From positions 452 through 64,451 of the forward strand of contig DYFY01000005.1 in assembly GCA_020724955.1 (NCBI GenBank): DNA of 64,000 nt. Reading direction: 5' to 3'. Position 1 is the stretch's first letter. Every line of letters begins with the position of its first letter. Made by a program: the position numbers and the translations under genes. Source of the stretch: Candidatus Parvarchaeum sp. Its GTDB lineage: Archaea; Nanobdellota; Nanobdellia; Pacearchaeales; GW2011-AR1. Positions 1 through 64,000 of this stretch are shown one piece after another. Below the pieces are notes generated by a model, which saw nothing but the letters and a program-made list of their open reading frames with translations, was not told the DNA's origin and did no database searches.

Positions 1-195
1 AACAAAAAAACCAGAAGCCTGGAAATGGGAGAAGCTAAAATTGTCGGGGATAGGGCAATATTCAACATAACTCCGAGCCCGGGAGCTTCGACATGCCTGA
101 AGAACGCTGAAGATGATGCAAAAAAAATAGCTGAATGGCTTGGAAAAAAATACAAGTTCGATAACAATAAATTTAGAAAGGATCTGGAAGATTAA
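1..195 (+). CDS. 3' end of a CDS cut by the window edge (hypothetical protein)
   Basis: Frame open from base 1 to TAA at 193-195 (...AKKIAEWLGKKYKFDNNKFRKDLED*). No motif recognised. Confidence 0.3.
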   Translation, partial: NKKTRSLEMGEAKIVGDRAIFNITPSPGASTCLKNAEDDAKKIAEWLGKKYKFDNNKFRKDLED

Positions 196-349
196 TGTAA
201 AGTAAACTTTCCAATTTAACATAGCATACAAAAGAGATTTCCAATCATTCCTTATATTCCATATTAAAATTAAGATAATTATTATTTATGCGAACTTTGC
301 TTTATGCAAATTATACGGGAGTGTTAAGTTATAAACTGGACTTAACAAT
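196..349. repeat. Copy A of a ~154-bp dispersed non-coding repeat (partner at 30964..31117)
   Basis: Aligns by eye to 30964..31117 with only a few mismatches. Contains the hairpin GTTAAGT-N10-ACTTAAC. Confidence 0.85.
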
Positions 350-386
350 TAAGAAGAGTTTATTAATTCTATTTCAAAATAAGATT

Positions 387-824
387 ATGGAAAAAGAGAT
401 TATAGTTGGGGGTCATGTCTTAATAATGAGGGCTCATGGAAGGTATAATGTTAAAGTATGCAAAAAAATGTGCGGGATGATTTTCAAAATTGAGAAAAGA
501 CTTAAAAAGATAATGAAAAGATACAGACTGCCTTCTCAAATCTTTATCCAGTTTAAAAGCGGAGATGAGACTCTTGACGGATTTTATCATGTTGAACCTA
601 AAAAAGTTGCAAAGAACATCACAGCCATTGATATTTTCACAAAGCAACTGCGGGAGCTGGAGAAAGCCGAGGGAGAAAAAAGTTTTGAAATAAATTTAGT
701 TGACACGCTGATTCATGAGCTTGTTCACAATAAGGTTAAAGAAGAAAAGAAAACAAGAAGAATTGTTAAGGCATATATGAAAAAAAATAAAGATAAGATA
801 TTGTCGGAGCTGTCCGGCAGATAA
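387..824 (+). CDS. Hypothetical protein with HExxH motif (possible small zinc metallopeptidase)
   Basis: LIHELVHNK motif near the C-terminus. The track start at 288 lies inside the repeat and is stop-terminated in the other copy, so the internal ATG at 387 (MEKEIIVGG) is preferred. Confidence 0.5.
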   Translation: MEKEIIVGGHVLIMRAHGRYNVKVCKKMCGMIFKIEKRLKKIMKRYRLPSQIFIQFKSGDETLDGFYHVEPKKVAKNITAIDIFTKQLRELEKAEGEKSFEINLVDTLIHELVHNKVKEEKKTRRIVKAYMKKNKDKILSELSGR

Positions 825-835
825 AAAAGAAAAAA

Positions 836-1966
836 ATGGTGCACAAAACAAAAGGGCTTTTTGATTATTTTCAAAATCGGGAGATAGGAGAGTTGTATGC
901 AAGCATAGGCCTGAGATCATTCGGCCTTGGACTGATAGCTGTTTTTATTCCGATATTTCTCCTGAAGCTGAACTATTCATTAAAATCTATTTTTATTTTC
1001 TATGCTATTTTTTACGGAGTTCATGCTCTGATGGCTGTTCCTGCTGTTAAGACAGGCTCCAAATACGGATTCAAACACACTATGCTTTTCAGCATTCCAT
1101 TTGTTGTTCTGGGTTTTATCCTGCTTTATACTCTTGAGCAGTTTAACTGGCCACTGGCTTTGATAGGATTCTCCTGGGGGATAAGCAGCGCCTTGTTCTG
1201 GACAGGGTTCCATGTTGATTTTGCTTTTTTCAGCGAGAACAAAAAAAGGGGCTCTCAAGTTGGATTTGCAAAGATAGTCGCTTCAGGATTTGCTTTTTTA
1301 GGGCCGATTATAGGAGGGGTTGTTTTGAGCTTGTCAGGATTTAAGATTCTTTTTGTAGTTGTGACTTTAATTTTGCTTCTGTCTGCCTGGCCTTTATTTT
1401 TTTCGGAGGAAATAACCTCTAAAACAGAAATTTCCTTGAGAGAGATGTTTAGCAAAAAAAGGTTTAAAGATTTTATAGGGCTTGCTGGGCTTGGGATTGA
1501 AGGAGGTGTCGCAGCTGTTGCCTGGCCGATTTTTATATTTACCACAATTCTGGGAGGCTATGCTTCTTTGGGGCTTGTGACTTCAATAACCCTGCTTTCC
1601 TCTTCGGTTTTTGTTTTTATTGTGGGAAAAGCATCTGACAGGCACAGAACCAAAATTTTGAAGATTGGAGCGGGCTTCAGCGCTGTGATTTGGGCTGTCA
1701 AAAGCCTGGTGACCACTCCTTTTCAGGTGTTTGTTATAGACGGGTTTTATGGAGCTGCAAATGCGGCTACAAGAGTTCCTTTTGATGCTATTAGTTATGA
1801 CAAAGCGCATAAACAGAAAAGCATCATCAAAACCATAGCGTTTAGAGAAATTGGCATTAACGTCGGGGGAGCTGTATTTTTTTTGATAATGGCTTTTACA
1901 TCAAATCTGATAGGAAGTTTTATCTGGGGAGGAAGCCTCGGAGCTCTGCTGATGTTGTTGTTTTAG
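836..1966 (+). CDS. Polytopic membrane protein, MFS-transporter-like
   Basis: 376 aa with about 10-12 hydrophobic helices and a short basic central loop. No specific motif verified. Confidence 0.5.
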   Translation: MVHKTKGLFDYFQNREIGELYASIGLRSFGLGLIAVFIPIFLLKLNYSLKSIFIFYAIFYGVHALMAVPAVKTGSKYGFKHTMLFSIPFVVLGFILLYTLEQFNWPLALIGFSWGISSALFWTGFHVDFAFFSENKKRGSQVGFAKIVASGFAFLGPIIGGVVLSLSGFKILFVVVTLILLLSAWPLFFSEEITSKTEISLREMFSKKRFKDFIGLAGLGIEGGVAAVAWPIFIFTTILGGYASLGLVTSITLLSSSVFVFIVGKASDRHRTKILKIGAGFSAVIWAVKSLVTTPFQVFVIDGFYGAANAATRVPFDAISYDKAHKQKSIIKTIAFREIGINVGGAVFFLIMAFTSNLIGSFIWGGSLGALLMLLF

Positions 1967-1991
1967 GTTTTCAGAAAGCCCTAAAAAATAA

Positions 1992-2816
1992 ATGCCTCAT
2001 TGCCTCATATCAAATGTGGAAATAAACAGAAATCTCAAAACAAATTTTGGAAAAGTGAGTGAACTATATGACAAAGCTAGAATTGGATATCCTGAAGAAC
2101 TCATCGGGGATGCGTTAAAATTTTCTAAAATAGACAAGAAAGCCAGAATTTTAGATGTTGGTTGCGGTTCAGGACAATTAATAGAGTCTCTTTTTAGAAA
2201 AGGATTTTATATAGTTGGATTGGATATAAGCCAAGATTTGGTCGAAATTGCAAAAAAGAAATATTCCGAATCTCCAAATGTTGAGCTTGTTGTTGGGTCT
2301 TTTGAAGATTTTGAAACACCTAAAGAAAATTTTGACGCTATTTTTTCAGGCATAGCTTGGCACTGGGTAAAACCAGAGAGAAGATATGAAAAAGCTTACG
2401 AGATTTTAAAGAAAAATGGTGCATTGGCCCTAGTTTGGTATTTTCAGGAAAGTAATAAATCGAACTTCTTGGGTGAAATCGGAAAAATTTTAGATAAATA
2501 CGGAGGAAAAAACGCTGGGCCTGCTGGACAAAGGATGAAAGATTATGCAGACTTTGTACATAAAGAATTAAGTGAAAACAGGTTTTTCAACTCTGTGCAA
2601 AGAAAAGAGTATTCTGAAGAATTAGAATTTAGCAAAAACAGATATGTTGAGCTTGTTTTAACATATGGGTGGGTTCAATCTCTTTCTGAAAAAGATAGAG
2701 ATAATTTAATCAAGGATTTGCAAGAAGTTTCCGGAAAATATACTGAACCATTAATTATTCCCTACAAATATGTCCTAATTTTAGCGAGAAAAAAGGTGGA
2801 AAATACAGGATCCTAG
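1992..2816 (+). CDS. Class I SAM-dependent methyltransferase
   Basis: Motif I ILDVGCGSGQL, followed by VGLDIS and AIFSGIAWHW. Confidence 0.8.
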   Translation: MPHCLISNVEINRNLKTNFGKVSELYDKARIGYPEELIGDALKFSKIDKKARILDVGCGSGQLIESLFRKGFYIVGLDISQDLVEIAKKKYSESPNVELVVGSFEDFETPKENFDAIFSGIAWHWVKPERRYEKAYEILKKNGALALVWYFQESNKSNFLGEIGKILDKYGGKNAGPAGQRMKDYADFVHKELSENRFFNSVQRKEYSEELEFSKNRYVELVLTYGWVQSLSEKDRDNLIKDLQEVSGKYTEPLIIPYKYVLILARKKVENTGS

Positions 2817-2847
2817 AAAAATAAATCCCAATATATTTGAACAAAAG

Positions 2848-3408
2848 ATGAAAAAAATAGCAAATTTTTGGATTAAAAAACTTGGAAATTATGCTGATGT
2901 TAAAAATAGTATTTTGCTTGAAATCGGATGCGGAGACGGGAAATTGGGATTAATTTTAGAAAGGTATGTTGTAAAAAAATATTATGGTATAGACCCGGAT
3001 CCCGAACTAATAGCTAAAGCAAAAAGACTTTTCCCCTATGATGTCCTTAATTTATCTATTGGCCGTGCTGAAAAAATACCTTTTAAAAGAAAATTTGACA
3101 TTTTGATTTATACTTTTTCATGGCATTTTATAAAGGACTTTAATAAAGCCCTCTCCGAAGCAAGAAGAGTTCTTAAAAAAAACGGAATTATTGCTATCCT
3201 TGAACCAAATAAAAAAACAACGAACTGGAAAAGCCCTGTATTAAGAAAAAACAGCCCGGAGTTTTCAGCTACAAAATATAAGGCTAAGTTAAGAGATTTA
3301 GAAAGGGCGCGTGATGTGATTTATGCGCAAAAAATTTTTAAAATAGAAGAAGAAAATATTGGTGACGAGAAAAGACCAAGTTTTTGGATACTTAGACATA
3401 TTGGCTAA
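2848..3408 (+). CDS. Class I SAM-dependent methyltransferase
   Basis: Motif I LLEIGCGDGKL, followed by YGIDPD and ILIYTFSWHF. Confidence 0.8.
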   Translation: MKKIANFWIKKLGNYADVKNSILLEIGCGDGKLGLILERYVVKKYYGIDPDPELIAKAKRLFPYDVLNLSIGRAEKIPFKRKFDILIYTFSWHFIKDFNKALSEARRVLKKNGIIAILEPNKKTTNWKSPVLRKNSPEFSATKYKAKLRDLERARDVIYAQKIFKIEEENIGDEKRPSFWILRHIG

Positions 3409-3432
3409 ATTTCTGGACAAAATTATTGAATT

Positions 3433-5046
3433 TCAGCTTCTTTCCTTCAAGAACTCTTTAAGAAGTTTTATTACTTCTTCTTTTTTTCCCGGAATAAAAT
3501 TCACAGAGCCTGCGTTTTTGTGGCCTCCGCCTTCTACAAATGCCTCTGGAAGCTTTTTGTCAATGTAATCGATAAAATCGTGCACAGAGAAATCTGCTTC
3601 ATTTGTCGCCCTAAAAGTTATTGCTGTGTTCATCAACCCTGCAGTTATCAGTGCAGTAGTTTTCTTTTCGAATTGTGCGTAATCGTGTATAAGCTCTACG
3701 CATCTTCCTGGCTTGGGATAAAAGCCAAAGCCGGGAAAGCTTTCTTCTATAAACATATATTGTAAAACCTTATTCCCAATTTTTTCCATCTTTGCGGCGG
3801 ACTTCGCAATTGCCAAGCCTTTGGACTCCAAATTTCTTATATATGGAGCCATTAAAGAAACGAGGGCTTTCTGGGTTTCTCTCGGCTCTCCGAAGACCAC
3901 TTCAATATATTCGCGTGCCTCCATAAATTTCAGCTTTGCTGAAACAAAAGAAATTACTGTTGCTATGTCTGCTAAAAGCTGTTTTGAATAGCCCTGCTTC
4001 TCGGCAGCCTTGAGATACTGGGAGATTGCATCAGCATTTGAAATTCTGTCTGCTAATCCAGCCATTGCAGCTATGCTCTCCATGTTTTCCACTGGGGAAA
4101 TAAATCTTGCCAGCTCAGAACACAACATTCCTGCTGAAAACTTGTCTCCTGTTTCTCCTATTAAAAATGGATTTATGTGGACCAAGACTTCTTTTGAGAT
4201 AACATCTTCATCGAAATAATGGTGGTCTATTACAATGAAATCCATACCTAAAACTTTCCCATGCTGAATCGCTATCAAGTCATCTTCCGATGAGCCGTTA
4301 TCTGCAATTATTACAAGAGGCATTTTGTTTGAAAATTTGGCCACGTCGGAAAGGGAGCGGGAAGAATCCCGTATAGAGTCGTCTATCTCGTATAAAGGAG
4401 CCGAACATGGCGCTCTTGTAAAATATTCCCATGCAGACTTTCCTCCGCCGTGCTGTTTTTCTATCAGAGGTTTTATCGCCTTTTCAAGAGAAAATCCGGA
4501 AGCATAGCCGTCTGCGTCATTGTGATGTCTTACTATAATAGGCCTATTCTCCAAAACCGCCAAACGAATTTGTGTTGCTGCTTCAATAAACCTTGGTTTA
4601 AGTTTTTCAAGAAGCTCTGAGCTTATTGAAAATTCTGTTGTGGCTGGCTTGGCTTTTTTTCTTACTTTTTCCTGTATTTCCTCTCGCATTTTTGTCGCCT
4701 CCAGATGAGATAGCTTTGTCATCCTAAAAATTTCGCCTTCTAGCATATTGTTGTATTCCCGAATTTCAACAAAAGCGCTTACAGCGTCTTTTTCATTAAT
4801 ATTTGCAAAAGCTCTGGTGCCCTGGCCCTCAAAACCCTTGAGCATGAAGGTTCCTGTCCCGTCGGAAAGAGCAAAGAGAGTCGGGCCTGATGTCTGGGCT
4901 ACCCGGTCTATCACTCCTCGAAGAATGAATTTTTTTCCGATAGTGCGTTTGTCTATGTTAGCTACGGCTATGGATTCGTCTTTCCTATCACGATTTTTTT
5001 GAAAATTTCCAGAATTCTTCTTGAAATTCTTGTTTTTCTTCTTCAC
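3433..5046 (-). CDS. RecJ/GAN-like DHH-family phosphoesterase with N-terminal OB fold
   Basis: DHH motifs VRHHNDADGYASG, IIADNG and VIDHH. C-terminal GGGHKNAGS (DHHA1-like). OB-like N-terminal region. Confidence 0.8.
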   Translation of the reverse strand: MKKKNKNFKKNSGNFQKNRDRKDESIAVANIDKRTIGKKFILRGVIDRVAQTSGPTLFALSDGTGTFMLKGFEGQGTRAFANINEKDAVSAFVEIREYNNMLEGEIFRMTKLSHLEATKMREEIQEKVRKKAKPATTEFSISSELLEKLKPRFIEAATQIRLAVLENRPIIVRHHNDADGYASGFSLEKAIKPLIEKQHGGGKSAWEYFTRAPCSAPLYEIDDSIRDSSRSLSDVAKFSNKMPLVIIADNGSSEDDLIAIQHGKVLGMDFIVIDHHYFDEDVISKEVLVHINPFLIGETGDKFSAGMLCSELARFISPVENMESIAAMAGLADRISNADAISQYLKAAEKQGYSKQLLADIATVISFVSAKLKFMEAREYIEVVFGEPRETQKALVSLMAPYIRNLESKGLAIAKSAAKMEKIGNKVLQYMFIEESFPGFGFYPKPGRCVELIHDYAQFEKKTTALITAGLMNTAITFRATNEADFSVHDFIDYIDKKLPEAFVEGGGHKNAGSVNFIPGKKEEVIKLLKEFLKERS

Positions 5047-5070
5047 GAGAATATGCGGATTTGAGGGGTT

Positions 5071-5093
5071 AAAAACCTTTTGAGAAGGTTTTT
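5071..5093 (-). terminator. Hairpin with flanking T/A runs downstream of the 5111..5452 gene
   Basis: AAAAACCTT-TTGAG-AAGGTTTTT, a perfect 9-bp stem. Confidence 0.35.
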
Positions 5094-5110
5094 ATTGTGG
5101 GATTTGAAAA

Positions 5111-5452
5111 TTAGTATCCTTTTGCTTTGTCTTGCAGATCTCTTTCTTTTATATCAGAAAAGATTTTATCATAATCATCTATGGAATAGATCTTCAATGC
5201 GCTATCGCTTTCCAATGGGGCATAAATATTAACTTTTTCGAAATGACCATCGCTCTCTATATCTATTGCATAAACAGTTATCTTCCCTGACCTATCAAAA
5301 ATTCTTAGCTCGTTTCCTCTTGGGGATTCTTCTGCAACAACCTTATAGCCTCCAATTGTACCCTCATATTTTTCACGACTGTCACATCCGCCAAGCAAGC
5401 CTGCTAATCCAACCGTTCCAGTCAATGCGATGTTTTTTATTGCTTTTCTCAT
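5111..5452 (-). CDS. Putative lipoprotein
   Basis: N-terminal signal ending in the lipobox-like LLGGC. Confidence 0.5.
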   Translation of the reverse strand: MRKAIKNIALTGTVGLAGLLGGCDSREKYEGTIGGYKVVAEESPRGNELRIFDRSGKITVYAIDIESDGHFEKVNIYAPLESDSALKIYSIDDYDKIFSDIKERDLQDKAKGY

Positions 5453-5458
5453 TTTACA

Positions 5459-5965
5459 CTATCTCCTAAACATGTTGCTGACAAGCTGTGTTTTGCCTTC
5501 AAAATTTAGAGCAAGAGGCTCATCAACTACCTTTAAATCAAGCTTTCCATCTCCGTCGAAATCTCCAATTTCGTAAGTTCTAGAAATCCAAGTTTTATCT
5601 TCGGGTCTCCTCACTCTAACCATATAAGGTTCTAACTGATTCATGAAACCCCACTTTTTCAGCCTAAGGTTACCTTCCTTATCTTTGAAGAAGGCGTCTT
5701 TGGAATATGCTTCTATATCATAAGAATTTAATCCTACTTCTCTTTCTACAAAAACCTCTTCTTGTCCATCACCATCCAAGTCATAATGAGCAATTGGTTT
5801 AACTTGACGATTTGGTATAATGGCCATCAAAGTAGCAAGTCCAGCAATAACACCTGCCCCTACACCGATAGCTTTTCCATATTGTCTACTCTTCCACCTC
5901 TCCGTAGGATGATACTGCCTAGTAACCTCATCATATCCTTCTCTTTCTAAATTTCTATCTTTCAT
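5459..5965 (-). CDS. Membrane-anchored protein with FG-GAP/VCBS-like DxDGDG repeats
   Basis: One TM helix (GVGAGVIAGLATLMAII). Motifs DLDGDGQEE and DFDGDGKLD. Confidence 0.5.
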   Translation of the reverse strand: MKDRNLEREGYDEVTRQYHPTERWKSRQYGKAIGVGAGVIAGLATLMAIIPNRQVKPIAHYDLDGDGQEEVFVEREVGLNSYDIEAYSKDAFFKDKEGNLRLKKWGFMNQLEPYMVRVRRPEDKTWISRTYEIGDFDGDGKLDLKVVDEPLALNFEGKTQLVSNMFRR

Positions 5966-6047
5966 CTTAGTAATTTCAGAAAAAACTAGTATTTAAATCT
6001 TTCTATTTTGTGACTACTTTCTAGTTATTCTGTATTTTAGAATTGGG

Positions 6048-6407
6048 TTAATTATACCCTTGAGAAACTGGTTCCTGAATTATCGAAACGTCTTCATGAT
6101 CCTCGATTCCTAAGTCTTGTTTGGTTAAGAACCATGCGAATCTCAAAAAGTTTTGGGCAGTCGCGCTTTCCATATTTAGCTTATACATATCAGATTTCCC
6201 AACTCTTCTCGTTTTGATAATAATTCCTTTTTTCAAAAATTCTTCAAAGAAAGTCTTCAAAGAATTGTAGCTGATGTTGGCTTCTCTTGCCATGTCAGTC
6301 ATGTTGAAGTCGAAGAAATGATTTCCAATTAAGAAGTCCAAAAACCTCAACTTTGGAGTGTCTCCAAAGTATTCCAAAAACGCTGGCTTGCTCTCTTCAT
6401 GCTTCAT
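6048..6407 (-). CDS. Winged-helix transcriptional regulator
   Basis: HTH-like MTDMAREANISYNSLKTFFEEFLKKGIIIKTRRVGKSDMYKLN. Confidence 0.6.
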   Translation of the reverse strand: MKHEESKPAFLEYFGDTPKLRFLDFLIGNHFFDFNMTDMAREANISYNSLKTFFEEFLKKGIIIKTRRVGKSDMYKLNMESATAQNFLRFAWFLTKQDLGIEDHEDVSIIQEPVSQGYN

Positions 6408-6532
6408 AAGTCTTTTAGAAATTAAGGTTATTTAAAAGATTCTTGTCTCTCTTTGGTTAAAAGAGAAAAGCTTAGATACTTCGTTTTCTTGTAGTAAGGA
6501 GAGATTCGGCTGATAGAATTGGATTGAGAACT

Positions 6533-6643
6533 ATGAAGAATAAAGAACTTAGTAATGCTATGGTGGGATACGTAATGTCAGAAGAAGCTTTAGCTAGAAA
6601 TTGGGATACTCCTGAAGAGGATGAAGCATGGAAAGATTTGTGA
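6533..6643 (+). CDS. 36-aa micro-ORF with an antitoxin-like acidic W...W tail
   Basis: MKNKELSNAMVGYVMSEEALARNWDTPEEDEAWKDL*. The tail resembles the C-terminus of the MazE-like ORF at 61027. Below the ORF-track size cutoff. Confidence 0.3.
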   Translation: MKNKELSNAMVGYVMSEEALARNWDTPEEDEAWKDL

Positions 6644-6658
6644 AATATTTACTAGGGA

Positions 6659-8830
6659 TTAACTATTCTGTAATTCCCTAACAGCATTCAGCACTCGAAG
6701 ATCTGGCGAGAGAATGTAAACATGATCGTCTCGGGAACGCAGGGCGCGATAGATTTTTTGGAGGAATTCTCTGCGTGCTTTGTCTTTGTAGAAATCCCAG
6801 AAATATGAAGGATGTGTTTTATTGAGGATTTTCCAGAAAGTGTCTTTGACGTTTGGATTTGGGTATTTTGTGAAAATGATGGAATTACAGGTTTCTCCCG
6901 GGAAGTCAACTCCTCTGGCGCACTTAGTTGAGAAAAGAATGTCTTTTAGGCCTTGCTTGAAAAGAGAAATTTGCATTCCTGTCTTGTCTTCTCTTTGAGA
7001 CTTACGGAGTTCCTCTGAAGATATAATGCTTGCTGTTTTGAATGCTTCTAGATTTGAAGGAAGATCTGCAAACGCATTTACATGCACTAACGTTGGCCTT
7101 TTAGCCTTAGAAATTGCTTCTGATAAGGCAACAAGATAATCTTCTCTGGAGTTGTCTTTTGATAAAGCAGAGTATTTGCAGTCGAATTCTTTGCCAGTTC
7201 TGACTATCTCTATTGTTCCTTGGGCAAATGATTCTGCTTCTACTCTGGCAAAATCTGAAATGCCGAATACGTTTTTTAAGACAGAATCTGAATGTAATGT
7301 GCCAGACATGAAGACTAGAGCGCGATTGGCTTCTACAAGCTCTTTAAATTTTTGAGATAGGTCTGTAGTTACAAGAGTTGCTATTAAATCAGTTTCTTCT
7401 TTTCTATAAGTTAGATATGTATCTTTCATTGAATTAGAGAACGTTTTGGCCGCTTCTAATGCTGTGTTTGCATAATTTAACTCATCAACTTCTATTTCGG
7501 CTTCTAAATCAGGATTGTTCATGAATAGCCTTAGCAGAGAATCTAGTTTTGTTTCTGAAATATGGAAAACTTTGTTTTCATCAACTCCTAAAGCGCGCTT
7601 ATTTTTTTCTTCTAAGTCTATTAAGTCGAGAATGTCTCTGATATTTTCTCTTACGATTAAATTATCTGGGAAAATCATGCTTAACGCTGTGTAAAGCCTT
7701 GTTAAATTAAGATCTAGCTGATTTGATAAAGAATCTAAGAACTCATCTCCTTCATCTATAATTTCAACTTCTGTCTGTGGCTTTCTTCCAAGCGAGAATT
7801 CAGAAAGATATTTTGCCGAATTGAATATGATTACATCTGCCTCAAGATAAGCGAGATATTGGTCGTAATAGGAACAACCTTGTTTTCTGTGATAGAAAAT
7901 AAATTCTTTTCCATTTACTCCGGCATATCTGTATTTTCTCGCATCTGCAAAATGCTGGATATCTATATTTGCAGGAAGTATCGGGCTCCAATAAGGATTT
8001 GAGGGAGCTATTGAGAGTCTTCTCATTTTTTTCAAAGAGGGAATTGAATTCTTGTCTGTAAACGGGTTTTCCAAATAATATTCTTTGATTTTATCGTAAT
8101 TCTTGTCGGACAGCTTGATATTTTCCGGGAGGAAAGAGTCTGCGCATGACTTCCCCTTAAAAAAGAGAGAATCATGATTTTCTCTTCCAGTTATCATTGC
8201 TATTTTTAGTTTTTTTCCGGAGGGTTTTGTTAAGTACTTATCTGACATGTAGTCGTCTTCATATTGCTTTTGGAGAGCTTTAACAGGGACAACAATAGAA
8301 GTTTTTCCAAGTACCCTTGCTATGTTCAACGCAATGGCTGATTTTCCAGTGCCACACACGCCGTGCAAAAAAATAACTTTCTTTCCCGAAGAAATAAGCT
8401 CAACAACTTCTTTTACAACATCCTCTTGAGTTTTTCCGTTTGAAAATTTGAGTGGCTCCAAAGCCTGAGAATTGGAATAAAGGCTCCAGAATTTTTTATC
8501 AAAAATGTTTTCTATTTTTTGCTCTTTCAAAAATGAAAGTTCTTCTGAGGTTTTAAGATGATTATTTGAAAGGCCTTCAGATTCTTTTTGAAAAAACCGG
8601 TTTATATTTGGTTCTGACATTTTCTTTCTTCTTATGTTGCAGTCAAAACAATTCCCTCTATGCCTTATTAAACGGCCGCATGCCTGGCATTTATAATCTT
8701 TTGGCCTTGGATACTCTTTTTCTGCATAATCCATGGGCTTCCCGTCAATGCTGGCAATTTTCCCTTGAGAGTCGAAAGTCATACGCGTCATATGGCTTCT
8801 TATTTGGAAATGTTTAAAAGTATTTGCCAA
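6659..8830 (-). CDS. XPD/DinG (Rad3)-family SF2 helicase with N-terminal zinc ribbon
   Basis: CQACG...CFDC ribbon, Walker A GVCGTGKSA, DEAH-like IIDEGDEF, and a C-terminal helicase motif ARGVDFPGE. Confidence 0.7.
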   Translation of the reverse strand: MANTFKHFQIRSHMTRMTFDSQGKIASIDGKPMDYAEKEYPRPKDYKCQACGRLIRHRGNCFDCNIRRKKMSEPNINRFFQKESEGLSNNHLKTSEELSFLKEQKIENIFDKKFWSLYSNSQALEPLKFSNGKTQEDVVKEVVELISSGKKVIFLHGVCGTGKSAIALNIARVLGKTSIVVPVKALQKQYEDDYMSDKYLTKPSGKKLKIAMITGRENHDSLFFKGKSCADSFLPENIKLSDKNYDKIKEYYLENPFTDKNSIPSLKKMRRLSIAPSNPYWSPILPANIDIQHFADARKYRYAGVNGKEFIFYHRKQGCSYYDQYLAYLEADVIIFNSAKYLSEFSLGRKPQTEVEIIDEGDEFLDSLSNQLDLNLTRLYTALSMIFPDNLIVRENIRDILDLIDLEEKNKRALGVDENKVFHISETKLDSLLRLFMNNPDLEAEIEVDELNYANTALEAAKTFSNSMKDTYLTYRKEETDLIATLVTTDLSQKFKELVEANRALVFMSGTLHSDSVLKNVFGISDFARVEAESFAQGTIEIVRTGKEFDCKYSALSKDNSREDYLVALSEAISKAKRPTLVHVNAFADLPSNLEAFKTASIISSEELRKSQREDKTGMQISLFKQGLKDILFSTKCARGVDFPGETCNSIIFTKYPNPNVKDTFWKILNKTHPSYFWDFYKDKARREFLQKIYRALRSRDDHVYILSPDLRVLNAVRELQNS

Positions 8831-8841
8831 CTTTTTGATGT

Positions 8842-9231
8842 ATGGAGAAAAAAATCATTGTAAGTTGGGTGATGCAAGTTGTTGTGGCTCTGATTTTCTT
8901 TCAAACCTTGTTTTTCAAATTTACCGGAGCTTCTGAGGCTGTTGCCATATTCACCAAGCTTGGAGTTGAGCCATGGGGGCGATGGCTTACTGGAATTCTC
9001 GAGCTCGGGGCGGGCGCTATGCTGTTGATTCCCGGAACAATCGTAATTGGAGCTATTTTAAGTTTAATAATAATAATTCCTGCTATTGTTCTGCATTTTG
9101 CAGTGCTTGGAATTAGTTCTAACAACGACGGAGGATTGCTGTTTGCGCTCGCAATTATCGTTTTAATTCTAAGTCTGGCTATTTTATGGATTAGGAGGAG
9201 CAGGCTGAAAAAATTGTTGAGAAAGTCTTAA
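8842..9231 (+). CDS. DoxX-like small membrane protein
   Basis: Four TM helices. N-terminal region resembles DoxX family proteins. Confidence 0.55.
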   Translation: MEKKIIVSWVMQVVVALIFFQTLFFKFTGASEAVAIFTKLGVEPWGRWLTGILELGAGAMLLIPGTIVIGAILSLIIIIPAIVLHFAVLGISSNNDGGLLFALAIIVLILSLAILWIRRSRLKKLLRKS

Positions 9232-9357
9232 CTTCTGGATAGGTGTATTTTAACAGCCCATTAAAAAATCATCTTGCTGGAAAGAAGAGTTTTTGTTCTT
9301 GTAGAGTTAATGGGCAAAGATTTAAATTTTCAGATTGTTTGTGTTTGCTGGATTAAA

Positions 9358-9861
9358 ATGGTTTCTTTGAGACAAAGACAGGCGGCAAAGAGGAATATTA
9401 GAAAAGCGCAAAAAAAATGGCGGAGCATGTCTCATAAGGAGCATGCAATGGCGCAGCCACAGGGGAGCGCTAGGAAAAAACCAGGTACAACCGGAAAAGG
9501 AAATTTCTACAGAATTGTGGTGCGACCAAAGAGCGAATTTGTGAGTTTTAAAAATCATGACGTCGGCAAAAAAGGACATATTGAAAGAATTTCTGGAAGA
9601 AGAAAAAGCGGAAGCTGGGACACTCAAGCATGGCTTATCAGCAAAGCCGACGCTAAAAAAAGCGGAAATACTCTTGTAGGAATAAGCGAGGATGCCAAAC
9701 AAGTCATAAGAAGTCTGTCATCAAAACCAAAAAAAGTTAAAGGAGATGTTTTTGAAGCACACCCGAGAAAAAATGTGCCTGAAAAATCCAAGCCTACAAA
9801 GGCAATGAGAACTGCGCAGAAGCAGAATATAAAAAAGGCACAGAAAGCCCGGTGGAAATAG
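9358..9861 (+). CDS. Highly basic hypothetical protein with NI[RK]KAQK motifs at both termini
   Basis: AKRNIRKAQKKW near the N-terminus and QKQNIKKAQKARW at the C-terminus. Core KGNFYRIVVRPK. The internal ATG at 9358 is preferred over the track start at 9274. Confidence 0.5.
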   Translation: MVSLRQRQAAKRNIRKAQKKWRSMSHKEHAMAQPQGSARKKPGTTGKGNFYRIVVRPKSEFVSFKNHDVGKKGHIERISGRRKSGSWDTQAWLISKADAKKSGNTLVGISEDAKQVIRSLSSKPKKVKGDVFEAHPRKNVPEKSKPTKAMRTAQKQNIKKAQKARWK

Positions 9862-9868
9862 AGAATTT

Positions 9869-10609
9869 CTATTGGTAGCCTCCATCAACTACGATAACAC
9901 TTCCATTGATATAACTTGCATCGTCAGAAGCCAAAAAAACAGCTACCCTTCCAATTTCTTCAGGCTTCGCAAACCTTTTTAAGAAAATTTTTTCAGTTTC
10001 TTCTTTAATGTAACTTTTTGGCAAATTTTTATTCATTTCGGTATCGACCCACCCGGGAGCGATACAGTTTACTAATATATTAGGAGATAATTCCATTGCT
10101 AAACTCTTTGTAAGGTTAATTACTCCGGCTTTTGAAGAGCTATAATCTATTGAATCAGGATGCCAACAATTAATTCCATTGGTAGATGAAATGTTAATGA
10201 TTCTACCAGATTTTTGTTTTTTCATATATTCAGAAGCATATTTGGAAGTAAGAAAAACTCCTATTAAATTGACTTCCAAGGTTCTTTTCCATTGGGCGAT
10301 GGTTCTCTTATTAAATGGAACATCAAAAACAATGCCTGCGTTATTAACTAGAATATCTATTTTCCCAAAAATTTTGATCGCTTTTTTGAACATTAATTCA
10401 ACTTCTTTTTCTTTAGATACATCACATTTAATTGCTATAGCTTGCGAGCCGAAATCATTTATTTTTTTAACAACATTATGAGCCTGTTCCTGAGAGTTAC
10501 AATAGTTAACAATAACTTTTGCCCCCTCGCGAGCAAAAAGGAGAGCGATAGCCTTGCCTATTCCCCTACTTGATCCAGTTATCAAAGCCACTTTATTTCT
10601 TAACCTCAT
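9869..10609 (-). CDS. Short-chain dehydrogenase/reductase (FabG-like)
   Basis: TGSSRGIGKA cofactor motif, NNAG, and a catalytic YSSSK. Confidence 0.9.
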   Translation of the reverse strand: MRLRNKVALITGSSRGIGKAIALLFAREGAKVIVNYCNSQEQAHNVVKKINDFGSQAIAIKCDVSKEKEVELMFKKAIKIFGKIDILVNNAGIVFDVPFNKRTIAQWKRTLEVNLIGVFLTSKYASEYMKKQKSGRIINISSTNGINCWHPDSIDYSSSKAGVINLTKSLAMELSPNILVNCIAPGWVDTEMNKNLPKSYIKEETEKIFLKRFAKPEEIGRVAVFLASDDASYINGSVIVVDGGYQ

Positions 10610-10738
10610 AAAATTAACAAACTAATCCGTTTTATTAAACCTTTCCGCAAGCCTCCCAAAACACTTAAATACCCCTGCAAACTCACTTTAGAGGTAGGAT
10701 GAGGTTTGGTGATGCTTATTCTGCAAGGAATTGAACCG

Positions 10739-11209
10739 ATGAACGAAAGCGTGGTTGTCAAGAAGGGCAACAGAATAAAGGTCGAATATGAAGGCAGACT
10801 AGAAGACGGAACTGTTTTTGACAGCACTGCTAAACATAACGGGAAGCTGCTTGAATTTATCGCTGGAGAGGGGAATGTTATTTCTGGATTTGATGATGCT
10901 GTTATTGGCATGAAAGAGAACGAGGAAAAAGAGTTCACTCTTGAGCCGGAAGAGGCTTATGGGGAGAAGAAAGAAGAGTTAAAGCAGAAGATTCCGAGAC
11001 AGGCGTTGCCCAAAGAACAAGAACCAAGGGTTGGAATGATGTTGATGATAGGTTCTCCGGATGGAAGGCAGTTTCCTGTTGAAATTACTGCTGTAGATGC
11101 TGAAAGCATTACAGTGGATATGAATCATCCGCTGGCCGGAAAAACACTGATATTCAAAATCAAGGTCAAGGAGATTGAGGCTGTTTCTGGAGAAGAGAGC
11201 AAGAAGTAA
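10739..11209 (+). CDS. FKBP-type peptidyl-prolyl cis-trans isomerase (SlyD-like)
   Basis: VKVEYEGRLEDGTVFDST, FIAGEGNVISGFDDAVIGM and HPLAGKTLIFKIKV. Confidence 0.85.
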   Translation: MNESVVVKKGNRIKVEYEGRLEDGTVFDSTAKHNGKLLEFIAGEGNVISGFDDAVIGMKENEEKEFTLEPEEAYGEKKEELKQKIPRQALPKEQEPRVGMMLMIGSPDGRQFPVEITAVDAESITVDMNHPLAGKTLIFKIKVKEIEAVSGEESKK

Positions 11210-11318
11210 AATAGCATGAGAGTCGGCAGTAGTTCTATGGTAATAAGTCTTGAAGGTTTGAGACAAGTTGATGGGAAAAATAGTTTTTTCATGTTAAATA
11301 AATGTAAGGAGGATACGC

Positions 11319-11573
11319 ATGGGAAATAAGATATATGTTGGCAATTTGCCTTACAAATTCAAGGCCGACGACTTAAAGGAAGCTTTTTCCGAATTCGGAG
11401 AAATAACAGAAGCTACTGTCATCACAGACAGATATTCTGGGAGGTCAAAGGGATTCGGTTTCGTGACTTTTGCTGATGAAGAGTCTGCAAAAAAGGCTGT
11501 TGAAGCTATGAACGGAAAGGAAGTTGAAGGAAGAGAGCTTAAAGTAAACGAAGCAAAGCCTAGAGAAGAATAA
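11319..11573 (+). CDS. RRM (RNP-type) RNA-binding protein
   Basis: RNP-2 IYVGNL and RNP-1 KGFGFVTF. Strong SD AAGGAGG upstream. Confidence 0.85.
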   Translation: MGNKIYVGNLPYKFKADDLKEAFSEFGEITEATVITDRYSGRSKGFGFVTFADEESAKKAVEAMNGKEVEGRELKVNEAKPREE

Positions 11574-11601
11574 TTTTTTGGAAGAAATTTTTGTTTTTTT
11601 A

Positions 11602-11811
11602 TTAATTTTGAGTATCTAGGAGGAGCTTTAGTTTGTTATTGATTTCCTTTTTGATTTCTGCGTTTTTAATATGGCCTATCTTCTTAATAATTTGATTTTT
11701 GTGAAGAGTGGCTAACAAATCCAAATAAACTTCTTTGTAAGCTTTATTCTTACAAGTGCCTAAATAATTGCAACATTCTTGATTAGAGTTTTTGTTTTTA
11801 GGTTTTTTCAT
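11602..11811 (-). CDS. Hypothetical small Cys-containing basic protein, third gene of the vapBC operon
   Basis: 4-bp overlap with the vapC stop. No motif recognised. Confidence 0.35.
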   Translation of the reverse strand: MKKPKNKNSNQECCNYLGTCKNKAYKEVYLDLLATLHKNQIIKKIGHIKNAEIKKEINNKLKLLLDTQN

Positions 11812-12203
11812 TTCACAAACTCAACGTTTTCCAGATTTTCAAATTCTTTATCACCAGTGAGAAATTTCATGTTACTTCTTTTTGCATATATGTAACCAAT
11901 ACAATCTGTGTAAGACAGACTTTGTTTTTTATGTTCCTTTCGAAAGCTAATTGCCTCTTTTAACACTTCATCACTAATTTCAACAACAGATTTTTTGTAT
12001 TGATTATATATTTTTTCAAGCTCGGTTTTGGTAAAATTGCCGAGACATATATAATAAATCTCTGCTAAATTAAATATTGTTATAGTTATCTCAGCATTTT
12101 TATACTTCTCATAATTTGGATTTTGGGCAAGAATTTCTATGACTGCGTAAGTGTCAAAGAAAAAATTATCTTTCTTAGAGTCTACTTCTTCGCTTTCAGC
12201 CAT
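11808..12203 (-). CDS. vapC: PIN-domain toxin (VapC-like)
   Basis: Acidic PIN residues in FFFDTYAVIE and LSYTDCIGY, plus a C-terminal LTGDKEF. Overlaps the upstream antitoxin gene. Confidence 0.75.
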   Translation of the reverse strand: MAESEEVDSKKDNFFFDTYAVIEILAQNPNYEKYKNAEITITIFNLAEIYYICLGNFTKTELEKIYNQYKKSVVEISDEVLKEAISFRKEHKKQSLSYTDCIGYIYAKRSNMKFLTGDKEFENLENVEFVK

Positions 12204-12454
12204 TCTTCCTCTCTTTTCCTATCAGAATTACTGATCCACCCTTCTCTAGCCTCATCTTTTAATTCTTGGGCTGTTTTTTTGAATCTGTCTCTTCCAAAAC
12301 CCCATAAATCTCCTGCTTTCGGCCTAGTTCTTTCTATCGAAATAGTCACTTCTGTGTTTTCTTTGATGTGTTTTTTGCTAGCGATTTCGTTGGGAATAAT
12401 TACAGCAACAGAGTTGCCCCATTTTCTTGCTATAGTTTTTATTTCGTTTTGCAT
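12182..12454 (-). CDS. vapB: AbrB/SpoVT-type antitoxin (VapB/MazE-like)
   Basis: IARKWGNSVAVIIPNEI swapped-hairpin motif. Overlaps the PIN gene. Confidence 0.75.
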   Translation of the reverse strand: MQNEIKTIARKWGNSVAVIIPNEIASKKHIKENTEVTISIERTRPKAGDLWGFGRDRFKKTAQELKDEAREGWISNSDRKREEEWLKAKK

Positions 12455-12497
12455 AGATATAATGATACATAATGATATTTAAACATATTGTTTTATT

Positions 12498-12560
12498 TTA
12501 ATCCGAACTTCTCTGGTATGTTTGAAGTTTTAGTTTTTGCTTAAAAGTTTCAGCTTAAAG
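12498..12560. repeat. Copy A of a 63-bp intergenic repeat (partner at 13273..13335)
   Basis: TTAATCCGAACTTCTCTGGTATGTTTGAAGTTTTAGTTTTTGCTTAAAAGTTTCAGCT... is near-identical to the partner. Confidence 0.85.
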
Positions 12561-12850
12561 AAAATAATGGTTAATGTATTAGGACTTTGTTCTTGCAGGA
12601 TTGGTGGGTGAACTCTTGATTTTTTGGTCGACATTTGCAACGGATAAAATAATAAGCCTTCGTGAATTTCCCGACAGCTCTTTACTCAGAATTTTTCCTC
12701 CATTTTTTATAAGCGTTTGATTATTTGTTCTTTTGCCATAACAAGGCTTTTCCTGGGGAAAGCAGTTAGTGTGTGAAAAAGTTTTAGGTCTCTCTAAAGG
12801 GCGTTTAATGCATCTTGTGCGAAGTTTTTGTGTGTGACCAACTAGTTTGT

Positions 12851-13237
12851 TTAAAAAAAATTAGAGTTGTACATCCTGAAACCCGATTTTGGAAAAATCT
12901 GTCTACCTAATTCGTAAAATTCGGAGAATTTAGATTGGAAATAATCAAAATTTCTGGTGTTTGGAGTAATTAATCCGATATTTCCTCCATGGGTCCCTAC
13001 CCCTCCATCGGCGTAGTTGCCTCCATCTAAGATTCCATCTCCCTCAGAATCATAAAGGTGTAAATAGTGATACCCTTCACCATTAATTGTAATCTTTATG
13101 GTTTCGTCTTGTCTTTGAATCACTTTTAACCTTGTATTTCCAAAGGTTCCTCCGGTATCTATCCCTCCTTTAGGTATCAGTGCAAAAGCTAATCCTGTTA
13201 GTGATAAAGCTCCCAAACACTTAGTGATTCTTTTCAT
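12851..13237 (-). CDS. Secreted/anchored hypothetical protein with a DxEGDG motif
   Basis: N-terminal signal/anchor plus DSEGDGILDGG. Confidence 0.5.
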   Translation of the reverse strand: MKRITKCLGALSLTGLAFALIPKGGIDTGGTFGNTRLKVIQRQDETIKITINGEGYHYLHLYDSEGDGILDGGNYADGGVGTHGGNIGLITPNTRNFDYFQSKFSEFYELGRQIFPKSGFRMYNSNFF

Positions 13238-13272
13238 ATTTGTTATTGTAGCTACGAGTTTTTAAATCTTTC

Positions 13273-13335
13273 TTAATCCGAACTTCTCTGGTATGCTTGA
13301 AGTTTTAGTTTTTGCTTAAAAGTTTCAGCTAAAAG
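13273..13335. repeat. Copy B of the 63-bp repeat
   Basis: See 12498..12560. Overlaps the 3' end of the small ORF at 13329..13490. Confidence 0.85.
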
Positions 13336-13490
13336 GGCGAGAAGCTGATGAAATTTCCTAGAAGTTGAATTATTCCGAATATTATTAGATAGACCCCGAC
13401 TGCCCAACGCAGAAGCTTTGGAAATATCAGGACCACGAAACCTAGAATTATTGCGAGAATTGCGGAAATTGTTATGGAAATTATTGCCAT
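13329..13490 (-). CDS. 53-aa two-helix membrane protein (DUF3096-like by recollection)
   Basis: MAIISITISAILAIILGFVVLIFPKLLRWAVGVYLIIFGIIQLLGNFISFSPF*. Below the ORF-track cutoff. Confidence 0.5.
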   Translation of the reverse strand: MAIISITISAILAIILGFVVLIFPKLLRWAVGVYLIIFGIIQLLGNFISFSPF

Positions 13491-13538
13491 GTTAGTTTTA
13501 GTGCGCTGAAGTTAATAAACCTTGCTGGTTAGAAATGG

Positions 13539-13826
13539 CTAATACTGGGATCGCTCTCTTAGGAAGATGGATGCCAGATATATGATAGCCAGAGATATTA
13601 TTGTTATTGTTAAAGAAGTTAGAATTGAGGCGTATGCTGAGCTTTCAACGTGCGTGAAAAAGACCACTAAAGAGTGTATTGTATCGAAAATTGTTTGACG
13701 CCAGGTAAACGCTATTGTGAACGCTAGTGTGATGATTATCAGGAGACGTATCTGGCGCCTAAATTCACGTCTAAAGTTCTCTCCACCTATAAAAAAATTT
13801 CTTGTGCGTCTTCTAACTTGTCTCAT
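13539..13826 (-). CDS. Small membrane protein with an Arg-rich N-terminus
   Basis: ATG at 13826 (MRQVRRRTRNFF...). Two TM helices. The track start at 13847 is a TTG. Confidence 0.45.
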   Translation of the reverse strand: MRQVRRRTRNFFIGGENFRREFRRQIRLLIIITLAFTIAFTWRQTIFDTIHSLVVFFTHVESSAYASILTSLTITIISLAIIYLASIFLRERSQY

Positions 13827-13930
13827 TTTCTGCTTATGTCGGCGCAATCGGCGCTTCGCGCCTCAGTTCATTGAGGCAAGTTTTTTTAAAAGTTAAAAGT
13901 TAAAAAAATAAATTTTTGTTGCAAACATAC

Positions 13931-14077
13931 TTATTTGCCACTCATCATCCCTAGAGCTCCAATTACAGCTAAAACGCCGCCAATTGCTGCTAGGTAAAAT
14001 TGGTTAGTCCAGAACTCACCGACTACTGCAAGAATACCTCCGATGAGTACAACCCACATTTGCCATCCGCCTTTCAT
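13931..14077 (-). CDS. 48-aa Gly-rich two-helix membrane protein
   Basis: MKGGWQMWVVLIGGILAVVGEFWTNQFYLAAIGGVLAVIGALGMMSGK*, preceded by the SD GGAGG. Below the ORF-track cutoff. Confidence 0.5.
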   Translation of the reverse strand: MKGGWQMWVVLIGGILAVVGEFWTNQFYLAAIGGVLAVIGALGMMSGK

Positions 14078-14209
14078 GTTAAAAACCTCCTTATAGTTGT
14101 TGGTAAATATCGTTTAATTAAGTGAGAGAGATTTAAATAAGTTTGCCTTTTTTCTGGTTAATTTACAGATTTTAGAGCAAATTTCTTAATTTTTTGAGAT
14201 TGGAGAGAT

Positions 14210-14328
14210 GTTTGGGGCTGTTTAAGGGGTGTTTGGGGCTGTTTTTACTTTTATCGACGATAAACAGCTGTTTGGGGCTGTTTAAACAGCTGTTTAAAAC
14301 TTTAGCTGGGGTGTTTGGGGCTGTTTAA
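14210..14328. promoter_or_regulatory. Array of four GTTTGGGGCTGTTT repeats interleaved with two perfect AAACAGCTGTTT palindromes
   Basis: Repeats start at 14210, 14231, 14270 and 14313. Palindromes lie at 14262..14273 and 14284..14295. The array sits upstream of the ORF at 14424. Confidence 0.7.
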
Positions 14329-14423
14329 AGGGTGTTTAAGCTGTGTTTTTTTGAAAAACGAAATCGTCGATTAAACGGCTTAAAAACATAAGATTTTTAA
14401 ATATTGGGTGTTTAAGAATTCGT

Positions 14424-15050
14424 ATGTTTTGGTTATTTGGAAAAAAAAGAGTTGAGAGGCTTGAAAGGGATATTGAAAAAAGTTTTTTAACTGTTAAAAA
14501 TGATTTTGAAAAAGTTGGAAAATGGATTAAACACCTGGATGGGCATAAAAGGGGGCTTTCGAAAAGCGTTGAAGAGATAAAGCTTGAATTAGCGACGATT
14601 CGTGAGGAGCTTGAAACTATCAAAGAAACAATTTCTTTAGTTAATTTTGCGGCTGAAGGCAAACAGCTGTCCAAAAAACAAACAGCTGTTGGTAAACAAA
14701 CAGCTGTTTATGCTGTTCAAGAACCTGTTCAAACAGCTGTTCAAACAGCTAATTTTTATGATTTTTTACAAGGTTTATCTGCTAATGAGAGGTTGATAGT
14801 TTTTACGCTTTTGAATGCTGATGAAGGCATGAAGTTAAGTTATGAGGATATAGCCAGGCTGTTGGGAAAAGAGAGATCTACTATCAGAGGTCAAATAAAC
14901 GCGATAAAACAGAAAAGTGAGGGTTTGTTATTTGAATTAACCGAACCCAATGGGAAAAAAAGAGTGTATATTCCAGAGGAAATCAAAGAAAAATTAACAA
15001 AATATGCAAAAGTGAGAGTTAAAGGAGCTGGAAAAAGAAATAAAAAATGA
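14424..15050 (+). CDS. Coiled-coil + C-terminal winged-helix DNA-binding protein
   Basis: N-terminal heptad-rich region. Q/T/A linker encoded by AAACAGCTG repeats. C-terminal HTH LSYEDIARLLGKERSTIRGQINAIKQK. Confidence 0.6.
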   Translation: MFWLFGKKRVERLERDIEKSFLTVKNDFEKVGKWIKHLDGHKRGLSKSVEEIKLELATIREELETIKETISLVNFAAEGKQLSKKQTAVGKQTAVYAVQEPVQTAVQTANFYDFLQGLSANERLIVFTLLNADEGMKLSYEDIARLLGKERSTIRGQINAIKQKSEGLLFELTEPNGKKRVYIPEEIKEKLTKYAKVRVKGAGKRNKK

Positions 15051-15370
15051 AGATTTTCATAAATTTTGCAAAAGTGAGAACTTTTTGGAACCAAAAACTC
15101 GGAGGAAGTGAGGGAAAATTTAAAGAAATTGCTAAAGCTGGCGAAGTGAGAAATTTCAAAATTGGCAGTTTGTGGAAAAATGAGAGTTAAATGAGGAAAA
15201 ATTGCCTTTTGTGCGCAATTTTTCTGATGTGAAAAAAGAAAAAAGCGGTTTATTGAGCTAAATTTGGGCTTTTTAAGGCTTGAAAAGCTTGATTTTGGGC
15301 AAATTGGATTTTGTAGCTTCGCTTTTAATTCTATTCGGTATATCGAAAATAGTTAGTGTTTAGTGGGTTG

Positions 15371-16078
15371 TTAGATTGCCCGAAGTTGATAAATTGTTTC
15401 TAATGATGCTATTTTCCTGAGTTCAGGAGAGACTGAAAGTATAATCCTCTTGTTATTTTCTCTTTGTTTCTCAATAGGGATTCCTTTCTTTATGATCCTT
15501 AAGATATAATCGCGGATCGAGCTTTCTGTGAGCGAAAGTCTTTGAGAGAGGAGCGCATAATCGACGATAAATCCTTTTTCTTCTAAGTCATAAAGGGCGC
15601 TAAAAACCTGCATTTCCTGAACAGTTAATTTCTTAAACTTAAAGCGAACTTCTTTTTTTATCTCGTCCAGAGAGTTTAAAATTTCTGAAACTTTTTGAAA
15701 ATTGGTGATTTTATCTGTTTTTTCGTCTGTTTTTTGAACTTTTTCTGTGTGTTTCTGGTTGTTTAGAAATGGATTTCCATGAGAAATCAGGGGGTTGTTG
15801 TCTGTCTGTCTGTTGTGTTGTCTGTCTGTCGAAACCCCTCTATTTCCAGTGGAAATAGCTAAATTTGGGCTTTTTAAGGGTTCTAATTGATAATTCATTG
15901 TCGAAACTATTGTCTTATGTCTGTTGTCTGTCTGTTGTTGTGGGATTTGTGCTGAATTCTGTATATGAATATTGTTCTTTAGCTCTGAAATGGCACTTTT
16001 CAGGTCTAAAAGCTCTGAGCATATAAAATCTATATCCTGCCTTATCTTTTGAAATGCTTCTTTTAGCTTGTCCTGCAT
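15371..16078 (-). CDS. Coiled-coil + C-terminal winged-helix protein, paralog of 14424..15050
   Basis: Same architecture. C-terminal HTH DYALLSQRLSLTESSIRDYILRIIKKG. Linker encoded by CAGACAGACA tracts. Confidence 0.55.
   Translation of the reverse strand: MQDKLKEAFQKIRQDIDFICSELLDLKSAISELKNNIHIQNSAQIPQQQTDNRHKTIVSTMNYQLEPLKSPNLAISTGNRGVSTDRQHNRQTDNNPLISHGNPFLNNQKHTEKVQKTDEKTDKITNFQKVSEILNSLDEIKKEVRFKFKKLTVQEMQVFSALYDLEEKGFIVDYALLSQRLSLTESSIRDYILRIIKKGIPIEKQRENNKRIILSVSPELRKIASLETIYQLRAI
15842..15856. promoter_or_regulatory. ORB-core-like palindrome ATTTCCAGTGGAAAT inside the 15371..16078 ORF
   Basis: 15-bp dyad matching the TTCCAGTGGAAA core recalled from archaeal origin recognition boxes. 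Confidence 0.35.
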
Positions 16079-16102
16079 GATTTTTTTAATAAATGAAAGG
16101 AT

Positions 16103-16384
16103 TTAAGGATTGTTGTGCTGGTGCTTCTTATAGACCTCATAGGCTGTTTGAGATATACGCCAGCGCTGGCGCCTTGTGTATTGTTTGCCTTTGGAGGATT
16201 TTGTTAGTTTTGTGACTAACTTGTTTTTTTCTAATTCCTCTAACAATGATTTTGTAAACTCTTCATCCCGTATAATCTCTTCCGCTATTTTGCTAGTGAA
16301 AGCTGGCTGCGGAGAAATTATAAAAAGATAATGCAATATCTGCTCTGAAATCTTCCGGCGCTTTGAATTTGAAAGGCGTGGCAT
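16103..16384 (-). CDS. Small winged-helix protein
   Basis: 93 aa. wH-like FTSKIAEEIIRDEEFTKSLLEELEKNKLVTKL. Confidence 0.5.
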   Translation of the reverse strand: MPRLSNSKRRKISEQILHYLFIISPQPAFTSKIAEEIIRDEEFTKSLLEELEKNKLVTKLTKSSKGKQYTRRQRWRISQTAYEVYKKHQHNNP

Positions 16385-16439
16385 TTTTGTATTTGGGGAA
16401 TGAGATTTTTATAGTTGTGGGAAGGTTTAAAAATCGAGT

Positions 16440-16847
16440 GTGGATTTTGGAGACGTGGTAGAAAAAAAGCTTGCTTATGAAATAGAAAAGTTGCTGAACC
16501 TCGAGCCTGAGATTGAAAAGATTATTTTAGGAATAGGTTTGGACCTTTCTGAACTGTTATATAGAGGTTTTGGAGGAGACAGACTTGAACGTATGCGCAT
16601 GACTGGTACTGATAGGGATGACCCTTACCTATTTGCTGTTAGATTTAATGATCCGGAGAAGGGGGGCGGAATTTGCTACGCTGTTCGCAGGGGCTATGAG
16701 TTTAGAAATGTCCTTGGAGTTTTTGCTTTAGCAGTTTATGATGCTAACTGCCTCAGGCAAGAGGATACCTCTGGAGAGTTTTTCTCTTTTAAAAAGAGAA
16801 TAAGGCCCCCAGTAGTTTTAATTGAATTTGTTCCGATAACTCTATAA
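16440..16847 (+). CDS. Hypothetical protein, first gene of the lhr operon
   Basis: GTG start. The stop at 16845-16847 abuts the lhr ATG at 16848. No confident motif (contains LLYRGFGG). Confidence 0.5.
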   Translation: MDFGDVVEKKLAYEIEKLLNLEPEIEKIILGIGLDLSELLYRGFGGDRLERMRMTGTDRDDPYLFAVRFNDPEKGGGICYAVRRGYEFRNVLGVFALAVYDANCLRQEDTSGEFFSFKKRIRPPVVLIEFVPITL

Positions 16848-25108: not shown

Positions 25109-28100
25109 ATGTGGAGCAGTACTTTAGCAGAATACAGGAAGAAGTGGATAGGTATTATGGTGTTGCCAAAGAAGCAAGACAGAGAGGAATAGACCCTGTG
25201 AGCGATGTTGAAGTTCCGCAAGCTGCGTCACTTGCTGAAAAGGTTGTTGGACTTATCAGTGCAGTTTATCCGCAGATAGGAGCTGACAAAAGGGTTGTGA
25301 AGAGAATATTGGAGCTCGAGGAAAAGTATGGAAGCTTGGATCCCGCGGTTGCATTAACCATTGCTGAAGAAATTGCCAGAGAGAAACATTGCAAGCTTAA
25401 GAGTCATCATGAAGCGATAGAAGCCGGAATAAGAGTGGCTGTCGCATATCTGACTTTAGGAGTTGTTTCCAGCCCTATAGAAGGATTTGTAGAGCTGAAA
25501 ATATTCAAGACAAGAAATGGAGAGGACTATTTTGCTCCTTTTTATTCCGGACCAATAAGGTCTGCCGGCGGAACAGAGGCAGCATTTTCTCTTGTTGTTG
25601 CAGACCACCTGCGTGAAATTTTTGGCTATGCCAAATATGATCCGACAGAAGAAGAGATAAAAAGAGGAATACATGAATGTTATGAATATCATGAGAGAGT
25701 AACTAATCTACAATATCTTCCAACTGAAAAGGAAATTGATTTTCTCATGAGACATCTTCCTGTACAAATTTCAGGTGATCCAAGCGAGGATAAAGAAGTG
25801 TATAATTTCAAGGACTTAGAAAGAGTTGAGACTAATTTTATAAGAAGCGGGTTTGCGCTTGTGATTGGGGAAGGAATTGCGCAAAAAGCCCCGAAGATTT
25901 TGAAAAGAATTTTAAAATTAAGGGAAAGAGGCTTCAGGCTTTCTGGATGGGATTGGATGGAGGAGTTTGTTAAAATGCAGAATGATATAAAAGAAAGCAA
26001 AAACATAGGTGCAGAAGCCACTGCGGTTTATATCAAGGATCTTGTCGCCGGCAGGCCTGTTTTTGCACATCCGAGTTTTTCCGGAGGATTTCGGCTTAGA
26101 TATGGCAGAAGCAGAAACAACGGCTATTCGACTTTGTCTTTACATCCAGCTACTATGGCATTGACTGGAAATTTTATAGCAGTAGGAACCCAACTCAAAA
26201 TAGAGAAACCAACCAAAGGATGCACTATTTCTCCATGCGACAGCATTGATGGCCCGATTGTAAAGTTTAAAAACGGGAGCGTCAAAAAAATTTCAGATTT
26301 TAGGATTGCTGAAAAGGTTTTTGAGGAAATATCTGAAATAATTTATCTTGGAGATATTCTGGTTCCATACGGCGATTTCGCGAACAGAAATCATGTCCTG
26401 AATAAACCAGGATATGTTGAGAGGTACTGGTTTCAGGAAGCAAAAGAAAAAGGAATTGAGTGTGAATTGAATCCTGAATTTGAGAAGGCCAAGGAGATAT
26501 CTGAAAAAGAAGGAATGCCCTTACATCCTGATTATATTTTTTATTGGACACAAATAAACAGAGAGCAGTTTCTGGCGCTGATAGACTGGATAGCGCATGG
26601 ACAAATAAGGGAAGGCAAACTTGTTTTGCCATACGGCTCAAGCGACAGAGAAAGATTTTCAAGAGGAAAAAGGGCGATGGAGCTTATAGGATGTGAACAT
26701 GAAGTAAGCTTGGAAAATGTTGTCTTGAGCCAAAAAGAAACAAAAAGCATATTGTTTAATTTAGGGGCAAACTATGATGGCAATTTTGAGGAAGAAATAG
26801 ATTCTCTTCTTAAAAAAATACCCGAGGAGGAAAATGTATTAAAAGCTGTTAATTTTTTGTGTGAGGCAATTATTCGGGATAAGGCAGGCACTTTCATCGG
26901 TGCGAGAATGGGGAGGCCAGAGAAAGCCAAACTTCGTAAATTAACCGGAAGCCCGCATGTTTTGTTTCCTGTTGGCGTCGAAGGGGGAAGGCTTAGGAGC
27001 ATACAGGCAGCAATTGAAGCAGGAAGTGTCCAAGCTGATTTCCCTGTTTATTTCTGTAAAAAGTGCAGGATACACACTATTTATCCTGGCTGTGAGCTAT
27101 GCGGAGAGAGGTGCAAAAAGCTTTTTTATTCGGTTAAAAATGACAAATATGTTGATGAAATAAACAAAGAGGATAAAATCCTTGAATTTCACAACAGGAG
27201 AATAGATATAAAATATTATTTTGACAACGCCAAAAGAAAGCTGGGAATTAGGATTGAGGAGCTTCCTGTTGCAGTAAAAGGAGTCAGAGGAACATCTAGC
27301 TTTGATCATAGTTGTGAGAATCTGGGCAAGGGGCTTTTAAGAGCAAAATACGATTTACATGTAAACAAAGATGGAACTATCAGATATGACATGTCTGAAA
27401 TGCCTTTGACACATTTCAAACCTTCTGAAATAGGAACAAGCGTTGAAAAGCTTAAAGAGCTGGGATATGAAAAGGATGTGGATGGAAATCCTTTGGAAAG
27501 TGAAAATCAGATTTTAGAAATATTTCCCCATGATGTTGTTATGCCCTCGTGCCCGGAAACCTTGGATGAAAGGGCAGATGAGGTTTTTTTTAATATCTCC
27601 AATTTTGTAGATGATGAGCTTGAGAAGCTGTATGGGATGAAGAGGTTCTTTAATTTGAAAGACAGGAAAGAGCTTGTAGGAACATATCTCGGATGCATAG
27701 CTCCGCATAATTGTGCAGCAGTTGTTGGGAGAATTATAGGATTTTCAAAAGTCCAAGCCATGCTTGCTTCACCTTATATACATGCTGCGATGAGACGGGA
27801 CTGCGATGGGGACGAGGCAGCAGTTATGTCTTTAATGGATTTGCTGCTTAATTTTTCCAAGAAGTTCCTGCCATCTCATCGGGGCGGGACACAAGATGCT
27901 CCACTTGTGCTGAATACTCATCTTAGGGCGGGAGAAGTTGACGATATGATTTTTGATCTTGATGTCTCCAAGGAAATTCCTCTTGAACTTTACAGAGCTG
28001 CTGAGGAAGAGAAAAGCCCTTACGCTGTGAAAATGGAGCAGGTGAGAGGAAGGCTTGGGGGAAAAAATGAATTTGATAACCTGCATTATTCTTATGAAGT

Positions 28101-28548
28101 CAGCGATATAAATTCCGCTCCTTTATGCTCTTCTTACAAATCTCTTCCTACGATGCAGGAGAAAGTTGATAAAATGATGGCTTTATGCAAGAAAATCAGA
28201 GCTGTTGATGTTTCTGACGTTGCAAGGCTCACTATAGAAAGGCATTTTATAAGAGATATCAGAGGAAATCTGAGAAAATTCTCAATGCAGGTTTTTAGAT
28301 GCGTTAATTGCAATGAGAAATTCAGAAGGCCTCCGTTAGTCGGGAAATGCACTGCTTGCGGAGGAAGAATAATCTTTACAATTTCCGAAGGAAGCATAAT
28401 CAAATATCTTTCTTCTGCACTTGACTTGGCTAGGAAATACGGCGTAAGCCCGTATCTGCTGGAGTGTTTGGAGCTTGTTGAAAAAGATATAGAAGGGATA
28501 TTTGGAAAAGAGAAGGAAAGGCAGGAAGCTTTGGGGAAGTGGTTTTGA
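25105..28548 (+). CDS. polC: DNA polymerase D (Pol II) large subunit DP2
   Basis: 1147 aa. Conserved DP2 blocks (GRPVFAHPS, RMGRPEKA, MRRDCDGDE) and Cys clusters CKKC...CELCG and CVNC...CTACGG. No intein-sized insertion. Confidence 0.92.
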   Translation: MNVEQYFSRIQEEVDRYYGVAKEARQRGIDPVSDVEVPQAASLAEKVVGLISAVYPQIGADKRVVKRILELEEKYGSLDPAVALTIAEEIAREKHCKLKSHHEAIEAGIRVAVAYLTLGVVSSPIEGFVELKIFKTRNGEDYFAPFYSGPIRSAGGTEAAFSLVVADHLREIFGYAKYDPTEEEIKRGIHECYEYHERVTNLQYLPTEKEIDFLMRHLPVQISGDPSEDKEVYNFKDLERVETNFIRSGFALVIGEGIAQKAPKILKRILKLRERGFRLSGWDWMEEFVKMQNDIKESKNIGAEATAVYIKDLVAGRPVFAHPSFSGGFRLRYGRSRNNGYSTLSLHPATMALTGNFIAVGTQLKIEKPTKGCTISPCDSIDGPIVKFKNGSVKKISDFRIAEKVFEEISEIIYLGDILVPYGDFANRNHVLNKPGYVERYWFQEAKEKGIECELNPEFEKAKEISEKEGMPLHPDYIFYWTQINREQFLALIDWIAHGQIREGKLVLPYGSSDRERFSRGKRAMELIGCEHEVSLENVVLSQKETKSILFNLGANYDGNFEEEIDSLLKKIPEEENVLKAVNFLCEAIIRDKAGTFIGARMGRPEKAKLRKLTGSPHVLFPVGVEGGRLRSIQAAIEAGSVQADFPVYFCKKCRIHTIYPGCELCGERCKKLFYSVKNDKYVDEINKEDKILEFHNRRIDIKYYFDNAKRKLGIRIEELPVAVKGVRGTSSFDHSCENLGKGLLRAKYDLHVNKDGTIRYDMSEMPLTHFKPSEIGTSVEKLKELGYEKDVDGNPLESENQILEIFPHDVVMPSCPETLDERADEVFFNISNFVDDELEKLYGMKRFFNLKDRKELVGTYLGCIAPHNCAAVVGRIIGFSKVQAMLASPYIHAAMRRDCDGDEAAVMSLMDLLLNFSKKFLPSHRGGTQDAPLVLNTHLRAGEVDDMIFDLDVSKEIPLELYRAAEEEKSPYAVKMEQVRGRLGGKNEFDNLHYSYEVSDINSAPLCSSYKSLPTMQEKVDKMMALCKKIRAVDVSDVARLTIERHFIRDIRGNLRKFSMQVFRCVNCNEKFRRPPLVGKCTACGGRIIFTISEGSIIKYLSSALDLARKYGVSPYLLECLELVEKDIEGIFGKEKERQEALGKWF

Positions 28549-28611
28549 CGGGTTTGGAGAGCTTTTGGGTATACAGAAAGCTATTTAAACCTAAGTAAAT
28601 AGCATTTTACT

Positions 28612-29160
28612 ATGGTAAACATATATAAACAAGATTTAACGATCTTGCAACAAGAGATATTGAGATTATTGTTTGTCAAGGCAGGGATGTCTTTGAATCA
28701 GAGAGGAATTGCAAGGGCGCTTGAAGTGACTTCACCTGCAGTCATGAAGGCTCTTCCTAAGCTTGAAAAAGAAGGATTAGTTAGTGTAAAACAAGATAAA
28801 GAATCTAAGAGGTGGTCTATTGAGCTGAATAGAGATAATCATAAAGTTATACAGCTAAAGCGAGTGGATAATTTAAGGCAAGTGTACAGCTCTGGGCTGG
28901 CCGATTTTTTAGAAAAGGAATTTGCAGGGGCTACGATTATCCTTTTTGGAAGTTATTCAAAGGGCGAAGATACAACATCTTCTGATATAGACATTGCTGT
29001 AATTGGAAGAAAGAAAAAGAAAGTTGAACTCACTCATTATGATAAGATTCTTGAAAGAACAATCTTCATCAACTTCTATCCTTCTTTCACAGAGATTCAT
29101 AAACATTTAAGAGAAAATCTATTCAATGGAATTGTGCTCGCAGGGAGTGTTGAAATATGA
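28612..29160 (+). CDS. wHTH-fused minimal nucleotidyltransferase (MNT antitoxin-like)
   Basis: N-terminal MarR-like wHTH. NTase motif LFGSYSKGEDTTSSDIDIAV. Confidence 0.75.
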   Translation: MVNIYKQDLTILQQEILRLLFVKAGMSLNQRGIARALEVTSPAVMKALPKLEKEGLVSVKQDKESKRWSIELNRDNHKVIQLKRVDNLRQVYSSGLADFLEKEFAGATIILFGSYSKGEDTTSSDIDIAVIGRKKKKVELTHYDKILERTIFINFYPSFTEIHKHLRENLFNGIVLAGSVEI

Positions 29161-29639
29161 AAGGGTTAAAACAATTTGATGAATTTATACGAATAGGGAT
29201 TGTTAAAAAACAATCTCCTGATAAATCGAGATCTAAATTCTTGATTATGGAAGCTGAACAGGGTTATGCCTATTTATTGAAGCTGATAAAAACTATGGGT
29301 GTTGAAAACCAAAACGCAAACGATTATGTCAAAAATTGTTATGATATTTTAATGGGGCTGACAAGAGCAAAGATGTTACTTGAAGGGTTAAATGCTTCTG
29401 GCTTTAAGGCACACGAAGCGGAAGTTTCTTATTGGAGAAACCTGCAGTTTAAAGAGCAAGATATTCAGTTCTTAGATCAGATGAGATTTTTCAGAAACGG
29501 GATGATTTATTATGGGACTATTTTGGATAAAGAATACGCTGAAAAAGTGATTGAATTCACAAAAAAGAATTATCAAAAATTAAAGGATATTTTAGATAAA
29601 TTGATTAATGGAGGGGAAAAGAAGACAAATGACAAATAA
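29157..29639 (+). CDS. HEPN-domain protein (partner of the MNT)
   Basis: 4-bp overlap with the MNT gene. All-helical. The motif position reads RNGMIY (Rx4Y). Confidence 0.65.
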   Translation: MKGLKQFDEFIRIGIVKKQSPDKSRSKFLIMEAEQGYAYLLKLIKTMGVENQNANDYVKNCYDILMGLTRAKMLLEGLNASGFKAHEAEVSYWRNLQFKEQDIQFLDQMRFFRNGMIYYGTILDKEYAEKVIEFTKKNYQKLKDILDKLINGGEKKTNDK

Positions 29640-29669
29640 AAATAACGTGGCTAATTTTGGTTTTGAACT

Positions 29670-30872
29670 TCAAACCAGAAACAAATAGAATATAATTGTC
29701 GGGACAAGCAGACAACCCATTAAGTTAATTCTTCGCACACCAGATTTTATTGTAAAAATACCTAAGGCAGTTCCTGTCAGAAGAACCAACAATCCAAGCA
29801 AATTAGAGAAAATCAGGTTTATCATTATCAGCAGAATTATCACAGCTGTTGAAATTTTTGCATAGCTTATTTTGTTTATGTTTTTTGAGAATATTTTTGA
29901 TATTTTTATTCCCAACAATGCAGAAATTAATCCGGCAAGAATTGTTGCAATCAGAATGGCTGTAAGATTTTGAATTGAAACTTCTTTTAATATCTCTTTT
30001 ATTGCCACTGCGGCTCCTGTTCTTGTCCTATCTATGACAAAGAGAGTTACAAAACTTAAACCCATGACAATTGTGTTAATTGCTCCAAGAAGAAACATGA
30101 ATCCCCGCGTCGACTGCGGGATAATTTCAGAACCTATTACAGCCGCGTGCCCGGAGCCTATTCCAGGAAGGAAGGAGCACAGAGGTGCAGAGATAATTGA
30201 GCTGATTGTTGATTTGAAGAATTCTTTTTTATTGATTTTTATTTGTTTCAAGGGAGTAGCTGTTTGCTCAGGGATTTTTGTCTTTTCTTTTAAGCTTATT
30301 ATTAGTGCAGATGTTCCAAACAAGCCTGTGAGGAGAGGAAGAAGAGGCTGCTTTACAGGAAGATTCAGAGATGCAAAACCTAAAAATCCTGCGAGCACGA
30401 AAACAACCAATGATGTAATAATATACTTTTCTCTTAAGATTAAGTATGCCGAGATGAATATCAGAATAAATGGAAGGATAATTTGAAGGCGAGCGTAAAA
30501 TGCAGGTATTATAAATATGAAAATTGGGGTGAAAATCAGGATTATTGCGAGCGCGGCCAGGGAGCCGTAAATTGTGAGGACGACTGCCTCGTGTGCTTTG
30601 CCTTCTTTAAGCATTTCATGTCCTGGAAGAATTGAGAGAAAGGTGTCTTCCTCAGGGGCTCCGAGGAATACAGAAGGTATGAAATCAAGAAATGTGTGCG
30701 AGATTGCCATTGAGACTATAAAGACAGCTGGAATGATTGGGTTAAATTTTTCAAACAAAAAAAGGTTGGAAACAAGAATGACAGAAATCAAGTTTATATG
30801 CACTCCTGGAATTAAGCCAGTAAATGTGCCTGCCAAAATTCCAAGCAACAGGGCAAGGGATTCAGCAATCAT
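29670..30872 (-). CDS. TctA/DUF112-like polytopic membrane transporter
   Basis: 400 aa with about 10-12 TM helices. GLIPGVH and LPGIGSGHAAV motifs. Confidence 0.55.
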   Translation of the reverse strand: MIAESLALLLGILAGTFTGLIPGVHINLISVILVSNLFLFEKFNPIIPAVFIVSMAISHTFLDFIPSVFLGAPEEDTFLSILPGHEMLKEGKAHEAVVLTIYGSLAALAIILIFTPIFIFIIPAFYARLQIILPFILIFISAYLILREKYIITSLVVFVLAGFLGFASLNLPVKQPLLPLLTGLFGTSALIISLKEKTKIPEQTATPLKQIKINKKEFFKSTISSIISAPLCSFLPGIGSGHAAVIGSEIIPQSTRGFMFLLGAINTIVMGLSFVTLFVIDRTRTGAAVAIKEILKEVSIQNLTAILIATILAGLISALLGIKISKIFSKNINKISYAKISTAVIILLIMINLIFSNLLGLLVLLTGTALGIFTIKSGVRRINLMGCLLVPTIIFYLFLV

Positions 30873-30963
30873 CGGGATTTGATTTTGCCGTCGGTTAAAA
30901 AGATATTTGCGACGGAAAAGTTATTTGGATTTATATGTAATCAGGAGGTTGGTTTAGCATACG

Positions 30964-31117
30964 TGTAAAGTAAACTTTTCAATTCAACATGGTATACAAA
31001 AGAGATTTCCAATCATTTCTTGAATTCTATATTAAAATTAAGATAATTATCATTTATGCGAACTTTACTTTATGCAAATTATACGGGAGTGTTAAGTTAT
31101 AAACTGGACTTAACAAT
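30964..31117. repeat. Copy B of the ~154-bp dispersed repeat
   Basis: See 196..349. Confidence 0.85.
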
Positions 31118-31155
31118 ACGTGAAACTTTATAAATTAGAAAGGATTTAATAGTTA

Positions 31156-32898
31156 ATGCAAAAGAGGGTTGTTGCGCTATTTTTGGTTGTTCTTGGAATG
31201 TTTGCTGTTTTGGCCGTTGCTCAGGAAATTCCCTTGGAGCCAGAGCAGGGACAAGGCGAGCCAGAGCAGAATGAGATAGAGAGTGGAGAAACTGGAGCAG
31301 AAGTATCTGAGAGTTTAGAAATTGATGGAGCGGAAACTTCTTCGGATGAGCTTTCTGAAGGGAATGATTTTAGCGATGCCGATATAGAAACTGGAGCTGG
31401 AATAACTCCTGACAGCGCCTTTTATTTTGTTGATGAATTCTTTGATGGGTTTGGAGATGATTTGGAAAATAGAGAAGAAAAAGTTGCTGAAATAAAAGCG
31501 ATGATTGAAAAAGGGGATTTGGATTCTGCAAGAAAGGCTTTGGAGAGGTATAAAAGGCATGCTGAAAATGCCGAGAGAGAAATAAGTCCTGAAGAGGAAG
31601 AAAAAGCAAAAAGGAGTGCTGAAGCCATACGAAGAACTATACAGGAAATTGAAGGAGATATTCCCGAAAACGAGAGAGAAAATTTTGTAAATGATGTTTT
31701 GGAGAGAGAAGAAGGAATAGTTACTGCCGGAGAGATTGCTTCTAAAATAAATGAATTATGCGGATTGCTTGCCAGGCAAGACCCAAGGCTTTATGCTGAA
31801 ACCTGTAAAATAAATGATGATTCACCTGATTGGCTTGTAGAGAGGCACAAAGAGTGGACTGAAGAGCAGGAAAGAGAGGCAAGGTTATTTTTTGATAAAC
31901 TCGGAGAATGTATGAGGACAGAAGGAAGAGAGTGTGACTGCGGAGGCATTCCTCATAAGGGATTTTCTGAAATGTGTTTTGTCGTAGCGCCTCTTGCCGA
32001 AGCGTGTAGTGAAGGGGACGAAAGCGCATGTGATGAAATGGATGAAGAAACCGAGAACATGTTTGAAATATTACAAGACGCACCACATTTGCAGGAAGTT
32101 TTGAAGAGACTTGAAAGTTTTGAAGAGGACAGGTTTGAACATCATATTCCTAGGCTGTGCAGGGAAGCCGGAATAACCGGCCAGGAAAGGGATGACAGAA
32201 GGAAATGTATGGCTATTATGATTGAGGAAGAAGCTCCTGAAGAATGCAGAGAGGCTTTAAGAGAGGCTGTTGAAAGGGGAGTGACTGACGAAAGGCAATT
32301 CAGAGAAATTTGTGAAGAAATAATGTTCAGAGAATATGCTCCTGAAGAATGCATTGAAGCAGGCATAAGGGATCACGAGGAATGCAGTAAGCTGATGTTC
32401 AGGACGCATGCTCCTGAAGAATGCATTGAAGCAGGATTAACAGGAGAGTCTAGGAGTGACGAGAAAAAATGCAGAGAGATAATGGAAAGATTTGAAAGGA
32501 CAGACAGGAGCGGGCCTAATAGAGGGCCTGGAGAAGGAATTAATTTTGACTGCGCCAGAATAGATGAGGCAGATAAGAGGCTTGAGTGTTATGATAATGT
32601 TGCGAGGGGATTCATGGAAGAATTTGAGGAAAGAGAAAAAGAATTTGAGGAGAGGAAAAGCGAAATAGAAGAAGACAGGGAAAAAGAATTTGAGGAAAAT
32701 GAGGTGAGTTCAGGGGAGCAGAGTTTTGGTGAAGAAAGTGGAAACGCAGAAAATGAGAACAGTGTAGAGGAGTTCTCTCCTGAATCAAACAGCGGTTTTT
32801 CTGAAAACTCAGGGACTGGCGGAGGCAACGGAGGAAGCGGAATTACTGGAGGATTTATATTTGTAGACAACAAGTTTTTCAATTATTATTTCCGGTAA
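31156..32898 (+). CDS. Secreted, extremely acidic, Cys-containing repeat protein (N-terminal DUF5667-like by recollection)
   Basis: Signal peptide. PDSAFYFVDEFFDG segment. Tandem APEEC(I/R)EA modules. Gly-rich tail ending in FIFVDNKFFNYYFR. Confidence 0.65.
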   Translation: MQKRVVALFLVVLGMFAVLAVAQEIPLEPEQGQGEPEQNEIESGETGAEVSESLEIDGAETSSDELSEGNDFSDADIETGAGITPDSAFYFVDEFFDGFGDDLENREEKVAEIKAMIEKGDLDSARKALERYKRHAENAEREISPEEEEKAKRSAEAIRRTIQEIEGDIPENERENFVNDVLEREEGIVTAGEIASKINELCGLLARQDPRLYAETCKINDDSPDWLVERHKEWTEEQEREARLFFDKLGECMRTEGRECDCGGIPHKGFSEMCFVVAPLAEACSEGDESACDEMDEETENMFEILQDAPHLQEVLKRLESFEEDRFEHHIPRLCREAGITGQERDDRRKCMAIMIEEEAPEECREALREAVERGVTDERQFREICEEIMFREYAPEECIEAGIRDHEECSKLMFRTHAPEECIEAGLTGESRSDEKKCREIMERFERTDRSGPNRGPGEGINFDCARIDEADKRLECYDNVARGFMEEFEEREKEFEERKSEIEEDREKEFEENEVSSGEQSFGEESGNAENENSVEEFSPESNSGFSENSGTGGGNGGSGITGGFIFVDNKFFNYYFR

Positions 32899-33436
32899 GT
32901 TGATAGGAACTTATTAATTCATAAACAGGGCCGAGAGAAGAGAGTGATGAGGATTTCAGATTAAACCTGTCAACTGAAAACCTGATTCTTTTAGGGCTTA
33001 TTTTACTCACATAATTCTTAAATGAAATTTTGTCAGCCACATATTTCACTCTTGCTATTGTCACATGAGACATAAAGCGCTTTTCTTTTGGAAAAAGCGA
33101 AGTGAGTGCAGAATCTATTTTTTCCTGCAGGCTGAACACATTTTCGGATAACTTCACCCAGACTATTCTTGGCTTTTTTTTGAAGGAGAATATTCCGCAG
33201 CATGAAAGGCGAAGCTCAAGCGAGGGATGCTTGATTTTTTCCAGAGAAGATTTTACAAACTCTAACTTTTCTTTATCTATTTCTCCGAGGAATTTCAAGG
33301 TGAGATGAAGGTTTTCAGGCTCAGTAAGTTTTCCTGTAAAATGCTTTTTTGACACGAGAGACTGAATGCGTGTTATTTCTTTGACTATGTTGTTTGGAAA
33401 ATCTATACAAATAAAAGCCCTGATTTTTGAGCCCAT
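32879..33436 (-). CDS. 2'-5' RNA ligase / 2H phosphoesterase (LigT/ThpR)
   Basis: Two HxTx motifs: HLTLKFLG and HVTIARV. Confidence 0.8.
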   Translation of the reverse strand: MGSKIRAFICIDFPNNIVKEITRIQSLVSKKHFTGKLTEPENLHLTLKFLGEIDKEKLEFVKSSLEKIKHPSLELRLSCCGIFSFKKKPRIVWVKLSENVFSLQEKIDSALTSLFPKEKRFMSHVTIARVKYVADKISFKNYVSKISPKRIRFSVDRFNLKSSSLSSLGPVYELISSYQLTGNNN

Positions 33437-33439
33437 TTT

Positions 33440-34636
33440 TTATTTAGGAACAATTGCAGCTGTTGAGTAATTTTTGATTAGGCTTTTTGCAAGGGACTTG
33501 ACCTGTTTGAGGGAGACGCTTCTGATTTTTTTCTCATGCCTATAATAATCTTCCGCCTTTCCTGTAAATTCCGCATAGAGCAGTTCGGTCATTACATTAC
33601 TGCTTTCCTCTGAGGTTATTCTTCTCAATCCTATGAGGCGTTCTTTTGCTTCCTTAAGGTCTTTGGAGGACATTTTTTTTATATCTTCAAATCCTTTTAG
33701 TATGAGGGCTTTTACTTTACTGACAGCTTCTTTTCTTGTTCCAACGTAAATAGTATAATACGAATATGTTTTTTCTGTATTTATGTTGCTTGAAACGTTG
33801 TAAGCAAGTCCGTGCCTTTCCCTAATTTCCAGGAAGAGCTGTGATGACATTCCGTTGGCAAGATATGCATCGAGAACTTCCAGAACATAGCGCCTTTCGT
33901 CATCGGCCATCGGTGCATGAACCGCGAAGACGAAATGGGCTTGGTCTATTCCAGGCCTGGTTTCAGTTGTATGGGAATTTTTTTTCTTTGGAGCCAGAGG
34001 GGAATATTTTTTGTTTTTCGGGGTGAATTTCTTTTCTAAATAATCACATATCGCTTCAAAATCAGCCATGCCGACTATAGACACAATGTAGTTTTCCGGA
34101 GAATAATGCTTGTCGAAGTAATCCATGACGAAATCTCTCTGTATATTTTTGAGAGTTTTTTCAGAGCCGGATATTCCTTCTCCAAATGGATTTTCGTAAA
34201 GATTTGAGACTATTTTGTCGTAAATATTTCTTTGAGGCATGTCATGATACATTTTTATTTCTTCAAGCACAACCTTTTTCTCTTTTTCAAATTTTTTTTC
34301 CGGGAAGACAGAGAAGTTGAGCATATCTGCAAGTATATCCAGCCCGGTGAAAATATGCTCGCTTGGAAGCTTAAACCAATAAGCAGTTAAATCCTGCGCA
34401 GTGAATGCGTTGAGAATACCTCCCTTTTTTTCTATTTCTCCTGAAATATCCTCGTGAGTTCTTGTTTTAGTTCCTGTGAAAAGCAGATGCTCTATGAAAT
34501 GAGCTATTCCCTTGACTTTTGATGTTTCATGCGATGCTCCGAATTTATTCGCTATGGCTAACGAGACCACTGGCAAATCGCGAGATTCGTGCAAAATCGT
34601 GATTCCGTTGGACAATACTCTTTTTTTAAACTTCAT
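33440..34636 (-). CDS. M16-family (pitrilysin-like) zinc peptidase
   Basis: Inverted zinc motif HFIEHLLF. Confidence 0.85.
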   Translation of the reverse strand: MKFKKRVLSNGITILHESRDLPVVSLAIANKFGASHETSKVKGIAHFIEHLLFTGTKTRTHEDISGEIEKKGGILNAFTAQDLTAYWFKLPSEHIFTGLDILADMLNFSVFPEKKFEKEKKVVLEEIKMYHDMPQRNIYDKIVSNLYENPFGEGISGSEKTLKNIQRDFVMDYFDKHYSPENYIVSIVGMADFEAICDYLEKKFTPKNKKYSPLAPKKKNSHTTETRPGIDQAHFVFAVHAPMADDERRYVLEVLDAYLANGMSSQLFLEIRERHGLAYNVSSNINTEKTYSYYTIYVGTRKEAVSKVKALILKGFEDIKKMSSKDLKEAKERLIGLRRITSEESSNVMTELLYAEFTGKAEDYYRHEKKIRSVSLKQVKSLAKSLIKNYSTAAIVPK

Positions 34637-34686
34637 AGATGACTTTGGAGCGTGAAATTAATAAAGGTTGTTATTTTTGTTCAATC

Positions 34687-35592
34687 ATGCCGATAAACGC
34701 AAGCCATGAGTTTTTTGAAGCTGAAAAAAAATATTTGTCTGCGGAGACTATAGAGGAAAAAATAAAATGTCTGGAGGAGCTTATCAGGAAAGCTCCGAAA
34801 CATAAAGGGAGTGAGAATTTACTTTCTGAACTCAAGTCAAGACTGAAGAGGCTGAGGGAAAAGTCCGAAAGGAGCAGAAAAATTGGGAAGGGAAAAAAGG
34901 GAATCAGAAAAGAAGGATACCAAGTTGTTATTGTTGGAAAGGCGAATTCGGGGAAATCTGCTTTATTGGGTGCACTGACAAACGCCAAGCCGATTGTTTC
35001 GGATGTTATGTTCAGCAGCAGAGAGCCTGAAATTGGGACAATGGAATATGAGGGAGTGAAAGCACAGATAGTCGATTTGCCTGCTATCGATGGAAAGGAC
35101 TTTGAATTGAGCATTGTGCATGGAACTGACTGCGTTTTAATAGTTGCCGAAAATTTTGATGATTTTGCTGATGTTGAGAAAAGCGTCGGCAAAATTACTG
35201 GGAGGAAGATTTTTGTTTTTAACAAAATTGACCTGCTTGATGATGCAGAGAAGAGAAAACTGGACGCCAAGTGCAAGAGCAAGAGGCTTGAATATGTTTT
35301 AGTTTCTGCTGTTAACGGGGAAGGAATATGGGATTTGAAAGAGAAAATATTTTCGGGAATGGGAGTTATAAGAGTTTTTCTAAAGGAGCCTGGGAAAGAA
35401 GCCAGCAAAGTTCCTGCGGTTTTGAGAGAAGGAGCGAGCGTGAAAGATGCCGCTGAAAGCATTTATAAGGGATTTTCCCGGCAGGTGAAAGAGACAAGAT
35501 TGACAGGACCGTCGGGAAAATTTGCCAATCAGAAAGTCGGATTAACTCACAGATTAAAAGATAAAGATGTCTTGGAGTTTCATACTAAGTAA
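34687..35592 (+). CDS. DRG/Obg-family GTPase with C-terminal TGS domain
   Basis: G1 motif GKANSGKSAL, DLPA, NKID, and a TGS-like C-terminus. The track start at 34639 is also possible. Confidence 0.8.
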   Translation: MPINASHEFFEAEKKYLSAETIEEKIKCLEELIRKAPKHKGSENLLSELKSRLKRLREKSERSRKIGKGKKGIRKEGYQVVIVGKANSGKSALLGALTNAKPIVSDVMFSSREPEIGTMEYEGVKAQIVDLPAIDGKDFELSIVHGTDCVLIVAENFDDFADVEKSVGKITGRKIFVFNKIDLLDDAEKRKLDAKCKSKRLEYVLVSAVNGEGIWDLKEKIFSGMGVIRVFLKEPGKEASKVPAVLREGASVKDAAESIYKGFSRQVKETRLTGPSGKFANQKVGLTHRLKDKDVLEFHTK

Positions 35593-36288
35593 TTATATTC
35601 CTGAGATTTTTACTTCATCTATGATGCCTTTAAAATATTGGTTTTGTCCTGGTTCTCCCCAACCTATATGAACGTTTTGCGAGACTTGAGGCATCTGCCC
35701 CGTTTTAGGAGCAGAGTTCTCTAAAACACTATTAACATAAACTTTAACTTGGCTTCCATCATATGTCATTTTTAGCAGATACCACTTATTTAATTCAAGC
35801 AAAGTTGTTCCGTGTATTTCGGTCCAAGTATTTGCTCCGGGAGTTGTGCAGCTTGTAGGGCAATTTCCATCATTGGCGTATACTCCGCCGGCAACAACGT
35901 TATTGCGTACTGCTAAGAAGTAAGGTCCATTTTTAGAGATAATCATCCCATCTGCTGTTGATTTTCTCTTTATGTATGCTTCCAATATAACTTTATCCTT
36001 TACATCAACAGAGGATGTTTTTGTAATCTGTATTTTATCATCTATGCCGTCAAATTCTAGGGCAAGTCCTTCTCTGCTATCTTTAGTCCACGTTGTATTT
36101 CCGCTAATAGTTCCATGATTCCCATTAGAACTGAAATCCCAAACCTTGTTCGATATTCCTTCATTAAACTTCCAACAAGCAACATAGTTTGGACAGAGTA
36201 CTGCTCTCCCTGAAATCTGCCAAGATAAGAAAGTTATCACAAAAGCAATCAGAATTGTGCAAAGAGCCAATTTTATTTTTGTCATCAA
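35593..36288 (-). CDS. Membrane-anchored LamG/concanavalin-A-like lectin-fold protein
   Basis: N-terminal anchor. WKFNEG...DFSSNGNHGT...LEFDGIDDKIQI...IDEVKI pattern. Confidence 0.7.
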   Translation of the reverse strand: MMTKIKLALCTILIAFVITFLSWQISGRAVLCPNYVACWKFNEGISNKVWDFSSNGNHGTISGNTTWTKDSREGLALEFDGIDDKIQITKTSSVDVKDKVILEAYIKRKSTADGMIISKNGPYFLAVRNNVVAGGVYANDGNCPTSCTTPGANTWTEIHGTTLLELNKWYLLKMTYDGSQVKVYVNSVLENSAPKTGQMPQVSQNVHIGWGEPGQNQYFKGIIDEVKISGI

Positions 36289-36315
36289 TATTTAGCTCTT
36301 TTATTATTTATAAAG

Positions 36316-37281
36316 TTATTTCCAGGAATTTCTTATCGGAGCGAGAAGTTCATTAAGCGAGAAAGCAACTGCGTTTTTCAAATCCAAAGGGTGCAGTTTT
36401 TTGGCTGCAAAATCTTTTTCAAGAGAGACGTAATCTGTGTAGGTTTGCAATCTCCCGTGTTCGGGTCTTCTTTTTATTTCTATTTTTTCAAATTTTGGAA
36501 ATAACAAGTAACGCGTTATTTCGAGGATTGGGTTTTGAGATGTTTGCCCGGAAACACAATGCGCTTTTTTTATTTTGTTTTCTATTTCTTTTGGAGAGTC
36601 CAGAATTGATATCATGCTTTCTGGCATAGATGAAGACATTTTTGAGCCGGGGCCTTTTAGACTTGTTATAATTCCAGTGTGGATAAAGACTGGGTTTTTC
36701 TTTGCTTTTATTTTTTTTAGGGTTTCCATCGCTAAAACATGGACTTTTCTCTGTTCCATGCCACCAAGAGCTATGTCGATTTCTAAACTTTTTATGTCAA
36801 CTATCTGCATCAACGGGTAAAACATTTGTGAGATTTTTGCATTTTCTAATTCTCTAGCTATGGCTTCCATGCTTCTTAGTCCTCGACTTAGAGTGATTTC
36901 AAGAGAAAGCTTTAGCACATCTTCAATATACTTCTGCTTGGTTTGGAATGATGAACCCTTTACGAATTTTGCTCTTGTTAATCCAGCAGCCTTAAATGCT
37001 TTTTCCCAACTTTTTACCTGTTCCTCTATTTCTTTCCAGCTTCCTTTTTTATTGAGCCAGGCATGCCAGTCTGCCAGAAGAATGACTGGAGTTATGCCTG
37101 CCCTTTGCAAATCAAGAAGTTTCATTATAGTTACCAAATGTCCGAGATGTATCTGTCCGCTTGGTTCGTAGCCGCAATAGGCTGAAAGATTCTTTCTTTT
37201 TAGAAAAGGAGAGAGTTCTTTTTCGTTAAGGATTTCAACTGCATTTCTTTTTATAAGCTCTAGTTTTTCTTCAGGACTCAT
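36316..37281 (-). CDS. tyrS: Tyrosyl-tRNA synthetase, archaeal type
   Basis: Collinear with the recalled M. jannaschii TyrRS sequence. HIGH-type motif SGQIHLGH and KMSKS-type motif KMSSS. Confidence 0.92.
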   Translation of the reverse strand: MSPEEKLELIKRNAVEILNEKELSPFLKRKNLSAYCGYEPSGQIHLGHLVTIMKLLDLQRAGITPVILLADWHAWLNKKGSWKEIEEQVKSWEKAFKAAGLTRAKFVKGSSFQTKQKYIEDVLKLSLEITLSRGLRSMEAIARELENAKISQMFYPLMQIVDIKSLEIDIALGGMEQRKVHVLAMETLKKIKAKKNPVFIHTGIITSLKGPGSKMSSSMPESMISILDSPKEIENKIKKAHCVSGQTSQNPILEITRYLLFPKFEKIEIKRRPEHGRLQTYTDYVSLEKDFAAKKLHPLDLKNAVAFSLNELLAPIRNSWK

Positions 37282-37328
37282 TTTAACGGAAGGGAAAAGT
37301 AGTTTAAATCTTTTTGTCTTTGTTTGTT

Positions 37329-37643
37329 ATGAGAAGAATTGCTTTTGTTATCAGTTTAGTTGGGATTTTTGTGTTGCTTGGGGCTTTTATGTTGCCTGCT
37401 AAAAATGTTGGGAGCGCGGAGGATTTGGAGAAACTCGAGATAAACACTAAAGTTATTTTGTCTGGGAAAGTGGAGAATGAGAGAGTCTATGGAGATTTCA
37501 GGATTTTGAGTGTAAATGGTATCAGTGTAATATGCAATTGCCCAGGGGATTATTTGGGAAAGAATGTTGAAATTTTGGGAAAAGTCAGCGAATATGAGGG
37601 AAAAATACAGATAGAAATTTTGAGAATTAAGGGGAAAAATTAA
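37329..37643 (+). CDS. Membrane-anchored OB-fold protein
   Basis: N-terminal TM helix followed by a beta-rich OB-like domain (VILSGKVENERVYGDFRIL...VEILGKVSEYEGKIQIEI). Confidence 0.45.
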   Translation: MRRIAFVISLVGIFVLLGAFMLPAKNVGSAEDLEKLEINTKVILSGKVENERVYGDFRILSVNGISVICNCPGDYLGKNVEILGKVSEYEGKIQIEILRIKGKN

Positions 37644-38289
37644 ACAATCTGTGGATTTTTTCGGCTTTTTTCCCAACCACTTCTTTCAATTCTTCCTCGC
37701 TGGAATTTGCTATGTTTTTGAGATTTTTAAAACGAGCTATTAACTTTTTGGCAGTTATTGGGCCGATTGAGGGAAATCCTTCAAGAATGAACTGCAATTG
37801 CTCTGCTTCTGATTTATATATTTTTGAGGCCCTGATTGAAAAATCTTTTTTTGGCTGTTTTTTCGCCAATATGGAAAGGTATTTTGCAGTGTCTTTTTCA
37901 TTCAGCGTGAAAATTATTGGAATTTTGTATTCTGTTAAAATGCTTAATATAAATCCGCGAAAAGCGTTTTCGTGCATTATGCCGGAATACGGACTTTCTG
38001 ATTCAATTCCCTCGAGAATTAAAATTGCCTTCGAGTATTGCTTCAGCTCCAGGAGTTGCGAAATTATTCGTTTGTTTATTATTGAGGATTTGAAATCGGA
38101 GAGAGTCTTTCTTTCGACAGCAACGTCTTTTGTTAGATAGTCCGCAACAGGAAGCTGCTTGAATTCCGCTTCAATACCGAGTTTTATGAGCTCTGAAACA
38201 ACCAGGGAGTTTTTCTCCCTGTTATCGATGATAATTTTTATTCTGCCGGTTTTTGCTTGTTTTTTTGAGAATGGATTAAGGAAGGACAT
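37627..38289 (-). CDS. ERCC4/XPF-type nuclease with (HhH)2 (Hef nuclease half)
   Basis: IIIDNREKNS and VERKTLSDF motifs. C-terminal HhH LEGFPSIGPITAKKL. Confidence 0.85.
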   Translation of the reverse strand: MSFLNPFSKKQAKTGRIKIIIDNREKNSLVVSELIKLGIEAEFKQLPVADYLTKDVAVERKTLSDFKSSIINKRIISQLLELKQYSKAILILEGIESESPYSGIMHENAFRGFILSILTEYKIPIIFTLNEKDTAKYLSILAKKQPKKDFSIRASKIYKSEAEQLQFILEGFPSIGPITAKKLIARFKNLKNIANSSEEELKEVVGKKAEKIHRLFNFSP

Positions 38290-38403
38290 TTTATCTGAGG
38301 TTTATTGAAGATTCAGAGGTTTATATTTTCTATTTTTTTGAAGCTTCATACCACAAAACTTAAATAGTATTATTAATGATACATATGTATATAAATAAAT
38401 ACA

Positions 38404-39000
38404 ATGAAAGATAACATATTGCTCAAAGAAACCCAATTAAAAATATTAGCCCTGTTTACCAAGGGTTTTGATAAAGAGCACCATGTCAGAGAAGTCAGCA
38501 GGCTGCTAAGAATTGGACCAAGAACTGCCCAGCTTAATCTCGAAAGCCTAGAAAAGCTAGCCATTCTCGAATCTAAAACAAGGGGAAAAATCAAATCATA
38601 TAAACTCAGAAACAACGAGCTCTCAAGGGAATATCTGAAGCTCACTGAGATTTTCAAAAACATTAAATTTTTGGAGAAAAATGATATTATAAGAGAAATA
38701 ATAACAAAGAGCAATCCTCACATTGAAGGAATAGGGCTTGTTTTTGGAAGTTATGCCAAGGGTATTCAAAAAAAGAATTCTGATTTGGATATTTTTGTAG
38801 CAGGCAAGCATAAAAAAGGAGAAATAGAAAAAGTCTCTGATATCTATAATGTTCGTGTTAGTGTAAAAAACTATCCCTTGGAGATATTTAAAGAAGAAAT
38901 TAAGACTGATATTTTGATAAAAGAAATACTTGATAGCCATGTAATCTTCAAAGGAGCAGAGCAGTTTATTGAGGCAGTAATGAAAGATGGCAAAGAGTAA
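38404..39000 (+). CDS. wHTH-fused minimal nucleotidyltransferase (MNT), paralog of 28612
   Basis: wHTH followed by VFGSYAKGIQKKNSDLDIFV. Confidence 0.75.
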   Translation: MKDNILLKETQLKILALFTKGFDKEHHVREVSRLLRIGPRTAQLNLESLEKLAILESKTRGKIKSYKLRNNELSREYLKLTEIFKNIKFLEKNDIIREIITKSNPHIEGIGLVFGSYAKGIQKKNSDLDIFVAGKHKKGEIEKVSDIYNVRVSVKNYPLEIFKEEIKTDILIKEILDSHVIFKGAEQFIEAVMKDGKE

Positions 39001-39466
39001 GATAAAATGGTGTTTTAACCAGAAAAGCTGCGTGGAAATAATAGAGCCAAATGAAAACCTCTCCAGAGGGTTTCTTAAAAAAGCCGAAGATGCTCTTGAG
39101 GAAATGCGAAACGCCAAAAAAAGAGAGTGGAAAATAGAGACAGGCTATTATGCAATCTATCACCCTATCTATTCTTTATTGATGAAAATAGGCCTCAAAA
39201 GTGAACTGCATGTTTGTACAATAGAATTCATCGGAGAGTTATTGCCTGAATATTTTTCAAAAGATCAAATAGCCATGCTAAACAGAGCTCTTCAGACAAG
39301 AAAAGATGCCACCTATTATGTAAACAGAGAAATTAGAGATGAAGCTATGAAAGAAATAATGGATGAAGCTCCCAGGATGATTGTAAAATGCAAATCAATT
39401 ATACCCAAATTAACTGAGAAGAAAATAATAGAAATCAGAAATAATGTGGTTTCATTAAAAAAGTAA
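38987..39466 (+). CDS. HEPN-domain protein, paralog of 29157
   Basis: Overlaps the MNT gene by 14 bp. The motif position reads RKDATY (Rx4Y). Confidence 0.65.
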   Translation: MAKSKIKWCFNQKSCVEIIEPNENLSRGFLKKAEDALEEMRNAKKREWKIETGYYAIYHPIYSLLMKIGLKSELHVCTIEFIGELLPEYFSKDQIAMLNRALQTRKDATYYVNREIRDEAMKEIMDEAPRMIVKCKSIIPKLTEKKIIEIRNNVVSLKK

Positions 39467-39518
39467 AAAATTGCAAATGAATTTTATACTTAGGATGAAG
39501 GGGCTGAGGAAAAACATT

Positions 39519-39746
39519 TTATCTGAATTTTTTTATTATCTTTATGATTACGACGGCTATGATTAAGAGAATTAATACAATTAATAATATTCCCGGAAGG
39601 CTTATTGTGTACCAAAAGATTAAATCATTTTTTTGAGTTATTATTAACAGCAAAAGCGCTATGACTATTATTGATATTTCCAGAATTGCGGGTTCAAGGA
39701 AGCTGATTATTTGTTTTATTATTTTGGCCATTTTATTTCCAATCAT
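39519..39746 (-). CDS. Small two-helix membrane protein
   Basis: 75 aa, hydrophobic. Overlaps the 3' end of the Hef helicase gene. Confidence 0.4.
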   Translation of the reverse strand: MIGNKMAKIIKQIISFLEPAILEISIIVIALLLLIITQKNDLIFWYTISLPGILLIVLILLIIAVVIIKIIKKFR

Positions 39747-41295
39747 TCAAGGTCTTTGGAGGATTTTGCTTTTTGTTGTTTTTCATTTCTTTTTTCATTT
39801 CGTTTATGGTTTTATACATTTTCTTTTCCCGCGCTGAAGAAGCATAGTGAGCTATCTCATCGCGGGTGTTTTTGGTTATCAAAATGAAGAGCTTTCCTGG
39901 GGCAAGACGGGCTGTTCTGCCTGCTCTTTGGATTTTTCTTATCGCGCTGGGAATAGGCTCGTAGAAGAAGACTGCACTGACTTCTGGAATATCCAGGCCC
40001 TCCTCTCCAATAGATGTTGCGCAGAGCACATTTATTTCTCCATCCCGGAAGCTGTCAATCACTTTTTTTTGTTCTTTTTGGGAAAGCCCGGAATTCTTCC
40101 CATCTGAACCTGATTTTTTAGCCTGTCCTACAAAAACGGAAGCTTTGACTTCCGGGAGGGTATTGAGCGTTTTTGCAATTATGCTTGCTGTTTCACGGAA
40201 TTGCGCGAAGATTATTATTTTTGCATTTTTGTTGCTCTGGAATTCAGACTCCACCAATACTTTAAGCTCTTCTATTTTAGGGTGCTCTATTTTTTTGGAG
40301 AGCAGCTGGTTTAAAGATAGAAGAGACATTTTGAATTCTTCGGAGTTCACGAGAGTTTGAACACCTTTGCTTGTTTTTTGTTCAGCCTGTTTTGCAAGTT
40401 TTTGCAAATACTCCTTCAGTCCGGAGAGAGTTTGGCTTTCCAGCAATTCAAGAGCGTGGGAGATTTTTATTGCCTGCGCGCAAACTGAGAGAGCTGCGAA
40501 AATATTGCCTTGTTTGAAGGAAGCCTGAGCGAAAAGTTTTTTTTGCAGCTGCAACAAGTTTGTCTTGTTTGCCGGACCGAAAAGAACCTTTCGGTTTCTT
40601 AATTGTTCTGTTTTTTTAGCAAGAAGGGATTTAAGCATTGTTTGAATCTTGATGAATTCTTCCGGAAAAGGAACCTCTACTTTGTTAAACTCCAAATCGT
40701 GAAGATAGGGTTTTACGTCTTCTGAATCCCTTGTCCTGATTTCAAATTCATCTATTGCGAGATGCCTGCAGATTTCTTTTATTTTTTCTGAGTCTGAACC
40801 AGGCGAAGCTGTAAGCCCGAGAATTCTCTGCAGTTCAGGAGGAGATTGATTTTTGTAAGAAGCTACAACTTTAGTGTAATCGTAGTTTTTAAGACAGCGA
40901 TGGGCTTCGTCTATTATGAGAAGGGAAACGTCCTTCAAGTCATAAAGGTAATTTTTCAAGTCGTTTGAGATGCATTGAGGAGTTGAGAATATAATTTCGG
41001 AAGTCTGCCAGATTTTTTTTCTTTGCTGTGCAGGAACTGCTCCGGTGAAGACTTGGAGGTCTGCAAACAGCTCAGGAAGGTTGGATTTATAATAATCGTA
41101 GTGCTGGTCTACCAAAGGTTTTGTTGGAGCGAGAAAGAGAATTTTTTTTAAAGGGTATTTTTTTAAGCGGTCTATTGAAAGCATCAGTGCAATAAGAGTT
41201 TTTCCAAGACCGGTCGGAAGCACCACTAAAGTGTTATTGTTCTTTGCAGTTTCAAATATTTTTTGCTGATAATCTCTTGGGGATAAATTTATCAT
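39733..41295 (-). CDS. hef: Hef/FANCM-type SF2 helicase (helicase half only)
   Basis: LPTGLGKT, IIDEAHR, LTASPG and QRAGRTAR motifs, with an inserted helical domain between the RecA lobes. Confidence 0.85.
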   Translation of the reverse strand: MINLSPRDYQQKIFETAKNNNTLVVLPTGLGKTLIALMLSIDRLKKYPLKKILFLAPTKPLVDQHYDYYKSNLPELFADLQVFTGAVPAQQRKKIWQTSEIIFSTPQCISNDLKNYLYDLKDVSLLIIDEAHRCLKNYDYTKVVASYKNQSPPELQRILGLTASPGSDSEKIKEICRHLAIDEFEIRTRDSEDVKPYLHDLEFNKVEVPFPEEFIKIQTMLKSLLAKKTEQLRNRKVLFGPANKTNLLQLQKKLFAQASFKQGNIFAALSVCAQAIKISHALELLESQTLSGLKEYLQKLAKQAEQKTSKGVQTLVNSEEFKMSLLSLNQLLSKKIEHPKIEELKVLVESEFQSNKNAKIIIFAQFRETASIIAKTLNTLPEVKASVFVGQAKKSGSDGKNSGLSQKEQKKVIDSFRDGEINVLCATSIGEEGLDIPEVSAVFFYEPIPSAIRKIQRAGRTARLAPGKLFILITKNTRDEIAHYASSAREKKMYKTINEMKKEMKNNKKQNPPKTLNDWK

Positions 41296-41331
41296 TTGTA
41301 TTTAGGAAATGGAGAGTAGTTAAGGATTTTG

Positions 41332-41970
41332 TCAGACTAAAAAAAGAGCGTAACCTGAAAATACAAGAGAGATGAGTGCAAGGGCAGTCCATAAAACTCT
41401 TGAGCCGAAGAATATCTGCGCGCCATCAAGTTTAGAAATGGGCAAAAGGTTCCAGAAAGCGTAATAAGCAGCCAGAGCAGGGAGCTCGCCGGTGTTTGGG
41501 ATGAAATAAGATACGAGGGAAAGAATAAGAGCGGCTGTTATTCCAGATGCTCCTATTAGTGCTATGTGCCAGTCAGTCATTTCAGTATAGCTGTAGAATC
41601 CGTGTCGTCTTGCGGCTCTTCTTTTCAGAGCAGAGGCTTCGTAAGTCAGGAATGCAGTGAATTTTATCAAGCCAAGCGAAAAGATTGAAATCAAAAGAGG
41701 TGCGATTATTCCAGCAGGGATTTTTGTTTTAAAATGACGGGAGGGTTTAAGGCCGAATCTTTGAAAAGACCATATTTCGTGATAGACTTCTGCATCAAGC
41801 TTGTGTGATATCAGCTTTTTGGAAGATATGCTTGCAAGTATGATTATTGCAGAAAAAATCAAGGAAGTTCCAAGGGATGAAATGTCTTGAGAAATGATAT
41901 CTTCAAAGGATGCAATCAGCGCAAAAATTATTATTGACAGAGTTATTGAAAAAATTTCAGAGCTTTTCAT
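41332..41970 (-). CDS. Polytopic membrane protein, possibly a degenerate M50 (site-2 protease)-like protein
   Basis: C-terminal NLLPISKLDG motif typical of M50. No intact HExxH seen. Confidence 0.4.
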   Translation of the reverse strand: MKSSEIFSITLSIIIFALIASFEDIISQDISSLGTSLIFSAIIILASISSKKLISHKLDAEVYHEIWSFQRFGLKPSRHFKTKIPAGIIAPLLISIFSLGLIKFTAFLTYEASALKRRAARRHGFYSYTEMTDWHIALIGASGITAALILSLVSYFIPNTGELPALAAYYAFWNLLPISKLDGAQIFFGSRVLWTALALISLVFSGYALFLV

Positions 41971-42070
41971 TTTTATTTCATGTTCGGCTTTTATATAAGG
42001 CTTTTGTTGAAATTTTTAATATATATTGGATAAACGCAAACTATAAATACTGAGCGGCTTAGAGTGTGCC

Positions 42071-42412
42071 ATGCTTAGAATAAAAAGAGTCAGTGAGTCT
42101 GTGGGGAAGCCTGTTTACACTTCTGATGGGGATTATTTTGGACAAATAGAGGAAGTCAATCTGGTTGATAATAAAATTGACGGATGGAAAATCAAGATTG
42201 GAAGCGGTTTTATGAGTTTGCTTGGAGGGGCAAGAGGTGTTATAGTTCCCCATCAGTTTGTGAAAGCCATAGGAGATGTTTTTATAATAAACAAAAGTTC
42301 TTTGCCAATAAGGGATGAGACAGGGTTTAGTTCAGGAAACTCTGAAAGCGTTGAAGCAAGCCAGGGAACCGGCGGCTCAGGAAGTTCTGAAAATATGTTC
42401 AGAGGATTTTGA
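42071..42412 (+). CDS. PRC-barrel domain protein
   Basis: VGKPVYTSDGDYFGQIEEVNL...VIVPHQFVKAIGDVFII. Confidence 0.7.
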   Translation: MLRIKRVSESVGKPVYTSDGDYFGQIEEVNLVDNKIDGWKIKIGSGFMSLLGGARGVIVPHQFVKAIGDVFIINKSSLPIRDETGFSSGNSESVEASQGTGGSGSSENMFRGF

Positions 42413-42699
42413 ATATTCCTTGATAGCAAAGGCATACTGAAAAAATATCAATGTCCTTTGCTATAGACAAAGACGCTGAAAATTGGGTTTTTGCGTTTTA
42501 GTTGTTATGCGAGGAATATTGATTTTGTTTTTTTCATGATTGTTTGCAGTCAAGTTGGAGAGTCGATTTGAGTTGTCTGTTGTTAGGCAAGAAAATCCTG
42601 AGTATAAAAACTCTCTGAAAAATTTTGAAAGACATGTCAATCGGCAGGATTATACACGGCTTTGACTGACCTAGCAAGCTTTAAATATAATTGTAATTT

Positions 42700-43212
42700 A
42701 TGAGTCTTATGGCTATTGGAGACACGTTGCTGGCAAACCCGCTTGTGGTTAATGTGATTCTTCCGTTTTTGTTGGTTTTCACTATAGTTTTTGCCATTTT
42801 GCAGAAAACTAAAATTCTTGGCGAGGAGAAGAGGCAGATTGACGCAATTGTTTCTCTTGTTATTGGGCTTATTGTTGTTTCTTTTGGATTTGCCACGAAC
42901 ATAATAATCTCTCTTGTTCCGGTGCTGGCTGTGAGCGCTGTTGTGATTATGGTTTTTATGGTTATTTATGGGATGGGCCATGTGGGAAAAGAGGAATTTA
43001 AACTACCTCCCAAAGCGAAGGGAGTAATAGCTGTTCTGGCAGCTATTGTTGTAGTTATAGCTGTTTTGGTTTCTACGGGTGCATGGGATTATCTTGCAGA
43101 GCTGTTTTATTCTGAAGACGGAAGCGGAGTGGTTACAAATGTTATTGCTTTGGTAATAATCATTGCGGTAATCGGAGCAGTTGTTTTTTGGAAGCAGCCA
43201 AAAAGTGAATAG
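42700..43212 (+). CDS. Membrane protein, paralog family member 1
   Basis: Shares the LPFLLVFxIxFAILxxxxxLG block with the ORFs at 45863 and 46524. About five TM helices. Confidence 0.6.
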   Translation: MSLMAIGDTLLANPLVVNVILPFLLVFTIVFAILQKTKILGEEKRQIDAIVSLVIGLIVVSFGFATNIIISLVPVLAVSAVVIMVFMVIYGMGHVGKEEFKLPPKAKGVIAVLAAIVVVIAVLVSTGAWDYLAELFYSEDGSGVVTNVIALVIIIAVIGAVVFWKQPKSE

Positions 43213-43245
43213 ATAAGATTTTATAGCAGATAACCTTTTTTTCAC

Positions 43246-43977
43246 ATGGCTCTAGTTAAAAAAATAAAGGCTGACGATTATCTGAGAAGATTTGTGGATT
43301 ATTGCAAAAGCAGGTTTGGGGGGAATTTGATTGCGGTAGGAGTTTTCGGCTCTTATGCTTTAGGGTATTTTGACAAGAAAAAAAGCGATTATGATGTTTT
43401 TGTGATTTTGAAAAATCCAGATAAGATTTCCAGAAATGCGGTTGAGAGGAAGTTCAAAAAAATTTCTTTTCAGTATCTTTTGTCGGAAGACGAGCTAATC
43501 CAAAGAACGCATTTTGGGCACTGGACTTTGTTTATTACGCTTTTGACGAGCGCAAGAGTTGTTTATTCAACAAAGGATTATAAAAGAGTTTTATGGAGGC
43601 TGAAGAAAATTAATCTGTTTGAGAAGCTGATTGATTTGGCTGCGCTGGAGGCGAAGACAAACAGCGAGATAAAATCTCTGGCAAAGCTGAAAGGTTACAA
43701 TGCTGTAAAGTGGGCTTTGCCTTCAGTGAGGAAGAGACTGCAGATGCTTAGTTATATCAGGAGAAAAAAATTGATTTGGGGTTTAAAAAACAATCTTAAG
43801 AGAAATAAAGATATTTTAAGCAAAAGGGAAAGAAAATTCCTGCTGGAGCTGAATGCCAGACTTCGGAAAAGAAGTGAGGCTTTCAGTGAATATGACAGGG
43901 AGATATCAACAGAGATAATACACAAAATAAACAGGGAAATTATTTTGCATTTGGGGAGTTTACTTAATGTGAGATAA
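43246..43977 (+). CDS. Nucleotidyltransferase-domain protein
   Basis: GVFGSYALGYFDKKKSDYDVFVIL (GS...DxD) followed by a long helical C-terminal region. Confidence 0.65.
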   Translation: MALVKKIKADDYLRRFVDYCKSRFGGNLIAVGVFGSYALGYFDKKKSDYDVFVILKNPDKISRNAVERKFKKISFQYLLSEDELIQRTHFGHWTLFITLLTSARVVYSTKDYKRVLWRLKKINLFEKLIDLAALEAKTNSEIKSLAKLKGYNAVKWALPSVRKRLQMLSYIRRKKLIWGLKNNLKRNKDILSKRERKFLLELNARLRKRSEAFSEYDREISTEIIHKINREIILHLGSLLNVR

Positions 43978-44107
43978 AATGTAGTACTCATGGATAAATC
44001 CATAAAACTTGACACAAAGTTAAGTTGTTTGAGAAAAAAGAGGATAGCGAGTATCAGTCTAAATAATAGACCAAAAACTATATAAATGTGGTCTGATTAT
44101 AAGACCA

Positions 44108-45553
44108 ATGGATGAAAGCAAAAAAGACCTCATATTAAGGTATTTGACACAACAGATAGCTTTGCTTCCCTCTCTTTCCAAGCAATACACATCTGGAAAG
44201 CCGACAAGAATTAGCTTTCTGCAATTAAAGTCTATAACAGACTCATTTTTCAAAAAGCAGATAGGGGAGAGAATCGTGCTTATGCCTGGATTGAGGGGCG
44301 TTGGAAAAACAACACTTCTATTTCAGACATATGAGCACATAAGAGAAAATCATGAAAATGCAGAGATAATCTATCTTTCTTTAGATGTCGTGGCAAAGCA
44401 ATTAAACTCAAGTCTTCAGGAATGCTTGGAAGTATATGAAACTAAAATCCTAAATTCTGCTTTAGAAAACTTGGATAAAAAGGTTGTTCTCCTTGTTGAT
44501 GAAGCCCATTATGATGAAAGTTGGAGTTCTGTGGTAAAAAGTATATATGACCGAACCAAGGAGGTATTAGTTCTTATCTCAGGTTCGTCTTCAATTGCAA
44601 TAGAAATAGACACAGACTTAACAAGAAGAATGTATATAGAAAGAATTTACCCTCTTAACTTCCCAGAATACTTACTCATAAAAAGAGGAGTTTATCCAAG
44701 AAAGAATTTAGGAAATGAAATTAAAGAAGCACTATTTAAATCTGAAAATATAGAAACAGCATTTGAAAAACTGCAACAAGTAAATCAAAGAGTGATAAAA
44801 GAAATCTCCACGAAAATTCCCAATCTTGATGTAGAAATAATGAATTTTATTTCTAAAGGCGGATTTCCTGCAATGTTAGAGGAAACAAAAGAAGAGAAAG
44901 TGTTTAGAAAAATATTAAGCGTGTTGGACAGAATAGTTTACCAAGATATTCTAACATTTTATCCATCATCAAAGCCAAATATTGATAAGGTAATTTCCAT
45001 TCTAACTGTTATTGCAAATTCTTCAGATAGGGTGAGTTATTCCAAACTAATGGAAATTCAAAATGTAAAATCCAAGTCTGCAATGGTTGAGATAATGCTT
45101 GCTCTAAAAAAAGCTGGAGTAATTATTGATTTGAAAGTTGAAGGTTCACCAGCCAAAATGGGAAGAAACTCTCCAAAATATTATTTTGCAAGTCCGACAA
45201 TTAGAGCAGCACTTTTATGGAGCATAGGAACTTTTCAAAAAAATAGTGGAACAATAGGTTATTTATTGGAAAATGCCGTATTCAATACCTTGTATAAATT
45301 AAAAACTTACAGCCCAGACATTATTCAACATATTGCCCATGATAGCGAAGCAGGAAATCCAGATTTCAAAGTTACAACTTCTTTAGGAAAAATGTTAATA
45401 GAGTGCGGGTGGGGAAGAAAAAGCAGCAGGCAAATGAAATCAAAAGATGATAAAAGATTTGGAATCATTATCTCGGATGTTAGGGAACCCAAATTAAATA
45501 AAGAAACAAATTCAATTTATATACCAAGAGAGATTATGTTGCTAATGGGGTAG
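44108..45553 (+). CDS. AAA ATPase (AAA_14 + DUF4143-like archaeal ATPase)
   Basis: Walker A GLRGVGKTT and Walker B LLVDEAH. C-terminal region fits the recalled DUF4143 architecture. Confidence 0.7.
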   Translation: MDESKKDLILRYLTQQIALLPSLSKQYTSGKPTRISFLQLKSITDSFFKKQIGERIVLMPGLRGVGKTTLLFQTYEHIRENHENAEIIYLSLDVVAKQLNSSLQECLEVYETKILNSALENLDKKVVLLVDEAHYDESWSSVVKSIYDRTKEVLVLISGSSSIAIEIDTDLTRRMYIERIYPLNFPEYLLIKRGVYPRKNLGNEIKEALFKSENIETAFEKLQQVNQRVIKEISTKIPNLDVEIMNFISKGGFPAMLEETKEEKVFRKILSVLDRIVYQDILTFYPSSKPNIDKVISILTVIANSSDRVSYSKLMEIQNVKSKSAMVEIMLALKKAGVIIDLKVEGSPAKMGRNSPKYYFASPTIRAALLWSIGTFQKNSGTIGYLLENAVFNTLYKLKTYSPDIIQHIAHDSEAGNPDFKVTTSLGKMLIECGWGRKSSRQMKSKDDKRFGIIISDVREPKLNKETNSIYIPREIMLLMG

Positions 45554-45862
45554 AATACATGAACATGGTAAAAAATGATTACAGCAGCTGGAAATAATTT
45601 TTCAGGAGTTTAGATGTTAATTTTTCAGGGTTTACAGATCCCTTAGAAGCAACAATACCCTTGTGCATGTAAAGTAAACCCTTTAACTGCACTTCTTTAC
45701 GCTTAAATTATCTCTAAAATCTGTTGATGATTATAGCTAAACGAGCATATCTGGTTATTGGAGGCAATTTTCATGGAAATGTTATTAATGAATTTATGCA
45801 CGATTGGGAAGTTGGCTTAACAGTGCAGAAACATATTTAAATCAGGTTTAGCTAATTAGGGA

Positions 45863-46459
45863 ATGGCATTAGATTCGGTTATTGCGAGTGTTCCGGGGAT
45901 TTTCATGCAATTTGACCCTTTTTCAAGCGGTTTTTCTTTCAGGGAATTGATATATGGATGGGAGTCTGCGGGAGTCTTTGATTTTCTTCTTCCGTTCTTA
46001 TTAGTTTTTGCTATAATTTTTGCCATTTTGGAGAACAGCAGGGTGTTGGGCGGAAACAGAGGTGTGAATATGTTGATTTCAATTGTTTTGGGATTGTTAG
46101 TGACAAGATTTGCTTTTGTCACTGATTTTTTTGCGGTCGTGTTTGCAAATTTGGGGATAGCTTTGGCAGGTTTGATTGTCCTGCTAATTTTGATAGGGCT
46201 TTTTACTAATGATCAAAACAGAGATACGTGGGTGAGGACTGTTTACTTTATTTCGTTAGGAGGCGTTGCGTTTGTGATTATTGCTTCGTTAAACCAGTTT
46301 TATTGGTTTGGCTCGCCTTGGTGGCAAAGGAATTGGGTGTCGGTTTTATGGATAGCTTTGTTGGTTTTGGCTATTGGGGCTTTTATGAATAACAAAAAGG
46401 GCCAGGAAAACAAGTGGAGTGGGATTCTAAAGCCTATCAGGGAAGCTCTAAACCCTTAA
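45863..46459 (+). CDS. Membrane protein, paralog family member 2
   Basis: FLLPFLLVFAIIFAILENSRVLGG block. Several TM helices. Confidence 0.6.
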   Translation: MALDSVIASVPGIFMQFDPFSSGFSFRELIYGWESAGVFDFLLPFLLVFAIIFAILENSRVLGGNRGVNMLISIVLGLLVTRFAFVTDFFAVVFANLGIALAGLIVLLILIGLFTNDQNRDTWVRTVYFISLGGVAFVIIASLNQFYWFGSPWWQRNWVSVLWIALLVLAIGAFMNNKKGQENKWSGILKPIREALNP

Positions 46460-46523
46460 TTCTATGTCACTTTTCAGTTACTACCATGGAAAGGTTTAAA
46501 TATTAGTCTTTTTCTGATTTGGT

Positions 46524-47054
46524 ATGGCGAATGGAACTGCTACAGCACAGCTTGCTGGGATTGAATTTTTGGCTCCTATAATGGCCTTTTTCATAGTTGC
46601 TATACTGATGGGGGCTTTGCTTAGAAAAACAAAACTTTTTGGAAGCAATGTATGGATTGACATTTTTCTATCTTTAATTGTCGCCAGCTTATTTGTCATT
46701 TTTGGCAAAGCGAGAGATGTCATACTTCAGGTTACTCCGTGGTTTGGCATAATGATTGTGGCTTTGTTTTTCATTCTTTTAATAGCAGGATTTATCGGAA
46801 AAACTGACGATATTGTCGGAAAAGGGTTGGGGATGTTTTTCGTTTTTTTGATAGGGGTTGTTTTTTTAATAGCTATTGCGAATTCTTTTTATTTGGATAT
46901 ACTACCTTATCTGCCGGGGCCGAGTTTTGGGCACGGAGGCAGTTTTGAAAAACTTATTTTTTTCAGCTGGCTTTATTCACCGCCAGTAGCTGGAACTTTC
47001 TGGCTTGTTGTTTCTGCCGTAGTTGTCGGATGGATTTTGGTAAAAAGCAAATAA
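46524..47054 (+). CDS. Membrane protein, paralog family member 3 (divergent)
   Basis: FLAPIMAFFIVAILMGALLRKTKLFG block. Several TM helices. Confidence 0.55.
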   Translation: MANGTATAQLAGIEFLAPIMAFFIVAILMGALLRKTKLFGSNVWIDIFLSLIVASLFVIFGKARDVILQVTPWFGIMIVALFFILLIAGFIGKTDDIVGKGLGMFFVFLIGVVFLIAIANSFYLDILPYLPGPSFGHGGSFEKLIFFSWLYSPPVAGTFWLVVSAVVVGWILVKSK

Positions 47055-47055
47055 A

Positions 47056-47412
47056 ATGAAGAAGAGAGGGTATCCGAAAATAGGAGATTATTTTGGAGAT
47101 GTTGCAGGGGTGCATCAACTGGAAAATTTGGCTCCAAGAATTGGAACAAGAAATGTTCAACATTATAAATTGCTCTCAGGAAAAATAGTGGTTGTTCTTG
47201 ATCAAGATGTCGTTCATGCTGATTTGCATTGGAAAAGGCCGGAAAGAAGACTTTGCGTTGCAGGATATTTAGCCAGACCTATCAGATATTTTGGACTAAT
47301 TAAAAGAGTTGAGCTAATTCCGGATGAAGAAAAGGAGAGAGTTTGCAGGGAATTAAAAAGAATCACTGAGAGTGATGAAAGAGCTGTTGAATATATAGTA
47401 TTTTGGCAATAA
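47056..47412 (+). CDS. Hypothetical protein
   Basis: 118 aa. Starts 2 bp after the preceding stop. No motif recognised. Confidence 0.45.
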   Translation: MKKRGYPKIGDYFGDVAGVHQLENLAPRIGTRNVQHYKLLSGKIVVVLDQDVVHADLHWKRPERRLCVAGYLARPIRYFGLIKRVELIPDEEKERVCRELKRITESDERAVEYIVFWQ

Positions 47413-47417
47413 AAAAG

Positions 47418-48206
47418 TTATTCTTTTTTCTTTCTGGCTGATTTGTGTTTGCCGGAAGATTTTCTTGAATGGAGTTTAGAAAAGGTTTTTTGGGTTTCTA
47501 TAAGCTCTTTTTTCAGGTCGGAAACATTTGTTACGTAATCGCCTACTTTCCGCAGGACTGCTGTATTGAGGGTGTCAATTATTTTTTCTATTCTTTTTAA
47601 CCTGTCATCGAGGGTTTCTATTTTTGCTTCCATGGTTGTTTTCATTCCAATTATTTTTTCTACACCTTTTCTTATTTCAGCCATTTTCTCGGCGACAATT
47701 TGTTCGGAGATTTCAGAAATTATATCCGGGCTTAGTCCTGTTGACGGATAAGGGTATTGCTCTTGTTCTGGAGCGGGAGGATAATCCGGATAAACCTGTT
47801 GAGGCTGCGGAAACTGGTCATAGGAAGGATATTCAGAGGCAGGAGGGTTTTGATAGTTCTGGTTCTGCTCCTGATAATATCCTGGAGGGTAATTGTAGCT
47901 GTTATTTTCTTCAGGCTGATTCATTATTGATTGCTGCATCCCAGGAGGAATTTGTTTTGGGTAATCTCCAGTGTTTCTTTGAGGGTATTGTGAAGGAGTT
48001 TCATAATCCATGTAGCTTTCTGGTTGTTCTTGAATCGGCTCTTCCGGGTCTTTTTCCACGGCTTCTTTTATTTTTGACTGAGAAAGAGCTTCTAAGATAT
48101 CTTTGTGGGAAACTCCCTTTTCCCGAAGAATTTTTATTATCTCTTCCTCTGGCATTCCTTGCTTCTGCATTCTTTTTGTTTCATCTAATACGCTTGCTGC
48201 TACCAT
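47418..48206 (-). CDS. Three-part protein: small helical N-domain, P/Q/Y-rich low-complexity linker, C-terminal coiled coil
   Basis: N-domain GMPEEEIIKILREKGVSHKDILEAL. Linker rich in YP/QQ/PP. Coiled coil IETLDDRLKRIEKIIDTLNTAVL. Confidence 0.55.
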   Translation of the reverse strand: MVAASVLDETKRMQKQGMPEEEIIKILREKGVSHKDILEALSQSKIKEAVEKDPEEPIQEQPESYMDYETPSQYPQRNTGDYPKQIPPGMQQSIMNQPEENNSYNYPPGYYQEQNQNYQNPPASEYPSYDQFPQPQQVYPDYPPAPEQEQYPYPSTGLSPDIISEISEQIVAEKMAEIRKGVEKIIGMKTTMEAKIETLDDRLKRIEKIIDTLNTAVLRKVGDYVTNVSDLKKELIETQKTFSKLHSRKSSGKHKSARKKKE

Positions 48207-48209
48207 TTT

Positions 48210-48524
48210 TTATTTTTTCATGTGCGGCGACAAAATGTCAAGCTGTCTCTGCAAAATCATAAGCTCCTCCCGCCTGGCTGTTTCTGAGAGCTGGTCGAGT
48301 ATATTTTGGATGAATTCTCTCATTCTTATATTCTCTTCCTTCAGTTTTAAAGTCTCTTTTTTTAGTTCCTGAAGCTCTTGGTGTATATTTTCTCTGTGTT
48401 CTATAAGGCTATTGCCTATCAGGATAATGCGCTCTTTGAGGAGCTTTTGCTTTTCTTCCAAATCCTGCAAATGAAAACTTGGGTCTGGAGCTTGAGAGAG
48501 GTTTGGAGGATAATTTTCCGGCAT
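48210..48524 (-). CDS. Coiled-coil protein
   Basis: 104 aa, heptad-rich. Lies 3 bp upstream of the 47418..48206 gene on the same strand. Confidence 0.5.
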   Translation of the reverse strand: MPENYPPNLSQAPDPSFHLQDLEEKQKLLKERIILIGNSLIEHRENIHQELQELKKETLKLKEENIRMREFIQNILDQLSETARREELMILQRQLDILSPHMKK

Positions 48525-48852
48525 AATTATTTGAAGAAGAGGGAGTTTAAAATAGTTTGCTTGGTAGAAGCATGGGACGGAAAAGTGTTTCTTTTTACTT
48601 CCTTTTTTCGGGAAGTTTTATAATTCTCTAACTGCTAAATTTTTGAATGGTCAGAATTACGCCTGTCTTGAAAGAGTGTTCCGCTTAATAGGGAAAGATT
48701 AAAATGCAAAATAAATTACACCAAAAAATACTTTAAGAAAGATATTAGCAGTAATATTTTTTTAGGGAGTAGCGTATGTACTTTGAGATATTAAGCCGAA
48801 AAACCCAACAAAAAGGAGAGTTTTTAAATAGTTCCAGCATTTTTTGTAATTA

Positions 48853-49170
48853 ATGAATAAAAAGGCATTAGGTGCTATTGAGATTTTGGTTTTAGCCGTT
48901 GTTTTGATTTTTTCAGCTACTATAGCTATAACCGAAGATAATGCTTACACTGAGACTTTTAAAATTAATGAATTGACTCCAAAAATTTTGAGAGGGCCTG
49001 AGGGCAATGTGGCTAGAATCGAATTCGAATTATTCCATAACTCTGATGTTTTAATTAGGCAGGGATGGAGATATGAAGATCCACTTTTCGAATCTCTCTA
49101 TCTGGCATTTATGGGTCCAGGGTTGGAGCTTTCTCCTGATATAAGAGTTGGAGGTGTTTGTGATGTTTAA
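48853..49170 (+). CDS. Prepilin-like protein (class III signal peptide)
   Basis: MNKKA/LGAIEILVLAVVLIF. Confidence 0.6.
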   Translation: MNKKALGAIEILVLAVVLIFSATIAITEDNAYTETFKINELTPKILRGPEGNVARIEFELFHNSDVLIRQGWRYEDPLFESLYLAFMGPGLELSPDIRVGGVCDV

Positions 49171-49609
49171 ACCCTCCATTGTTATTGTTTTAGTTTTAAT
49201 TATTTTGGCTATTGCACAATCTAATGCAGCAGGTCCAGAAGTAGAAAAGGAAGTTTTAGAGTTATTAAAAAAATATGAATGGGTTCCAGTTATCGTTAAA
49301 ATTCATTTTAATAATAATTTGAACTTAGACTTAATCCTACAGAATCTTAGTGATGAGGAATTTATATTAAAAGAGAAATTGCTTAGAGGAGACGGCTTTG
49401 CCGGCAATCTATCTCAGAAGGGATTAGACAAGTTGTCAGAAAATAAAGAAATTAGTTATATATATTGGGATAGGGTGGCTTACACTATAGGAGATGATTC
49501 TTCTCAAGTTAGTATTGGCCAGCCAAAAAAGGAGTTAGTTATAGTGATCTTATTGGCCATTATTTTTTTGGTGCTATTTTTCATTTATCTAAGGAGAAGA
49601 AAGACATGA
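49163..49609 (+). CDS. Secreted protein with a C-terminal TM anchor and basic tail
   Basis: Signal peptide ending AQSNA. C-terminal LVIVILLAIIFLVLFFIYLRRRKT. SD GGAGGTG upstream of the ATG at 49163. Confidence 0.5.
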   Translation: MFKPSIVIVLVLIILAIAQSNAAGPEVEKEVLELLKKYEWVPVIVKIHFNNNLNLDLILQNLSDEEFILKEKLLRGDGFAGNLSQKGLDKLSENKEISYIYWDRVAYTIGDDSSQVSIGQPKKELVIVILLAIIFLVLFFIYLRRRKT

Positions 49610-50085
49610 GATTCAACCCAAAAATTAGGATATTTTTAGTGCTTTCAGATATAGAAAATCAGCTTGATGATGATTTGTGGGGAATCGGATTGAGCATTGA
49701 CCGCTCTGTTACGTCTAGTGTCAGCGCTAAAGATAATCCTACTCCAGAATACAGGCCTAAATTGGTAATTACTTATGGAGCAAATCAGACAGATGCTAAT
49801 GCAGCCATAGAAGAAGGGATAGGAAATTCTCTGCCCGGAAATCAGATTAAGAGCAATCAGCAGATTTACTTAGTTAATGAAGAAGGGAATCATTTCTTGG
49901 GAAGTTTTGACAGAGCAACTATACTGAATAATCAAACATGGAGCTTTCATTACGCAGATAATGTAGGAGCTTTGATTGGGATGCCTTCGCTATTCAGAGT
50001 TTTGAATATTTGGGAGAATCACACTTTGTCTTATGAAGAGATAGTAAGCCAGGTGGAGAGTTTTATTAATGTGACAAGATATTAA
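49606..50085 (+). CDS. Hypothetical protein (pilus-operon member)
   Basis: 4-bp overlap with the preceding gene. No confident motif. Confidence 0.45.
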   Translation: MRFNPKIRIFLVLSDIENQLDDDLWGIGLSIDRSVTSSVSAKDNPTPEYRPKLVITYGANQTDANAAIEEGIGNSLPGNQIKSNQQIYLVNEEGNHFLGSFDRATILNNQTWSFHYADNVGALIGMPSLFRVLNIWENHTLSYEEIVSQVESFINVTRY

Positions 50086-50097
50086 GAAAGAGGGAAG

Positions 50098-52368
50098 ATG
50101 GTGTTTAAACAAGGTGCGACGTTGTATGCTGTTGAAGTTGACAGGAAGGAGGGTGAAAGCATATTATATGTTAATTATCTCGGGGCAGGATTTGTGCCTT
50201 CTCTTGCTGAAAATCCGGAAGTGATGGCGAGGACAATAGACTCTTTAATTGAGAATCCCGGAGTTTCTAGGATTGTTTTTGTCCAACAAAAAAATTATAA
50301 TTATCCGTTTGAGCAAGTGGCGTTGCTTGCCGATATAGCTCAATTGTATGTTTATTTGGTCAAACAGGAAAGAGTTTTGTCTCCTGAAAGGCTGAGCTTA
50401 TTTGGGGATGTAGGGAGATATCACAGCGAAATAAGCTATTTTATAGGGCTTTTGAGAAGCGACCCGGTTGCAAGTTATCTGGAAATTGAAAAAGCAATTG
50501 AAAAAATCAAAAAGGCAGAGGCTTCAGGAAGCTACGCAGATTTGAATTCAAAAGGCTATCTTAGATTTCTTGAAAGAATACATGACCTTTTGGAAAAAAC
50601 AAAACTTATCAGCAAAGTTAAGGATGTAGTCAAGACTTATTACGCCGGAGACAGAAGCATTTACTCAAATATATTCCGCCCGGACATAATGCCGAATTTT
50701 ACTTTTACAAGACTTGTGGCTCAGTTGCCGGAAGATGCCAAGCTGGTTGATCAATATGTGATAGATGTGGATGGAGAGGAAATTGGAGTGACTATTTTGA
50801 AAAAAGAAAATGATTCTAGTTATATTTATCACATAATGCCTCCTGAGTATATTCTGGAGGAAGAGCATCATCTGCTTTTGAATCTCGGGAAAAGTGTTTT
50901 GATTGAGCACCAGCCGAAAGCGGAGGAGTTTACAGATCCAGACAGGACGAGAGCGGTTTTTTTGAATGTCTCCAGGGATTTGCTGAGAGATTTGGCTGAG
51001 AGCAAGGGAATAAGCTTAAGCTACAAAGAATTAAACAATCTTGCAAAAATTTTAGTCCGCCAGACAATAGGGAGCGGTTTGATAGAGGTTTTGCTGATGG
51101 ATGACAGGCTGCAGGACATATTTTTAAATTCCCCGATAGCGCAAAATCCTGTTTTTGTAAGACACTCTGAATATGGAGAGTGCGTAACCAATGTTATCCC
51201 AAGTTATGAAGATTCAGATTCGTGGGCCACCAAATTAAGACTTCAGAGCGGAAGACCTTTGGATGAAGCTAATCCTATTCTTGACACTGATCTTGTTTTT
51301 GGGAAGGTGAGGGCAAGAGTGGCAGCTATACAAAGACCTTTGTCTCCAAACGGACTGGCTTATGCAATAAGAAGGCACAGGGACCAGCCTTGGACGTTGC
51401 CTTTATTCATACATAACAAGATGATTAATTCCTTTTGCGCCGGATTGTTGAGCTTTATGATAGACGGCTCAAGAACGCTGCTTATTGCGGGCACCAGAAG
51501 CTCTGGGAAAACATCTCTTCTCGGAAGTTTGATGCTTGAAATAATGCCGAAAGTCAGAGCAATAATAATAGAGGATACTTTGGAACTTCCTGTTGATTCA
51601 CTCAGGAAAATAGGCTACAACATTCAGAGAATGAAGGTCAGGAGTGCGTTGACAGAGACAACTAGCGAAGTTGAAGCTTCTGAGGGAATAAGGGCAAGTT
51701 TGAGACTTGGAGACAGCGCATTGATTGTTGGAGAAGTGAGAAGCAGTGAAGCCAAAGCATTGTATGAAGCTATGAGAGTGGGAGCATTGGCGAATGTGGT
51801 TGCGGGCACGATTCACGGAGCTTCTCCCTATGGCGTTTTTGACAGGATTGTCAATGATCTCGGAGTGCCTATAACGAGCTTTAAAGCCAGCGATTTGATT
51901 GTTGTCGCCAATCCAATAAAAACTCCTGACGGACTGCACAGCATGAAAAGAGTTGTGCAGGTTTCTGAAGTCAGAAAACACTGGACAAAAGACCCTAATG
52001 AGGAAAAAGGTTTTGTTGATCTTTTAAGATACAATGTGGAAAAAGATGAGCTTGAGCCAACTGATGAGCTGATAAATGGAGAGTCTGAAATAATAAAAGA
52101 AATAGTGTCTAAGGTGAAAGGATGGGCGGGAAATTGGGATGCAATTTATGACAATATTCTGCTTAGAGGAAGCATAAAACAGGAGATTGTAAACATGGCG
52201 AAGAAATTCAGCAAACCAGAATTAATGGAAGCAAAATTTAACTCTATGAGCAATGATGCTTTTCATAAAATCAGCGACGATGTTACAAAAGAGTTTGGTC
52301 TGCCATTAAGCGAAAAAGTATTTCCTGCTTGGAAAGACTGGGCTTTGAAAGAAATCAAAAAGTTTTGA
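50098..52368 (+). CDS. Type IV pilus/archaellum-type secretion ATPase (FlaI/VirB11/GspE family) with a long N-terminal extension
   Basis: Walker A GTRSSGKTS, Walker B IIIEDTLEL, GEVRSSEA, and His box GTIHG. Confidence 0.88.
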   Translation: MVFKQGATLYAVEVDRKEGESILYVNYLGAGFVPSLAENPEVMARTIDSLIENPGVSRIVFVQQKNYNYPFEQVALLADIAQLYVYLVKQERVLSPERLSLFGDVGRYHSEISYFIGLLRSDPVASYLEIEKAIEKIKKAEASGSYADLNSKGYLRFLERIHDLLEKTKLISKVKDVVKTYYAGDRSIYSNIFRPDIMPNFTFTRLVAQLPEDAKLVDQYVIDVDGEEIGVTILKKENDSSYIYHIMPPEYILEEEHHLLLNLGKSVLIEHQPKAEEFTDPDRTRAVFLNVSRDLLRDLAESKGISLSYKELNNLAKILVRQTIGSGLIEVLLMDDRLQDIFLNSPIAQNPVFVRHSEYGECVTNVIPSYEDSDSWATKLRLQSGRPLDEANPILDTDLVFGKVRARVAAIQRPLSPNGLAYAIRRHRDQPWTLPLFIHNKMINSFCAGLLSFMIDGSRTLLIAGTRSSGKTSLLGSLMLEIMPKVRAIIIEDTLELPVDSLRKIGYNIQRMKVRSALTETTSEVEASEGIRASLRLGDSALIVGEVRSSEAKALYEAMRVGALANVVAGTIHGASPYGVFDRIVNDLGVPITSFKASDLIVVANPIKTPDGLHSMKRVVQVSEVRKHWTKDPNEEKGFVDLLRYNVEKDELEPTDELINGESEIIKEIVSKVKGWAGNWDAIYDNILLRGSIKQEIVNMAKKFSKPELMEAKFNSMSNDAFHKISDDVTKEFGLPLSEKVFPAWKDWALKEIKKF

Positions 52369-53316
52369 TTACCAGATTTTCTTGAATTTTTCTTGTGCTT
52401 TGATTAGTTCGGAAGTCATTGCTTCATCGAAAGGAGTGTGGGATCCTAAAGGGACTATTACCAGTTTTGATTTTGGCAAAGCTTTATGCAAATCCCATGC
52501 AGATGACATTGGGCAAATAGTATCATAACGTCCTTGTATTATATATACAGGGATATTTTTTATTTTGTCTGCATTATTCAGAATGAGATTTTCAGGGCTT
52601 ATAAAAAAGTTGTGTAATGCGTAATGACATTCTGTTTTGGCGAAGGAAATCTCTTTTTTTGAATCAAGGAAACTGGATTTTCTTTTTTTTGGAATTATTG
52701 ACATAATCGCTTCTTCCCAATTGCTCCAGCGTTTTGCCGCTTCAGTTTGAGTTTTTTTTGATGTCAATAACCTGTAATAATGATGCAGTATCCTGTCTTG
52801 ATTATTTTTTGGAATTATTGAAACAAATTTTTCCCATTCATCTGGCCAGATTTCTGAAGCTCCTCCTGGTTTAAACAGCCAGTCATTTTCTTTTTTTCTT
52901 CCAAGGCATACACCTCGGATTATGATTCCTTTTACTGGCCTGGGATAGCTTATTGCATAGAGTAGCGCCAGGAGCGATCCCCAGCTTCCTCCTGTAACGA
53001 GCCATTTTTTTATGTCGAGATGATTTCTCAATTTTTCCAAATCTTCTACAAGGTGCAAGGCAGTGTTTTCTCTAAGCTCTGCGAATGGCCTGCTTTTTCC
53101 TGCGCCACGCTGATCAAGAAGTATTATTCTGTAAAATTTCGGGTCCAGGAGCCTGCGGTATTCAGGTATTATTCCAACTCCAGGACCTCCGTGCAGAAAA
53201 ATTGCCGGCTTTCCTTTCGGGTTTCCGACTTGTTCATAGTGCAAAGTATGTATTTTTGAAACTTTTAAGAAACCTTCGTCATAGGGTTTTATTTTTGGAA
53301 AAAGAGATGACTTCAT
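52369..53316 (-). CDS. pip: Proline iminopeptidase (alpha/beta hydrolase)
   Basis: HTLHYEQVGNPKGKPAIFLHGGPG, GGSWGS nucleophile elbow, and a C-terminal GSH. Confidence 0.88.
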   Translation of the reverse strand: MKSSLFPKIKPYDEGFLKVSKIHTLHYEQVGNPKGKPAIFLHGGPGVGIIPEYRRLLDPKFYRIILLDQRGAGKSRPFAELRENTALHLVEDLEKLRNHLDIKKWLVTGGSWGSLLALLYAISYPRPVKGIIIRGVCLGRKKENDWLFKPGGASEIWPDEWEKFVSIIPKNNQDRILHHYYRLLTSKKTQTEAAKRWSNWEEAIMSIIPKKRKSSFLDSKKEISFAKTECHYALHNFFISPENLILNNADKIKNIPVYIIQGRYDTICPMSSAWDLHKALPKSKLVIVPLGSHTPFDEAMTSELIKAQEKFKKIW

Positions 53317-55472
53317 GAAAGTATTCCTCCTAAAGATATCACTGCCAGAAGGCTTAACGAAATTATTGATATAAAAGCAGTAATTGTGTAAAGCAGGATT
53401 CCATGTTTCAGGTTTTTTGCCAGTTCGTGTTTTTCTTTGAGAGTGTCCTGCCCTGAATCTACTGTGACCAAAGTTTTTGACAGAATAAAAATTATCTCTA
53501 TTATGTATATTCCTACTGATATCTGAATAAAATACGGGGGAATCATTGAAGCCACATCAAAGAAGCTTGTTATGTTAACTATTGAGAATGCGCCAAGCTG
53601 CTGATTTCCGAGGCCCTGGGAAGTAAGAGCCTGAAGGGTGTTAAGTATAAGAGTTATCATTGTTGAAAGCCCGACGACTATCCCTGCCAGCAACGGAGCC
53701 AGAAAGACCATATTTGACTTCATGTCTGAAACTATTTCGGCGAGCAGGTCTTTAAGGCGCTCGTTTATTTTCTGTATGTTTTTTATATACTCTGAGATAG
53801 ACATCAATGATCTGGCTGCAACCTGCAGACCTTTTTTTACTGATTCAACGAGAATTTTCATACTTGTTGCTATGAGGGGGGATGGAAAAGAAAGAATGGC
53901 CCCTCTTTTTTTGTTAAATATGGCTTCTTCCAAAGACATTCCGAGCTGTTGGATGTTTTGGTTTACAATAGAAAAGAAGTGTTGTGTTTTTTGTCCTTGT
54001 GTTGTTGAAGCAACTTTTGCGAAAGCTATTTCTGCAGGAGTTCCGTCTCCCAAGCGGTTTCCAAGCTGAAACAATGAGTTGGTGAATTCGGCTTCTAGTT
54101 CTTTTGTGTCTTCGCGGGATTTTATCAAAGAAGAGGTTTTCATCCTGTATGAGATTGCAAAAAAGAAAGCTATTGAAAGAGGGATTAAAAGGCTGAGAAG
54201 AACGGCCAGCAGACCAAACGGACCTACTGTTCCTGCTGAAGAAGATTTAAAATCAAAAAGCATTAGATTTGAGACAAGCGGAATTCCTAAGTTTTCAAAA
54301 GTGTAGTCTTTCTGCAGATTAAATGCAGAGACGAAAAAATCCGACTGAAACAGAAAAGGAGCGAATCCTATGAGAATCAGGGGAGAGACCAGAATAAAGG
54401 AGAGTGCCCATGGAGTTTTTGACCTAAACCTGTAATATTCCGGGTTCAATTCTATTACAGATGACTCTCCATGGCCTCCGGGGCGTTTCAGCAGAACCTC
54501 TGAAGCCATATAAAAAACAAAGAAGGGTATTATGACGTTAAAAAGAATGAAGACGTGTTGCCATTGTATCAGGCCTCCGAGAAGGGTTGATGCCAACGGA
54601 AGAAGAGCTAAACCAAGAGTGGGGAGTATTATTCCGAGCATATAGATGTTTGTCAAGGGGCTTCTTATTGATCTGGAAAAGCGAAGCATTTTTTCGTAAA
54701 CGCCGTCCAGAATTACCTGAAGGGATTTTTCCAAAATCTGAACGCGTCTTGATTCAGAGGGTTCAAAAAGAGAGGACTCTATTAGATGGAATGCCTCAAC
54801 AAATTCGGGGGCATAGTCGCGCCATGTTTCCAGATAGTTGTCCAGCGATTGCTTGAGTGTTGAGAATTTTGATGTTTCCACGTCGTAGAATATTTTTCTG
54901 AAATCCAGCGAGAGCGGAGGGGCGAGATTTTTCGCTGCAAATTCTATGGCTCTTTCGAGGTTTGATGTGTGCTTCATGTAAACTACAACATAGAGAATTG
55001 CGGGCACCATCTGCGAGGAAGCTTTTAATCTCCAAATATTTGCAAGGCGCTTCGGCATTGTGTATGCGTAATAGAACACAAAAACACTTGTTGTGAGCCC
55101 GAGAAAAACAAGAAGCAACGGAAGCGAGCCTGTAATCAGAAATATAGCTGCGGATATGGATAGGGTAAGGAAAAAAATCAGAATCATTGAGAATACTGCC
55201 AGAGACATGGCTTCTGCGGGAGAAACTTCTAGATGGGCTATTCTCAGAGAGCGCTCTATTTTTGAGCTTTCTTTAGGCGAGAGTTTTATTTTCAGCAAAC
55301 TGCCGAGGGTTTTTGTCCAGCGCTCATAATTAGAAAGCTGGGGGAGCATGTCTTTTTTAAACTGCAAATATTCTTTTGATGACCCATAATCATCCATAGG
55401 GTTTTGGTAGAGCTGAGACTCTATTTTTGCTCCGTATTTGCGCAGAATTTCATCTGTTGTCAGATTAGACAT
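53313..55472 (-). CDS. FlaJ/TadC/PilC-like polytopic platform protein
   Basis: 719 aa. Alternating cytoplasmic helical domains and TM bundles. Lies in the locus with the ATPase, pilins and peptidase. Confidence 0.65.
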   Translation of the reverse strand: MSNLTTDEILRKYGAKIESQLYQNPMDDYGSSKEYLQFKKDMLPQLSNYERWTKTLGSLLKIKLSPKESSKIERSLRIAHLEVSPAEAMSLAVFSMILIFFLTLSISAAIFLITGSLPLLLVFLGLTTSVFVFYYAYTMPKRLANIWRLKASSQMVPAILYVVVYMKHTSNLERAIEFAAKNLAPPLSLDFRKIFYDVETSKFSTLKQSLDNYLETWRDYAPEFVEAFHLIESSLFEPSESRRVQILEKSLQVILDGVYEKMLRFSRSIRSPLTNIYMLGIILPTLGLALLPLASTLLGGLIQWQHVFILFNVIIPFFVFYMASEVLLKRPGGHGESSVIELNPEYYRFRSKTPWALSFILVSPLILIGFAPFLFQSDFFVSAFNLQKDYTFENLGIPLVSNLMLFDFKSSSAGTVGPFGLLAVLLSLLIPLSIAFFFAISYRMKTSSLIKSREDTKELEAEFTNSLFQLGNRLGDGTPAEIAFAKVASTTQGQKTQHFFSIVNQNIQQLGMSLEEAIFNKKRGAILSFPSPLIATSMKILVESVKKGLQVAARSLMSISEYIKNIQKINERLKDLLAEIVSDMKSNMVFLAPLLAGIVVGLSTMITLILNTLQALTSQGLGNQQLGAFSIVNITSFFDVASMIPPYFIQISVGIYIIEIIFILSKTLVTVDSGQDTLKEKHELAKNLKHGILLYTITAFISIISLSLLAVISLGGILS

Positions 55473-55559
55473 TTTACCTCTTATTTATACGTTAGACTGG
55501 AAAAGGAAAGTTATAAATCTAACCACATAATTTATAACTTTGTGAAAATTAGGATTCAG

Positions 55560-55712
55560 ATGAAAAAAAAGGGGCAACTTTGGGATACTCTGATTCCATG
55601 GATTATCGGGATAGCTGTGTTGATTCTTGTAATTTTGATATATGTCCTGCTTGATGAAAGAGGGCGGGGCGCAATTGAGTTTTTTAAGAACCTGCTGAGG
55701 TTTGGAAGATGA
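55560..55712 (+). CDS. Mini prepilin-like protein (50 aa)
   Basis: MKKKG/QLWDTLIPWIIGIAVLILVILIYVLL. Confidence 0.55.
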   Translation: MKKKGQLWDTLIPWIIGIAVLILVILIYVLLDERGRGAIEFFKNLLRFGR

Positions 55713-56527
55713 ACAGGAAGGGAATAGCTGTCAGCGAAATGCCTAAGATGTTAATAGCTCTTATTGTTATGGCCGGAGTTATTATTGCTGTAGGGCTTAT
55801 GCTCGGATTTGGACCCGAGGGAATCGGAAACAAATTTGACATATTTTTTCAGAATTTCAACGAGGATGTTGAAGAAAAGGATAGCATAGTCTTCAGGTAT
55901 GACATTTTTTCTGGAGAAGTTAAGTATCTTGATGCAGACTGGAAAGATTTCCCTAAAGATAATGGTGCTGTCAGACTGGAAAGATTTGAATTTACTGAAG
56001 ACCAAATTAAGAAGGATTTTATTGCCTATTACTCTGGTGAAAGGGAAGATGTTGAAATTGTTTTGAGCGAGGGTGCTAGATTTGTTCTTCTTGATTCTGC
56101 GAGTGCTGCACTTTTTGAAGATGAACTAAAAGTTATTTTCCATACATTTCGAAGGAGTGCTAGCAACCAAGCTCAATTGAAGAGTTCTCAAAATCCTTTA
56201 GTAATAGGCTTTTACGGAGCTGCTTTTCCTGGGCAGAAAGGCATATACTCGACTAAGAGATGGGAGATGGTAGTGGATTATAATGGAGAAATTTTTGTTG
56301 ATAAAAATCCAATTGGATGGCCAGGAGAGCATGTATATGAGATAATTGAAAAAAGAACCATTGCCGAAGAATTTGACAAACTTCCTCAGGAAGATTATGA
56401 TCTGATTGTCAAGACTGCGGAGGAATTTAGAAACAGCGTTCTCGATGATAAGATAAGCCTTACAGGAGCTGGAGATTATGATGTTGATTTAATAGACAAT
56501 TTTTTGGTGGTAAGGGTAAATGAATAA
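55709..56527 (+). CDS. Prepilin-like protein
   Basis: MNRKG/IAVSEMPKMLIALIVMAGVIIAVGL. ATGA overlap with the previous gene. Confidence 0.65.
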   Translation: MNRKGIAVSEMPKMLIALIVMAGVIIAVGLMLGFGPEGIGNKFDIFFQNFNEDVEEKDSIVFRYDIFSGEVKYLDADWKDFPKDNGAVRLERFEFTEDQIKKDFIAYYSGEREDVEIVLSEGARFVLLDSASAALFEDELKVIFHTFRRSASNQAQLKSSQNPLVIGFYGAAFPGQKGIYSTKRWEMVVDYNGEIFVDKNPIGWPGEHVYEIIEKRTIAEEFDKLPQEDYDLIVKTAEEFRNSVLDDKISLTGAGDYDVDLIDNFLVVRVNE

Positions 56528-56633
56528 AAAAGCAGTTTTTGGAGACTCGTTAGCGGGATGGATTTTGCTAATAGCGTTTTTTATTCTCGCTTTGGGAGCT
56601 GTTTATTTTTTACTAAAGCAGATTGGAGGATGA
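56520..56633 (+). CDS. Mini prepilin-like protein (37 aa)
   Basis: MNKKA/VFGDSLAGWILLIAFFILALGAVYFLLKQIGG*. Below the ORF-track cutoff. Overlaps the previous stop. Confidence 0.45.
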   Translation: MNKKAVFGDSLAGWILLIAFFILALGAVYFLLKQIGG

Positions 56634-56667
56634 AAATATTATAAACAGAGATTGTCTTGATTTTAAG

Positions 56668-57702
56668 ATGAAGGAAAAAAGAGGAGAGGTGAGTTCTTTT
56701 CAGGTGATTACTATAGTGCTTTCGATTGTCGGACTTTTTTTTCTTTTGGGGTTTTTGTATTTTGCTTTTGGAGATTCTGGGCAAGCCGGGAGCAGAGAAG
56801 CATGCAAGCTTTCTGTTGTGGCGAGAGCGACTGCTCTTGATGAACTGCAGGCGACAGTTCCTTTGAAGTGCACTACAGAAAAAATCTGCATTACAGGCAA
56901 ATTATTCGGTGGAGAGTGCGGGCAGTTTGCCGGAGAGGAAAATGTAAGAACAGTCAGATTGCCGAGAGATGTAAAAGAAGCAGCGAGAATTATTGAAAGA
57001 GAGTCTGCTAACGCGATGTTTGATTGTTGGAATATGATGGGGCAGGGAAAGTTGGATTTGTTCGGGAAGTTTCCTGAAAAAATTTTCGGCAGCGGCGGAG
57101 AAGCTACATGCGTGATTTGCAGCAGGATTGCAATCGCAGAAGATGTGCAGGAAAGGGAAAATTATCAAGAAATTCTAGATGAGATAGATTTGAACAGATA
57201 TCTTTCCAATGAAAATGTTCCGGGAACGGGGAAGAGTTATTGGAATACTATTGTTGATGACAGCTTTAATGTTGCTCCTTCTATAGAAAATTTGAATTTA
57301 GCTCCAAACGAAGATAAAACTATAAAAATTTCCGGGATTAGCGATAATCAGATTGCTTTTGTATTTTCTCAAGTTAGGGCTATTAAAGTAGAAGATGCTC
57401 TAAAAAATTTTGTGGGGATTGCTGTAGGAGGCAGTGTCGGACTTGGAGGGTTAAAAGCTGTTAAATTTTTGTTGTTAACTCCGCAAGGGCTTGTAACCAC
57501 GGCGGTTGTTGGAGGGATACCTTTGGCAGCGGTCGGATTCAATGCCTATGAAGGAAGGAGCGCAGCCGCTGCATATTGCGGACCATTTACTTCTGCGGCA
57601 GAGAGCGAAGACAGAAACGGATGTTCTTTAGTTCAGGCAGTCAATTACAATGTGCAAGATATCAATTCAGTCTGCAAGGGAGGAATTCAGGGAGCTCCAT
57701 GA
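56668..57702 (+). CDS. Prepilin-like protein, Cys-rich globular domain
   Basis: MKEKRG/EVSSFQVITIVLSIVGLFFLL. Many Cys residues in the body. Confidence 0.65.
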   Translation: MKEKRGEVSSFQVITIVLSIVGLFFLLGFLYFAFGDSGQAGSREACKLSVVARATALDELQATVPLKCTTEKICITGKLFGGECGQFAGEENVRTVRLPRDVKEAARIIERESANAMFDCWNMMGQGKLDLFGKFPEKIFGSGGEATCVICSRIAIAEDVQERENYQEILDEIDLNRYLSNENVPGTGKSYWNTIVDDSFNVAPSIENLNLAPNEDKTIKISGISDNQIAFVFSQVRAIKVEDALKNFVGIAVGGSVGLGGLKAVKFLLLTPQGLVTTAVVGGIPLAAVGFNAYEGRSAAAAYCGPFTSAAESEDRNGCSLVQAVNYNVQDINSVCKGGIQGAP

Positions 57703-58328
57703 GTTTTAAAAGAGGAGAGTTTTCGGCAGAAATAGTTTCTATTGTAATTGCTGCGATAGGAATAATAATTATTTTAGGAGTTGCGGGAGTCATTCTTTAT
57801 TCAAATTTTACCGAGGAGCAGAGGGCTGCGAAAAAGACCATTGAGAGCATTGTTGGAAAAATTAAAAACTTGAAAGACGGAGAAACGGGAAGATTTGCTG
57901 TTCAGGGATTTAAGAATTCAGAAAACTGGTATTTAGTCGGATTTGATTCAAGAGATTCTTTGGATGACAAGCCAGGAAGGTGCGCTTTTGAGAGTTGTAT
58001 TTGTATTTGTGATTTTAATAATGAAGGCATTCAGCTTCCTGCTTCAAGACAAGTATTGGTTGATTCCTGCCAAAATAATGGGTTTTGCAGATTTTTTGAT
58101 AACAAGGATGTTCTTATTAAGGATAGCTCTCTTAAAATTTCCGGAGGGATACCTTATAAAAAATGTATATCTCTCAGAGAAAGTTTGCAAGAGTTGATAG
58201 TTTTGAAAAATGAGACTAAAATTATTATCACAAAAGGATATGACATAAGCTCCCCATCTATCAGTGATGAAGGAGATTATTTCCATTTTGAAGAGTGTTA
58301 TCATGGAGCATGGGATGCTGCCAGCTAA
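57699..58328 (+). CDS. Prepilin-like protein, Cys-rich
   Basis: MSFKRG/EFSAEIVSIVIAAIGIIIIL. CAFESCICICDF and DSCQNNGFC motifs. ATGA overlap with the previous gene. Confidence 0.65.
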   Translation: MSFKRGEFSAEIVSIVIAAIGIIIILGVAGVILYSNFTEEQRAAKKTIESIVGKIKNLKDGETGRFAVQGFKNSENWYLVGFDSRDSLDDKPGRCAFESCICICDFNNEGIQLPASRQVLVDSCQNNGFCRFFDNKDVLIKDSSLKISGGIPYKKCISLRESLQELIVLKNETKIIITKGYDISSPSISDEGDYFHFEECYHGAWDAAS

Positions 58329-58373
58329 TGATTTTTTAGTTAGCTTTATATTTCTTAGAAAGCTATTTAGTTT

Positions 58374-58793
58374 ATGAATAAAAGAGCGGAGAGCAGTGAT
58401 TTGCTTCAGTGGACTGTTATTTATGTTGTGATTTTTTTGGTGTTTTTTGCAGGGGCTTATTTTATCATTGACAGGAATTTTGACAATGCCGGATTTTGGG
58501 AGGAATTTTATGCCAAGGAAATAGCGAGAGTTATTAATTTTGCTGAATCCGGGGATGTAGTGATGCTGGATGTTACTAGAGCAACGAGAATAGCTGCTAA
58601 AAACGGAAAGAATGCCGGAAATGCGGATGAGGTTTTTAAGTTTGATGAGGAAGCAGGCGAGGTAATAATAAGCCTAAGGCAGTCTGGAGGGACAGGGTAC
58701 AGCTATCTGAGCGATAAAAAAATTGAAAGCTACAGAGTGGAATTGGTTTCGGGGGAAATAAACAAAGACAGATTAATTTTGGTGATAAAATGA
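58374..58793 (+). CDS. Prepilin-like protein
   Basis: MNKRA/ESSDLLQWTVIYVVIFLVFFAGAY. Confidence 0.6.
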   Translation: MNKRAESSDLLQWTVIYVVIFLVFFAGAYFIIDRNFDNAGFWEEFYAKEIARVINFAESGDVVMLDVTRATRIAAKNGKNAGNADEVFKFDEEAGEVIISLRQSGGTGYSYLSDKKIESYRVELVSGEINKDRLILVIK

Positions 58794-59263
58794 TTGTCAA
58801 AATGAATAAAAAGGGAGACGGAGGGGATGTTATGATGTTTTTTGCATTTTTATTTTTGATTATTATTATTTTGACAGGTTTGTGGCTTGGAATATTTGCT
58901 TTTTTTGGCGACGGATATGATTTTAGAAGAGCAGAAGCGGAAATAATGGCTGACAAGATTTCTAACTGCTTTGGAGAAAAAGGAATTTCCAAATTGCTGG
59001 AAGGAAGTTTTACGGAACAGCTAAAAAGAGAGTGCGGGTTCAATGACAATATCGAAAAGGAAAGATTGGTTTATTTAAGAAATCTTGAAGATGAAACTGA
59101 GCGGTTTGCAGGAGTTTTGGATTATAAAAACCAGTGCTTTTTTGAGGGAGCTGAAAGGAATAGGAACTACCCTGTATGCGTAAAGTTTGAATTTTCCAAT
59201 GGCGAAGAGAGGTTTGAAGTTATTACGGGAAGCAAAGCCAATGAGAGGAGGAGAGCAGCGTGA
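58790..59263 (+). CDS. Prepilin-like protein
   Basis: MNKKG/DGGDVMMFFAFLFLIIIIL, using the alternative ATG at 58802. The ATG at 58790 overlaps the previous stop. Confidence 0.6.
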   Translation: MIVKMNKKGDGGDVMMFFAFLFLIIIILTGLWLGIFAFFGDGYDFRRAEAEIMADKISNCFGEKGISKLLEGSFTEQLKRECGFNDNIEKERLVYLRNLEDETERFAGVLDYKNQCFFEGAERNRNYPVCVKFEFSNGEERFEVITGSKANERRRAA

Positions 59264-59271
59264 ATTTTTAT

Positions 59272-59814
59272 ATGGAGAAGCGGGGAAAGACAGGACAGAT
59301 AATAACAACTATTCCAGTCATGATTTTGATTTTTATTATCATGGGTATTTTTGTTCTGTTGTCGGCGAGTATTTTTCAGCTGAAGAAGGCAGAGAACAAA
59401 GTTCCTGACAAAATTGTGGCTGAGAGTTTCAAAGACTCTTTTCTTCTAGAAGAGATTGAAATAGAAGGTGAGAAGATTTTATTGTTTGATTTTATTGCTG
59501 ATATTGAGGGCGTTGAAGAAAGAGATTTCGCCAGAGGGATTTTGAAAGGGTATTTTGAGAAGACTGCCGAGGATGGGGAATGCATGTTTTTAATGCTTCA
59601 ATCTGGAAGCTTCAGAAATGAGCTTGCAGAATTCAAAAAGGAAAATGGAGAAGTCTCTGATTTTGGATTGTTAAAAAATGATGACAGCAGATTTATTTTT
59701 CACGACTTGTATGAGCTAGGGGGATATATGAAAGAAATAAGGGCAGATTTTGGGAAAAGCGACAGAAAAATCTCTTATTATTACGGGGAGTGCCTGGAGG
59801 TTGTGTATGAATAA
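59272..59814 (+). CDS. Prepilin-like protein
   Basis: MEKRG/KTGQIITTIPVMILIFIIMGIF. The track start at 59260 is a GTG. Confidence 0.6.
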   Translation: MEKRGKTGQIITTIPVMILIFIIMGIFVLLSASIFQLKKAENKVPDKIVAESFKDSFLLEEIEIEGEKILLFDFIADIEGVEERDFARGILKGYFEKTAEDGECMFLMLQSGSFRNELAEFKKENGEVSDFGLLKNDDSRFIFHDLYELGGYMKEIRADFGKSDRKISYYYGECLEVVYE

Positions 59815-60304
59815 CAGCAGAATGGACAAAAGAGGGCATGTCCCGACGTTTCTTCTATTGATAGGGGCTATTGTGCTTGTTGTTTCCGCTTTGTTCAGCT
59901 TTGCTATCTTTGAGAACAACTCTGAAGAACTATCTTCAGAAATTTCGGATATGGTAAGAGAAGTGGAGTTTAAACAGGCATATGTTGAAAAGATTTTGGA
60001 GCTAGCGGTTAACGAGGCTGTTTTAGAGGCGGAAGAACAGGATTTTGTTGAAAGTTTTAAAAGAAAATTCCTGAGTGAAGTGGCTTCAAGGAATCCTGGA
60101 GATGACAGGTTTGGGAATTTTTTTGTCAAGATAGAGAGAGGAGAGTTTGGAGTTTACGAAGAGCCAGAGCGAGAGGGGGTTTATTCAATAGAGATTAGAG
60201 AAATTTTTGTTGACAGCGCATTCGGCGTCAATGAGATGAGAAGATATTTTAACTTGGAGGCGAGATTTAATAAAGAAGGGATTTTGGATGATGCAAACCC
60301 TTGA
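59807..60304 (+). CDS. Prepilin-like protein
   Basis: MDKRG/HVPTFLLLIGAIVLVVSALF, using the alternative ATG at 59822. The ATG at 59807 overlaps the previous gene. Confidence 0.6.
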   Translation: MNNSRMDKRGHVPTFLLLIGAIVLVVSALFSFAIFENNSEELSSEISDMVREVEFKQAYVEKILELAVNEAVLEAEEQDFVESFKRKFLSEVASRNPGDDRFGNFFVKIERGEFGVYEEPEREGVYSIEIREIFVDSAFGVNEMRRYFNLEARFNKEGILDDANP

Positions 60305-60409
60305 TAAATTGAATTTGCAGGGAGTTTATGTCAGATTGGGAATCTGGATTAATGTTGCAATAAGGTTTATAAATAAAGATGGCTTTGAGGGAATATGCTT
60401 AAAGGGGCG

Positions 60410-60853
60410 ATGAACAAGAAAGCGCAGGAGGGGCTTACTCTTACAACTTTGTTGCTTATTGTGCTTGGAGTTGTTGTTGTTGTTGTGATTATTTTAGGAG
60501 CTACAGGTGCTTTTGATTTTATTTTTGGAAAGATTGAAGTTCTTCCTGGACAGAGTTTAGAGAGTGCTGTGCAGTCTTGCAAGATAGCTGCTGAAAATAA
60601 TCTTAAGACTGATTTTTGTGTTAATTTGAAAAATGTAGAGCTTAATGGAAAAGAGCAGTATGTGACTTGCAATTATTTGAAGAAGGATTATTTAGGTGAA
60701 GTGGATGAAATTGATTGTGGAAGTCTTGCTCCAAATGTGAAAGAGTTTTGTGAGAGTAAGAAGCTTAAGGCAGGAAAGGATTTAGTCAATGGAGAACTTT
60801 GTCCTGAACAAAAGAGCCCAACTGGTGGAGCGCTAGGTCCTCCAGCTCCCTAA
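60410..60853 (+). CDS. Prepilin-like protein (last gene of the pilin operon, Cys-containing)
   Basis: MNKKA/QEGLTLTTLLLIVLGVVVVVVIIL. Confidence 0.65.
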   Translation: MNKKAQEGLTLTTLLLIVLGVVVVVVIILGATGAFDFIFGKIEVLPGQSLESAVQSCKIAAENNLKTDFCVNLKNVELNGKEQYVTCNYLKKDYLGEVDEIDCGSLAPNVKEFCESKKLKAGKDLVNGELCPEQKSPTGGALGPPAP

Positions 60854-61026
60854 TTAACTAGATTTTTAAAGACATAATTCTAAGTGTTGTTATGAGTGAT
60901 TATGGTTTTCCTGAAAAGCGCAGGAAAGGAAAGGACAAGAGAAGAGACAAGAAGAAACATCCCTACAGGAGAGGCGGGAAGTTTCGAGCTGGAAATGTAA
61001 GGGAAAGCGGCAAGGATTAAGTTTAT

Positions 61027-61275
61027 ATGTTGGTTATGCATAAGTTATATATGGATGAATCAACAATTCTTTTGAAGAAAGATGTGATAATTTTGCTTAA
61101 GCAAGCTAAAGACAGCCCCCGACAGACGTATAATGAATTGCTTCGAAAGGTCCTTAGTTTGTATCTCCAAATGAAGAAGGCAGATGAATATGATAAATTT
61201 CTACATGAGATACAAAAGTCCAAGATGAGAGAGGTTTGGGATAATAAATATGATGAAATATGGGAAAAAGTATAG
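61027..61275 (+). CDS. Antitoxin-like protein (MazE/PemI position)
   Basis: Overlaps the downstream MazF-like gene. C-terminal tail REVWDNKYDEIWEKV. The ATG at 61051 is an alternative start. Confidence 0.55.
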   Translation: MLVMHKLYMDESTILLKKDVIILLKQAKDSPRQTYNELLRKVLSLYLQMKKADEYDKFLHEIQKSKMREVWDNKYDEIWEKV

Positions 61276-61570
61276 TTTTGGAGATGTTATCCTGACCGAG
61301 GTTCAGTTTACAGACACTTTTGAATTAAGGACAAAGCCTGCAGTAGTGCTTTTTGAGGAATTCAATAACATTGTGGCGGCAGCCATTACGAGCAACCCTC
61401 ACATGAAAGGAATCCCTCTTACTGAAGAAGAGGGCATGATTCAAGACAGCATAATAAAACTAAACTATATCTTTACTATTTCCGAAAAGATGGTTAAAAA
61501 AGAGTTGTTTTCTCTGTCTAAGAGAAAAAAAGAAATTGTAAAGAGAGAACTTATTAAGAGATTTGCATGA
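61250..61570 (+). CDS. mazF: MazF/PemK-family toxin
   Basis: GDVILTEVQFTD...RTKPAVVL...ITSN pattern typical of PemK-like folds. Confidence 0.7.
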   Translation: MMKYGKKYSFGDVILTEVQFTDTFELRTKPAVVLFEEFNNIVAAAITSNPHMKGIPLTEEEGMIQDSIIKLNYIFTISEKMVKKELFSLSKRKKEIVKRELIKRFA

Positions 61571-62400
61571 TGGAAGAATATATATTTTTATTTGCTCTGG
61601 CTTTTGTCTGGATAATTTTCGCGATTGTGCAGGATTTTAGAACTCGGGAGGTTTCCAACTGGCTGAACTTCAGCCTGATTGCTTTTGTTCTTGCTTACAG
61701 AGCATTTTATGCGGTTATACATAAAGAGTTTGGCTTTTTTATTTTAGGGGTTTTCGGGGTGTTGCTTTTTGTTGGACTGGCTTATGCTTTATATTATGGA
61801 AGGGCTTTTGCAGGCGGCGATGCAAAACTTCTTATGGGACTTGGCGGAATATTGCCATATCAAGGAGTTTTTGATGTTTTTTATTACGGAATAGCTTTTG
61901 TTTTTATTTTGTTTTTGGCTGGTGCAATTTATAGCCTGATTTACACTATTTATCTGGCATGGAAAAATTGGAAGCCATTTTCGGCTGAGTTTAAAGAGAG
62001 GTTTGTTTTCAGCAAGAACTATGTTATCGTTTGCTTGGTTTTAGCTATTCTGCTGCAGGCAGCGATTTACAATTTTGATTTTCCTGATTTTTTTGGCCTG
62101 TTGTCTTTGATGATTGCAATACTTCCTGTGCTTTATATTTATACCAAGGCTGTTGAAGCGGGCTGTTTGGTTGTCTGGAAAACTCCGGGAGAGCTGCAGG
62201 AGGGAGACTGGCTTGAGAGAGAGGTTATTGTTTCAGGAAAAAAGATAAAGAAGAGCGTTCATGGGCTTAGCAAAAGAGAAATTGAATTTTTGAAAAAACA
62301 CAAGACAAAGGTGCTGATAAAGGAAGGCATTCCATTCACTCCTGCCTTTTTAATTGCTTTGTTAGTTGGGGTTTGGATTTGGATGAAGTTTTTTTCCTGA
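61567..62400 (+). CDS. A24-family prepilin/preflagellin peptidase (PibD/FlaK-like)
   Basis: First Asp context IVQDFRTREVSN and second Asp context FAGGDAKLLMG. Polytopic. Confidence 0.8.
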   Translation: MMEEYIFLFALAFVWIIFAIVQDFRTREVSNWLNFSLIAFVLAYRAFYAVIHKEFGFFILGVFGVLLFVGLAYALYYGRAFAGGDAKLLMGLGGILPYQGVFDVFYYGIAFVFILFLAGAIYSLIYTIYLAWKNWKPFSAEFKERFVFSKNYVIVCLVLAILLQAAIYNFDFPDFFGLLSLMIAILPVLYIYTKAVEAGCLVVWKTPGELQEGDWLEREVIVSGKKIKKSVHGLSKREIEFLKKHKTKVLIKEGIPFTPAFLIALLVGVWIWMKFFS

Positions 62401-62462
62401 TAATCTTATTCTTTGAAGTTGATTTTTATACTGGTATTTAAGGAATTTTGTTTAAGATAGTC

Positions 62463-63158
62463 TTATGAAACAAGATTTAAAGCTTCTCTTATTTTTTCTC
62501 TTTCTTCCAGAAGAATTTGAAGCCTTCTAGAAGTTATTTCTCCAATTTCGCATTGATTGAATGGAATTTTTCCAGCTATCCAAAATTCCGGAGCTTCAAA
62601 TTCTCCTTTTTTGTAATTTGAAAGTCTTTTTATTGAAGAATAATATTCTCCAAATACATATTTGGCTATTTCTGGATGTTTTTCTATTTTAAATTTTGGA
62701 TTCCACGCATTAACCTTAAATTTTCTATAAATATGAATAGGGCTCCAGAATTTTTGTTCCAAGGCAAATGATTTTTTTGCGGTTTGTTTAGAAATATTGA
62801 ATTTGAGGTATTGCCTTCCTATTTTGTTCGCCAAGAGCGGAAGCAGCCCAAGTTTTATCCAACCCCTTGGTAATTTTTCATCAAAGGCGAGTATGAATTT
62901 GTTTCTGTTAAAAAATTCATTAAAAAGCTGGTTTCTATACCTCAGCCTATTTTGGTATTTAGATTCGTAAGTTCGGGGTTTTTTTATTTTCTTGTCTTTT
63001 TGGAATTTTTTTATCTCTTTTTTATCTAGAATTACTTCTGGACAAATTTCTAATACAATATCATGCGTGTTAGTTTTTGAGAAGGAAGTATCGTTTATGT
63101 GACCTGTTAATTTAATTTGGTTTATGTGGGTGGAATAATGGTAAAATGTTTTTATCAT
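62463..63158 (-). CDS. Hypothetical basic protein
   Basis: 231 aa, Lys-rich. No motif recognised. Confidence 0.45.
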   Translation of the reverse strand: MIKTFYHYSTHINQIKLTGHINDTSFSKTNTHDIVLEICPEVILDKKEIKKFQKDKKIKKPRTYESKYQNRLRYRNQLFNEFFNRNKFILAFDEKLPRGWIKLGLLPLLANKIGRQYLKFNISKQTAKKSFALEQKFWSPIHIYRKFKVNAWNPKFKIEKHPEIAKYVFGEYYSSIKRLSNYKKGEFEAPEFWIAGKIPFNQCEIGEITSRRLQILLEEREKIREALNLVS

Positions 63159-63160
63159 TG

Positions 63161-64000: not shown

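Follow-up and report, generated by a model that had tools for sequence, protein, structure and literature searches.

An array of about 20 copies of the heptamer G(C/G)TGTTT, some placed head-to-head as AAACAGCTGTTT, occupies positions 14207-14750 of the window (the whole 64-kb stretch of DNA analysed here). The array begins ~215 bp before a gene encoding a small winged-helix protein, wHTH1, brackets its promoter and reaches ~330 bp into its coding sequence. The motif is conserved, as is its arrangement, the array invariably accompanies the wHTH1 gene, the upstream copies are helically phased, and selection acts on the DNA, not on the encoded peptide alone. Judging from the sequence, we think it rather probable that the array constitutes a set of DNA-level protein binding sites, bound cooperatively by wHTH1, connected by coiled-coil looping and autoregulatory.

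The repeating unit is a helically phased heptamer

A preliminary description had located four copies of the 14-mer GTTTGGGGCTGTTT upstream of the gene (14210, 14231, 14270 and 14313), two 12-bp palindromes AAACAGCTGTTT among them (14262 and 14284) and five copies of AAACAGCT(G) within the gene (14661, 14680, 14698, 14731 and 14743), and had judged their number to be far beyond chance. All of these coordinates were confirmed; the four GTTTGGGGCTGTTT copies are the only ones in the 64-kb window, and a third AAACAGCTGTTT palindrome was found within the gene at 14698. The palindromes are real, but they are not the unit: AAACAGCTGTTT is composed of two inverted, overlapping heptamers, and GTTTGGGGCTGTTT is a pair of heptamers 10-11 bp apart. 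The excess over chance was borne out by AAACAGCTG, which has nine strand matches in the window where 0.83 are expected, all of them within 14262-14739, a number that 100 dinucleotide-preserving shuffles never reached. For the hexamer CAGCTG by itself there is no such enrichment (18 in the window, 12.8 expected), and a restriction-modification or genome-wide CAGCTG effect was therefore rejected.

Exact copies of G[CG]TGTTT at the locus number ten on the plus strand (14217-14413) and eight in inverted orientation (14262-14749). The upstream array proper (14207-14347, plus strand) contains nine exact heptamers, starting at 14217, 14228, 14238, 14267, 14277, 14289, 14310, 14320 and 14331 and separated by 10-12 or 21 bp, with degenerate copies at both of its ends. 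Two AAACAGCTGTTT palindromes lie within it at 14262-14273 and 14284-14295, the second forming part of a composite element, G(G/C)TGTTTAAACAGCTGTTT, that orthologues keep ~157 nt before the ATG. In orthologues the distances between pairs of upstream heptamers peak at 10-12, 21, 31-33, 42-43, 53 and 64 bp, corresponding to a spacing of ~10.6 bp maintained across six helical turns. Phased T-tracts also bend DNA intrinsically, and the signal could be partly architectural.

The array is conserved together with the wHTH1 gene

In 73 species-level genomes the orthologous gene has the array both in front of it and within it, at loci with a median amino-acid identity of 0.60 that carry 3-10 upstream heptamers each. 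Orthologues have a mean of 5.6 plus-strand heptamers between -300 and -1, compared with ~0.03 per 100 nt in the flanks. The exact 12-bp palindrome is present at ~40 of the 73 loci, and the 10-mer core occurs 191 times inside them. The preliminary description had proposed that a motif common throughout the genome would argue against a dedicated array; what was found is one heptamer cluster, with no second one elsewhere in the 64-kb window, and only ten palindromes in 480 kb of orthologous flanks, nine of which fall within 1.4 kb upstream of the gene.

At least 120 metagenome contigs contain an exact 19-mer from the array, and 80 of them were retrieved. Ten of these could not be interpreted, six being too short and four being isolated chance matches without an array. 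The other 70 all contain the array, and in each the orthologous gene (42-63% identity) begins 100-285 nt downstream of the 19-mer, with a mode of 157. No match to the 19-mer was found in viral contigs, and a viral or plasmid source was rejected on this basis. In every locus retrieved, these being the closest relatives, the recognition helix and the motif are both essentially invariant.

Coding copies are constrained at synonymous sites

The open reading frame at 14424-15050, which encodes ...KKQTAVGKQTAVYAVQEPVQTAVQTA..., carries seven conserved motif positions that are read in two frames, as K-Q-L/V-F and as Q-T-A/P-V, and their synonymous sites are almost invariant. In codon frame 1, site A (AAACACC; 14529-14535, minus strand) is read as I-K-H-L and is kept in 70 of 74 orthologues, with AAA in 100% and CAC in 95% of cases. 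Site C (AAACAGCTG; 14661-14669, minus strand; 67/74) is read in the same frame as K-Q-L-S, the family consensus being AAACAG[CG]TGTTT (K-Q-L/V-F); here glutamine is always CAG, and the following codon is GTG in 36 sequences and CTG in 32. Codon frame 2 is used by site D (AAACAGCTGTTG; 14680-14691; K-Q-T-A-V), by site E (the perfect palindrome AAACAGCTGTTT; 14698-14709; K-Q-T-A-V-Y), by site F (AAACAGCTGTT; 14731-14741, minus strand; V-Q-T-A-V; 63/74), whose variable codon is GCT in 42 sequences, CCT in 26 and GGT in five, and by site G (AAACAGCT; 14743-14750, minus strand; V-Q-T-A-N), where AAACAG is present in 74 of 74 orthologues and both CAA and ACA are used in 100%. An earlier suggestion that the intragenic copies encode a Q-T-A-V linker thus applies to the copies that read as Q-T-A-V and fails for the copy at 14661, which is read in the other frame as K-Q-L-S.

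The codon choice follows the DNA motif. The glutamine codon flips with the frame: the K-Q sites use CAG throughout (100%), and of the three Q-T sites two use CAA in 99-100% of cases and the remaining one in 73%. The spelling CAAACAGCTGTT accounts for 66 of 82 QTAV instances (80%), against an expected joint frequency of 5.6%, and the alanine is GCT in all 82. Where residues vary they track the G/C position of the motif, GTG/CTG giving V/L and GCT/CCT/GGT giving A/P/G. Codon homozygosity is 0.97 in motif columns and 0.59 in other conserved columns (p = 3e-7). The DNA motif is thus retained in orthologues to a greater degree than the peptide calls for, the outcome on which the preliminary description had made its proposal depend. 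The window itself lacks one family-wide coding site, D-K-Q-L-F being replaced by H-K-R-G-L-S, indicating that individual sites are dispensable.

Sites C-G fall within linker residues 79-107, which AlphaFold2 predicts to be disordered (pLDDT <50) and whose sequence is nearly invariant. Selection on the DNA sites fixes much of the peptide, such that KQLF, KQTAV and VQTxVQT are largely by-products, and the motif embedded in the linker explains why a predicted disordered segment should be so nearly invariant.

The array brackets the wHTH1 promoter

A TATA box, TTTAAATA, lies at 14396-14403 on the plus strand, 28 nt before the ATG, from which it follows that the wHTH1 mRNA is leaderless or nearly so. 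The first base of TTTAWAWA is at -30 or -29 in 70 of 74 orthologues, a conserved BRE-like element, AAAACGCAA, comes before it, and the upstream heptamers sit upstream of the TATA box. One promoter-proximal heptamer, GGTGTTT (14407-14413, plus strand), follows the TATA box and precedes the start codon; 29 of 74 loci have a half-site in this interval (-24 to +3).

The array is accompanied by a second motif, the TCGNCGA box. One copy (TTATCGACGAT, 14251-14261) stands at the left array edge and another (ATCGTCGATTA, 14363-14373) at the right edge in inverted orientation, the two forming an inverted repeat. Of 74 loci, 39 have a YCGWCGR box between -200 and -160, the background frequency being 0.08 per 330 nt. 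A coding copy, TTAGCGACGAT (14589-14599; TTATCGTCGAT in most orthologues), is read as L-S-S-I and occurs at 59 of 74 loci, its two serines being TCG in 88-89% of cases compared with a background of 8.6%.

wHTH1 is a plausible DNA binding protein

The wHTH1 gene (14424-15050, plus strand) encodes 208 residues, comprising an N-terminal MFxWLFGKK motif, a long helix (4-77), the linker (79-107) and a winged helix (105-199). In the AlphaFold2 model these form a coiled coil, a linker and a single C-terminal winged helix that is MarR/Lrs14-like (pLDDT 80-90). Foldseek matched the C-terminal domain to MepR, AbfR2, SlyA and CadC (probability 1.0, E 4e-4 to 5e-3), and its structural matches are winged-helix DNA binders of the MarR/MepR, AbfR2 and ArsR kinds. 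The recognition-helix region is nearly invariant among orthologues, and the protein is very widespread in the lineage and strongly conserved (>2,800 homologues). From this model wHTH1 is plausibly a DNA binder.

The protein has the MarR/Lrs14 winged-helix fold and lies below the Pfam sequence thresholds for MarR/HTH families: its Pfam matches are to generic HTH profiles and all sub-threshold, the best being HTH_29 (21.8 bits) and HTH_38 (21.2 bits). No NCBIfam match exceeded threshold, a PDB profile search returned coiled-coil noise and no sequence match, and BLASTP between wHTH1 and wHTH2 was not significant. A literature search on the motif string and on DPANN winged-helix/coiled-coil proteins found nothing relevant.

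The wHTH block lies close to the cdc6 origin

The wHTH1 gene belongs to a conserved block, wHTH1-wHTH2-wHTH3-Lhr, that encodes three winged-helix proteins. wHTH2 (15371-16078, minus strand) is convergent with wHTH1, has the same coiled-coil/linker/winged-helix layout and is syntenic at 79 of 80 loci; wHTH3 (16103-16384, minus strand) is a third small winged-helix protein. A second array consists of five plus-strand copies of AAGTGAG within 14915-15150, two in coding sequence (14915, read K-S-E, and 15010, read A-K-V-R) and three past the stop codon (15072, 15106 and 15144). Orthologous loci have ~4 copies each, against a near-zero background.

Within the wHTH2 coding sequence an ORB-like element, TCCACTGGAAATAGAGGGG (15835-15853, minus strand), is read as I-S-T-G-N-R-G and is present at 57 of 73 loci. 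It was compared with the Pyrococcus ORB sequences (PMC1904270) and nothing else in the window fully matches an ORB-like element. The mini-ORB-like dyad located at 14972, in wHTH1, is peculiar to the window and not conserved.

In the window and in an 885-kb contig, a distance of 6.5-7.5 kb separates the wHTH block from cdc6 and its ORB/AT-rich origin; origin proximity was seen in two genomes with flanks long enough and at locus L027. The window has ORB-like elements and an AT-rich stretch upstream of cdc6, and at locus L081 an AT-rich stretch directly upstream of this gene has inverted ORB-like elements on either side. Gene orientation diverges at 14.1-14.4 kb. No ParA, SegA, ParM or SMC gene was found in the conserved block, at L081 or among the scanned ORFs of the window, and no SegA-like gene was seen in the wHTH1 neighbourhood. 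No tRNAs were found in the window or nine loci. Rfam gave no match at the gathering threshold in the window or six loci, and within positions 14000-16200 chance-level matches only, at E up to 1.

A model for binding of wHTH1 to its own gene

The most likely binder is wHTH1, the product of the gene itself, possibly together with wHTH2 and wHTH3. According to the model, each winged-helix domain would occupy one heptamer. The upstream copies share one helix face at the observed spacing of ~10.6 bp, so that a cooperative filament can form on them. The long N-terminal coiled coil would then bridge the upstream and intragenic blocks of bound protein and trap the TATA box and start site between them, such that wHTH1 would limit its own synthesis through looping, occlusion or a roadblock. 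Here we infer the identity of the binder, the looping, the autorepression and the choice between an operator and a centromere-like role. Against the model, any of the three winged-helix proteins or another factor could bind. The halves of the palindrome are ~6 bp apart, which is unusual for a MarR-type dimer.

In its C-terminal fold and in the candidate operators at its own promoter, wHTH1 resembles autoregulators of the MarR/Lrs14 (AbfR2) type. It differs in that the place of the MarR dimerisation helices is taken by an N-terminal coiled coil of 75 residues and a disordered linker, and the array departs far from the usual MarR pattern, both in how many sites it has and in their position within coding sequence.

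Alternative models

Some 20 sites are far more than a simple autoregulator needs, which favours a structural role, and the array may also serve as an origin-proximal, centromere-like platform. It is possible, though doubtful, that a centromere-like or chromosome-organising function is its principal role, the array being where an origin-proximal nucleoprotein complex is loaded, made of wHTH1 and possibly wHTH2 and wHTH3, segrosome-like or membrane-tethering, of which autoregulation would be a side effect; this alternative overlaps with autoregulatory binding by wHTH1, and the two are mutually compatible. It is favoured by the single cluster of ~20 phased sites in 550 bp at each locus, by the location of the gene block 6.5-7.5 kb from the cdc6 origin, by the ORB-like element embedded in the neighbouring gene and by the wide distribution and strong conservation of wHTH1, with its hydrophobic-basic N-terminus MFxWLFGKK and long coiled coil. 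It is weakened by the fact that neither the conserved block nor the scanned window ORFs contain a ParA, SegA, ParM or SMC gene, origin proximity is known for two genomes plus L027 only, and membrane targeting by the N-terminus is a guess.

Precedents for such a platform exist in bacteria and plasmids. In the type II plasmid centromeres of R1 (parC/ParR) and pSK41, and in the pho boxes of PhoB/OmpR proteins, short direct repeats that recur once per helical turn are occupied head-to-tail along a single DNA face, and the phased 10-11 bp parC repeats flank the promoter of the binder's operon, so that centromere and operator are the same element. The wHTH1 array likewise has short one-turn direct repeats around the promoter of its presumed binder. 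However, ParR is a ribbon-helix-helix protein and PhoB a response regulator, whereas wHTH1 is a winged-helix protein; the wHTH1 gene is on its own, unaccompanied by a motor gene of the actin-like or ParA type; and the parC/ParR and PhoB systems are bacterial or plasmid-borne, their repeats not being known to extend into coding sequence. A parS site within parB/spo0J is a palindrome in the gene of its own binder, lies near the origin and nucleates a higher-order complex through ParB spreading; its consensus is a 16-bp palindrome of the TGTTNCACGTGAAACA type. The preliminary description had been reminded of such sites, and of iterons, and a palindromic, origin-proximal site in the presumed binder's gene is common to both parS and wHTH1. 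Membership in the ParB/parS family did not hold up: by Pfam wHTH1 lacks the N-terminal ParB domain (ParBc, CTPase), the motif is G[CG]TGTTT / AAACAGCTGTTT at ~20 short sites in place of one parS, and no parA/ParA-type ATPase gene is adjacent.

Among archaea, a further precedent is the SegB protein of the SegAB system, which binds specific sites that cluster around the locus encoding it and mostly fall inside genes, and which brings about short-range compaction and long-range looping (PMC12284271; PMC8682754). SegB differs in being paired with a ParA-type ATPase, SegA, for which the conserved block here has no equivalent, and SegAB belongs to Sulfolobales and others.

That the array is a replication element, an iteron-like second origin with the winged-helix protein as a WhiP/Rep-like initiator, appears improbable. 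Direct repeats and an inverted repeat adjoining a winged-helix gene do recall Rep/iteron logic, wHTH2 contains an ORB-like Orc1 site at a distance of 1.1 kb, and gene orientation diverges at 14.1-14.4 kb. However, a canonical origin with ORB-like elements and an AT-rich stretch is located directly upstream of cdc6, and the array was rejected as replication origin in favour of that region. The heptamer is unlike ORB, no ORB (TTCCA..GGAAA core, G-string optional) being present in the array, and its 7-bp unit recurs at ~10.6 bp, one turn, whereas iterons of 17-22 bp recur at about two. The array is not bordered by any marked AT-rich region for unwinding, cumulative GC skew has no turning point at 14 kb, and in wHTH1, with its single C-terminal winged helix in a chromosomal, syntenic context, neither a Rep_3 domain nor a Cdt1-like double winged helix was found; the likeness to Rep/iteron systems thus does not amount to membership.

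A parallel for origin-proximal sites in coding sequence is provided by Thermococcales, where a cluster of ORB/mini-ORB elements inside dp1, the gene for the PolD small subunit, is bound by Cdc6/Orc1 (PMC1904270). In both cases sites for a winged-helix-containing binder, a presumed one for the array, lie in coding sequence near an origin and keep their organisation between species, and the ORB-like element in wHTH2 is the direct counterpart. Unlike the wHTH1 array, which lies in the gene of its presumed binder, the Thermococcales sites are outside the binder's gene and Cdc6 binding to them has been demonstrated experimentally; moreover, the heptamer is unrelated to ORB, uses two frames and is continuous with a phased upstream array.

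A constraint at the RNA level has very little probability. It would involve folding of the mRNA through its self-complementary copies, or pairing of an upstream GGUGUUU transcript with AAACASC copies in the mRNA. The upstream copies are mostly on the plus strand and the coding copies mostly inverted, making the two blocks mutually complementary, and synonymous constraint alone would look the same for DNA and RNA. Nevertheless, RNAalifold on 27 orthologous coding segments gave -5.2 kcal/mol and a covariation contribution of -0.3, and a structure of the coding copies was rejected for want of a conserved fold or covariation. There was no Rfam match; the TATA box at -30/-29 places the upstream array outside the mRNA, and TATA boxes farther upstream fit the divergent gene. 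Periodicity of 10.6 bp across six turns is a property of B-DNA, and common variants such as AAACAGGTGTTT lose self-complementarity and retain the heptamer.

Finally, it is scarcely credible that the copies lack function, being preferred codons of a conserved or slippage-derived peptide repeat with upstream copies that arose by chance or as a decaying duplicate of the 5′ half of the gene. In favour of this view, no codon is used more often than CAA, ACA, GCT and GTT for the respective amino acids, 14660-14750 contains tandem repeats of 18-nt and 12-nt period, and the upstream and coding regions have two motifs in common in a similar arrangement, but this reading is contradicted by the joint frequency of the four codons (5.6% expected, 80% observed), by the two frames and the flip of the glutamine codon between them, by background codon usage in the remainder of the wHTH1 gene, and by intergenic motifs and phasing that persist in species whose synonymous sites are otherwise saturated.

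Implications for DPANN archaea

To our knowledge, nothing is known experimentally about gene regulation and chromosome organisation in these uncultivated archaea. For this little-studied group the analysis provides a starting point, pairing an uncharacterised winged-helix protein of very wide distribution with a precise candidate DNA target near the origin. Recombinant protein and synthetic DNA would suffice for in vitro work, and a culture is unnecessary.

About 150 related genomes keep the motif even where it fixes the choice of codon, indicating that the stretch is at once a protein code and, most probably, a protein-docking platform. This is a strong natural case of dual coding, in which a 12-bp motif is read in two frames, shows no variation at synonymous sites and determines which residues are free to differ. 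It also carries a warning that peptide conservation at such sites in these genomes does not equal constraint on the protein.

Tentatively, the argument might be taken further. The ~2-kb wHTH1/wHTH2 region near the origin of Pacearchaeota/Woesearchaeota-type DPANN archaea could be primarily a DNA structure, a centromere-like or origin-organising platform with at least four protein binding motifs (the phased heptamers, the TCGNCGA box, the AAAGTGAG array and the ORB-like element) written through the genes of the proteins that assemble on it. If this is true, large parts of these proteins, including the invariant 'disordered linker', would be by-products of a DNA code, and the region would represent an undescribed system of archaeal chromosome organisation and an extreme form of dual coding.

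Results

Re-scanning the window confirmed every coordinate in the preliminary description, which had reported perfect CAGCTG-core palindromes running from an intergenic array into the gene of the winged-helix protein wHTH1 (14424–15050, + strand, encoding 208 aa). The 14-mer GTTTGGGGCTGTTT is present in exactly four copies in the 64-kb window (starting at 14210, 14231, 14270 and 14313), the 12-bp palindrome AAACAGCTGTTT lies at 14262 and 14284 with a further copy within the gene at 14698, and AAACAGCT(G) occurs at 14661, 14680, 14698, 14731 and 14743. The claim that such a cluster lies beyond chance also held: AAACAGCTG has nine strand matches, all between 14262 and 14739, versus 0.83 expected, and this count was reached in 0 of 100 dinucleotide-preserving shuffles. 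By itself, the hexamer CAGCTG shows no enrichment in the window (18 observed versus 12.8 expected). The true repeat unit is the heptamer G[CG]TGTTT. Ten exact copies lie on the plus strand between 14217 and 14413 and eight inverted copies (AAACA[CG]C) between 14262 and 14749, and no heptamer pairs ≤ 30 nt apart were found elsewhere in the 64-kb window. The 12-bp palindrome corresponds to two inverted, overlapping heptamers, and the 14-mer to a heptamer pair spaced by one helical turn.

When all pairs of upstream heptamers are compared, their distances peak at 10–12, 21–22, 31–33, 42–43, 53 and 64 bp, giving a period of ~10.6 bp that is maintained over six turns. Such phasing is the signature of proteins aligned along one face of B-DNA. 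In 70/74 orthologous loci a TATA box (TTTAWAWA; window 14396–14403), preceded by a conserved AAAACGCAA, starts at −29 or −30 from the ATG. By archaeal promoter geometry, this position would imply a leaderless mRNA and put the array (about −215 to −75) 5′ of the promoter and outside the mRNA. In 29/74 loci an extra half-site follows the TATA box ahead of the ATG; in the window it reads GGTGTTT (14407–14413).

Conservation was assessed, with 4-kb flanks as background, across 73 orthologous loci whose median amino-acid identity is 0.60. The 300 nt preceding the start codon contain a mean of 5.6 plus-strand heptamers and wHTH1 codons 35–130 contain approximately six more per locus, over a background of ~0.03 per 100 nt. 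The exact palindrome occurs upstream of wHTH1 in ~40/74 loci, usually as GGTGTTT-N3-GGTGTTTAAACAGCTGTTT followed by further heptamers ~14 nt on. Outside the interval from −400 to the stop codon the palindrome was found only 10 times in 480 kb, nine of these ≤ 1.4 kb upstream, while its 10-mer core occurs 191 times inside the 73 loci. At least 120 metagenome contigs contain the 19-mer GGTGTTTAAACAGCTGTTT, and 80 of them were fetched; viral contigs lack the 19-mer. In 70/80 a wHTH1 orthologue (42–63% identity) lies on the same strand 100–285 nt downstream (mode 157), six contigs were too short to judge, and four carry lone matches in unrelated genomes without an array; a few matches of this kind are expected by chance for an exact 19-mer in so large a collection.

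Within the wHTH1 coding sequence, 74 orthologues share seven conserved heptamer-type sites, A–G. Three are read in codon frame 1: A (I-K-H-L, AAACACC; 70/74; window 14529), B (D-K-Q-L-F, AAACAGCTGTTT; 68/74, lost in the window, where the peptide is H-K-R-G-L-S) and C (N-K-Q-L/V-F, AAACAG[CG]TGTTT; 67/74; 14661). The others are read in frame 2: D (K-K-x-x-V, a CTGTTT half-site; 52/74; 14680), E (K-Q-T-A-V, AAACAGCTGTTT; 40/74; 14698), F (V-Q-T-A/P-V, AAACA[GC]C; 63/74; 14731) and G (V-Q-T-G/A-N, AAACAG; 74/74; 14743). One motif is thus carried through two reading frames and encodes two distinct conserved peptides.

Five observations indicate that the coding DNA is under selection beyond that on the peptide alone. 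At the K-Q sites glutamine is always CAG (100%), and at the Q-T sites it is CAA in 99–100% (F, G) or 73% (E), against a background of 60% CAA and 40% CAG. QTAV is spelt CAAACAGCTGTT in 66/82 cases versus 5.6% expected, its alanine codon being GCT in 82/82 (background 0.40), and outside QTAV the wHTH1 genes have background codon usage. Median codon homozygosity is 0.97 over 23 motif columns versus 0.59 over 94 other conserved columns (Mann–Whitney p = 3e-7). The variable codons track the degenerate base of the motif, both at site C (GTG, n = 36, or CTG, n = 32, for V or L) and at site F (GCT, n = 42, CCT, n = 26, or GGT, n = 5, for A, P or G). Sites C–G overlap a linker for which AlphaFold2 predicts disorder, and whose sequence is nonetheless almost invariant. 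By codon spelling, the use of two frames and codon homozygosity, the orthologues therefore retain the DNA motif beyond the needs of the peptide. Synonymous variation in the winged-helix domain is ordinary, indicating that wHTH1 is a real protein-coding gene.

Constraint on RNA instead of DNA was not supported: for 27 orthologous coding segments RNAalifold gave −5.2 kcal/mol and a covariation term of −0.3, Rfam returned no match at the gathering threshold for the window and six loci, frequent variants such as AAACAGGTGTTT break self-complementarity while keeping the heptamer, and both the 10.6-bp phasing and the position relative to the promoter favour DNA.

The host is a Pacearchaeota/Woesearchaeota-type DPANN archaeon (GC ~37%). 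In the AlphaFold2 model of wHTH1, a conserved N-terminus (MFxWLFGKK) is followed by a single long helix (residues 4–77), a segment of predicted disorder (79–107, pLDDT < 50) and a confidently modelled C-terminal winged helix, whose top structural matches are MarR/MepR, Lrs14-type AbfR2 and ArsR/CadC. Sequence searches of Pfam, NCBIfam and the PDB gave no significant match to wHTH1, and a literature search found no mention of the motif or the protein family, which has > 2,800 members (E ≤ 1e-3). The gene order wHTH1(+), wHTH2(−), wHTH3(−), Lhr helicase(+) is kept in practically every one of the 80 species-level genomes retrieved. The distance to the cdc6 and PolD genes downstream is 7.3 kb in the window and 6.5 kb in an 885-kb contig. 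A small PRC-barrel protein gene (21497–21757, −) lies in the interval from the Lhr block to the cdc6 origin region and is syntenic in at least two genomes; in locus L081 (15945–16753) it has an FHA-domain protein as a neighbour. The Q-T-D-N/R-rich linker of wHTH2 (15371–16078, −) is encoded by low-complexity TGTC/TTGTCTG repeats (15799–15941), and its orthologues use either (CAGACA)n-type or (CCAACAAAC)n-type repeats, so that this linker, unlike that of wHTH1, varies by lineage.

Other motifs occur in the gene block. A near-palindromic TTATCGWCGAT box, which a second protein probably binds, flanks the array as an inverted pair (14251–14261 and, inverted, 14363–14373). Its upstream copy is conserved in 39/74 loci and a coding copy in wHTH1 in 59/74 (window 14589–14599), which reads L-S-S-I in most orthologues and uses the rare serine codon TCG twice. 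A second, unrelated array, AAAGTGAG / AAAAGTGAG[AG]G, is confined to the plus strand and extends from the final third of wHTH1 into the 3′ intergenic region, ~300 nt past the stop (14915–15150; AAGTGAG at 14915, 15010, 15072, 15106 and 15144). Surveyed from −200 to +300 around the stop codon in loci L001–L080, it has ~4 repeats per locus versus a near-zero background, with spacings near multiples of 10, and dictates the codons of K-S-E and A-K-V-R-V (GCA AAA GTG AGA GTT, ~100% conserved). An ORB-like element, TCCACTGGAAATAGAGGGG (TTTCCA-NN-GGAAAT-NNN-GGGGTT; 15835–15853, −), the sole full match in the 64-kb window, reads I-S-T-G-N-R-G within wHTH2 and is similar to the Pyrococcus ORB core ATTTCCACTGGAA with a G-string after it. 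It is present in 57/73 loci with nearly invariant synonymous sites (TCC 99%, GGA 100%, GGG 97%, GTT 100%). Box, AAAGTGAG array and ORB-like element each have copies in coding sequence, so that carrying motifs through coding sequence is general to this gene block.

Downstream of wHTH1, a conserved hairpin (15191–15227, +; ATGAGG-AAAAATTGCC...GCAATTTTT-CTGA) is flanked by a C-box-like RUGAGG and a D-box CUGA, has compensatory stem changes across species (e.g. L004, L012, L045, L071) and looks like a k-turn-type structured RNA; it has no Rfam match. Upstream of the array, ~230–270 nt before the wHTH1 start, several orthologous loci (L002, L003, L007, L012, L013, L016, L018, L025, L039) carry a conserved GC-rich element, ...GCGCGTTCGGCGCTTCGCGCCTCAC..., with the hairpin GGCGC-TTC-GCGCC. 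ARAGORN calls no tRNA in it, Rfam gives no match, and it was not found in window positions 13900–15100. Judged by its sequence, the region 21760–22355 upstream of cdc6 (22356) is a probable chromosomal replication origin, with a strongly AT-rich stretch (about 21940–22030), three to four 30-bp tandem repeats TAATTGAGAGTAATTAAGGGATTTTTAAAG (22030–22185) and ORB-like elements GGAGTGGAAACGATGGTGTGGG (about 22220) and GGAAATAGAGG (about 22283). The corresponding place in L081 has an AT-rich core surrounded by inverted ORB-like elements.

Discussion

The analysis shows a selected, locus-specific, helically phased DNA element that brackets the promoter of wHTH1 and extends into the gene. The preliminary description, which read the repeats as binding sites embedded in the gene of a DNA-binding protein, withstands the possibilities that the motif is common genome-wide or that only the peptide is conserved: the array is real and conserved. 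Its comparison with parS and iterons stands for the parS-like intragenic placement and fails for membership of either family. The locus is without a ParBc domain, a parS sequence or an adjacent ParA gene, and it does not fit Rep/iteron systems: the protein has one winged helix, the 7-bp units are spaced by one turn and the context is chromosomal. Nor is it an oriC/ORB array, as the heptamer bears no relation to ORB and it is upstream of cdc6 that ORB-like elements and an AT-rich stretch lie. By analogy, the array may work like the phased direct repeats of parC–ParR centromere/operators and like pho boxes. In having sites inside genes close to the locus of the binder it resembles parS in parB and recalls SegB sites (PMC12284271), and it also recalls the Cdc6-bound ORB cluster within dp1 of Thermococcales (PMC1904270). 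Arrays of cis sites overlapping the gene of a DNA-binding protein are thus already known; the extent of dual coding is unusual.

The predicted binder is most likely wHTH1 itself, because its recognition-helix region, like the motif, hardly varies, and because array and gene are never found apart; wHTH2 or wHTH3 (16103–16384, −) is a possible binder. In the most economical mechanism, the winged-helix domains of wHTH1 would bind heptamers cooperatively and its coiled coil would link the upstream block to the intragenic one, thereby enclosing the promoter and allowing the gene to regulate itself. A centromere-like or origin-organising role, which would be compatible with autoregulation, seems rather unlikely to us. 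It is kept in play by how many sites there are, by how broad and strong the conservation is and by a distance of 6.5–7.5 kb to the cdc6-adjacent origin, which together are more than a simple autoregulator requires.

Follow-up and report, generated by a model that had tools for sequence, protein, structure and literature searches.

What kind of machine would a very small groundwater archaeon of the Pacearchaeota/Woesearchaeota group build from a locus with a footprint of approximately 15 kb, or roughly 2% of its 735-kb genome (87% complete)? DPANN archaea are host-dependent, and to our knowledge no member of the Pacearchaeota or Woesearchaeota has been cultivated. The locus lies on contig C10, of which we analyzed one stretch of 64,000 nucleotides (hereafter the window), and a second locus of the type IV filament (T4F) kind is found on contig C12 of the same genome. 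An earlier note on this DNA, made from the sequence alone, had read the region at 48853–62400 as a large type IV pilus-like locus.

The four parts that define a T4F system are all predicted to be encoded here: the ATPase, the platform, the sequence pattern of class III-type subunits, and the A24 peptidase were each recovered when the tests for the superfamily were applied. We read the locus as a genuine and complete gene set for a predicted pilus-like surface machine, and very likely as a T4F assembly machine of a divergent kind that is conserved in Pacearchaeota/Woesearchaeota-type DPANN. Such DPANN loci are already represented in the literature (Hamm et al., 2024; Sivabalasarma & Albers, 2026).

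The secretion ATPase

A 756-aa secretion ATPase is encoded on the + strand at 50098–52368, identified by its family match, its motifs, and its orthologs. The earlier description of this protein as a FlaI/VirB11-type ATPase holds: it matches PF00437 (T2SSE) in Pfam (1.4e-12), and all of its catalytic motifs are intact, with Walker A at residue 465, the Asp box at 489, Walker B at 541, and the His box at 571. The core spans approximately residues 300–620 and carries conserved extensions of about 290 aa at the N-terminus and about 130 aa at the C-terminus. Affiliation was judged from relative HMM and PDB scores. Among NCBIfam models, FlaI (131 bits) and TadA (128 bits) score highest and VirB11 reaches 56 bits; the closest PDB matches are afGspE (2OAP), CpaF, and FlaI. 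On these scores the protein sides with FlaI, TadA, afGspE, and CpaF, with VirB11 and TrbB well below, and not with the non-pilus secretion ATPases, a grouping that the earlier note had named as grounds for abandoning the pilus reading.

The top rank of FlaI among the NCBIfam models could point to a variant of the archaellum, a rotary motility organelle. However, the 131 bits of the locus ATPase fall far short of the FlaI equivalog cut-off of 550, while the ATPase on contig C12 reaches 387. Archaellin (PF01917) has no matches in the genome, against controls that were matched in four archaea, and the Pfam and NCBIfam models for archaellum accessory proteins are unmatched by the locus proteins at the thresholds used. 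The earlier observation that archaellum-specific genes are absent is thus upheld by a genome without archaellin, and we consider a motility organelle extremely improbable.

A divergent platform protein

The gene at 53313–55472 (− strand) encodes a 719-aa polytopic protein that homologs and a structural model identify as a platform of the divergent GspF/PilC/TadC/FlaJ type. The protein itself has no Pfam or NCBIfam match, and profile searches of the PDB with the alignments A1 and A2 returned nothing. However, PF00482 (T2SSF) is matched by 19 of 49 full-length homologs, with a best value of 3.2e-10. An AF2 model (pLDDT 84.5) gives local Foldseek matches to the cytoplasmic domains of EpsF and OutF (probability 1.00, TM 0.70–0.74); whole-chain E-values are poor. 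An internal duplication gives a weak signal (E 0.002, probability 14%), as does an hhalign comparison with the two platform proteins on contig C12 (E 0.02–0.04). Transitive homology and the modeled domain-level fold match together argue for a remote GspF/TadC-type platform. The FlaJ/TadC-like nature claimed for this protein therefore stands, through the T2SSF matches of its homologs and its EpsF/OutF-type bundle, but without a direct family match. A proline iminopeptidase gene overlapping the platform gene is present in 4 of 80 loci and was rejected as a part of the system.

The pilin-like array

Eleven ORFs in this region had been credited with class III-type N-termini, and all eleven were recovered. 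Each begins with M-x(1–3)-[KR][KR]-[GA] and runs on into a hydrophobic helix some 19 residues long. The strict form of the motif occurs in 36 ORFs genome-wide, 11 of them inside the window, and in none of the reversed genome or of three triplet-shuffled genomes. Membership in the system is a separate matter. Ten of the eleven are conserved; the ORF at 48853–49170 (+ strand), which combines the class III-like N-terminus MNKKA with a TM segment, is lineage-specific. Neither it nor its neighbors at 49148 and 49606 has a homolog in 80 related loci, and the three ORFs are therefore regarded as an insertion outside the conserved system. The earlier count of eleven subunits is accordingly reduced to ten.

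These ten genes, here called a to j, lie on the + strand and are tightly packed, as the earlier note had described, with junctions of −4, −8, 34, −4, 45, 8, 8, 7, and 105 nt. They represent ten distinct families, and their order from a to j, followed by the peptidase gene, is fixed in dozens of relatives. The first, a (55560–55712; 54 of 80 loci), encodes a 50-aa mini-pilin-like protein beginning MKKKG↓QLWDT, where the arrow marks the predicted cut. This protein recurs in distant genomes and is a candidate helix-only subunit in the style of Flp or EpdE; its predicted KG↓Q site is similar to what we take to be the cut site of EpdE. A second mini-pilin-like protein, the 37-aa product of c (56520–56633; MNKKA↓VFGDS), fell under the size threshold of the ORF list and was recognized by direct reading of the sequence. 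Between them lies b (55709–56527; 272 aa, MNRKG), the most variable member, with counterparts at the same position ranging from about 190 to 760 aa.

The best conserved large subunit is d (56668–57702; 344 aa, MKEKRG), a Cys-rich pilin-like protein. Besides its N-terminal helix it has an alpha/beta head, as well as a hydrophobic segment rich in Gly and Ala at residues 254–299, and its unbiased MAFFT alignment (A3) gives the consensus MxxKKGELTxxQI with nearly invariant Cys residues. Structure prediction of the pilin heads, proposed in the earlier note, was carried out for d and was productive in part: the model is confident (pLDDT >90 over residues 10–200), but the fold has no Foldseek match in the PDB with a probability above 0.1. 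The remaining pilin-like products are e (57699–58328; 209 aa, MSFKRG, 8 Cys), f (58374–58793; 139 aa, MNKRA), g (58802–59263; 153 aa, MNKKG), h (59272–59814; 180 aa, MEKRG, family consensus KxG↓QIGxT), i (59822–60304; 160 aa, MDKRG, family consensus KKG↓D/H-I-P), and j (60410–60853; 147 aa, MNKKA). The last of these is frequently duplicated in relatives and has the most classical pilin-like N-terminus, KKA↓QEGLTLTTLLLIVLG.

Across orthologs, positions −3 and −2 are K or R in every family and position −1 is mostly G, within the limit to G, A, or S set there by the rule of the cross-family motif alignment; positions +1 to +6 are family-specific. The ten proteins have no match to PF07790 or Flp, and only chance-level matches otherwise, in Pfam and NCBIfam. 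In most families, the hydrophobic core is also set apart from the predicted cut site by several polar or charged residues, an uncommon feature in archaeal pilins. This last feature, found here between the KKG site and the core, together with the absence of pilin family matches, is what would be seen if the N-termini were uncleaved signal anchors, and the array merely ten ordinary type II membrane proteins beside a pilus motor. A signal anchor, however, needs no Gly or Ala after the basic pair, a residue that all ten families keep in dozens of genomes; moreover, the strict motif is absent from the shuffled controls, and the array of relatives ends with an A24 peptidase. We therefore hold uncleaved anchors to be very improbable and continue to treat the ten proteins as predicted class III-type subunits.

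The prepilin peptidase

The gene at 61567–62400 (+ strand) encodes the A24 prepilin peptidase claimed in the earlier note, a 277-aa protein that matches PF01478 (1.3e-11) and retains both catalytic Asp residues (D23 and GGD85). It is the sole match in the genome. In relatives the peptidase gene follows j; here an antitoxin/MazF pair (61027–61570) is inserted between the two. This pair occurs in none of 80 loci and was rejected as a system part. An apparent second peptidase upstream on the reverse strand of relatives was likewise rejected: these hits are ERCC4 nucleases, false positives produced by profile drift.

An upstream module and its spread among relatives

A conserved module at 42700–48524 lies outside the range of the earlier note (48853–62400) and was overlooked there. 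It contains three paralogous polytopic membrane proteins, all on the + strand: m170 (42700–43212), m198 (45863–46459), and m176 (46524–47054). The first has no Pfam or NCBIfam family, and in this genome an insertion carrying an NTase and an AAA ATPase (43246–45553) lies between it and the second. Of 80 near loci, 64 have homologs of m170 upstream of the ATPase. Two coiled-coil-like proteins follow on the − strand. In the larger, cc262 (47418–48206), a P/Q/Y-rich linker joins a small helical N-domain to a coiled-coil-like region at the C-terminus, and its matches are weak ones of coiled-coil type only (EzrA, DivIVA, prefoldin); of the 80 near loci, 71 have it next to the ATPase, as do all 16 distant loci. 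The smaller, cc104 (48210–48524), occurs in 72 of the 80 near loci and again in all 16 distant loci; its gene in relatives lies immediately upstream of the ATPase gene, in divergent orientation. The order of three membrane paralogs, cc262, cc104, ATPase, and platform recurs in 16 of 16 distant genomes. From gene neighborhood, the coiled-coil proteins and membrane paralogs probably belong to the machine as well.

Of 401 high-quality genomes examined in the class, 393 carry a full-length ortholog of the ATPase, with identity of about 50% or more along the whole protein; by genera, the count is 275 of 280. The pilin array stands beside the ATPase module in some lineages and is unlinked from it in others; d was found in 10 of 10 distant genomes lacking an adjacent array. 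Because it is near-universal in relatives, the system is probably important for host-dependent life.

The same near-universality, in a clade of reduced genomes, would also fit an apparatus for DNA or nutrient uptake, a role that the earlier note had suggested beside host attachment; it would resemble a competence pseudopilus and provide an auxotrophic symbiont with nucleotides. In bacteria, DNA uptake is served by multi-pilin sets such as ComGC-GG. On the other side, the ATPase reaches only 39 bits against the NCBIfam ComGA model, none of the subunits has a DNA-binding domain detected by Pfam or NCBIfam, and ComEC (PF03772) was not found. The absence of ComEC removes one prop of the uptake idea, short of excluding it because the genome is 87% complete; taken with the other points, it leaves uptake quite improbable.

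Proposed mechanism and role

Filament assembly and function are predicted here from genes alone; among sequencing runs, the locus was found in DNA runs only, and its reads are absent from three metatranscriptomes of the same study. In the mechanism that we propose, the single A24 peptidase would cut the subunits after the Gly or Ala, and a hexamer of the ATPase would dock on the platform and pull processed subunits from the membrane. The subunits would then polymerise, through the helices at their N-termini, to give a surface filament or a short pseudopilus. The shaft may consist of one abundant subunit, for which the 50-aa helix-only a and the often-duplicated j are candidates, and a priming or tip complex may be made up of the subunits that are Cys-rich or variable (b, d, e, and g).

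A short pseudopilus or piston might instead secrete other class III-signal proteins or display them on the surface, in the manner of the T2SS or the Sulfolobus bindosome assembly system, with no long adhesive pilus. Ten low-copy families in a fixed order resemble sets of pseudopilins or minor pilins more than a major-pilin locus. The genome holds approximately 25 further class III-type proteins, several of them 450–680 aa, as possible cargo, and the conventional pilus locus on contig C12, with its Pilin_N pilins, could be the true pilus. It has also been proposed that class III binding proteins functionalise T4F machines (PMC13705601). Some resemblance to Bas proteins exists, in that the ATPase matches BasE weakly and h matches BasB faintly, but the respective values are only 71.6 bits (cut-off 1000) and E 0.056. 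Further, no gene for a substrate-binding protein lies in the locus, and the helix-only a and c suit shaft subunits of the Flp/EpdE type. We consider a secretory or display piston somewhat unlikely. We infer that the predicted pilus-like machine most likely serves to contact host cells or to attach to them.

It is also conceivable that the C10-type locus represents a distinct and as yet unnamed archaeal T4F subclass, near-obligatory in Nanoarchaeia-type DPANN (98% of sampled genomes); we regard this as possible rather than probable. If so, module 1, with its three membrane paralogs, two coiled-coil proteins, long ATPase, and fused platform, would constitute a new motor or anchoring architecture. 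Module 2, with its ten families, unmatched head folds, Cys-rich subunit bearing a Gly/Ala-rich segment, and hypervariable second subunit, would be a host-contact organelle that sets host specificity.

The machine is a strong candidate contact apparatus, since genomes of 0.5–2 Mb keep it in approximately 98% of cases; in the present genome it occupies about 15 kb and is accompanied by some 36 class III-type substrates and one peptidase. Routine annotation overlooks the platform as well as the ten subunits, and comparative studies therefore under-count such systems. With the gene order and family definitions reported above, the whole cassette could be recognized.

Comparison with known systems

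The Epd pilus (system 1), encoded by the 11-gene epd cluster of Methanococcus maripaludis (PMC13705601), resembles the present locus in combining an ATPase, a platform, many pilin-like genes, and a dedicated A24 peptidase, and its small pilin without a globular domain is similar in layout to the helix-only a and c. In system 1, however, two separate genes encode platforms beside an ATPase of roughly 500 aa, an arrangement seen here on contig C12. The C10 locus instead combines coiled-coil proteins (CCPs) and membrane paralogs with a 756-aa ATPase and one platform of 719 aa, which PF00482 does not detect.

A likeness to bacterial Tad/Flp systems is apparent in the ATPase, which matches the TadA model and CpaF structures, in the TadB label given by JGI to some platform homologs, and in the helix-only a and c, which recall Flp. 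However, the TadA score of 128 bits stands against a cut-off of 373, and no Flp match was obtained at E up to 1. Unlike Tad/Flp, the locus has no secretin or TadZ, and the archaeal envelope has a single membrane. The archaellum belongs to the same superfamily, with FlaI as the best model for the ATPase and FlaK for the peptidase, the latter at 33.9 bits against an NCBIfam cut-off of 330. The Bas system of the Sulfolobales (BasEF/BasABC) likewise joins a T4F-type ATPase and platform to small pilin-like proteins, perhaps without a long filament; it has three subunit families to the ten found here, and the BasE and BasB matches are those given above.

Close counterparts are the CCP-CpaF-TadC loci that Hamm et al. 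(2024, Nat Commun, PMC11291902) report as conserved across cluster-2 DPANN. According to that paper, carriers include Pacearchaeota and Woesearchaeota, and proteomics of Ca. Nanohaloarchaeum antarcticus detected several proteins of such loci, coiled-coil ones included. Pili-like appendages have also been imaged on ultrasmall groundwater episymbionts (PMC7906910). The ten-family array, the two mini-proteins, the A24 peptidase within the locus, and the three membrane paralogs set the present locus apart from the descriptions in the portions of PMC11291902 drawn on here. As in the loci described there, coiled-coil protein genes here adjoin a CpaF-like ATPase and a TadC-like platform; cc262 and cc104 are likened to the published proteins by position, and cc262 is the probable CCP of DPANN pilus-like loci. 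That paper also describes two loci per genome, a picture matched here by contigs C10 and C12.

Core components of a type IV filament-like locus

The window carries a type IV filament-like locus that is both real and complete, and of a kind conserved among DPANN archaea; the four core type IV filament (T4F) parts, their conservation and their linkage are each supported by sequence or by a model. The window corresponds to positions 452-64451 of contig C10 in a 735-kb genome of 22 contigs, 87% complete. This genome contains no archaellin, in line with the earlier note, which recognised no archaellum-specific genes, and no ComEC within that 87%. The DNA of the window was detected in subsurface and groundwater metagenomes, and the closest homologs of the ATPase and platform occur in MAGs labelled Pacearchaeota, Woesearchaeota or Nanoarchaeota.

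The secretion ATPase (756 aa; 50098-52368, + strand) matches PF00437 and retains the catalytic motifs: Walker A at residue 465 (GTRSSGKT), an Asp box at 489, Walker B at 541 (ALIVGEVR) and a His box at 571. Its top NCBIfam models are FlaI (cut-off 550) and TadA (cut-off 373), with lower scores for BasE (72 bits) and TrbB (62 bits), and in PDB the highest scores go to A. fulgidus GspE (2OAP, 97 bits), CpaF (79) and FlaI (67), against 24 for VirB11. Because both sets of scores favour FlaI, TadA, GspE and CpaF over VirB11 and TrbB, the enzyme is an archaeal/Tad-type filament ATPase, not a conjugation ATPase, and an equivalog of none of these. A non-pilus secretion ATPase, the alternative set out in the earlier note, finds no support in these values (VirB11 56 bits, against FlaI 131 and TadA 128). 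Extensions of approximately 290 residues at the N-terminus and 130 at the C-terminus flank the known ATPase core, and orthologs conserve the full length. In a sample of 401 high-quality genomes over the phylum, all belonging to the same class, full-length orthologs (E <= 1e-100), mostly single-copy, occur in 393 genomes and 275 of 280 genera. One ortholog, P0083 (1260 aa), is an intein-containing version of the pilus ATPase, with intein/LAGLIDADG domains (PF14528, PF14890).

The 719-aa membrane protein at 53313-55472 (- strand) has no sequence match in Pfam, NCBIfam or PDB, profile searches included. A phmmer search of 1.84 billion representatives recovered 1061 relatives; among 49 diverse relatives of full length (24-72% identity), 19 match PF00482 (T2SSF; best 3.2e-10). 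Its AlphaFold2 model is confident (pLDDT 84.5, pTM 0.81); Foldseek returned no whole-chain match, but EpsF (2VMA, 2VMB, 3C1Q) and OutF (5NBG) are matched locally, over their cytoplasmic domains, with probability 1.00, TM 0.70-0.74 and rmsd ~3 Å, and a match to the PilC model in 3JC8 has probability 0.57. The N- and C-terminal halves align weakly with each other (E 0.002). We accept this protein as a divergent platform protein; the FlaJ/TadC-like assignment proposed earlier holds by way of the homologs and the EpsF/OutF-like fold, and not through a direct family match.

A proline iminopeptidase (alpha/beta hydrolase; 52369-53316) lies between these two genes, abutting the ATPase stop and overlapping the platform stop by 4 nt. 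It occupies that place in just 4 of 80 loci around ATPase orthologs, drawn from GTDB species genomes (463 species have a relative), and is for this reason probably a passenger.

Class III proteins and the pilin-like cassette

The earlier note counted 11 class III signal-peptide proteins, and every one of the 11 starts does read M-x-[KR][KR]-[GA] followed by a ~19-residue hydrophobic helix; however, the ORF at 48853 has no homolog in the 80 loci. The same is true of the ORFs at 49148 and 49606, and all three are an insertion between cc104 (a coiled-coil-like protein gene) and the ATPase. One of the three, the 159-aa ORF at 49606-50085, has a paralog at 66% identity on contig C21 (~7590-8033). 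The remaining ten genes (a to j) form the tight + strand operon described previously, at 55560-60853, with junctions of -4, -8, 34, -4, 45, 8, 8, 7 and 105 nt; the 37-aa ORF at 56520, under the ORF-list threshold, was found by direct reading of the sequence. A strict scan (M-x0-3-[KR][KR][GA] and then a hydrophobic window of 17 uncharged residues) recovered 36 ORFs genome-wide, 11 of them inside the window, and 0 in each control, namely the genome reversed and three triplet-shuffled versions; the class III motif count is therefore far beyond chance.

Iterated profile searches found each family in 42-54 of the 80 loci, those without a given family being mostly truncated. Near relatives keep the order platform(reverse)-a-b-c-d-e-f-g-h-i-j-peptidase, and more distant ones platform-a-(j)-e-c-d-f-g-h-i-j-peptidase. 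All ten families have K/R at -3 and -2 and mostly G at -1, a column that is partly circular, as the alignment rule allowed G/A/S only. Each family has its own residues at +1 to +6 (d, E-L-T-S-x-Q; h, Q-I-G-x-T; i, D/H-I-P; j, Q-E-L-S), and when 43 d proteins are aligned with MAFFT free of that rule, the consensus is MxxKKGELTxxQI. None of the ten proteins matches the Pilin_N, Flp or archaellin models. Two families, a (50 aa) and c (37 aa), are mini-proteins made up of a helix only, and both turn up even in distant genomes; the length of b, whose position does not change, ranges over ~190-760 aa among relatives. The best-conserved family is d (56668-57702), with nearly invariant Cys; it is modelled as an N-terminal helix with an alpha/beta head (pLDDT >90 for residues 10-200), a head fold without a match in PDB. 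Residues 254-299, predicted with low confidence, form a Gly/Ala-rich hydrophobic stretch with conserved glycines inside this otherwise extracellular Cys-rich subunit.

Of 16 distant genomes of the class (ATPase ~50-56% identical), 6 have the array next to the platform and 10 lack it within ~8 kb; all 10 of the latter encode a d homolog elsewhere. A HIT-like protein downstream of the locus (63161-63787) is also near the cassette end in 13 related loci.

The A24 prepilin peptidase proposed earlier (61567-62400, + strand) matches PF01478 and has D23 and the GGD85 motif. No other A24 gene was found in the genome, so this one presumably serves all ~36 substrates. An insertion at 61027-61570, between j and the peptidase, consists of a small antitoxin-like ORF and a PemK/MazF-like toxin gene (PF02452); the pair overlaps the peptidase start by 4 nt and is present in 0 of the 80 loci.

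Upstream module

The system appears to extend beyond the 48853-62400 range first proposed, given conserved genes at 42700-48524. Coiled-coil-like cc262 (47418-48206, - strand) and cc104 (48210-48524, - strand) accompany the ATPase in 71-72 of 80 loci, and three paralogous polytopic membrane proteins, m170 (42700-43212), m198 (45863-46459) and m176 (46524-47054), in 64, 64 and 35, respectively. All 16 of the 16 distant genomes keep one gene order: m-m-m, cc262, cc104, ATPase, platform. These five proteins have no family assignment, their sole matches being of the chance coiled-coil type, and may be uncharacterised machine parts. The membrane paralogs are contiguous in relatives; here, m170 and m198 are separated by two inserted genes (43246-45553), one nucleotidyltransferase-like and the other for a 481-aa AAA-type ATPase.

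In the inferred mechanism, the A24 enzyme would cleave subunits after G/A, and ATP would drive their polymerisation on the platform. The shaft subunit would be a or j, with b, d, e, g, h and i forming a putative tip or priming complex and the coiled-coil and membrane proteins serving as accessory parts; the likely role is host attachment.

Comparison with known systems

A second locus in this genome, at 10733-22906 on contig C12, is a conventional archaeal T4F locus with Pilin_N-type pilins (KRG|ISPVVA...), two separate T2SSF platform genes and a 506-aa ATPase scoring 387 bits against the FlaI model over its full length, along with more pilin-like genes. Since it bears the layout of 'system 1' (Sivabalasarma & Albers, PMC13705601), the locus in the window is the second, divergent system of the genome and does not correspond to the Epd-like one. 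Another product of the C12 locus is a class III-signal protein of 677 aa that is Cys-rich and has repeated CDDGN..GDGCS modules. Elsewhere, nearly identical tandem pilin paralogs (MFNKKGLSDIVTNVLIILLV...) lie on C22 (84899-86970), and two ~460-aa proteins on C2 (~59689) and C19 (~3311), with almost identical class III N-termini, may be recent duplicates or assembly redundancy.

In the literature consulted on such loci, no description was found of the ten-family cassette in its order, of a peptidase within the locus or of the trio of membrane paralogs. Pili-like appendages have been imaged on ultrasmall groundwater episymbionts (He et al., 2021, PMC7906910). Hamm et al. (2024, PMC11291902) describe two conserved type IV pilus-like loci (CpaF, TadC) with coiled-coil proteins in cluster-2 DPANN, including Pacearchaeota and Woesearchaeota, with proteomic support from Ca. 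Nanohaloarchaeum antarcticus. Sivabalasarma and Albers (2026, PMC13705601) found T4F components in 2942 Nanobdellati genomes, where ATPase and platform genes are adjacent and pilins mostly scattered. Given these DPANN loci, the kind of locus described here is already known; the locus itself is under-annotated and of biological importance to the clade.
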